Assembly (NCBI RefSeq): GCF_003002915.1
Contig: NZ_PVTG01000024.1
Span: forward strand, 19,642 to 51,641
Length of the DNA: 32,000 bases
Source of the DNA: Geodermatophilus tzadiensis
GTDB lineage: Bacteria > Actinomycetota > Actinomycetes > Mycobacteriales > Geodermatophilaceae
Reading direction: 5' to 3'
Shown here: in pieces, positions 1 through 32,000 of the stretch
Layout of the letters: the number at the start of each line of letters is the position of its first letter
How positions within the stretch are numbered: the first letter of the stretch is position 1
The notes under the pieces: model-generated
What the model was told of the DNA's origin: nothing
The model's database searches: none
Seen by the model: only the letters and a program-made list of their open reading frames with translations
Made by a program: the position numbers and the translations under genes

Positions 1-267
1 CAGCTGGACGTCGAGGCCCAGCGGCCCGTCGTAGGCGTCGACGGCGAGCGAGCCGAGCGGCGGGACCTCGACCGTGGCGCCGCCGCCGGTGGGGGTGAGG
101 GCGAGGGAGGCGTCGAAGGGCCCGATCGGCGCATCGACCCGGCCGAGCAGGAGGATGCCGACCAGTGCGCCTCCGAGCACGACGAGCAGGCGGAAGGCCC
201 AGCGGCCGCCGACGCGGGCCCACCGGCGCGCGCGGCCGGGGACCGGGGACGGCGACGGCTCGCTCAC
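1..267 (-). CDS. Partial CDS (N-terminal 89 codons, continues past the left edge): hypothetical membrane-anchored protein
   Basis: My own minus-strand translation from GTG (267-265) reads VSEPSPSPVPGRARRWARVGGRWAFRLLVVLGGALVGILLLGRVDAPIGPFDASLALTPTGGGATVEVPPLGSLAVDAYDGPLGLDVQL. It stays open in frame to base 1, and third codon positions are almost all G/C. An Arg-rich N-terminus is followed by one hydrophobic helix. It is missing from the ORF track because no stop codon lies in the window. Confidence 0.5.
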   Translation of the reverse strand, partial: MSEPSPSPVPGRARRWARVGGRWAFRLLVVLGGALVGILLLGRVDAPIGPFDASLALTPTGGGATVEVPPLGSLAVDAYDGPLGLDVQL

Positions 268-420
268 CGCACCGAGGCTAGTGACCGGCCCGTCCCGGCG
301 ATCCGGCTCACCCCGCACGTCGTCCTACCGCACCGCAGCGCGTCCCACCCGACCGTGCACCGTCGGGTAGGACGCGCGGGGATCAGGTCACCTGATCGTG
401 GCGCGGCACGCGCAAAGGCG

Positions 421-1023
421 TCAGGCGGCGAGCTTCGCGGAGACCTCGGCCAGCCTGCGGCCCTGGTAGCGGGCGGCGGCCAGCTCGGCCTCGGTGGCGG
501 TCGCCGACTTGCCGCCCGAGGCGTTCGAGGTGCCGTAGGGGTTGCCGCCGGCCTCGAACAGCAGCGGGTCGGTGTAGCCGGGCGGGACGATGACGGCACC
601 GAAGTGCGAGAAGATGTTGAAGAACGTGAGGACGGTCGTCTCGTTGCCGCCGTGGACGTTCTGCGCGCTGGTGAAGGCGGTGGCGCCCTTGTTCGCGAGC
701 TTGCCGGTGAACCACAGGCCGCCGAGGGTGTCGATGAACTGCTTCATCTGCGCGGCCGGGGTGCCGAAGCGGGTGGGCGAGCCCAGGGCGTAGCCGTCGG
801 CCCACTCCAGGTCGGCCGGGGTGGCCTCCTGGACCTCGTCGGCGGTGGCGTCGACGTGCGCCCGCCACAGCGGGTTGGAGTCGATGGCCTCCTCGGGCGC
901 CAGCTCGGGCACCCGGCGCAGGCGCACCTCGGCGCCGGCCTCCTCGGCACCCTGGGCCACGGCTGCGGCCAGCTGGTGCACGTTGCCGGTGGACGAGTAG
1001 TAGATGACGGCGATCTTGGTCAC
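421..1023 (-). CDS. wrbA: NAD(P)H:quinone oxidoreductase, WrbA-type flavodoxin-like protein
   Basis: ORF 421..1077(-). KIAVIYYSSTGNVHQLAAAV ... GSPTRFG ... LWFTGKLANKGATAFTSAQNVHGGNETT matches the WrbA/flavodoxin-like FMN-binding pattern. I trimmed the start to GTG at 1023 (VTKIAVIYYSS), which puts the conserved first beta strand at the N-terminus. The ATG at 1077 would add 18 unconserved residues. Confidence 0.88.
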   Translation of the reverse strand: MTKIAVIYYSSTGNVHQLAAAVAQGAEEAGAEVRLRRVPELAPEEAIDSNPLWRAHVDATADEVQEATPADLEWADGYALGSPTRFGTPAAQMKQFIDTLGGLWFTGKLANKGATAFTSAQNVHGGNETTVLTFFNIFSHFGAVIVPPGYTDPLLFEAGGNPYGTSNASGGKSATATEAELAAARYQGRRLAEVSAKLAA

Positions 1024-1128
1024 GGGGGGCCTCGACTCTCGGAACACGAACTGCACGGATCGTTGCGAGTTCAACAACAGGGTCCTGAGTGCTCGTGTTC
1101 CGGGTGTCGTAAACCCGGTCGGGGCGGA

Positions 1129-1596
1129 TCAGACGGGGTGCGGGCGGAAGACCCAGCGCAGCGCGAGGAAGCGCAGCGTGCCGATCGTGGCGGTCACCGC
1201 GGCGATGACGAGCACCTCGGCGACGACGGCGGGCTCGTGGACCGAGGCGTTGAACCACGACAGCGCCAGGCTGGTGGCGACCATCCCGGCGACGGCGAGC
1301 GCGCCGCCCTCCCACTGTGCGGCGAACCAGCTCACGCGCTCACCGGCACGGAAGGTCAGCCGGCGGTGCAGCTCGTTGGCCAGCACCGACGACAGCGCCG
1401 CGCCGACCAGGTTGGCGGGCACCTCGCCGAGGCCGCGGAGGACGACGAACAGCACGCTGTAGACGGCGCTGGAGAACCCGCCGACGAGGACGAACCGGGA
1501 GAACTGGCCCAGGCCGTCGTCCGAGCGCACGCGTGCAGCGAGATCGCCGACCAGGTCGGCGACCGCCACGGGGCGGGACAACGACGGGCAGGTCAC
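1129..1596 (-). CDS. GtrA-family membrane protein
   Basis: Only the C-terminal 155 codons of track ORF 1129..3276(-) look real. The region FSRFVLVGGFSSAVYSVLFVVL ... NLVGAALSSVLANELHRRLTF ... IGTLRFLALRWVF has four hydrophobic segments typical of GtrA-like proteins. The start is GTG at 1596, preceded on the minus strand by GAAGGAGGAGCTGCC. The upstream part of the long ORF is Arg/Pro/Ser-rich shadow translation of the opposite-strand genes. Confidence 0.8.
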   Translation of the reverse strand: MTCPSLSRPVAVADLVGDLAARVRSDDGLGQFSRFVLVGGFSSAVYSVLFVVLRGLGEVPANLVGAALSSVLANELHRRLTFRAGERVSWFAAQWEGGALAVAGMVATSLALSWFNASVHEPAVVAEVLVIAAVTATIGTLRFLALRWVFRPHPV

Positions 1597-1776
1597 GGCA
1601 GCTCCTCCTTCGCGTCCAGCGTCTCGCTCTTCCGACCGTTCGGCGAGCAATTTCTCGTCGGTCGCTGACAGTTCCCCGTCAGCCGCCCACGCATGCCCTG
1701 ACAGTCGGCACGGAGCGTGTGTGATCCACCACGTCCCGGCGGCATCACCGCAGCTCCGGGCGGGTAGGGGCCGCCC

Positions 1777-2658
1777 ATGAGCCTGATGGGGATCCTCGAC
1801 CGACTCGCGGACGTGAACACCTTCGACCGGGCCATCGAGTCGGCCCGCAAGGGCGTGCAGGCGGTGCTCAAGCCGGGGGCGGTCAAGGACGCCCTGCACG
1901 GGACGTGGCTCGGACACCCGCTGCACCCGGTGCTGGTGCAGGTGCCCGTCGGGAGCTGGGCCTCCGCCGGCCTGCTCGACGCCATCCCGCCGCTGCGGCC
2001 GGCCGCGACCGTGCTCATCGGCACCGGGGTCGCCGTCTCGGTGCCCGCCGCGATGGCCGGGGCGGCGGACTGGTCGGAGCAGGAGATCGGCGTCCGCCGG
2101 CTCGGCGCGCTGCACGCGGTGTCGAACACCGTGGCGCTGGGGCTCTACGTCGGCTCGCTGGTGGCCCGCGCGAAGGGGCGCGGCACGCTGGGGCGGGTCC
2201 TGTCCTACGCCGGGCTGGGCATCGCCACCGGGTCGGCCGCCGTCGGCGGGCACATGTCCTACGCCCAGTCGTCGGGTGCCTCGCACGCGGCGACGGCGGC
2301 CCGGGCGCTGACGTCGGACTGGATCGACCTCGGCCCGCTCGACGACCTGCCCGAGGGCCGGCCGGCGCTGCGGACCGCGGGCGGCAGCGGCGTGGCCGCC
2401 CCGCTGGCCGCCGTCCGCCGGGGTGGGCGGGTCGACGTCTTCGTCGGTTCCTGCTCGCACCTGGCCGGGCCGCTGTACGAGGGCAGCGTCGAGGAGGTCC
2501 GCGGGCGCACCTGCCTGGTCTGCCCGTGGCACGACTCGGCCTTCGACCTGGACAACGGCGAGCCGCGGCGTGGGCCGGCGGCCAACCCGCAGGAGAAGCT
2601 CGAGGTCCGGATGGAGGCCGGCCGGGTCATGGCGCGGCTGCCCAGCCGGCACCAGTAG
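1777..2658 (+). CDS. DUF2231-like membrane domain fused to a Rieske [2Fe-2S] domain
   Basis: The N-terminal HGTWLGHPLHPVLVQVPVGSW plus several hydrophobic helices is DUF2231-like. The C-terminal CSHLAGPL ... CLVCPWHDSAFD is the Rieske CxH...CxxH cluster-binding pattern. Confidence 0.85.
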   Translation: MSLMGILDRLADVNTFDRAIESARKGVQAVLKPGAVKDALHGTWLGHPLHPVLVQVPVGSWASAGLLDAIPPLRPAATVLIGTGVAVSVPAAMAGAADWSEQEIGVRRLGALHAVSNTVALGLYVGSLVARAKGRGTLGRVLSYAGLGIATGSAAVGGHMSYAQSSGASHAATAARALTSDWIDLGPLDDLPEGRPALRTAGGSGVAAPLAAVRRGGRVDVFVGSCSHLAGPLYEGSVEEVRGRTCLVCPWHDSAFDLDNGEPRRGPAANPQEKLEVRMEAGRVMARLPSRHQ

Positions 2659-2686
2659 CCGCCCGGGGCGCCTACGCTGCCGCGGC

Positions 2687-3517
2687 ATGCGGCGGACGGC
2701 GGTGGTGCTCGCCGTCCTGCTGTGCGCCGCGTGCTCCGACGCCGCCGGCACGCCGCCCGCCGCGACCCGCCCGACCATGCCGTCCGCGGCCGACGTCCCG
2801 GGGATCGAGGCCGAGGTGCGGCAGTGGCGCACCGACGAGGCCGTGGGCGGCCAGGTGCAGGTGACCGTCACCGACACCGGCGAGGAGCCGTTCACGGTCA
2901 CCTCGGTGGCCCTGGAGTCGCCCGGCTTCGCGCCGCTGCCCGACCGGCCGGTGGACGCCGCGTTCGCGCCCGGGCGGACCATCGACGTCCCCGCGCAGTA
3001 CGGGGAGGTCGACTGCGGGCAGGAGGCCGAGCCGGCGGCGGCGCGGCTGACCGTCGTCCGTCCCGACGGGCGCACCGAGCGGCTGCGGGTGCCGCTGTCG
3101 GCCGAGGTGCTGACCCGCATCCACGGCGAGGAGTGCGCGGCGCGGACCGTCCTCGCCGTGGCGGGGGTGGACGTCGTCGGCCTGGCCCCGGACGGGGACG
3201 CGGTGACCGGGACGCTGACCCTCACCCGCACCGGCGACGACGATCGGCCGGTGACCGTGACGCGGCTGCAGGGCAACGTGCACTACTCCGTCGCCGCCGA
3301 CCTGCCCCGGACGCTGCGGGCCGGGGAGTCGACGCTGGAGATCGGGCTGCGCTTCACGATGGCCCGCTGCGACCCGCACGCCCTCGCCGAGGCCAAGCAG
3401 CCCTATCTCTTCCTGCTCGGCCTGCAGGTGGGGGGCGACGAGGAGGTGCCGGTGGACCTGCCGCTGGACCAGACCGACCGGGACCAGCTCGCGGCGCTGG
3501 TCGACCGCGGCTGCTGA
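2687..3517 (+). CDS. Probable secreted protein or lipoprotein, function unknown
   Basis: This is the frame of track ORF 2423..3517, started at ATG 2687. The N-terminus MRRTAVVLAVLLCAACSDAAG is a signal peptide with Cys in a lipobox-like context. The rest is Thr/Val/Asp-rich and looks like beta-rich secreted protein. GC3 is very high. Confidence 0.7.
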   Translation: MRRTAVVLAVLLCAACSDAAGTPPAATRPTMPSAADVPGIEAEVRQWRTDEAVGGQVQVTVTDTGEEPFTVTSVALESPGFAPLPDRPVDAAFAPGRTIDVPAQYGEVDCGQEAEPAAARLTVVRPDGRTERLRVPLSAEVLTRIHGEECAARTVLAVAGVDVVGLAPDGDAVTGTLTLTRTGDDDRPVTVTRLQGNVHYSVAADLPRTLRAGESTLEIGLRFTMARCDPHALAEAKQPYLFLLGLQVGGDEEVPVDLPLDQTDRDQLAALVDRGC

Positions 3518-3728
3518 CCGGCCCCGGACACAGGTCCGGTCCGGCCGCCCGGGGGGAACGGGCGACCGGACCGGGGTCTGGGCGCGGAGGCGTCGGCCCC
3601 GCGCTGTCGATGACGCTATGTAACGGGCGCTGCCCGCCGCGATCCCCTGAACGGGTGCCGCCCCTCGTCCGGGTGGTGCAGTGCGTCACGGAGGGTTCCT
3701 GCCGACCGGTGTGGGGCACCCCCGACCG

Positions 3729-3827
3729 GTGTTCTTCCTCTTCTCCAGCCGCCTCGGCTGCCTCGGCAGCCTCCTGGTCTCCGCCCTGCTGACCCTGCTC
3801 CTGCTGGTGGCCTTCGACGTCCTGTGA
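3729..3827 (+). CDS. Candidate 32-aa hydrophobic micro-protein (start uncertain; in-frame GTGs also at 3711 and 3681)
   Basis: My own translation gives (V)FFLFSSRLGCLGSLLVSALLTLLLLVAFDVL*. Every one of the 31 sense codons after the start ends in G or C, and the peptide forms one transmembrane-length helix. There is no convincing RBS directly upstream (GGAGGG at 3690-3695 lies 15 nt before the 3711 GTG). It is too short for the ORF track. Confidence 0.3.
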   Translation: MFFLFSSRLGCLGSLLVSALLTLLLLVAFDVL

Positions 3828-3902
3828 GCCCGGGCGACCACCAGCGGACGGCGCGTCGTCGCGGGGCGGTCACCTCGGCCGGTCTGGGAGACTCGGGCCG
3901 CC

Positions 3903-3975
3903 GGGCCTCTAGCTCAACTGGCAGAGCAGCGGACTTTTAATCCGCGGGTTGTGGGTTCGATCCCCACGGGGCCCA
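3903..3975 (+). tRNA. tRNA-Lys (anticodon UUU)
   Basis: A hand-folded cloverleaf fits: acceptor GGGCCTC/GGGGCCC (one G-U pair), D arm GCTC-AACTGGCA-GAGC, anticodon arm GCGGA-CTTTTAA-TCCGC, variable loop GGGTT, T arm GTGGG-TTCGATC-CCCAC, discriminator A. It is 73 nt long and CCA is not encoded. Confidence 0.93.
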
Positions 3976-5258
3976 CCGTGCTGACCAGCAGGTTTTCCTA
4001 TCGGGTCGGCCTGGGTGGCAGCACCGGCAGCAGCGGTGGTCGCAGTGTGGTCGCCCGCCGCGGCGGCAGTGCTCTTGAAGGCCTGCTCCAGTGCCGCCGC
4101 CATGGCGTCCGACGCGGTGCGCGCGGTGTCCTCGGACAGGTGGCCGTAGGTGTCGACCGTGATGCCGATCGACGAGTGCCGCAGCATCTTCGACACGATC
4201 GCCATCGGGACGCCGGCGGCGAGCATCAGCGACGCGGCGCCGTGGCGCAGGTCGTGCAGCCGGACCTGGCGCAGGCCCGCGGCCTTGGCCAGGGCGACGA
4301 AGCGGCGGGTGACGTACTCCGGCCGCAGCGGGGCACCGTTCTCCCGGGCGAACACCAGGTCATGCGCCTGGTAGGCGTCGCCCCAGCCCTGCCGATCGAG
4401 GTCTTGGCCGAGTCGGACCTGCAGCAGCGCCTGGACGGCGCGCTCGGTCAGCGGCACGGTCGCCTCCGACGACCGGGTCTTGGGCGTCGAGAACTGCAGG
4501 CGGCCGCCGACGTCGACCACGGTCTGCCGGATCCGTGCGGTGCGGTTGGTGAGGTCCAGGTCGGACCACCGTAGGCCCAGCGCCTCACCGCGACGGAGAC
4601 CGCAGGCGGCGATGACCTCGAACAGCGGGCCGAGGCGGTCGGTCTCGGCGTGCCGGAGGAACGCCGCGAGCTCGGCCGCGGACCACGGCTGCACTTCCGG
4701 GCGGGCGCCGTTCGGCGGGGTGACGTTGCTCGCGACGTTGAACGGCAGCCGGCGGGTCTTCACGCCGTAGCTGAGCGCCGACCGGAGTGTCGCGTGGATC
4801 CGCCGGACGGTTACCGGCCCGCGGCCGTCCGCGGCGTCGACCAGCAGCTGCTCGACGTGCTCGGCACGCAACTTCTCGATCGGGACGTGGCCGATGGCCG
4901 GGACGATGACGCGCTCGACGTGCGCCCGGTAGGAGCGGAGCGTCGTCGGCTTGGCCTCGCTGGCCTTCACCTGCAGCCAGCGCGCCAGGAAGGACGCGAC
5001 GGTCTCGCGATCATCGACGCGAACCCCCTGGGCGGTGCGGTTGGCGACGTCGGCCAGCGCCCGGTTCGCCCCGGCCTTGGTCGGGAAGCCCCCTCGGCGC
5101 AAGGTGCTGCGCTTGCCGGCGGTGGTCGGCATGTCCACGGCGAAGTACCAGGTGCCGTGCTTCCCGTCGGTGGCCAGCCGGGGACACGTCTGGCCCAGCT
5201 GCTTGCCGGCCTCGTCGCGGCAGGAGCAGCGGCGGTACACCCGGCCGCGGCGGTCCAT
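3909..5258 (-). CDS. int: Tyrosine recombinase / phage-type integrase
   Basis: The C-terminal 449 codons of track ORF 3909..5891(-), starting at MDRRGRVYRRCSC (ATG 5258). Catalytic boxes are present: ACGLRRGEALGLRWSDLD (Arg box), LHDLRHGAASLMLAAG (HxxR) and ITVDTYGHL (Tyr nucleophile). There is an N-terminal SAM-like core-binding region (FLARWL...SYRAHV). The last ~22 codons are read from the antisense of the tRNA (overlap 3909-3975). The start ATG overlaps the stop of the upstream gene (ATGA). Confidence 0.9.
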   Translation of the reverse strand: MDRRGRVYRRCSCRDEAGKQLGQTCPRLATDGKHGTWYFAVDMPTTAGKRSTLRRGGFPTKAGANRALADVANRTAQGVRVDDRETVASFLARWLQVKASEAKPTTLRSYRAHVERVIVPAIGHVPIEKLRAEHVEQLLVDAADGRGPVTVRRIHATLRSALSYGVKTRRLPFNVASNVTPPNGARPEVQPWSAAELAAFLRHAETDRLGPLFEVIAACGLRRGEALGLRWSDLDLTNRTARIRQTVVDVGGRLQFSTPKTRSSEATVPLTERAVQALLQVRLGQDLDRQGWGDAYQAHDLVFARENGAPLRPEYVTRRFVALAKAAGLRQVRLHDLRHGAASLMLAAGVPMAIVSKMLRHSSIGITVDTYGHLSEDTARTASDAMAAALEQAFKSTAAAAGDHTATTAAAGAATQADPIGKPAGQHGGPRGDRTHNPRIKSPLLCQLS

Positions 5259-6019
5259 CACTGTCCCCTGCCCTTCGATCGCTCGCCGGCGGGCAGAAAG
5301 CCGCGTCTGCGGGCTTCCTTGACCCAGCCGTGGATGGTGCTGACGGGCACGTCGTTCGCTTCGGCCATCTCCGAGGCGGGTCGAGTGCTCACCGCGTTCA
5401 GGTAGCCGTAGGCGCGAGCGACCGCTTCGTAGAACTCGTCCGGTCGTCCCCGCCCCTCGGGCACCTCGACCGTGATCTTCGGCGAGGCGTACGGGTGCGG
5501 GTGGGCGAACCACCAGCCGCTGTTCTCGGGACTGTCCCACTCGAACGGCCGCTGAGAGACGTCGGGGCCGGGGAGTCGGTGGATGAGCTTGGCCCGGTAG
5601 TCGGGTTGGTTGACAGCGGCCTCGATGCGGGTGAGCGGGATGTCGCGCAGAACGCGCGCGGCCACGCCACCGCCCTTGAACGACACCAGTACCTCGCGAA
5701 CCTCGATGAAGGCCTGGGGGAGCTCGTCGTTGGGGCGTGCCACGGCGGCGGGTCGGCCGTCGACGGTGGCCGGCTCTGTGTCGATGCCGCGGTCGAGCCC
5801 GAAGCGCAGGAAGAGCCAGGAGCCTTCGGCGTCGAACTGCTGGGACCGGTAGACGGCCCACCCGTCGTGTCCGGGCCGGAAGCTTACCCACTCGATCACG
5901 ACGCCCCTGGGTCCGGTGGTCACAGGCACGACGAACGTGCCCCTGGGTCGGAGCTCGGAGAAGTGGCTGGACACGGGCGTGACGCTAACCGACCCTGGCC
6001 GTTCCGTCCACGAGGACAC
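5258..6019 (-). CDS. Hypothetical protein with a C-terminal helix-turn-helix, co-transcribed with int
   Basis: 253-aa ORF with a GTG start at 6019. The C-terminus ASEMAEANDVPVSTIHGWVKEARRRGFLP is HTH-like. The N-terminal ~200 aa resemble no family I recognise. The stop overlaps the integrase ATG. Confidence 0.6.
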   Translation of the reverse strand: MSSWTERPGSVSVTPVSSHFSELRPRGTFVVPVTTGPRGVVIEWVSFRPGHDGWAVYRSQQFDAEGSWLFLRFGLDRGIDTEPATVDGRPAAVARPNDELPQAFIEVREVLVSFKGGGVAARVLRDIPLTRIEAAVNQPDYRAKLIHRLPGPDVSQRPFEWDSPENSGWWFAHPHPYASPKITVEVPEGRGRPDEFYEAVARAYGYLNAVSTRPASEMAEANDVPVSTIHGWVKEARRRGFLPAGERSKGRGQ

Positions 6020-6027
6020 TCCCAGAC

Positions 6028-6096
6028 TCTGAGTGTGTCTCGGTTGACGTAGTGGCCGTTACATGCCCACACTCGTCGGGCAAGGTCTGAGTGTGT
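6028..6096. promoter_or_regulatory. Divergent promoter/operator region with repeated TCTGAGTGTGT boxes
   Basis: A perfect 11-bp direct repeat TCTGAGTGTGT occurs at 6028-6038 and 6086-6096. An inverted copy of its core (CACACTC, 6068-6074) lies between them, and TTGACG sits at 6044-6049. All of this falls in the 98-bp gap between two divergent HTH genes. Confidence 0.5.
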
Positions 6097-6117
6097 TCAT
6101 CTAGAAGGAGTCCGGCC

Positions 6118-6339
6118 ATGACCCTGGCGGAACAGGTCCGAGCGGCGCAGCTGCCACCCCCCGCGGCGCGGCACAGGATCCGCTCCGAGGCACGCGTCAG
6201 CCTCGCCGAGGTCGCTGCGGAGTTGAACGTCTCGGCCGTCACGGTCCAGCGGTGGGAGCGGGGCATCTTCGAACCCCGCCGGGAGAAGGCCATCGCCTAC
6301 CGGAACCTGCTCGAGGCGCTGCAGCAGGCCACGGGATGA
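6118..6339 (+). CDS. Xre-family HTH transcriptional regulator
   Basis: MTLAEQVRAAQLPPPAARHRIRSEARVSLAEVAAELNVSAVTVQRWERGIFEP is an HTH_3-like motif. ATG 6118 is preceded by GAAGGAG at the right spacing. The track start at 6091 is probably too far upstream. Confidence 0.8.
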   Translation: MTLAEQVRAAQLPPPAARHRIRSEARVSLAEVAAELNVSAVTVQRWERGIFEPRREKAIAYRNLLEALQQATG

Positions 6340-6593
6340 ACGGCATGACGCGCACCGAGTTGCTCGCGCTGCCCACCACGGTCGACTTGGTCACCGCTGC
6401 ACGCGCGCTGTCGATCGGCAGGACGCTCGCCTACCAGCTCGCGCGCGCCGGGAACTTCCCCGTCCCGGTGCTGCGCCTCGGCACGCGCTACCGGGTCGTC
6501 ACCAGCGGTCTGCTCGCCGTCCTCGGCGTCGAACGAGGGACCGACACCGCCACGGTGAACGCACCGACCTTGCGGCCGGTCCCCGGCCTGTGA
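6336..6593 (+). CDS. xis: Excisionase-type (MerR/HTH_17-like) DNA-binding protein
   Basis: MNGMTRTELLALPTTVDLVTAARALSIGRTLAYQLARAGNFPVPVLRLGTRYRV fits the excisionase-family pattern (...rstvYrlvraGefPvvrlGrryrv). ATG 6336 overlaps the xre stop (ATGA). Confidence 0.75.
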   Translation: MNGMTRTELLALPTTVDLVTAARALSIGRTLAYQLARAGNFPVPVLRLGTRYRVVTSGLLAVLGVERGTDTATVNAPTLRPVPGL

Positions 6594-6865
6594 CGACAGC
6601 GCGGCCGGGTCCGCCACAGACCCGGCCGTCGCCACCACCGCCAACTCCACTTCACCTGGAGCCGACTCCCATGACGCTACCGAACCCGGGCCGCCCGGCA
6701 CCGCAGTCCGAGGGGCCCCTGGACGCCCGGGCGCTCGACGCCCTGCAGTCCGCCGTGAACCACCTTACCGGGACCGGCTACCTCGACAGCGCCTCGGCGG
6801 CCGTCCTCGCGCTCGCTGCAGGCCGGCCACGCCGCCGCTCGCGTCGCCTGGTCGTCGTCCGGTGA
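6590..6865 (+). CDS. Hypothetical small protein (alternative start ATG 6671)
   Basis: The GTG start overlaps the previous stop (GTGA), in line with the coupling pattern of this operon. The Pro-rich N-terminus is unconvincing. ATG 6671, preceded by GGAG, is an alternative start. Confidence 0.45.
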   Translation: MTTARPGPPQTRPSPPPPTPLHLEPTPMTLPNPGRPAPQSEGPLDARALDALQSAVNHLTGTGYLDSASAAVLALAAGRPRRRSRRLVVVR

Positions 6866-7293
6866 CCCGTCCCCTGCCGCTGCCCCTCCCATGGGCCCTC
6901 GACTGGGAACGCCGGCTGATCGCGGTCGTCGGCGACCAGCCGATCCCCGCATACGGCAGCTGTGACTGGCACGCCCTCCCCGAGAACTCGGCCATCCGCG
7001 TCGCCGCGTGCGTTCTCGCCGCTGCCGCCTGGCGCACCTACACCGACCCCGCCGAGGTCGCCCGCCGTCTCCGCCTGGAGATCGACGAGGCGCGCGAGCT
7101 CGACCGACTCGAACAGGACTTGGACGACTGGACGCCGACGCTCACCCGACAGCAGGCCGCTGCGTACTCGCGCTCCGGGCCCTCCCAGGGCGAGCTCGCC
7201 CGACGACGGAAGGACCCCGTGGCTGCGGCCCGCGCCGGCCGGCAGGCCGCGGCCATCGCCGACGCCTTCCCGCTGCAGGAGGGCGCGGCGTGA
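6862..7293 (+). CDS. Hypothetical protein of the integrative-element operon
   Basis: 143-aa ORF with a GTGA overlap to the previous ORF. The composition looks protein-like (WALDWERRLIAVVGDQPIPAYGSCDWHALPENSAIRVAACVLAAAAWRTY ... coiled EIDEARELDRLEQDLDDW). I recognise no motif. Confidence 0.55.
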   Translation: MTRPLPLPLPWALDWERRLIAVVGDQPIPAYGSCDWHALPENSAIRVAACVLAAAAWRTYTDPAEVARRLRLEIDEARELDRLEQDLDDWTPTLTRQQAAAYSRSGPSQGELARRRKDPVAAARAGRQAAAIADAFPLQEGAA

Positions 7294-7535
7294 CCTACGG
7301 GCCCACCATCCGAGACAGCACCGACGACCGGGCCACCGTCCGCATCGAGGTCGGACGGATCACCTGCTGGCTCTACGGTGCCGACCTCGTCCGCCTGCTT
7401 CGGGAGCTCGGTGTCCCCGGCCAGCCTGCATCCGACGAGGCGCTTGTCTGCCCCCTCGACCGTGTCGGAGATGTCCTCGCCGCCCTCGAGTGGCGCCACC
7501 GCCGCCCCGTCGAGCTCACGGCGGTCGACCGGTGA
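7290..7535 (+). CDS. Hypothetical small protein
   Basis: VTYGPTIRDSTDDRATVRIEVGRITCWLYGADLVRLLRELGVPGQPASDEALVCPLDRVGDVLAALEWRHRRPVELTAVDR. GTG 7290 overlaps the previous stop (GTGA), and its own stop overlaps the next start. Confidence 0.5.
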   Translation: MTYGPTIRDSTDDRATVRIEVGRITCWLYGADLVRLLRELGVPGQPASDEALVCPLDRVGDVLAALEWRHRRPVELTAVDR

Positions 7536-8740
7536 GCGCCCCCCGCCTCGTCGCACCCGCAGAGTGGGTGCCGCCACCCCTGCACCCGTCCGGTAAGCAG
7601 CCAGTCGGCCCCCGCCGACAGCCCGCCACGACACAGGCCGGACCCGCCCTGCAGTTCCGGTCCTTCGCGCAGCTCGCGGCCGACGCCGACGCCGCCGGAC
7701 CCCGGCGCTGGCTCATCCGCGGCATCTGGCCCGCCGGTGCCTACGGTGTTCACGCCGCCGAGCCCAAGGCCGGGAAGACCTGGAACGCCCTCGACCTGGC
7801 CGTCTCCGTCGCCTCCGGCACGCCTTGGCTCGGACAGCACCCGATCGACACCGTCGGCCCCGTCGTCGTGTTCGCCGGCGAAGGCGGCGACGGCAACGTC
7901 GTCCGTCGCGTCCGCGCGATCGCTGCCGACCGCGACATCTCCGCCGACAACCTCGCGATCAGCGTGTGCACCCGTGCACCCCACCTCGCCGACGAGGTGC
8001 ACCTCAAGGCCATGGCCGACCACCTCGCCCAGGCTCGCCCCGTCCTCGTCGTCCTCGACCCCCTCTACCTCGCCGCCGGCGGGGCGAACGGCGCCGACCT
8101 CTACGCCATGGGCCAGCTCCTCGAGCGGCCCCAGCACCTCTGCGAAGCAGCCGGCGCCGCCCTCATCGTCGTCACCCACTTCAACCGCGCCCGCGACCTC
8201 AAGGGCGCCGCCCGCATCACCGGCGCCGGCCCCGCCGAGTGGGGCCGCGTGCTCATCTCCGCCGGCGTCGTCTCCCGGCACACCGACCCGACCACCCAGG
8301 CCACCACTGTCCTCACCGAGCTCGACGTCCGAGGCGGCGAGGTCCCCGACACCACCGTGCGGCTCCGGCGCACCATCCGCGCGATCGACCCGGACGACCT
8401 CGACAGCCCCCTCGAGTACCGCGTCGACGCGCCCGACACCGTTGACCACACCCCGGCAGGCGCCGGCAGCGGCCTCACCCCGGCCGCCGCCAAGCTCCTC
8501 GCCGCACTCGACGCACAGGACAAGCCCGTGCCCTTGTCCGTCCTCGTCGACCACGTCGTCGCCACTCACGGCCACCCGCTGAAGCGACCCACCTGCTCCA
8601 CGGAGCTGAACAAGCTCCGTGCCCGAGGCCTCGCCGACCACACAGGCGCTGGCGCCGGACGCGAGCGGCTCTGGTACCGGGTGCGGCAGGACGTCGCCGC
8701 CCCGGGCTATCCCGCCCGACCTGTCAGCACTGTCACCTGA
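7532..8740 (+). CDS. RepA-like RecA-fold ATPase (AAA_25-type) with a C-terminal winged-helix-like region; candidate replication protein of the element
   Basis: This is the frame of track ORF 6962..8740, started at GTG 7532 (GTGA overlap). Walker A is HAAEPKAGKTW, Walker B is PVLVVLDPLY, followed by ALIVVTHFNRA. The C-terminus LTPAAAKLLAALDAQDKPVPLSVLVDHVVATHGHPLKRPTCSTELNKLRARGLADH looks winged-helix-like. The part of the track ORF upstream of 7532 is Pro/Arg-rich shadow translation. Confidence 0.78.
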   Translation: MSAPRLVAPAEWVPPPLHPSGKQPVGPRRQPATTQAGPALQFRSFAQLAADADAAGPRRWLIRGIWPAGAYGVHAAEPKAGKTWNALDLAVSVASGTPWLGQHPIDTVGPVVVFAGEGGDGNVVRRVRAIAADRDISADNLAISVCTRAPHLADEVHLKAMADHLAQARPVLVVLDPLYLAAGGANGADLYAMGQLLERPQHLCEAAGAALIVVTHFNRARDLKGAARITGAGPAEWGRVLISAGVVSRHTDPTTQATTVLTELDVRGGEVPDTTVRLRRTIRAIDPDDLDSPLEYRVDAPDTVDHTPAGAGSGLTPAAAKLLAALDAQDKPVPLSVLVDHVVATHGHPLKRPTCSTELNKLRARGLADHTGAGAGRERLWYRVRQDVAAPGYPARPVSTVT

Positions 8741-8835
8741 CACGTCATCTGACACCCCCTGACAGGGGGTGTCAGCGTCAGCTGACACCTATATACGGGA
8801 CACCTCCTGCTGACACCCCTCCGCTGACACCTCCC
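8721..8835. repeat. Iteron-like CTGACAC repeat cluster with an embedded hairpin and an AT-rich patch (candidate ori or Rep-binding site)
   Basis: CTGACAC occurs at 8737-8743, 8749-8755, 8782-8788, 8810-8816 and 8824-8830. An inverted copy GTGTCAG is at 8769-8775. Variants are CTGTCAG 8721-8727, CTGTCAC 8730-8736, CTGACAG 8759-8765 and GGACACC 8798-8804. The longer unit GCTGACACC occurs three times, and the last two copies are 14 bp apart. A perfect hairpin CTGACACCCCC-TGACA-GGGGGTGTCAG spans 8749-8775. GTCAGCTGAC at 8777-8786 is a palindrome, and TATATA lies around 8790-8795. Confidence 0.65.
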
Positions 8836-9413
8836 GGCTGCCCGAGTGGCCACCGCGCCGACCGCGGCGGCGCCGGAGGTCTGGATCTCATGGACCTGCT
8901 GTACCTCGAGGACGGATCGGAGGGTCGCCGCTCCACTCGGCGACGTCCGGGCGAGTGCGGCGGCACTGCCGCCGGCGCGTGTCAGGTAGTGGTCACTGCA
9001 ACTTCGATGAGTACGCCGACGGGGCTGGCCTCGCGCCCGGGCGCGTGGGGCGCCCCCGAAACTCCCGAAACATGATCCGCAGTCGCGAGATCCGCGAGAT
9101 CCGCAACAGTCCTTCGTGCAGGCGCGCGTAGGGGGAAGGCCGAAAGGGCCGGAACTCGGCACGCTTGGGGCTGAGCGGGTATGTGGCGCGGTCGCGTCCG
9201 CGTGCTCGACCCTATGCGAGCAGGGGTGCTGACCTCACTGTTCGTCCCGCTGTGTGCCACTGCTTCAGGGCGGGCCGTAGAACGCCGCGGCTCAATCCTG
9301 CGGACGGAACCGTCCTGCTGTGTATTACGGCCGTGCCCTGCCGCAACTGAGCGTCGAAGCCTTGTCGACCCGGGATGCCTGATGGGAACGCTGAGGCGAC
9401 TTACCGTGGCCGG

Positions 9414-9761
9414 ATGCCGACGTCCCCCAGCCGTCGCGTCTTCGGTCGGGCGTTGATGGTTCTGCTCGCTGTCGCGACACTGCTGTTGACTGGCGCCGGC
9501 TCTGCGACCGCGCACACCAACCGGGGCGTGGCCGCCAGCGACTACATGCCGGGAGCATCCGCGGACGTCCGTGCCCGTTCCCGGAGTGGAGCTGCAGATG
9601 GCGGATTCGGCGACAGTCTGGAGTTGTGCAACCGCTCGGCGGAGACCGTCACCGTCTACGGCTACTCCGATGAGGAGTACCTGCGCATCGGTCCGGACGG
9701 CGTGTGGCGTAACGCCAACAGCCCGGCGACCTACATCAACGGCGTCTCGCCCGCGGATTAG
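9414..9761 (+). CDS. Small secreted hypothetical protein (possibly a truncated remnant)
   Basis: MPTSPSRRVFGRALMVLLAVATLLLTGAGSATA|HTNRG... is a clear Sec-type signal peptide. The mature part is only ~80 aa (…SLELCNRSAETVTVYGYSDEEYLRIGPDGVWRNANSPATYINGVSPAD*). GC3 is moderate, and the ORF sits isolated in a poorly coding ~1-kb stretch. Confidence 0.45.
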   Translation: MPTSPSRRVFGRALMVLLAVATLLLTGAGSATAHTNRGVAASDYMPGASADVRARSRSGAADGGFGDSLELCNRSAETVTVYGYSDEEYLRIGPDGVWRNANSPATYINGVSPAD

Positions 9762-9794
9762 CTCTCCGTAGGTGCTCGTCCGACCTGGCCGACG

Positions 9795-9809
9795 CGCGTG
9801 GGCCACGCG
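9795..9809. promoter_or_regulatory. 15-bp perfect palindrome CGCGTGG-G-CCACGCG upstream of pglW
   Basis: Read directly from the sequence. It lies 34 nt after the stop of ORF 9414-9761 and 75 nt before the pglW GTG. It could be an operator or a weak terminator stem. No U-tract follows. Confidence 0.35.
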
Positions 9810-9883
9810 GTGCGCTGCCAAGGATTGGGCGCCTGGGAGACTTGCGCGACGCCGCACGGTCGCTCGACGGAGAAGGAGAGGGT

Positions 9884-12800
9884 GTGCCGCACGCTCCGCG
9901 GTGGGTTGAGGTCACCCCGTCGCCCTTCACGCACGAGGCGGAGGGCCTACGAACGGTCCGCGACCTCCTCCCGCAGACCTCCCCTTACCGCGCCTGGTCG
10001 AACGTCGAGTTCCGCGACGGCCAGGGCAAGTGGCACGAGGTCGACCTCATCGTCCTCGGCCAGCGCCGGCTGCATCTCGTCGAGCTGAAGTACTACAGCG
10101 GCACACTTCGCGGCGACGACCTACGCTGGCTCCGCGACGGCCACCGCGCCGAGGACTCCCCGCTCAAGCTGGCCCGACGCAAGGCGCAGCGGCTGGCCAG
10201 CCGGCTCCGCGACGAGCTGGTGCGCTGGGCCGAGGAGCGCGGCGTGCGCCCGGAGGAGGTTCGGCACCTCGTTCCCTGGGTCCAGGAGTCGGTCTTCCTG
10301 CACCACCCCGGCCTGCGCTGCGCCTTACCGCGCGCCTCTCAGGTCGACCTCTTCGGTCTCGACGACCGCGAGGCCACCTCTGGACTGCCCGGCATCTCCA
10401 CCCGGCTGCTGGAACCACCGGCCGGCGGGCAGGCTGTCAGCCGAGAGCTGGAAGGCCTGCTGGTCGACCTCATGGGTCGCATCGGACTGGTCCAGCGCCG
10501 TCAGCGCGAGCTTGGCTCCTGGGTCATCGACGACGAGCCGCTCGGGGAGGGCGAGGGCTGGCAGGACTGGTCGGCCACCCACCGGCACATCGGCGCCGAC
10601 CGCGCCCGCATCCGGGTCCGCGTCGTTCCGCCGGGTGCCGAGCGCGCCGAGCGCGATCGGATCCGCAAGGTCGTCGAGCACGAGTACCGGGTCATGACCC
10701 GGCTCGCCCACGACGGGCTGCTGCGCCCGCGGGACCTTCTCGACGACGAGCTGGGCATCGGCCTGGTCTACCCCTACGACGAGGACTTCCAGCGGCTGGA
10801 CCTGTGGCAGGCCGAGCGACCGCAGGGCGTCTCACTGGTCGACCAGCTGAACCTCGTCCGCCAGGTCGCCGAGGCGGTCGGCTACGCCCACCGCCACCGG
10901 GTCGTTCACCGCGGCCTGACGCCGTTCGCCGTCTCGGTCAAGACGACCCGAGACGCCGGCCTGCAGGTTCTCGTCGGTGACTGGCAGAGCTCCGGCTCCG
11001 TGTCGGGGGAGGCCCTCACCGGGATGGCCACCAGCGGGGTCACCGCCCTGGCGGCCACCGAGGTCCGCGACCGGCTCGGCGCCATCCTGCAGCCGGCCGG
11101 CGTCGATGCCGACCGGCGGACGGCGGAGGCGTTCCAGGCGCCCGAGGGCGTATGGAACCGCGATGCCGACCGGGTGCGCCTGGACGTCTTCGCGCTCGGC
11201 GCGCTGACCTACTTCGTCCTGGCCGGGCGCCCGCCGGCGCCGGACCGCGCCGGTCTGCGCGACCGGCTGTTACGCGACCGCGGATTGGACCTCGCCGCGG
11301 ACCTGCCCCAGGTGTCCTCGGCCCTGCGCACGCTGGTCCTGGAGGCGACCCGACCCGCGGTCAGCGACCGGCTGCCCGACGTCGGGGCCTTCCTCGACCG
11401 CCTCGCGCAGGCCGAGCGCGCGCTCACCTCTGGTGACGAGGTCAGCGACCCGCTGGAGGCGAACCCCGGCGACGTCGTCGGTGACCGCTGGCAGCTCGAG
11501 CGCCGCCTCGGCGCCGGGTCCACCGCCGTCGGCCTGCTCGTCTCCGACCTCACGGCCGGCTCGGGGCCGGAGGCTCGCCGGGTGCTCAAGGTCGGCATCA
11601 ACGATGCCGCGGTGGCACGGCTGGACGCCGAGGCCGACGTTCTCCGGTCGCTCGACCACCCGCGGATCGTGAGGCTGGCCGAGGGACCCGTCCAGCTGGG
11701 CACCCGCCGCGCCCTCGTGCTTCACCCGGCCGGCGACCAGACCCTCGCCGAGGTCCTCTACGGGCGGCCCCGGCTCTCCCTGGACCTGCTCGAGCGGTGG
11801 GGCGCCGACCTGCTGCAGGCCCTTACCGTGCTGGACCGCGCCGGGATCGATCACCGCGACATCAAGCCGGCCAACCTCGGCGTCCGTGAGGAGCGCGGAG
11901 AGCGCGGGGACCGCGCCAAGCACCTGGTCCTCTTCGATTTCTCCCTGGCGCGGGCGGGTGCGACGGCGGTCAACGCCGGGACGCCGCCCTACCTGGACCC
12001 GTTCCTGGAGAGCCCCGGACGCGGCCGGTACGACTCGGCGGCCGAGCGGTACTCCGCCGCCGTCGTCCTCTTCGAGATGGCTACGGGGGCGACGCCGGTG
12101 TTCGGCGACGGCCTCAGCGACCCGGCCGCCGTACCCGACGAGGCCGCGGTCCACGAGGCGCTGTTCGACCCCGCCGTGGCCCCGGCTCTCGTCGACTTCT
12201 TCCGAACCGCGCTGGCCCGGAAGGCCACCCAGCGGCACCACACCGCCGCCGACATGCTCAGCGCCTGGACGTCGGTGTTCGTCCCGCTGCCCATGTCGGT
12301 TCCGGACGATGCTGAGGCCCGCGTGGAGGCCGCCCAGCCGTCGACGCCGCTGGCCGAGGCGGGCCTGTCCGCCCGAGCCCTCTCCGCACTCGAACCGTTC
12401 GGGGTCAGCACCGTCGGTGACCTGGTGGCCCTCGACCCCGTCCGGCTCAACCGGCTTTCCGGCGTGGCCGAGCCGACGCGCCGGGAGGTCAAGCAGCGGG
12501 CCAAGCAATGGCGCGACCGCTTCGGCTCGGTCGTTACTGGGCGCAGCCGCTTGGCACCGGCTGCCGACGCCGGCACGTCCCCGACGCCGACGCGAGCGGC
12601 GCAGCTGCTGCTCGACGCGGTCGGGTCGGCTCGCGCCCAGAGCCGCCGGAAGGCCGCCGGGCTGATGCTCGGGCTCGAACGGGGCCTGGACGCCTTCGCG
12701 ACCCAGGATGAGGTGGCAGCGGCCCTCGGCTTCACGCGGGCACGTGCCGCGCAGATGGTCTCGGAGATGCAGGATGCTTGGGCGGCGAATCCGGCCACCT

Positions 12801-14149
12801 GCGCCGTCCTGCAGGACGTCGGGGCGGTCGCGACCCGGGCCCTGGCCGACCTCGGCGGCGTCGGGACCGTCGAGGAGCTCGCCGGTGCCGTCCTGGCCGC
12901 GCTCCCGGCTGGGGACGCGGACGGCGTGTTCCCAGAGCGCCTGGCCGCCGGCCTGCTCCGGGCCGCGCTCGACCGGTTGGACGCGCTGCAGCGAGCCGAC
13001 GCCGACGAGGCAGGGCTGACCAAGCGCCGCCGGCAGGGCCGGGTCCTGGCCGTGGCGACGGAGGCCGAGCTGCTCGACCTCGCCGACGCGCTCGGCCGGC
13101 GCGCCGACGAGCTGGTGTTCGAGGCTCGATCCGCGGCAGAGCCGGTCGTGGCCCGGGGGCGGGCCGTCGGTGCGCTTCGGGAGATGGCTGACCAAGCCGG
13201 CGACGTCCGGACGGCGCCGGCGGACGAGCGGCTGCTCCGGTTGGCCGCTGCCTTCTCGCAGGCCGCCGCCATCTCCGGCCGCGGGGAGCTGCACGCCCGC
13301 GACCTCGAGCCGGTTCCCGCCCTCCAGCTGGCCCTCGCCGGGGTGGGGGGAGGGCAGGAGATCGCCGCGCAGGAGATCCGGGACCGGGTGCGCGCCCGCT
13401 TCCCGGCCCTGCCACCGTTGCCCGATCGCCCCCGGCTGGACGCGCTGATCGACGAGGCGGGCCTGCCGCTGCTCTACGACGAGCAGCTGCGTGCCTTCCG
13501 CGCCCCGGTCGTGGCCGCCGACACGACGGGGCTGGAGTCGCGGGTCGTCACGGCTGTCGCTCCATCCGGTGCGCCGCTGTCGGTCTCCGGCGGTCAGCTG
13601 GACCGCCGGCTGGCGGAGAGCGCCCGGTCCCGGTCGTTCCTGGCGCTGGGTGTCGAGGCACCCCGGGCGGACCGGGCGGTCGAGGCGCTGGTCAAGCGGC
13701 ACGGCGCGCACGTCGTTGACCTCACCGGCGTACTCATCGACGAGCTGCACCGGCAGGCCGAAGGGCGCATCCCCTGGCCGGCGGTCGTGGCCGCCGACGC
13801 CCGCCCGCTCGGCACCCGGGAGGCGGAGGGACTGGCCCGGCTGGTCGCCCTCGCCCTGCCCGGTGTCGAGCGCGCGATCGAGGACGCGGCTGGGGAGGCG
13901 GACGACGCCCGGCCCGTGCTGCTGGTGGAGGCGGCACCGCTGGCCCGCTACGACCAGCTGGCGCTGCTCAGCCGGTGGACTGACCTGGCCGCGCCGCGGC
14001 AGCAGGCGATCTGGCTGCTCGTGCCGCAGCTCTCCGGCAACACCGGCGCCATGATCGACGGCCGTCCGCTGCCGCTGGCCGCACCGGGCCAGTTCGTCCG
14101 GCTGGACGAGGAGTGGCTGACCCCGCTTACCGCGCCCGCCGGCCGGTGA
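9884..14149 (+). CDS. pglW: BREX type 2 / Pgl protein PglW: NERD domain + degenerate kinase-like domain + canonical Ser/Thr protein kinase domain + HhH-containing C-terminal region
   Basis: The start is GTG 9884, 5 nt after GAAGGAGAG (the track start TTG 9842 is less likely). NERD-like WHEVDLIVLGQRRLHLVELKYYSG lies at ~10030-10100. The first kinase-like domain has HRHRVVHRGLTPFAV and VGDWQ in place of HRD and DFG. The second has LGAGSTAVG, RRVLKV, IDHRDIKPANLGV, LFDFSLA and GTPPYLDPF. GLSARALSALEPFGVSTVGDLV resembles the HhH of the RNA polymerase alpha CTD. At ~1420 aa it matches the large PglW of type 2 BREX. Confidence 0.9.
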   Translation: MPHAPRWVEVTPSPFTHEAEGLRTVRDLLPQTSPYRAWSNVEFRDGQGKWHEVDLIVLGQRRLHLVELKYYSGTLRGDDLRWLRDGHRAEDSPLKLARRKAQRLASRLRDELVRWAEERGVRPEEVRHLVPWVQESVFLHHPGLRCALPRASQVDLFGLDDREATSGLPGISTRLLEPPAGGQAVSRELEGLLVDLMGRIGLVQRRQRELGSWVIDDEPLGEGEGWQDWSATHRHIGADRARIRVRVVPPGAERAERDRIRKVVEHEYRVMTRLAHDGLLRPRDLLDDELGIGLVYPYDEDFQRLDLWQAERPQGVSLVDQLNLVRQVAEAVGYAHRHRVVHRGLTPFAVSVKTTRDAGLQVLVGDWQSSGSVSGEALTGMATSGVTALAATEVRDRLGAILQPAGVDADRRTAEAFQAPEGVWNRDADRVRLDVFALGALTYFVLAGRPPAPDRAGLRDRLLRDRGLDLAADLPQVSSALRTLVLEATRPAVSDRLPDVGAFLDRLAQAERALTSGDEVSDPLEANPGDVVGDRWQLERRLGAGSTAVGLLVSDLTAGSGPEARRVLKVGINDAAVARLDAEADVLRSLDHPRIVRLAEGPVQLGTRRALVLHPAGDQTLAEVLYGRPRLSLDLLERWGADLLQALTVLDRAGIDHRDIKPANLGVREERGERGDRAKHLVLFDFSLARAGATAVNAGTPPYLDPFLESPGRGRYDSAAERYSAAVVLFEMATGATPVFGDGLSDPAAVPDEAAVHEALFDPAVAPALVDFFRTALARKATQRHHTAADMLSAWTSVFVPLPMSVPDDAEARVEAAQPSTPLAEAGLSARALSALEPFGVSTVGDLVALDPVRLNRLSGVAEPTRREVKQRAKQWRDRFGSVVTGRSRLAPAADAGTSPTPTRAAQLLLDAVGSARAQSRRKAAGLMLGLERGLDAFATQDEVAAALGFTRARAAQMVSEMQDAWAANPATCAVLQDVGAVATRALADLGGVGTVEELAGAVLAALPAGDADGVFPERLAAGLLRAALDRLDALQRADADEAGLTKRRRQGRVLAVATEAELLDLADALGRRADELVFEARSAAEPVVARGRAVGALREMADQAGDVRTAPADERLLRLAAAFSQAAAISGRGELHARDLEPVPALQLALAGVGGGQEIAAQEIRDRVRARFPALPPLPDRPRLDALIDEAGLPLLYDEQLRAFRAPVVAADTTGLESRVVTAVAPSGAPLSVSGGQLDRRLAESARSRSFLALGVEAPRADRAVEALVKRHGAHVVDLTGVLIDELHRQAEGRIPWPAVVAADARPLGTREAEGLARLVALALPGVERAIEDAAGEADDARPVLLVEAAPLARYDQLALLSRWTDLAAPRQQAIWLLVPQLSGNTGAMIDGRPLPLAAPGQFVRLDEEWLTPLTAPAGR

Positions 14150-14211
14150 CCGGCTCATCAGATCGGGGCGGGAGGCGCGCCGGAACGTGGTCGTCCGCAT
14201 ATCGCTGGCTA

Positions 14212-14230
14212 GCCTGCGGGCGGCGCAGGC
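14212..14230 (+). other. GC-rich hairpin in the pglW-pglX spacer (GCCTGCG-GGCGG-CGCAGGC)
   Basis: A 7-bp perfect stem with a 5-nt loop, 63 nt after the pglW stop and 59 nt before the pglX ATG. No U-tract follows. Confidence 0.3.
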
Positions 14231-14288
14231 CGGCACACCAGACCCAGGATCAGTACGACGGCCTCCGCTGGGGGGCGAGGAGTAGTTC

Positions 14289-17200
14289 ATGAGCGCGGGC
14301 AAGGCGTTGACGGTGGCGCTGCAGAAGCAGGTCCTGCTTCTGGAGGACGACCTGCGGAGCCGGGTGGAGCAGGATCCGGAGGCTCTGAGCCGGTGGCAGG
14401 CGGAGCACCGTCAGGCGATGGCGCATCGGCGGACGGCGGCGTCGTGGCAGGCCTGGCGAGACGACCGGGTCACCCAGGCCGCGGTGGGCTGGGTGCTGAC
14501 CACGGTGTTCGTGCGGTTCTGCGAGGACAACCGGCTGGTTGAGCCGGTCTGGATCGCCGGGACCGGCGAGCGGCGGCAGCAGGCGCTTGATGCGGAGCTG
14601 GAGTTCTACCGGGCTCGCAGCCGCGAGCAGGATGTCACCGCGCGGGACTGGCTGCTTCAGGCGGTCGAGCACCTGGCCTCGCTGCCGGCGACGGAGGCGT
14701 TGGTCGACCAGCACGCGGCGCTGCACCTGACGAAGCCCTCCGGCGACGCGGTCACCAAGCTGCTCGAGTTCTGGCGGGCGCGCGGCGAGGACGGCGCGCT
14801 GCTCTGGGATCTCACCGACCCGGAGCTGGACACCCGCTTTCTCGGCGACATGTACCAGGACCTCTCCGAGTACGCGAAGGCGACCTATGCGTTGCTACAG
14901 ACGCCTGACTTCGTCGAGGACTTCATCCTCGATCAGACCTTGGAGCTGGCGCTGAAGGAGCGGCCGCTGCAGGGCTTCAAACTAATCGACCCCACCTGCG
15001 GATCGGGCCACTTTCTGCTCGGTGCCTTCGATCGGCTGTTGAACCGCTGGCAGCGAGAAGCACCAGGCACGGAGCGGCAGGCGCTGGTACAGCAGGCTCT
15101 GGACGCCATCCATGGCGTGGACATCAACCCGTTTGCGGTCGCCATCGCCCGCTTCCGGCTCACGGTTGCTGCGCTTAAGGCATCCGGGCTTCGGTCACTT
15201 GAGAAGGCCCCAGCGTTCCGCTTCCGATTGGCCGCGGGTGACTCGCTATTGCACGGGCCGCAGCGAACGCTACAGGAAGACGAGGACCTTTCCAGGTTTA
15301 CCTACTCGACAGAAAACCTAGCAGCTCTGCAGGACATTCTGATTGAGGGTCAATACGACACCGTAGTAGGAAATCCCCCGTACATTACGGTGAAGGATAA
15401 TGAGCTCAACAAGGCTTATCGATCCCTGTACAAGACCTGTCGTGGCACCTATGCAATGACCGCTCCCTTTATTGAGCGATTCTTTCAACTCGCGAAGCGA
15501 GGTAGTGCTGGACGAGCGTCAGGCTGGGTTGGGCAAATCACGTCCAACTCGTTCATGAAGCGCGGATTCGGCGTAAATGTGATTGAAAAGTTCCTCGTTC
15601 GCAAGGACTTGCGGCTCTTGGTCGACACTTCAGGGGCATATATCCCCGGACATGGAACGCCCACGCTGGTCCTTGTCGGGCGTAACCGTGAGCCTGTGGG
15701 CGCGGCTGTCCGTGCGGTCTTGGGCGTTCGCGGCGAGCCGCAGCGCCCTAGTGATCCAAGCAAGGGACTCGTATGGCGCTCGATCGTCGAGCATGTTGAG
15801 ACCGCAGGTTGGAATGATGACTGGATCACCGTTACGGACCTAGAGCGCAGCCTGCTGGCCTCCCATCCGTGGAGCCTTTCCGGCGGTGGTGCCGTTAACT
15901 TGCTAGCCGCCCTACAGGACCCTTCGAGGCGCAAGTTGGCGGACGTAGTAGACGTGGTGGGCTACGCGGCTATAACCGGCGAAGACAGTGCCTATCTGGT
16001 GGACGGTGCGACATCCAGGCGGCGTGAGATCGAACGCAGTCGATCCATGGTAATGGGAGACGCGGTCCGGGATCATGTCATAACGACCAGTATGGTAGTT
16101 CCTTTTCCGTACGGCGAAGATCTGTCAGCGATGCAGGAGTCCCAGATTCCACGCACACTGAGGTTCCTGTGGCCGAGTCGACGGTACCTGCAGACCCGTC
16201 GACGCTTCTCTGTACCCGTCGAAAGTATTCCCGGCTTTCGGTGGTACGAGTTCAGAGAGTTCTATAAGAGTCGCCTTGATCATCCTCTTACGATCACTTT
16301 CTCGGAGGTTGCAACCCATAACCACTTCGCCTTGGATCGAGGTGGCAGGTTGTTCAATCAGACGGCCCCGATAATCAAGATCCCTGCAGGGTCTGGTGAA
16401 GACGAATCTGTTGGGCTGTTGGGCGTTCTGAACTCTTCTGCTGCCTGCTTCTGGCTCAAGCAGGTCTGTCATGGCAAGGGTAATGGCGGCGTCAATGAAG
16501 GGTTCAGGGGTGACGACTGGGAGGAGTTCTTCCAGTTCAATGGTACGAACGTTGCGAACCTACCGTTGCCCAGTGTGCTTCCTATTGCAAGGGGTCGGCG
16601 ACTTGACGAGCTAGCGCATAGGCTCGCTCATTCCACCCCTATGGCCGCGGCTGCGAGCTCTATCCCTACCGGTCATGCACTGGAGAGGGCGAGAGATATC
16701 TCTACTGGCCTCCGCTCCCAGATGGTGGCGCATCAGGAGGAGCTGGATTGGGAGGTCTACCGCCTGTACGGGTTGATTGAGGAGGATCTTACGTACCCCG
16801 GCGCTGATCTTCCCGAGCTAGCGTCAGGTGAGCGGGCGTTTGAGATTTCCCTGGGGCGTAGGGTTGCGATGGAAGGTGAAGAGACTACGTGGTTTACCCG
16901 GCATGGGTCCACGCCAATTCTTGAGATTGACCCGCGTTGGCCAGCTGCCTACCAGGAACTGGTGCGGCGCCGGGTCGACCTTATCGAACGCGACCCGAAC
17001 ATTCGTTTGTTGGAGCGTCCAGAGAACAAAAGGCGCTGGGCGGCTGACTCGTGGGAGAAGTCGCAGGCCGCAGCACTGCGGGACTGGTTGCTGAACCGGC
17101 TGGAGGACCGAAGGTTCTGGCTGGACCGGCAGGGGCGTCCGGCGCCGCGGAGCGTGGCGCAGCTGGCCGATGAGGTCGCCCGGGACGAGGACCTGGTCAG

Positions 17201-17840
17201 CGTGTTGGCGCTGTGGGAGGGCCGGCCGGACGTCCCCGTGGTCCAGTCGCTGGTCAAGCTGCTGGCCGAGGAGGCGGTGCCGTTTTTGGCCGCCTACCGG
17301 TACAAGGACTCTGGCCTGCGCAAGCGCGAGGCCTGGGAGGAGACCTGGGCGCTGCAGCGGCGGGAAGACGCGGGCGAGCACCCGGCGGAGCCGATCCCGG
17401 TGCCGCCGAAGTACACCTCCGCCGACTTCCGCAAGAACTCCTACTGGCAGGCCCGCGGCAAGCTCGACGTTCCCAAGGAGCGGTTCATCCTCTACCCCGA
17501 TGCCGGGCGGGAGACCGACCCGACCCCGCTGCTGGGCTGGGCCGGCTGGGATCATGCCCAGCAGTCGCTAGCACTGTCGGTGATCATTGGCGCCCGGGAG
17601 GCCGAGGGCTGGGCGGATGAGCGGCTGGTGCCGCTGGTCGCAGGGCTGGCCGAGCTCCAGCCATGGGTGGAGCAGTGGCACGCCGAGGTCGACCCAGCCT
17701 TCGGGGTCAGCCTCGCCGCCTTCTGCCGTGAGCAGCTCACCGCTCGCGCCGGGCAGGTCGGCAGGACCCGCGAGCAGCTCGCCGCTTGGCGGCCAGCTCC
17801 TCCGGCCACCCGCGGCCGCAAGCCCCGGGCTCGGTCGTGA
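14289..17840 (+). CDS. pglX: BREX / Pgl N6-adenine DNA methyltransferase PglX
   Basis: 1183 aa. ATG 14289 lies 6 nt after GAGGAG. The SAM-binding motif I is LIDPTCGSGHFLLGAF, and catalytic motif IV is VVGNPPYITV (NPPY at 15372-15383). The size and the long C-terminal extension are typical of PglX/BrxX. Confidence 0.92.
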   Translation: MSAGKALTVALQKQVLLLEDDLRSRVEQDPEALSRWQAEHRQAMAHRRTAASWQAWRDDRVTQAAVGWVLTTVFVRFCEDNRLVEPVWIAGTGERRQQALDAELEFYRARSREQDVTARDWLLQAVEHLASLPATEALVDQHAALHLTKPSGDAVTKLLEFWRARGEDGALLWDLTDPELDTRFLGDMYQDLSEYAKATYALLQTPDFVEDFILDQTLELALKERPLQGFKLIDPTCGSGHFLLGAFDRLLNRWQREAPGTERQALVQQALDAIHGVDINPFAVAIARFRLTVAALKASGLRSLEKAPAFRFRLAAGDSLLHGPQRTLQEDEDLSRFTYSTENLAALQDILIEGQYDTVVGNPPYITVKDNELNKAYRSLYKTCRGTYAMTAPFIERFFQLAKRGSAGRASGWVGQITSNSFMKRGFGVNVIEKFLVRKDLRLLVDTSGAYIPGHGTPTLVLVGRNREPVGAAVRAVLGVRGEPQRPSDPSKGLVWRSIVEHVETAGWNDDWITVTDLERSLLASHPWSLSGGGAVNLLAALQDPSRRKLADVVDVVGYAAITGEDSAYLVDGATSRRREIERSRSMVMGDAVRDHVITTSMVVPFPYGEDLSAMQESQIPRTLRFLWPSRRYLQTRRRFSVPVESIPGFRWYEFREFYKSRLDHPLTITFSEVATHNHFALDRGGRLFNQTAPIIKIPAGSGEDESVGLLGVLNSSAACFWLKQVCHGKGNGGVNEGFRGDDWEEFFQFNGTNVANLPLPSVLPIARGRRLDELAHRLAHSTPMAAAASSIPTGHALERARDISTGLRSQMVAHQEELDWEVYRLYGLIEEDLTYPGADLPELASGERAFEISLGRRVAMEGEETTWFTRHGSTPILEIDPRWPAAYQELVRRRVDLIERDPNIRLLERPENKRRWAADSWEKSQAAALRDWLLNRLEDRRFWLDRQGRPAPRSVAQLADEVARDEDLVSVLALWEGRPDVPVVQSLVKLLAEEAVPFLAAYRYKDSGLRKREAWEETWALQRREDAGEHPAEPIPVPPKYTSADFRKNSYWQARGKLDVPKERFILYPDAGRETDPTPLLGWAGWDHAQQSLALSVIIGAREAEGWADERLVPLVAGLAELQPWVEQWHAEVDPAFGVSLAAFCREQLTARAGQVGRTREQLAAWRPAPPATRGRKPRARS

Positions 17841-17919
17841 GCGGCCGTCCGCACCGGTCTTGGCGCGCCATGCGAACCTCGGCCGGCCGTAACCTCGCGG
17901 CCATGCGGGGGTACCACCG

Positions 17920-20900
17920 ATGAGCGTTCTGCTGCGCGACGTCCTGACCATCCCAGAGCGCGCGGGGGCCGAGGACTACGTCCTGCGGCTGACAGACAGC
18001 GTCGGCGGCAACCGGGTGGCGCAGACGCTCGCCGAGTACGTGGTCACGGAGTCACTCGCCGACGGCTTCGATCAGGCGCTCGGGCTGGTCGCCGAGGCGA
18101 TCGGGTCGGGCGTCAGCCGCGGTGCCTTCCTCTCCGGTTCCTTCGGGTCCGGGAAGAGTCACTTTATGGCGGTGCTGTACGCGCTGCTGCGCGGCGAGCC
18201 CGCGGCCCGGCAGAAGGTCGAGTTGCAGCCCGTCGTCGCCAAGCATGACCCGGGGCTGCAGGGCAAGAAGGTGCTGCCGCTGGCCTTCCACCTGCTCGGC
18301 GCCGAGTCGATGGAGAAGGCGCTCTTCGACGGCTACCTGCGGCAGATCCGCGCCCTGCACCCCGGCGCACCGCTGCCGGCGATCCACCAGTCCGACGCCC
18401 TGCTCGCCGACGCCGAGCGGCAGCGCGGCCTGCTCGGCGACGAGCAGTTCTTCGCCGGCCTCAACGGCGGCACCGCCGGCGACGCGGGCGACGACCCGTG
18501 GGCCGCCGTTCTCGGCTCGGGCACCTGGAACCGCGAGACCTACGACGCGGCCCGAGCCGCCGCCCCCGGGGAACCCAAGCGGCAGCAGCTCGTCACCGCG
18601 CTGGTGAGCACCTACTTCACCAGCTACACCGCCCAGGCGTCCTACGTCGACCTCGACACCGGGCTGAGCGCCATCTCCGGCCACGCCGCGGTTCTCGGCT
18701 ATGACGCCGTGGTGCTGTTCCTGGACGAGCTGGTGCTTTGGCTGGCCTTCTCCGTGCAGGACCGCGCCTTCTTCCGCCGGGAGTCGCAGAAGCTCACCAA
18801 GCTCGTCGAGTCCGCCGTCGGCGGCCGGGAGATCCCGCTGATCTCCTTCGTCGCCCGGCAGATGGACCTACGGCAGTGGTTCGCCGACGCGGGCGCCTCC
18901 GGCGCCCAACAGGACGCCCTGGACCAGGCGTTCCGGCACCAGGAGGGCCGGTTCTCCACGATCGTCCTCGGGGACGACAACCTGCCCTACGTGGCGCACC
19001 AGCGGCTGCTGCGGCCCCGCGACGAGGCCGCCGACCGGATCCTGCGGGACGCCTTCGGCAACCTCGACCGCCGCGGCGAGGTCTGGGACGTGCTGCTCGA
19101 CGGGGTCAACACCGACGAGCGGCACCGCGGCGCCGACGAGGCGGCCTTTCGGCTGACCTACCCGTTCTCGCCGGCGCTGGTCTCCACTCTGCGCTCGCTG
19201 GCCAGCGTGATGCAGCGGGAGCGGACCGCGCTCAAGGTCATGCAGCAGCTGCTCGTCGACCGGCGGAACGCGCTCACCGTGGACGACGTCATTCCGGTCG
19301 GGGACGCCTTCGACTACGTCGTTGAGGGGCGGGAGGTGCTCGACCCCCAGGTCGGCGCGCTGTTCCGGTCGGCGACCGCGCTCTACCGCGACAAGTTGCG
19401 ACCGATCCTGCTCGCCGAGCACGGCCTCACCGCCGAGCAGGTCGCCGGCGGAACGGACCTGCCGGCTGGCTACCTGGCCGACGACCGGCTGGCCAAGTCG
19501 CTGCTGCTGTCGGCGGTGGCGCCCAAGGTGCCGGCGCTCAAGGAGCTCACCGCCTCCCGGCTGGCCAGCCTCAACCACGGTTCGATCGTGTCGCCGCTGC
19601 CCGGCGCTGAGGTGCAGATCGTGCTGGCCAAGGTCAAGGAGTGGGCCCGGCGGGTGCCGGAGATCCACGTCAGCCCCGACCCCCGCAATCCGGTCATCCG
19701 GGTCCAGCTCTCCGACGTCGACTACGAGTCGATCGTGGAGCGGGCCAAGTCCGAGGACAACGAGGGCCGCCGCCGGGAGCTGCTCAAGGACCTCGTCCGC
19801 GACGCCTTCGGGATGCCGGCCCGCGACACCGACGTCTTCGGCGCCCAGGCGCACACCGTGATCTGGCGCGGCTCGCGGCGCGAGGTGGACGTCGTCTTCG
19901 GCAACGTCCGCGACGCCGGCTGGCTGACCGAGGACCACTTCCGCGCCCGCCCGCAGACCTGGCGGCTGGTCGTCGACTACCCCTTCGACGAGCACGGCCA
20001 CTCCGCCGCCGAGGACCTCGCCCGGGTCGACCAGCTGATCGCCGGCGGATTCCAGGCTCGCACCATCGTCTGGCTGCCCCGCTTCCTCTCCGAGGAGCGG
20101 CTGCGTGACGTCCGCCGGCTGGTCATCCTCGAGTGGCTGCTCGGCGGTGCGGGGGAGCGGTGGACCTCGCACGCCGACCACCTCTCCGAGGTCGACCGGG
20201 TGCAGGCCAAGGCAATCCTCGAGCAGCAGCGCACCGCCCTGCGGGAGGGTCTGCGGCGCTCGGTCCAGGAGGCCTACGGCGCGGCCGCGCCCACGCCCGG
20301 CACCCTGCTGGAGGACGCCGCCCACGACCGCGTTCTGATCTCGCTCGACCCCGCGCTGCGGGTCGCCAGCCCGGTCGGGGCCGACCTCGCTGCGGCCTTC
20401 GGCAACCTGGTCGACCAGGCGCTGACCTCCCAGTACCCCGGGCATCCGCGGTTCGAGCCGGCTGACGTCGAGATCGGGCCGCGGGAGCTGTCGACGACCT
20501 ACGGGTACGTGGAGAAGGCCGTCGCCGACCCGGACGGCCGGGTGCTGCTCGAGCGCAGCGACCGGGACGCGGTGCGCCGCGTGGCCAACCCGCTGCAGGT
20601 CGGGTCGGCCGGTGAGACGCACTACCTGTTCGGGGACGACCGGTTCGCCGCCTGGGGGCCGGAGTTCGCCCGGGCCATGCCCCGCGACGGCAAGCAGCCC
20701 CAGGACCCGGTGACCGTCGGTGACGTGCGCCGCTGGATCGAGGCCATGCGCCCGGCCAACGGCCTGCGCGACGAGGTCGCCGACCTGGTGATCCTCGCCT
20801 GGGCCGCGCTGCGGCAGCGGGCCTGGTACGCCCACGGCGCCCCGCTGGTCCCGCCCCCTCGGCCGGGCCAGCTGCGCCCGGAGATGGAGCTGCGGCCCGA

Positions 20901-21642
20901 ACCGCTGCCCACCCCCGAGGAGTGGGAGGTCGCGGTGCGCCGGGCCGCCGCGCTGTTCGGCGTGCCGGCAAGCCCGTTCCTGACCGCCCCCGCCGTGGCC
21001 GCCCTCACCGAGCGGGTCCGCAGCATCGCCGGGGACCTCTCCGGCTTCGCCGCGGCGCTGATCCAGCAGCTCGGCGACGCCTACGGGCGGCTCGGGCTGC
21101 CCGACAGCAGCGGGAGGCTGGCCACCGCGCGCGAGGCCGACTCGCTGCTCGCCCAGCTGCGCGGCAGCGGCGACCGGGTGCGGCTGGTGCAGGTGCTGGC
21201 CGGTTTCGGCGACTCGGCCCGGGATGCGGCGCTTTCTCGCTCGTTGTCCTCCGCGCCCAGCATCGCCGGGGCCCTGTCCCAGTACCGCTGGACCTTGCTG
21301 CAGCCCCTGCTCGATGCCGAGGCCACTGATCCCAGCGCCACCACGGCGCTGCGCGGGCTGCGGGAGGCGCTGGGCCACGACGAGATCGTGTCGGGCCTGC
21401 AGCCGGTACTGCGGGCCGCCGAGGAGGCGGCCGTCACCTGGCTGGCTCGGCACCGGCCGCAGCCGGTCCCCGTTCCGGACCCGCCGCGCCGGCCAGACGA
21501 CGTGCCGCTGCCCGTGCCCAACGCTCGCCGGGTGACCCGGGCCAAGGGTGAGTCTCCGCAACCGGTGCTCGACGAGCTCAGCGCCTTCCTCGCCGAGCAC
21601 CCCGATGAGCGGGTCGTCGTGGAGTGGCGGGTGGAGGGGTGA
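17920..21642 (+). CDS. pglY: BREX type 2 / Pgl P-loop ATPase PglY
   Basis: 1240 aa. Walker A is [16 protein letters not shown], and a Walker B-like motif is [12 protein letters not shown]. It sits between pglX and pglZ, as in Pgl. Confidence 0.88.
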
Positions 21643-24416
21643 CGGCCGGCGCGCCGAGCGTCGCCACGGTGCCGGTCGTCCGCGCCCTGCTCGACGAGGC
21701 GCGGCGGAAGAACTACACCGCCGGCGCGCTGGGCATCCGCGCCCGGCCCGAGTGGCCGGGCGCGGGAACCTTCGAGCACCAGGGGGTGCCGGTCACCGTC
21801 GTCCCGTGCGTCTCCACCCTCGCCGTCCGCGAGGCGCTCCGGCAGCGCGGCCCGGACCGGTGGCTGGTCATCCTCACCGACCGGGACGACGGCGACCTGG
21901 GCGCCGGCGTCCGCAGCCACCTGATCTGGCACCGGCTGCGCACCCCCGACCCGTGGGACGCCGTGCAGGGCCGCTTCGCCGCCACCGCGCTCGACCCGGC
22001 CCTGCCCACCGTTCCCGGCCACCGCGAGTTGGCCCTCGGCCTGCTGGCCTGCACCCCGGCCGACGGCGGCTGGCCGCCCGCCCCCGGCGGTGTGCTCACC
22101 CGCGACCACGCCCTCGGTTCGGTCGCCCGCCGGCACCTCGGGCTGCCGGCCGAGGAACTCACCGCCGACGCCGTCCTGCGCTGGACGGCGGCCCCGCACA
22201 CCTCCGGGCTGATCGCCGACCTGCGCACCCTCGCCGGTGACGCGCTCACCGACGCGGTGCTCGACTGGATCGCCGGGCACCTCGGTGCGGCCGCTGCCCC
22301 GGTGCGTCAGTTGCTGCGCCGCGGCCAGGGTGGGGACGCCGTTCCCCTGGGCGTCGTGCTCGACACGCTGCTGCAGGCCCGGGCCGGGCAACGGGCCGAT
22401 GACGTCGTCCTCGCCCGTGAGGCGCTGGTGCGGCTGGAGCCGCGGACCGGCGGCGCGGGTGTGCCGCCGACCGCGCTGGACGCCTGGGCCACGCAGGCCG
22501 GCGGGCTGGTGCGCCGCCAGCTCGAGAGCCGCGCCGAAGCCGCCGCCGCCGAGCGGCTGCTGGCCGAGGCCGACCTGCTGCTGGCCGAGGCACGGGCCAC
22601 CGCGCTGGCCGAGTGCTCCGCGCTGCTGCCGGCCGCGCTGCCCGCCCGGCTCGCTCGCCTGGCCGCCGCGCTGCGCAGCGCCGTCGCCTCCTCTCCGGCC
22701 GAAACCGTCGACCGGCCAGCCGTGTCGGCGAGCCGGCTCGACGACGTCGAGGCAGCCTGGCACGCCGTGCAGGACCACGCCCTCGCCCCCGGCGACCCCC
22801 GGGTGACCGCCTTCCGCGCCGCCGTGCGACTGGCCCGCTGGCTGGCCCTTGACAGCACCGCGGCCGAGAGCACGCTGCCCGCGCTGCACCGCCGGCACCT
22901 CGACGTGGACGCCTGGGTCGACTCCGCCGTCAACGACGCCGCCGCCGGTGTCGGCGAGCCTGAGCTCGGTGCCGCCCTGGCCGCGGTGCTCGCTGCCGTG
23001 CAGCAGCGCCGCAACCGGCACGACGAGCAATTCGCCGCCGCGCTGGCCGACCACACCCGCAGCGACCGGCCGGGCAGCCCCGCCATGCTGCTGCTCGAAG
23101 AGTTGCTGCCCGAGGTCGTCCTGCCGCTCGCCCGTCGCACGCCGGTCCTGCTGCTGGTGCTCGACGGGATGAGCGCCGCGGTCGGCACCGAGGTGCTCGC
23201 CGACATCGTCGCGCGCTCCCCGGGCAACTGGACCGAGGCCCTGCCCGAGGGACAACCCCGCAGGATCGGTGCCGTCTCGGTGCTGCCGAGCATCACCGAG
23301 GTCAGCCGCGCCTCCCTGCTCAGCGGGGAGCTGACCGTCGGCGGGCAGGACGTCGAGCAGCGCGGCTACGCGGCGCTCGCCCGAGCGCACCGGCTGCCCG
23401 GCGCCCAGCTGTTCCACAAGAAGCCGCTGGACAGCACGGCCATGGGGTTTGCGGTCGCCGGCGACGTCGGCGCGGCCATCGACGACCAGTCCGGGCGACC
23501 GCTGGTCACCTGCGTGCTCAATACCATTGACGACGCACTCGACCGCTCCGACCCCGCCGGCACCGAGTGGACCGCCGAGGCCATCAAGCACCTGCGGCCG
23601 CTGCTGGAGCGAGCGCGGCTCGCCGGCCGCGTCGTCGTCCTCACCTCCGACCACGGGCACGTGGTCGAGCGGCGGCAGGGCACCCAGCGCAGCGCCCCCG
23701 CGTTGTCCAGCGCCCGGTCCCGCCCCGACGGCCCGGTCGGGGATGGTGAGCTGCTGGTCACCGGCCGACGGGTGCTCAAGCACGACGGCCGCGCCGTGCT
23801 CGCGGTCGACGAGCGGCTGCGCTACGGGCCGCTGAAGGCCGGCTACCACGGCGGCGCGGCACCGGCCGAGATCGTCGTGCCGGTGCACGTTCTCGTCGCC
23901 GGCAGCCAGACCGCCGGAACATCCCTGGTGCCGGCCCGCCCGCAGGAACCGGAGTGGTGGGTCGGCCCGGTGGCGGGGCCGCCGGCCGCCCCGGCGGTTC
24001 CATCGGCGCCTGCCCCCCGGCCGCGCAAGACCGCCGCGCCGAGCTCCCTGCTGACGCTCTTCGACGATCTCGAACCCGAGCCGGCGCCGGCGCCGGCCGC
24101 CGACTCCCTCGGTGCGGTCACGGTCGCCTCGGCCACCTACGCCGACCAGCGACGGCTGGCCGGCCGGGTGACCGTGACCGATCAGCAGGTGCGGCAGCTG
24201 CTCGACGCGCTGGCCGCCGCGCCGGACCGGCGGCTGCCCGCATCCGCGGCCGCTCGGGCGCTCGACGTCGCACCGGCCGCCCTCCGCGGCGCGGTACTGC
24301 ACGCCCAGCGGCTGCTCAACGTGGAGGGATACGCGGTGCTCGGCGTCGATGTCGACGGCTCGACGGTCCGGCTCGACGAGCCGCTCCTACGCGAGCAGTT
24401 CGAGCTGCGCGCATGA
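21624..24416 (+). CDS. pglZ: BREX alkaline-phosphatase-superfamily protein PglZ
   Basis: 930 aa. The PglZ-domain hallmarks are [28 protein letters not shown] and [15 protein letters not shown]...[10 protein letters not shown]. The start is ambiguous: GTG 21624 overlaps pglY by 19 nt, and the in-frame GTG 21639 gives a GTGA overlap. Confidence 0.9.
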
Positions 24417-25753
24417 GCACCGACGTCTCGCCGCGCCGCCGGCGCGAGGTCATCGATGCGCTGCGCCGCGGCACCGTGCCGGCCGCCGGACTCGACCTGC
24501 TCGCCGTCGGGCTGGAGCGATTCGTGCCCGCGTTCGACGCCGACCTCGACGCGGTGGCGGCCGGCGGATCGGCGTTCAAGGCCATCCGCGGTGAGTACGG
24601 GGCGGGCAAGACCTTCGTCACTCGCTTCCTGGCCGAGCGGGCGCTGCGCCGGGGCATGGCGACTGCCGAGGTGCAGATCTCGGAGACCGAGACCCCGCTG
24701 CACAAGCTGGAGACGGTCTACCGCCGGGTGGGGGAATCGCTGCGGACGGCTAGCTTCCCGCCCAGCGCGCTGCGCCCGGTGCTGGACTCCTGGCTTTACA
24801 CGCTGGAGTCCGACGCCGCATCCCTCAACCCGTCCCTGGCCGCCGGCTCGGCCGTCCTGGACGAGGCCGTGCTCACTCTGCTCGAGCAGCGGCTGGCCGC
24901 CGTCTCGGCGCGGACCCCGGCGTTCGCCCAGGCGCTGCGTGCCTACCGCAGTGCCGTCGTCGCCGGCGACCTCACCGCCGCGGATGCACTCGGCGGCTGG
25001 CTCGGCGGGCAGCCGCACGTCGCCGGCGCCGCCAAGCGTGCTGCCGGCATCCGCGGAGAGTTGGACCACTTCGGCGCCATGGGCTTTCTGCAGGGCCTGC
25101 TGACCGTGCTGCGCGACGCCGGGCACCCCGGGCTGCTGCTGGTCCTCGACGAGGTGGAGACGCTGCAGCGGGTACGCGGCGATGTCCGGGACAAGGCACT
25201 CAACGCGCTGAGGCAGCTCGTCGACGAGGTCGACTCCGGCCGCTTCCCGGGGCTGTTCCTCGTGATCACCGGCACACCGGCCTTTTACGACGGGCCCAGC
25301 GGCGTGCCCCGCCTGGCACCGCTCGCCCAGCGATTGGCCACCGACTTCTCCACCGACGCCCGCTTCGACAACCCCCGCGCCGTGCAGCTGCGGCTACCCG
25401 GGTTCGACCTGGCCGCGCTGACCGCGCTCGGCGCCAAGGTGCGGGACCTGTTCGCCGGCGGGGCCGGCGATCCGGACCGCCTCACGCGCGCGGTCGATGA
25501 CGGCTATCTGGGGGACCTGGCCGGCGCGGTGAGCGGATCGCTGGGTGGGCGGGTCGGGGTTGCGCCGCGGGTCTTCCTCAAGAAGCTGGTCGGGGACGTC
25601 CTCGACCGGGTCGACCTGTACGAGGACTTTAATCCTCGACGGGATTACGCGCTGATCATGAGCGCCACCGAGCTGACCGACGTCGAGCGGGAGAGCGCGT
25701 CGCTCAGCGTCGCCCCGGCCGCCCGTGCCGACGACGTCCAGCTCGACCTGTGA
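24413..25753 (+). CDS. brxD: BREX type 2 ATP-binding protein BrxD (DUF2791-like P-loop protein)
   Basis: This is the frame of track ORF 23954..25753, started at ATG 24413, which overlaps the pglZ stop (ATGA). REVIDALRRGTVPAAGLDLLAVG ... FKAIRGEYGAGKTFVTRFL is a Walker A, and PGLLLVLDEVETL is a Walker B. Confidence 0.85.
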   Translation: MSTDVSPRRRREVIDALRRGTVPAAGLDLLAVGLERFVPAFDADLDAVAAGGSAFKAIRGEYGAGKTFVTRFLAERALRRGMATAEVQISETETPLHKLETVYRRVGESLRTASFPPSALRPVLDSWLYTLESDAASLNPSLAAGSAVLDEAVLTLLEQRLAAVSARTPAFAQALRAYRSAVVAGDLTAADALGGWLGGQPHVAGAAKRAAGIRGELDHFGAMGFLQGLLTVLRDAGHPGLLLVLDEVETLQRVRGDVRDKALNALRQLVDEVDSGRFPGLFLVITGTPAFYDGPSGVPRLAPLAQRLATDFSTDARFDNPRAVQLRLPGFDLAALTALGAKVRDLFAGGAGDPDRLTRAVDDGYLGDLAGAVSGSLGGRVGVAPRVFLKKLVGDVLDRVDLYEDFNPRRDYALIMSATELTDVERESASLSVAPAARADDVQLDL

Positions 25754-27861
25754 CCGCGCAGCTGCTGGACCCCGTCGTCCAGCACCACATCGTCAACTCC
25801 CTCGGCTGGCCCGCGCTGCGGCCGCTGCAAGAGGCGTCCGTCGAACCGGTGCTGCGGGGCAACGACGCGCTGCTGCTCGCGCCGACTGCGGGGGGCAAGA
25901 CCGAGGCGGCCGTCTTTCCGCTGCTCTCCCGGATGACGCAGGAGAACTGGCGCGGGCTGACGGTTCTCTACGTCTGCCCGCTACGCGCGCTGCTCAACAA
26001 CCTGGAGCCGCGGCTGGCCGGGTACACATCCTGGCTGGGCCGGCGGGTCGGCCTCTGGCACGGAGATACCTCGGACTCGGTGCGCCGCCGGCTGCTCGTC
26101 GACCGGCCGGACATCCTTCTGACCACGCCGGAATCGCTGGAGTCGATGCTGGTCTCGACCCGCGTGACCCCGTCGCAGATGTTCGGTGATCTTCGTGCGG
26201 TTGTCGTCGACGAGGTGCACGCCTTCGCCGGCGACGACCGCGGCTGGCACCTGCTCGCCGTCCTGGAGCGGCTGGCGGAGGTCGCCGGCCGGCCGGTGCA
26301 ACGCATCGGGTTGTCGGCGACGGTGGGGAACCAGGAGGCGCTGCTGAACTGGCTGCAGGGCCCGGCCCGGACCGTCCGCACGGCGACCGTGGTGTCCCCT
26401 CCGGCCACAGCCGGACCACCCCCCGAGCTGGAGCTGGACTACGTCGCCAGCGTGCCCAACGCCGCCACGGTCATCTCGGCACTGCACCGCGGCGAGAAGC
26501 GGCTGGTGTTCGCCGACTCCCGGCGCACCGTGGAGGCACTGGCCGTCGCGCTGCGCGCACGGGGGACGACGACGTTCGTCTCCCACTCGTCGCTGTCCCG
26601 GGACGAGCGGCGGCAGGCCGAGCGCGCGTTCGCCGAGGCGCGCGACTGCGTGATCGTGTCGACCTCGACGCTGGAGCTGGGCATCGACGTCGGCGACCTG
26701 GACCGGGTGCTGCAGGTCGGCGCGCCCAGGACGGTTGCCTCGCTGCTGCAGCGGCTCGGCCGCACCGGTCGCCGTCCCGGGACGACGCGCAGCATGTTGT
26801 TCCTGGCCACCGAGGACGACCAGTTGCTGCAGGCGGCCGGGCTGCTGCAGCTGTGGTCGGAGGGCTTCGTCGAGCCGGTGGTGCCGCCGCCGGCGCCCCG
26901 GCACCTGGTGGGGCAGCAGCTGCTGGCGCTGTGCCTGCAGAAGGGGCGCGTGGGCGGATCGACTTGGACGCAGAGCCTCTCCGGGCTGGAACTGGCCACC
27001 GCGGAGGAGGCCGCGCGGATCAGCGAGTGGATGCTTGAGACCGGGCACCTGGACTCCGACTCGGGGATGCTCTTTGTCGGACCGGAGACCGAGCGGCGGT
27101 ACGGCTACCGGCACTTTCTGGAACTGCTGTCGGCGTTCACCGCCGACCCCGAGTTCACCGTGCTGCACGGCCGGGTCGAGGTCGGGACCGTCGACCCGCT
27201 TGTGATGACTCGAAAGGTCGAGGGACCTCGCGTTCTCGTGCTCGGCGGGCGGCCGTGGAAGGTGACGTTCATCGACTGGAAGCGGCGGCGGACGTTCGTC
27301 GAGCCGACGGACCTGCCCGGGAACTCGAAGTGGTCGGGCCTGGGGCAGCCGCTGTCGTTCGCGCTGACCGACGCCATGCGTCGGGTGGCGCTCGGCGCGG
27401 ACATGCCCGGGGTGTCGCTGACCCGCCGCGCTACCGAACGGCTGGCCGTGGTGCGTGAGGACATCGAGCCGACGGTGTCCACGGACACCAGCCTGGTGCT
27501 GCAGCACGACAGCGGCCTGGTGCGCTGGTGGACGTGGGCCGGTGGCCGGGCGAACGGCGTCCTGGCCGCGGCACTGTCTGCTGTGGCTCCCGGGCTGGTC
27601 GACGAGCTCGAGCGTTACGACAACCGGTACGTGAAGCTGCGCGGCGACGCGACCGCCGGCGCGGTACGCGAGGCCGTCGCCGAGGCGCGGAAGCGGTTCA
27701 GCGACGACCTGGCGGGCGTCGAGCCGAGCGTGTCGGACGAGTCACTGAAGCAGCTTAAGTTCGCCGACCTACTGCCGACTGATCTCGCCACCTCGACGCT
27801 CGGTCGGCGTGCCAGCGATCATGACGGCGCAGCGAAGGTCTTGCGTCGCCCGGTGGCCTGA
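25750..27861 (+). CDS. brxHI: BREX type 2 Lhr-like DEAD/DEAH-box helicase BrxHI
   Basis: 703 aa. The GTG start overlaps the brxD stop (GTGA). Helicase motifs are LLAPTAGGKTEAA (I), VVVDEVHAF (II, DEVH), LSATVGN (III) and LLQRLGRTGRRPG (VI). A long C-terminal Lhr-type extension follows. Confidence 0.87.
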   Translation: MTAQLLDPVVQHHIVNSLGWPALRPLQEASVEPVLRGNDALLLAPTAGGKTEAAVFPLLSRMTQENWRGLTVLYVCPLRALLNNLEPRLAGYTSWLGRRVGLWHGDTSDSVRRRLLVDRPDILLTTPESLESMLVSTRVTPSQMFGDLRAVVVDEVHAFAGDDRGWHLLAVLERLAEVAGRPVQRIGLSATVGNQEALLNWLQGPARTVRTATVVSPPATAGPPPELELDYVASVPNAATVISALHRGEKRLVFADSRRTVEALAVALRARGTTTFVSHSSLSRDERRQAERAFAEARDCVIVSTSTLELGIDVGDLDRVLQVGAPRTVASLLQRLGRTGRRPGTTRSMLFLATEDDQLLQAAGLLQLWSEGFVEPVVPPPAPRHLVGQQLLALCLQKGRVGGSTWTQSLSGLELATAEEAARISEWMLETGHLDSDSGMLFVGPETERRYGYRHFLELLSAFTADPEFTVLHGRVEVGTVDPLVMTRKVEGPRVLVLGGRPWKVTFIDWKRRRTFVEPTDLPGNSKWSGLGQPLSFALTDAMRRVALGADMPGVSLTRRATERLAVVREDIEPTVSTDTSLVLQHDSGLVRWWTWAGGRANGVLAAALSAVAPGLVDELERYDNRYVKLRGDATAGAVREAVAEARKRFSDDLAGVEPSVSDESLKQLKFADLLPTDLATSTLGRRASDHDGAAKVLRRPVA

Positions 27862-27960
27862 CGCAGGGCCAAGTGCGACAGCTTGCCAGGTCGCCGGCCG
27901 CGTCCTCGGGTCTAGGTCGGCACAGCAAGGCCAGCACGTTGTCGATGTTGCCCGCTGGAG

Positions 27961-28827
27961 CTACGCCTCCGTCGCGGGGGCAGGGAACGCCGGCGGCAAC
28001 GTCCTCAGGTGCTCCATGAGCCGGCCTGACCCCGCCCGCAGGCTGGCATAGGTGAGGCCCCCGGACACGATGCCACCGACCAGAGGCACGACCTTGGTCA
28101 CCGTCCTGGCGAAGATCTGCTTGTTGATCTGTACGCCGACCCGCTTCAGCGTCTGCTTGACCAGTGGGTAGTAGGCGGTCTGCGTGAGCGCCTTGCCCGC
28201 CAGCTGCTTCTGCAGCGCGGGGCGGGCGACGTTGTTGGCGAAGCCGGTCAGGGCCGTGCTGGCACCGGCGACACCCAGCATCACCCCCAGGAACGCGCCC
28301 AGTTCACCCAGCGTCTCGTCGTCCACCTCGTGGCAGTCATCGAGGAACGACTGCCACCCGTAGAGGTAGGCGAGCTTCTGCATGACGCGGAACGCGTGGA
28401 CGTAGTACTGGGCGATGTCGGCCGGCACGGTGCCGACGAGGGCGAAGCCTCCGGGCAGTCCCGCGGCGAACGCCATCGTCGCGGATTTCTTCGTCTCGAA
28501 GGCGATCGAGTGGCGGGCTACGTCGTCGAGGACTTCGGCTGCCACGCCTGCAGCGGCGGGGCGGTCGGCGACGGCTCGCGCGATGACGTCCTCCGCCACG
28601 CGCCTCCTCCGCAGCTCGGCGGTGAGGAAGTGCTCCCGGTCGATGCGTACGCCGCGCAGGCGCAGGAGCTTGCCCATGAAGGCCAGGGCGAAAGCCTCCC
28701 CATCGTCGTCCTGCGCACGAATTGTCGCGCCGATCCCGCCAGCCGCCGGGACGAGTTCATCCGGATCCCCACCTGGGCGGACGATCTCCGCGCTCACGCC
28801 CCCGCTGTCCCCGCTCACTCGCGCCAT
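27961..28827 (-). CDS. EcsC-family protein
   Basis: The C-terminal 288 codons of track ORF 27961..29271(-). IAFETKKSATMAFAAGLPGGFALVGTVPADIAQYYVHAFRVMQKLAYLYGW matches the EcsC-domain core. The start is placed at ATG 28827, preceded by GGAAGGG. The frame stays open upstream to 29271, so a longer N-terminus cannot be excluded. Confidence 0.72.
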   Translation of the reverse strand: MARVSGDSGGVSAEIVRPGGDPDELVPAAGGIGATIRAQDDDGEAFALAFMGKLLRLRGVRIDREHFLTAELRRRRVAEDVIARAVADRPAAAGVAAEVLDDVARHSIAFETKKSATMAFAAGLPGGFALVGTVPADIAQYYVHAFRVMQKLAYLYGWQSFLDDCHEVDDETLGELGAFLGVMLGVAGASTALTGFANNVARPALQKQLAGKALTQTAYYPLVKQTLKRVGVQINKQIFARTVTKVVPLVGGIVSGGLTYASLRAGSGRLMEHLRTLPPAFPAPATEA

Positions 28828-29339
28828 CCCTTCCGATGCGGCCCGCTGACGGACCTCCGGTTCGGACGCCAGTATCAGGACCGTGTCACCAACCGCGTTC
28901 CCGCCACTCCGGAGAGTGCAGGCCTTCCCCGGCAAGGAGGCTGTCCCGGGCGCAGCTGGGGTGGCACCGACGCTGATTCGGGCGGCGCGCCGAGCAACCG
29001 CTGGTTCGCGGCGTCGCCACGGCGCGTGACGTCGCCGACGGCCTTGCGGACGGTGTCGGCGGTCGGCTGGGCGAAGATGGTCCATGTCGTGGAGGCGTCC
29101 CCCTGCATCACCCAGCCGGCGAGGGTGGGGCCGCATCCCGTGACGTGGGCTCAGTGATCCCGACAACCTGTGCTGGCGCTGACCGGGTGTGTGCAGGGCG
29201 GCCGTGTCCACCTGCTCGTTCGGCGAGAGGCCTTCGACCTGCTTCGATTGACACGTTGACTGCGGTGTCATCAGACCGTCCGCGGGTCTCGTCCTCGATG
29301 GTGGGGAGAACTTAGGTTCCGCTGGCGTGGGGTGCTTGC

Positions 29340-30188
29340 GTGAAGCGGCCCTTATGTGACGGTCAGCGAGACCATGTCAACGCTTCTCGCACCGGTGTGG
29401 TCACGGTCGAAGCCGTCGAGGGAGGCGCAGTGGCGAGGTCGATCGAGGACTGGTTCGCGGATCATGAGCGTGAGCCGAGCGGTTCCTCAGAGGACGAGTT
29501 TGTCGAAGCCCAGCAGCCTTGGGACGTCCAGTCGGCGGGCGTGGTCACGACCCGATCGGCGCGTCGTGAGGTCGGCGTCCCCAACAGTCCAAAGTCGCGG
29601 CGGGGATCGTCCTCAGCGCGTGGAAAGAGGAAGCAGGCAGCGCAAGGGTATGGAGGATCCGGCGCAGGGCCGGAGGCAGGACGAGCGGCGGTGCCGCCGA
29701 TCTCGGGAACCCTGCGGCAAGCCATCCTTGCCGCCGCTCAAGCCAATCCGGGTGCTACCGCCAAAACCCTCGCGGCGAGTCTCACGAGGAAGGGCATACC
29801 GGTGAGCCCCGCCCAGGTGACCGCGGTCAGAACGGCGCCGACGTCGCCCCTGCGGACCGGTACCCACGCGAGGCGAGACCCCTCGATGCGGGAAAAGACG
29901 GAGAAGATCCGCCGCGCCGCCACAACCCATCCTCATCTCGGCGTACCGAAGTTGTTCTCACTGCTCCGCTCCCGCGGGATCACCGTGACTGAGGACCAGG
30001 TCGCGGCCGTGCTCCGGCAACTGCGCTCCTCGACTCGAGGGTCGCACCCGAGCGCGAGATCAGTACCGTCGGTCCCAGTCAATGACGTGTCCTCAGCGGC
30101 TCGAACAGGTCGAACCTCCCAGGACGCCGCGCTGTGTCCTTCCTGTGGTGTTCGCCCCAGCGCCTTGGGCATTTGTCGGTGTTCCTGA
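29340..30188 (+). CDS. Hypothetical protein: acidic N-terminus, basic linker, two tandem HTH-like modules, C-terminal Cys cluster
   Basis: 282-aa ORF with a GTG start; the true start is uncertain. Two similar ~40-aa modules are present: LRQAILAAAQANPGATAKTLAASLTRKGIPVSPAQVTAVR and KIRRAATTHPHLGVPKLFSLLRSRGITVTEDQVAAVLRQLR. The C-terminus CPSCGVRPSALGICRC resembles a zinc ribbon. GC3 is lower than in the core genes. Confidence 0.5.
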   Translation: MKRPLCDGQRDHVNASRTGVVTVEAVEGGAVARSIEDWFADHEREPSGSSEDEFVEAQQPWDVQSAGVVTTRSARREVGVPNSPKSRRGSSSARGKRKQAAQGYGGSGAGPEAGRAAVPPISGTLRQAILAAAQANPGATAKTLAASLTRKGIPVSPAQVTAVRTAPTSPLRTGTHARRDPSMREKTEKIRRAATTHPHLGVPKLFSLLRSRGITVTEDQVAAVLRQLRSSTRGSHPSARSVPSVPVNDVSSAARTGRTSQDAALCPSCGVRPSALGICRCS

Positions 30189-30499
30189 GCCGGCATCACT
30201 GGTCGGGGATGTCCAGGGGCTCGGTGACCCAAGGATCGCCGATCCCCACGTACGACAGCGAGCTGCACAAACACAATTTGTGGGCATCGGGTGGCCTCGA
30301 CCGTCGACTCCTCGCTTGGTCGGTGCCTGCGGATTAGGTATCTCGGCACGGCACCGTTTCGTCTACGCGAGTCGGCGCTGTGGTCGCGGCGCGGGCGCGC
30401 CGTCCCGGCGTCGGCTGTCCGCTCGGGCTCGCGCGCGCCTGACGCTCAGTAGTCTGCGGTCCGCTCCCGCAGACCTGGGGTCATCACCGAGGACGGTGC

Positions 30500-31015
<516 letters not shown>

Positions 31016-31210
31016 GCACCGGCGAGCGCCGGAGGTCAGCGTCCCCGCCCGGCCCACGACTTCGCGTTCGGGGCTACCAGTCGTCAGCGGCTGGGTGAAG
31101 CCTTGCCCGAGCCCATTGGTGGCCCCGAAGCCCCAGTGCGTCACGCGAAGAGCACGCCAGTGTAAGAGGTCGCCGGGGCGCAGCCTGGGTTGCGGGGCCA
31201 TGTGAGGGCT

Positions 31211-31237
31211 CGCCTGCGGATTACCTATCCGCAGGCG
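31211..31237. repeat. Perfect 11-bp-stem hairpin/palindrome CGCCTGCGGAT-TACCT-ATCCGCAGGCG
   Basis: Read directly from the sequence. Its left arm plus loop (31212-31229, GCCTGCGGATTACCTATC) repeats 30325-30342 (GCCTGCGGATTAGGTATC) at 16 of 18 positions. The two copies bracket the M41-like gene. Confidence 0.8.
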
Positions 31238-31262
31238 CATGATCTGACCTGCGCAAATTGAG

Positions 31263-31284
31263 GGTGTGGTCGCGGTGTGGTCGC
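31263..31284. repeat. Tandem duplication of an 11-bp unit (GGTGTGGTCGC x2)
   Basis: Read directly from the sequence. It lies in the intergenic region upstream of the partial ORF starting at 31515. Confidence 0.85.
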
Positions 31285-31514
31285 GGCATCCATGGGGGTG
31301 GCGCCTCCGCCGGCGGTCCGGCGGGACACCAGCCCTCCCAACGTAGGGAGCCGGCCGCTTCGCCTCCGGAGGCAGGGTTCCGGTCCTCTTCTTGCAGGCG
31401 GTGGCCCGGGCCCGGTCTTGCACCGCATACATCATCTCCCGAGACGCTTCTGGCGCCGCTGACGGTTATCGGCCACCCGGGCGGCCTCCCGCGCACCGTG
31501 CGACTGTCTCCGTC

Positions 31515-32000
31515 ATGACGCGGATAGCGGGGCAGGTTCAAATCGCGGCGGTGATCGAGGAACTTGCTAGGCGGCGGCCGGTGTTTCATTCCGAGGCAGA
31601 CTTTCAGTTCGCCTTCGCCCGCGCGGTCGACACTCTTGACCCGGAGGTTCAAATCCGGCTGGAGCTCCCCCTGCGGGAGGTGGAGGGCCTCAAGGGCTCC
31701 CAGTACCTCGACCTCATGTGCTTCCGTCCAGGCGCTCGGACGGCGATCGAGTTGAAGTACTTCACGCGTCGCTGGACGGGGACGGACGGCATCACCGACG
31801 AAGAGTTCAGGCTGCGCTACCACGCGGCCACCGACTTGGCGCGGCGGAACTTCGTCTTCGACCTAGCCCGGCTGGAGCAGTTCTGTCGTGCGGGCCTCGC
31901 CGAGAACGGCCTGGCCATCATGCTGACCAACGAGCCTAACCTGTGGTCGCCCTCAAGGCGCCGCTGTAGCAACGACCGGGAGTTCCACATGCCCGAAGGG
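31515..32000 (+). CDS. Partial CDS (N-terminal 162 codons, runs off the right edge): PD-(D/E)xK / NERD-like nuclease-fold candidate
   Basis: My own translation from ATG 31515 reads MTRIAGQVQIAAVIEELARRRPVFHSEADFQFAFARAVDTLDPEVQIRLELPLREVEGLKGSQYLDLMCFRPGARTAIELKYFTRRWTGTDGITDEEFRLRYHAATDLARRNFVFDLARLEQFCRAGLAENGLAIMLTNEPNLW... It is open to base 32000 and its codon usage looks coding. YLDLMCF...TAIELKY is a D-x(n)-E-x-K pattern like the EVDLIVL...LVELKY of the PglW NERD domain. The minus-strand track ORF 31221..31823 is probably its shadow. Confidence 0.55.
   Translation, partial: MTRIAGQVQIAAVIEELARRRPVFHSEADFQFAFARAVDTLDPEVQIRLELPLREVEGLKGSQYLDLMCFRPGARTAIELKYFTRRWTGTDGITDEEFRLRYHAATDLARRNFVFDLARLEQFCRAGLAENGLAIMLTNEPNLWSPSRRRCSNDREFHMPEG

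What the first reader, a model, noticed from the sequence alone, without database searches (positions are those of the whole stretch)
15240..17040. Low-GC mosaic block inside pglX covering the NPPY motif and the presumed target-recognition region
I hand-counted G+C on the printed 60-nt lines. The pglX flanks give about 72-77% (lines 14341, 14401, 17101, 17701). Lines between ~15240 and ~17040 mostly give about 45-63%: 15301 is 29/60, 16081 is 30/60, 16261 is 27/60, and 16981 is 32/60. A few lines reach ~67-70% (15661, 15721, 15841). The right boundary is sharp, from 53% at 16981 to 68% at 17041 and 77% at 17101. The left boundary is graded, from ~14850. The reading frame is uninterrupted. The block spans roughly aa 318-917 of 1183, from just before catalytic motif IV (GNPPY, 15372-15383) through the region C-terminal of the MTase core, where BREX methyltransferases are thought to read their target site. 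No other BREX gene here shows such a dip. The simplest reading is a recombinational cassette swap of the specificity-determining core from a lower-GC donor into a resident high-GC pglX scaffold. That would be a route for BREX specificity switching.
Basis: seen in the sequence. Interest (0 to 1): 0.72.

Follow-up and report, generated by a model that had tools for sequence, protein, structure and literature searches.

The report
Family-wide low-GC specificity segment in pglX
The low-GC stretch inside this phage-defence methyltransferase gene is real, but nearly every related gene in other high-GC bacteria has it too: it marks the DNA-reading part of the enzyme, which is repeatedly swapped between gene copies, and not a one-off import from a low-GC organism.

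Summary
Observation confirmed. pglX (14289-17840, +) has a low-GC block that is mainly a synonymous-site effect. GC3 is 0.64 inside aa 229-920 (nt 14973-17046) and 0.91 outside (delta-logL 62; permutation maximum 8). At 4-fold sites it is 0.59 against 0.90. No other gene of this BREX type 2 operon drops below 0.83.

Interpretation partly supported. The block is not peculiar to this gene: 82 of 82 orthologues from other genomes have lower core GC3. The family-average valley bottoms (0.59) at aa 550-650, inside the hypervariable target-recognition domain (TRD, about aa 530-800, mapped by homology to CamA).

Across 205 sequences, TRD identity stays near 43% whether the flanks are 45% or 95% identical. 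Close pairs show blocks of saturated synonymous divergence. Two Streptomyces loci are 95% identical over 19.6 kb except for an unalignable stretch at aa ~529-820.

So TRD-centred allelic replacement is real and recurrent. However, low GC is a property of the circulating segment, not evidence of a lower-GC donor genome. No donor was found: the best core match is 63% and the best TRD match 56%. The query's only peculiarity is a wider block; aa 801-917 has GC3 0.66 against 0.84 predicted.

This is an ordinary member of a known kind, with a modestly interesting family-wide pattern whose cause is unresolved.

The parts
14289..17840 (+). pglX, BREX type 2 N6-adenine DNA methyltransferase (1183 aa)
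   Evidence: Pfam Eco57I MTase aa 274-448, MmeI_Mtase, and DUF7008 aa 812-1178 at E 7.8e-161. It is 67% identical to a protein NCBI names 'BREX-2 system adenine-specific DNA-methyltransferase PglX' from Modestobacter.
14973..17046 (+).
   Evidence: GC3 0.64 inside and 0.91 outside; delta-logL 62 against a permutation maximum of 8. At 4-fold sites, 0.59 against 0.90.
14988..15014 (+). SAM-binding motif I (DPTCGSGHF, aa 234-242)
   Evidence: Invariant columns D234 to F242 in alignment A1; aligned to motif I of Salmonella PglX 8C45.
15372..15383 (+). Catalytic motif IV, NPPY (aa 362-365)
   Evidence: Direct translation; invariant N362 P363 P364 Y365.
15876..16688 (+). Inferred target-recognition domain (TRD), about aa 530-800; it is hypervariable and holds the trough of the family GC3 valley
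   Evidence: Profile A1 positions 353-731 align with CamA 7LNI residues 159-515 at E 3.4e-13. CamA's TRD is residues 320-577 (PMC8187626), and CamA residue ~320 aligns near position 528. The consensus is undefined over most of aa 536-810. Family GC3 minimum is 0.59 at aa 551-650. The unalignable gap between L063 and L068 falls at aa ~529-820. The end near aa 800 is extrapolated.
16689..17048 (+). aa 801-920, a helical segment that starts DUF7008; in this gene it is unusually low in GC3
   Evidence: GC3 0.66 against 0.84 predicted from the family regression, z -2.4. In relatives this segment tracks host GC3 with slope 1.10. Helices are predicted here, but the whole model is poor (mean pLDDT 59.6).
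16722..17822 (+). DUF7008 domain (aa 812-1178); the sharp right edge of the block lies inside it
9842..14149 (+). pglW (NERD nuclease plus Ser/Thr kinase)
   Evidence: Pfam NERD and Pkinase; GC3 0.91; 72-74% identical to PglW of L001 and L004.
17920..21642 (+). pglY (BrxC-like ATPase)
   Evidence: Weak DUF6079 match; syntenic with genes carrying BrxC-PglY_N and PglY domains in L001; 75-84% identity; GC3 0.95.
21624..24416 (+). pglZ
   Evidence: Pfam PglZ; GC3 0.93 even though its protein divergence (44-70% identity) is comparable to that of the PglX core.
24413..25753 (+). brxD (start inferred from 446-aa orthologues)
   Evidence: Pfam BrxC_BrxD at 5.7e-133; 446-aa orthologues in L001 and L004; 85-87% identity.
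25750..27861 (+). brxHI helicase
   Evidence: Pfam DEAD and Helicase_C; 81-87% identity to L001 and L004.
3903..3977 (+). tRNA-Lys(UUU), the likely attachment site of the island carrying the BREX-2 operon
   Evidence: ARAGORN.
3909..5891 (-). Tyrosine integrase abutting the tRNA
   Evidence: Pfam Phage_integrase at 1.4e-25.

Best explanation
The gene is an ordinary BREX type 2 (Pgl) pglX, sitting in an operon pglW-pglX-pglY-pglZ-brxD-brxHI on an island next to a tRNA-Lys gene and an integrase. Its low-GC block is this gene's version of a feature shared by nearly the whole family: a valley of synonymous-site G+C centred on the target-recognition domain (TRD, about aa 530-800).

The TRD-centred segment has a history separate from the rest of the gene. 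It is replaced again and again by homologous recombination whose crossovers fall in the conserved sequence on either side: the methyltransferase core on the left, and the helical start of DUF7008 on the right. Each replacement presumably changes the methylated and targeted DNA motif.

Shown here: the valley is family-wide; TRD similarity is decoupled from scaffold similarity; close relatives carry discrete replaced blocks with differing end points; and in the query the TRD is incongruent with the scaffold.

Inferred: the query's own block arose by such a replacement with unusually wide end points (about aa 229/300 to 920), and replacement switches specificity.

Unresolved: why the segment stays GC3-poor in every host. 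My preferred guess is that divergent TRD lineages are cut off from the within-species recombination or selection that keeps GC3 high in these genomes, so they sit nearer the AT-biased mutational equilibrium. Repeated influx from lower-GC hosts is the alternative.
For: Operon and identity.

Family-wide valley: the flank-minus-core GC3 difference is positive in 82 of 83 loci and in 82 of 82 at 4-fold sites, with means 0.86 and 0.68. 75 of 82 fit a block with delta-logL above 15; the median block is aa 397-821, with GC3 0.63 inside and 0.87 outside. The position profile bottoms at aa 551-650. The valley is regional: columns conserved in at least 90% of sequences have GC3 0.88 in the N flank, 0.73 in the catalytic part, 0.72 in the TRD and 0.87 in the C flank.

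Decoupling: TRD identity has a median of 0.42-0.45 in every flank-identity bin from 0.4 to 0.97, and its correlation with flank identity is 0.21. The catalytic part gives 0.88.

Replacement blocks: for L063/L068, 4-fold synonymous identity is 0.76-1.0 in the flanks and 0.2-0.6 across aa 351-950, including aa 351-450 where the protein is 88-90% identical. The two loci are 94.5-95.2% identical over 19.6 kb except for an unalignable gap at aa ~529-820. Other pairs have blocks at aa ~350/400-750, 251-700, 201-800, or 751-900 only.

Query: Spearman between flank and TRD identity is -0.02. The flank clade ranks 1 of 200 over aa 1-500 (apart from rank 18 in the 151-250 window) and over aa 851-1183, and ranks 20-66 in between. 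Synonymous identity to L003 is 0.39-0.76 in the flanks and 0.0-0.47 in the core. The aa 801-917 segment is 0.18 below the family regression.

Fast protein evolution alone does not lower GC3: PglZ is as divergent as the PglX core (44-70% identity) yet has GC3 0.93.

TRD mapping. Type 1 and type 2 PglX share one architecture (PMC12839542).
Against: No relative is closer than 84% in the flanks, so no breakpoint in the query itself can be demonstrated and no event can be dated.

No donor allele was found: the best TRD identity is 56%.

No pair of divergent scaffolds shares a clearly closer TRD; the largest excess of TRD over flank identity is 0.11. A freely shuffled, small cassette pool would produce such pairs, so the pool must be very large, or divergence in place contributes.

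Among pairs with flank identity of at least 0.88, TRD identities form a continuous tail from 0.35 to 0.75 rather than a clean two-state pattern.

The low-GC3 block reaches aa 229. That is about 270 residues left of the protein-level incongruence, and there the flank clade still ties for nearest.

The TRD position rests on a sequence-profile alignment to CamA, because the AlphaFold model was too poor to use.

The link to methylation specificity is by analogy with type 1 PglX (PMC11341690) and is untested.
Confidence: 0.7

Rival explanations
1. One reading: a single, fairly recent cassette import from a donor organism with a lower-GC genome into a resident high-GC pglX. On this view the low G+C is un-ameliorated donor composition.
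For: The right edge is sharp and lies inside a conserved domain. GC3 of about 0.6 would suit a genome of roughly 55-60% GC. BREX-2 pglX also occurs in lower-GC hosts and on plasmids: Bifidobacterium, Nanopelagicales MAGs, Rhodococcus, and betaproteobacterial plasmids. The shoulders at aa 326-400 and 801-917 are lower than in most relatives.
Against: The same low-GC3 core is present in 82 of 82 orthologues. Both partners of the clearest swap have it, at 0.63 and 0.64. The query's TRD GC3 is close to the family prediction, z -0.9. The core GC3 (median 0.63) is below the flank GC3 of every sampled host, including those at 59-61% GC. The closest core and TRD matches (P0002 and P0014, metagenome proteins with no taxon label; 63% core, 55-56% TRD) have the same full-length BREX-2 PglX domain architecture as the other family members, and the taxon-labelled core hits are mostly Actinomycetota.
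Confidence: 0.08
2. There is no exchange at all. The TRD region simply diverges very fast in place under diversifying selection from phages, and relaxed constraint lets synonymous sites drift towards AT.
For: No divergent scaffolds share a clearly closer TRD. TRD identities among close pairs form a continuum from 0.35 to 0.75. TRDs are known to diverge rapidly (PMC12839542).
Against: Synonymous sites at residues that are identical in both sequences are saturated inside the blocks while the flanks stay at 0.76-1.0. This holds even in the catalytic segment, which is 88-90% identical at protein level. Faster amino-acid change in place would not raise synonymous divergence about tenfold. The blocks have discrete and differing end points and include sub-blocks, such as aa 751-900 only. 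L063/L068 is 95% identical over 19.6 kb with one unalignable 875-nt gap. PglZ and PglW are as divergent as the core but keep GC3 at 0.91-0.93.
Confidence: 0.1
3. The AT-richer stretch is kept by selection on the DNA or RNA itself. It might be a binding region for an AT-preferring nucleoid silencer such as Lsr2 that damps expression of a toxic methyltransferase, an internal promoter, or a recombination-prone landing zone.
For: The valley is conserved in position across very diverse hosts and also affects conserved codons. Core GC3 follows host GC3 only partly: slope 0.40-0.56. I recall that PglX is toxic without PglZ in Streptomyces coelicolor, but I did not check this here.
Against: No conserved nucleotide element was sought or found. 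The depth and edges of the valley differ from gene to gene and coincide with recombination blocks, which a fixed regulatory element would not do. Nothing here tests binding or transcription.
Confidence: 0.07

Closest known systems
Type 1 BREX PglX/BrxX (Salmonella PglX 8C45, E. coli BrxX 9EWZ)
   Same: The order of parts is the same: N-terminal helical bundle, gamma-class N6-adenine MTase core with motif I and NPPY, TRD, helical spacer, then a C-terminal region. The TRD sets the 6-bp motif and can be re-engineered (PMC11341690). Type 1 and type 2 enzymes are described as sharing this architecture (PMC12839542). Local divergence inside pglX between otherwise similar BREX loci has been noted (PMC9009780).
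   Different: Sequence similarity to the solved type 1 proteins is confined to motif I and is very weak at motif IV (E 9e-5 with the profile). The C-terminal domain here is DUF7008. The partner genes are pglW, brxD and brxHI rather than brxA, brxB and brxL. The papers read here mention neither a compositional valley nor block replacement.
CamA and M.BseCI (gamma-class adenine MTases with a C-terminal TRD)
   Same: These are the best solved-structure matches to the family profile. The alignment runs from motif IV through the TRD: positions 353-731 against CamA 159-515, E 3.4e-13. This places the TRD right after the catalytic domain.
   Different: Both are stand-alone enzymes of about 580 aa. 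They lack the N-terminal bundle and DUF7008 and are not part of a defence operon.
TRD exchange ('domain movement') and allelic TRD replacement in Type I hsdS, Type III mod and Type IIG methyltransferases
   Same: Specificity changes when a TRD is replaced through recombination in conserved flanking sequence, so the TRD has a different history from the rest of the gene (PMC3077401, PMC3983042, PMC3575425).
   Different: Those cases are mostly within one species (Helicobacter pylori) and often use repeats or a second TRD copy within the gene or genome. Here there are no repeats and no silent copy in the window. The exchange is between alleles in different strains or species, and it comes with a family-wide drop in synonymous G+C.
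Phase-variable or shufflon-type pglX
   Same: It concerns the same gene and would have the same presumed outcome, namely altered or switched BREX activity. Phase variation of pglX is noted in PMC11341690.
   Different: Inside this pglX there is no homopolymer tract of 6 nt or more, no inverted-repeat-bounded cassette and no second pglX fragment. The only G6 run, at 14270, lies upstream of the start codon.

Membership tests
BREX type 2 (Pgl) defence system | Operon encoding PglW (NERD plus kinase), PglX, PglY (BrxC-like), PglZ, BrxD and the BrxHI helicase | tested here: met
   Pfam domains on six consecutive same-strand ORFs, 9842-27861. The gene order matches the Modestobacter locus L001 and L004, with 68-87% identity per protein.
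BREX type 2 (Pgl) defence system | PglX is a gamma-class N6-adenine MTase with motif I, NPPY and the C-terminal DUF7008 | tested here: met
   Homologues are named 'BREX-2 system adenine-specific DNA-methyltransferase PglX' by NCBI.
BREX type 2 (Pgl) defence system | Methylates a specific motif and limits phage growth | not testable with these tools
   This needs methylome sequencing and phage assays.
TRD replacement by homologous recombination (as in hsdS, mod and Type IIG MTases) | A hypervariable TRD bounded by conserved sequence | tested here: met
   The consensus is undefined over most of aa 536-810 and is flanked by invariant columns. Mean pairwise identity is 0.43 in the TRD and 0.65 in the flanks.
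TRD replacement by homologous recombination (as in hsdS, mod and Type IIG MTases) | TRD similarity is decoupled from scaffold similarity | tested here: met
   Family correlation 0.21. For the query, Spearman -0.02 and loss of clade rank over aa ~501-900.
TRD replacement by homologous recombination (as in hsdS, mod and Type IIG MTases) | Discrete blocks of saturated synonymous divergence between otherwise near-identical alleles | tested here: met
   Met in relatives: L063/L068, three Micromonospora pairs, Frankia and Parafrankia pairs. For the query itself the test is inconclusive, because the nearest scaffold is only 84% identical; the trend is in the same direction.
TRD replacement by homologous recombination (as in hsdS, mod and Type IIG MTases) | An identifiable donor allele, or the same TRD on a different scaffold | tested here: not met
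   Best core match 63% and best TRD match 56% among 5.8 billion proteins. Only about 70% nucleotide matches among plasmids. No pair has TRD identity exceeding flank identity by more than 0.11.
TRD replacement by homologous recombination (as in hsdS, mod and Type IIG MTases) | Replacement changes the methylated motif | not testable with these tools
   Inferred from type 1 PglX engineering (PMC11341690).
Compositional island imported from a lower-GC donor genome | The atypical composition is specific to this host's copy and absent from orthologues elsewhere | tested here: not met
   82 of 82 orthologues show the same low-GC3 core. The query's TRD lies near the family regression, z -0.9.
Compositional island imported from a lower-GC donor genome | The closest relatives of the segment come from lower-GC taxa | tested here: not met
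   The best core hits are metagenomic and actinobacterial BREX-2 PglX proteins, with no closer low-GC lineage.
Local shufflon or phase-variable pglX | A silent cassette, inverted repeats or a simple-sequence tract in or beside the gene | tested here: not met
   tblastn and blastn of pglX against the window, a repeat search and a homopolymer scan all found nothing.

The most novel reading that the evidence does not exclude
The valley is a steady state rather than a scar. TRD-centred segments of BREX-2 pglX persist as old, balanced allelic lineages that hop between scaffolds. Because they are too divergent to recombine with the local population, they escape whatever force keeps synonymous sites at about 90% G+C in Actinomycetota (GC-biased gene conversion or selection; compare PMC4450053). 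They therefore sit nearer the AT-biased mutational equilibrium, and the gradient on each side reflects how far recombination tracts reach in. If so, pglX would be a within-gene natural experiment on what maintains high G+C in bacteria.
Probability: 0.25. Interest if true: 0.6.

Novelty: new member of a known kind. Interest (0 to 1): 0.33.

Why it matters
For this window it matters little: the gene is a normal BREX type 2 pglX with the variable specificity region typical of its family.

The family-level result has some practical and conceptual value.

First, the natural crossover zones give ready-made junctions for building specificity-swapped BREX-2 methyltransferases. No type 2 enzyme has been engineered in the papers read here. 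The zones are the methyltransferase core at about aa 230-500 on the left, and about aa 750-950 on the right, with a possible internal junction near aa 750.

Second, a dip in synonymous G+C is a cheap, alignment-free marker of the specificity region in high-GC genomes.

Third, a valley that persists in every host, including at conserved codons, is an unexplained compositional pattern. It bears on the long-running question of what maintains high G+C in bacteria.

Tried and rejected
1. Donor search. I ran a full-length protein search and a core-only protein search against 5.8 billion proteins, plus a distant DNA search of the core against plasmids. Nothing was closer than 63% protein identity or about 70% nucleotide identity.

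2. Structure route to domain boundaries. AlphaFold2 with a 31-sequence alignment gave mean pLDDT 59.6 and pTM 0.36. That is too poor, so I ran no fold search and used a profile alignment to CamA instead.

3. Local switching devices. A search for a silent pglX fragment, long direct or inverted repeats and homopolymer tracts found nothing.

4. Amino-acid composition as the cause. Rejected: the dip persists at 4-fold sites, and K/(K+R) is unchanged.

5. Site-level codon-accuracy effect as the cause. Rejected: conserved columns inside the core are also low.

6. General 'fast-evolving proteins have low GC3' as the cause. Rejected: PglZ and PglW are equally divergent but keep GC3 at 0.91-0.93.

7. 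'The query's dip is an outlier'. Only partly true. The raw dip of 0.28 is in the upper tail of 0.05-0.36, but the TRD is typical for the family once flank GC3 is accounted for (z -0.9), and only the width is unusual.

8. Search for the far end of the tRNA-Lys island. No repeat of the tRNA 3' end lies within the window.

9. Not done: the taxon of the window was not determined. The nearest operons are Modestobacter and metagenomic contigs, so I ran no further search on it.
Full report
**1. What is at the site.**
ORF 14289-17840 (+, 1183 aa) is pglX. It carries an Eco57I/MmeI-type N6-adenine methyltransferase domain (aa 225-448) and DUF7008 (aa 812-1178, E 7.8e-161). Its neighbours on the same strand are pglW (NERD plus kinase), pglY, pglZ, brxD and a DEAD-box helicase, brxHI. 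That is the gene set and order of BREX type 2 (Pgl), and the same order is seen in the Modestobacter locus L001 and in L004. A tRNA-Lys gene (3903-3977) and an adjacent tyrosine integrase (3909-5891, minus strand) lie upstream, so the operon sits on an integrated island.

**2.
- G+C in 600-nt windows falls to 0.56-0.61 between about 15000 and 17100, against 0.72-0.78 around it.
- The effect is mostly at third codon positions: GC3 is 0.54-0.70 in codons ~300-915 and 0.88-0.98 in the flanks.
- A two-change-point fit gives aa 229-920 (nt 14973-17046), with GC3 0.64 inside and 0.91 outside. Delta-logL is 62; the maximum in 30 permutations was 8.
- At 4-fold degenerate codons the figures are 0.59 and 0.90, and Lys/Arg usage does not shift, so amino-acid content is not the cause.
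- No other BREX gene here has a 100-codon window below 0.83.
The left edge is simply further left than 15240.

**3. The decisive control: the dip is family-wide.**
I fetched 80 orthologous loci from one-genome-per-species collections. Nearly all are Actinomycetota; there is also one Methylibium and one Aromatoleum. Four more loci came from the closest protein hits.
- Mapped onto the query's coordinates, core GC3 is below flank GC3 in 82 of 83 loci, and in 82 of 82 at 4-fold sites, with means 0.68 and 0.86.
- 75 of 82 fit a block with delta-logL above 15. The median block is aa 397-821, with GC3 0.63 inside and 0.87 outside.
- The family-mean profile is a broad valley: 0.86-0.90 up to aa 250, a floor of 0.59 at aa 551-650, and back to 0.85 by aa ~900.
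- The valley is regional. Columns conserved in at least 90% of sequences have GC3 0.88 in the N flank, 0.73 in the catalytic part, 0.72 in the variable part and 0.87 in the C flank.

**4. What the valley is centred on.**
The family alignment has no consensus over most of aa 536-810. The family profile aligns best with CamA (7LNI): positions 353-731 match residues 159-515, E 3.4e-13. CamA's catalytic domain is residues 1-320 and its target-recognition domain (TRD) is residues 320-577 (PMC8187626). CamA residue ~320 aligns near position 528. The TRD of this PglX is therefore at about aa 530 to ~800, and the end is an extrapolation.

This agrees with type 1 PglX, where the TRD follows the methyltransferase core and precedes spacer helices and a C-terminal region (PMC11341690). 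Type 2 enzymes are described as sharing that architecture (PMC12839542). My AlphaFold model was too poor to add anything (pLDDT 59.6).

**5. Evidence for recurrent replacement of the TRD-centred segment.**
Among 205 family sequences, TRD identity has a median of 0.42-0.45 in every flank-identity class from 0.4 to 0.97. Its correlation with flank identity is 0.21, whereas the catalytic part gives 0.88.

At the DNA level, two Streptomyces loci (L063 and L068) are 94.5-95.2% identical and collinear over 19.6 kb, except for an unalignable gap at pglX aa ~529-820. Identity at 4-fold sites of shared residues is 0.76-1.0 in the flanks and 0.2-0.6 across aa 351-950. That includes aa 351-450, where the proteins are 88-90% identical. 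Faster amino-acid change in place cannot saturate synonymous sites like this, but replacement by a distant allele can.

Other close pairs show blocks with other end points:

| Pair | Block (aa) |
|---|---|
| Three Micromonospora pairs | ~350/400-750 |
| Frankia pair (L064/L085) | 251-700 |
| Parafrankia pair (L056/L040) | 201-800 |
| L012/L014 and L048/L039 | 751-900 only |

The last row suggests at least two separately exchangeable sub-modules. The graded family-average valley is what a stack of such blocks with varying end points would look like.

**6. The query itself.**
Its nearest relatives (L003, L004, L001) are nearest across the whole operon: PglW 72-74%, PglY 75-84%, PglZ 68-70%, BrxD 85-87%, BrxHI 81-87%, and PglX flanks 74-90%. 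The core, by contrast, is only 53-58% identical, and it stays at 45-58% in nearly every locus tabulated (one, L034, is 38%).
- TRD identity to 204 relatives is uncorrelated with flank identity (Spearman -0.02). The best TRD match (56%, P0002) is not a close scaffold, and the best scaffolds have TRDs only 36-44% identical.
- In a sliding scan, the nearest-scaffold clade ranks 1 of 200 over aa 1-500 and 851-1183, except for rank 18 in the 151-250 window. It has no margin at aa 301-500, and it ranks 20-66 over aa ~501-900.
- Synonymous identity to L003 is 0.39-0.76 in the flanks and 0.0-0.47 in the core.

These results fit a replaced segment. However, with no scaffold closer than 84%, no breakpoint can be shown and nothing can be dated.

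**7. How unusual the query is.**
Core GC3 rises with flank GC3 across the family, with slope 0.56.

| Segment | Query GC3 | Predicted | z |
|---|---|---|---|
| Whole core (aa 318-917) | 0.63 | 0.73 | -1.8 |
| TRD (aa 530-800) | 0.61 | 0.67 | -0.9 |
| Catalytic half (aa 318-529) | 0.63 | 0.74 | -1.4 |
| aa 801-917 | 0.66 | 0.84 | -2.4 |

In relatives the aa 801-917 segment normally tracks the host (slope 1.10). So this gene's block is wider than usual, not deeper. Blocks of similar width occur in L037, L056 and L063.

**8. Why the segment is GC3-poor everywhere: unresolved.**
- It is not amino-acid content, not a site-level effect, and not fast protein evolution as such. PglZ is equally divergent yet has GC3 0.93.
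- Import from low-GC hosts is possible, since BREX-2 occurs in Bifidobacterium, Nanopelagicales MAGs, Rhodococcus and on plasmids. However, the median core GC3 (0.63) is below the flank GC3 of every sampled host.
- I favour a steady-state explanation, with low confidence. Divergent TRD lineages would be cut off from the within-population recombination or selection that keeps GC3 high (compare PMC4450053), and so would sit nearer the AT-biased mutational equilibrium.
- A functional role for AT-richer DNA, such as silencer binding, is not excluded.

**9. Comparison with what is known.**
TRD variability in PglX is recognised (PMC11341690, PMC12839542, PMC9009780). TRD replacement by recombination is well described for Type I, Type III and Type IIG methyltransferases (PMC3077401, PMC3983042, PMC3575425). 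My literature searches found no paper linking pglX to a compositional valley or to block replacement in BREX type 2, though the library is incomplete. There is no local shufflon or phase-variation device here.

**10. Verdict.**
Interest is modest. It rests on the family-wide pattern, which offers natural chimera junctions, an alignment-free TRD marker and an unexplained synonymous-site valley, rather than on this particular gene.

Noticed in passing
window 3903-8740: A tRNA-Lys(UUU) gene (3903-3977, +) abuts a tyrosine integrase (3909-5891, -), followed by an AAA_25-domain protein (6962-8740, +) and then the BREX-2 operon. This looks like a tRNA-integrated defence island. No repeat of the tRNA 3' end lies inside the window, so the far end is probably beyond 32000.
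   Followed up: partly
window 8982-9857 (-): A 291-aa ORF just upstream of pglW has unusually low GC3 (0.64) for this window and no Pfam match. It may be a real island gene of foreign composition or a spurious ORF in an intergenic, lower-GC stretch: window G+C is 0.68 at 9000-9900.
   Followed up: no
L027 and L029 (Micropruina sonneratiae, two scaffolds): One genome carries two BREX-2 pglX copies on different scaffolds. Their per-segment GC3 values and per-segment protein identities, to the query and to each other, are identical. This may be a duplicated island or an assembly duplication.
   Followed up: no
L012/L014 and L048/L039, pglX aa ~751-900: In these close pairs only aa ~751-900 is replaced, while aa 501-750 stays 62-90% identical. 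The variable region therefore seems to consist of at least two separately exchangeable modules.
   Followed up: partly
L045 (Bifidobacterium breve MAG contig): This is the only orthologue with no flank-to-core difference when all third positions are counted: 0.80/0.78 in the flanks against 0.79 in the core. The contig is short and the gene is truncated at aa 1089.
   Followed up: no
L001 757-4756 (Modestobacter) and L004 249-3277: The closest BREX-2 loci have other defence genes immediately upstream of pglW: ScoMcrA-like SRA/SBD and GmrSD in L001, and PLD-like plus DUF6361 in L004. The window has an integrase and AAA_25 there instead, so the operon is embedded in different island contexts.
   Followed up: no
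window 14270: A G6 run lies 14 nt upstream of the pglX start codon (G run 14270-14275, ATG at 14289). It is the only homopolymer of 6 nt or more in 14001-17900, and no run of 7 or more occurs anywhere in the window. It is too short to call a phase-variation tract.
   Followed up: no
window 9842-10500 (pglW 5' end): The start of pglW (NERD domain region) has the lowest GC3 in that gene: the 100-codon minimum is 0.84, at codon 131. This is a very mild dip compared with pglX.
   Followed up: no
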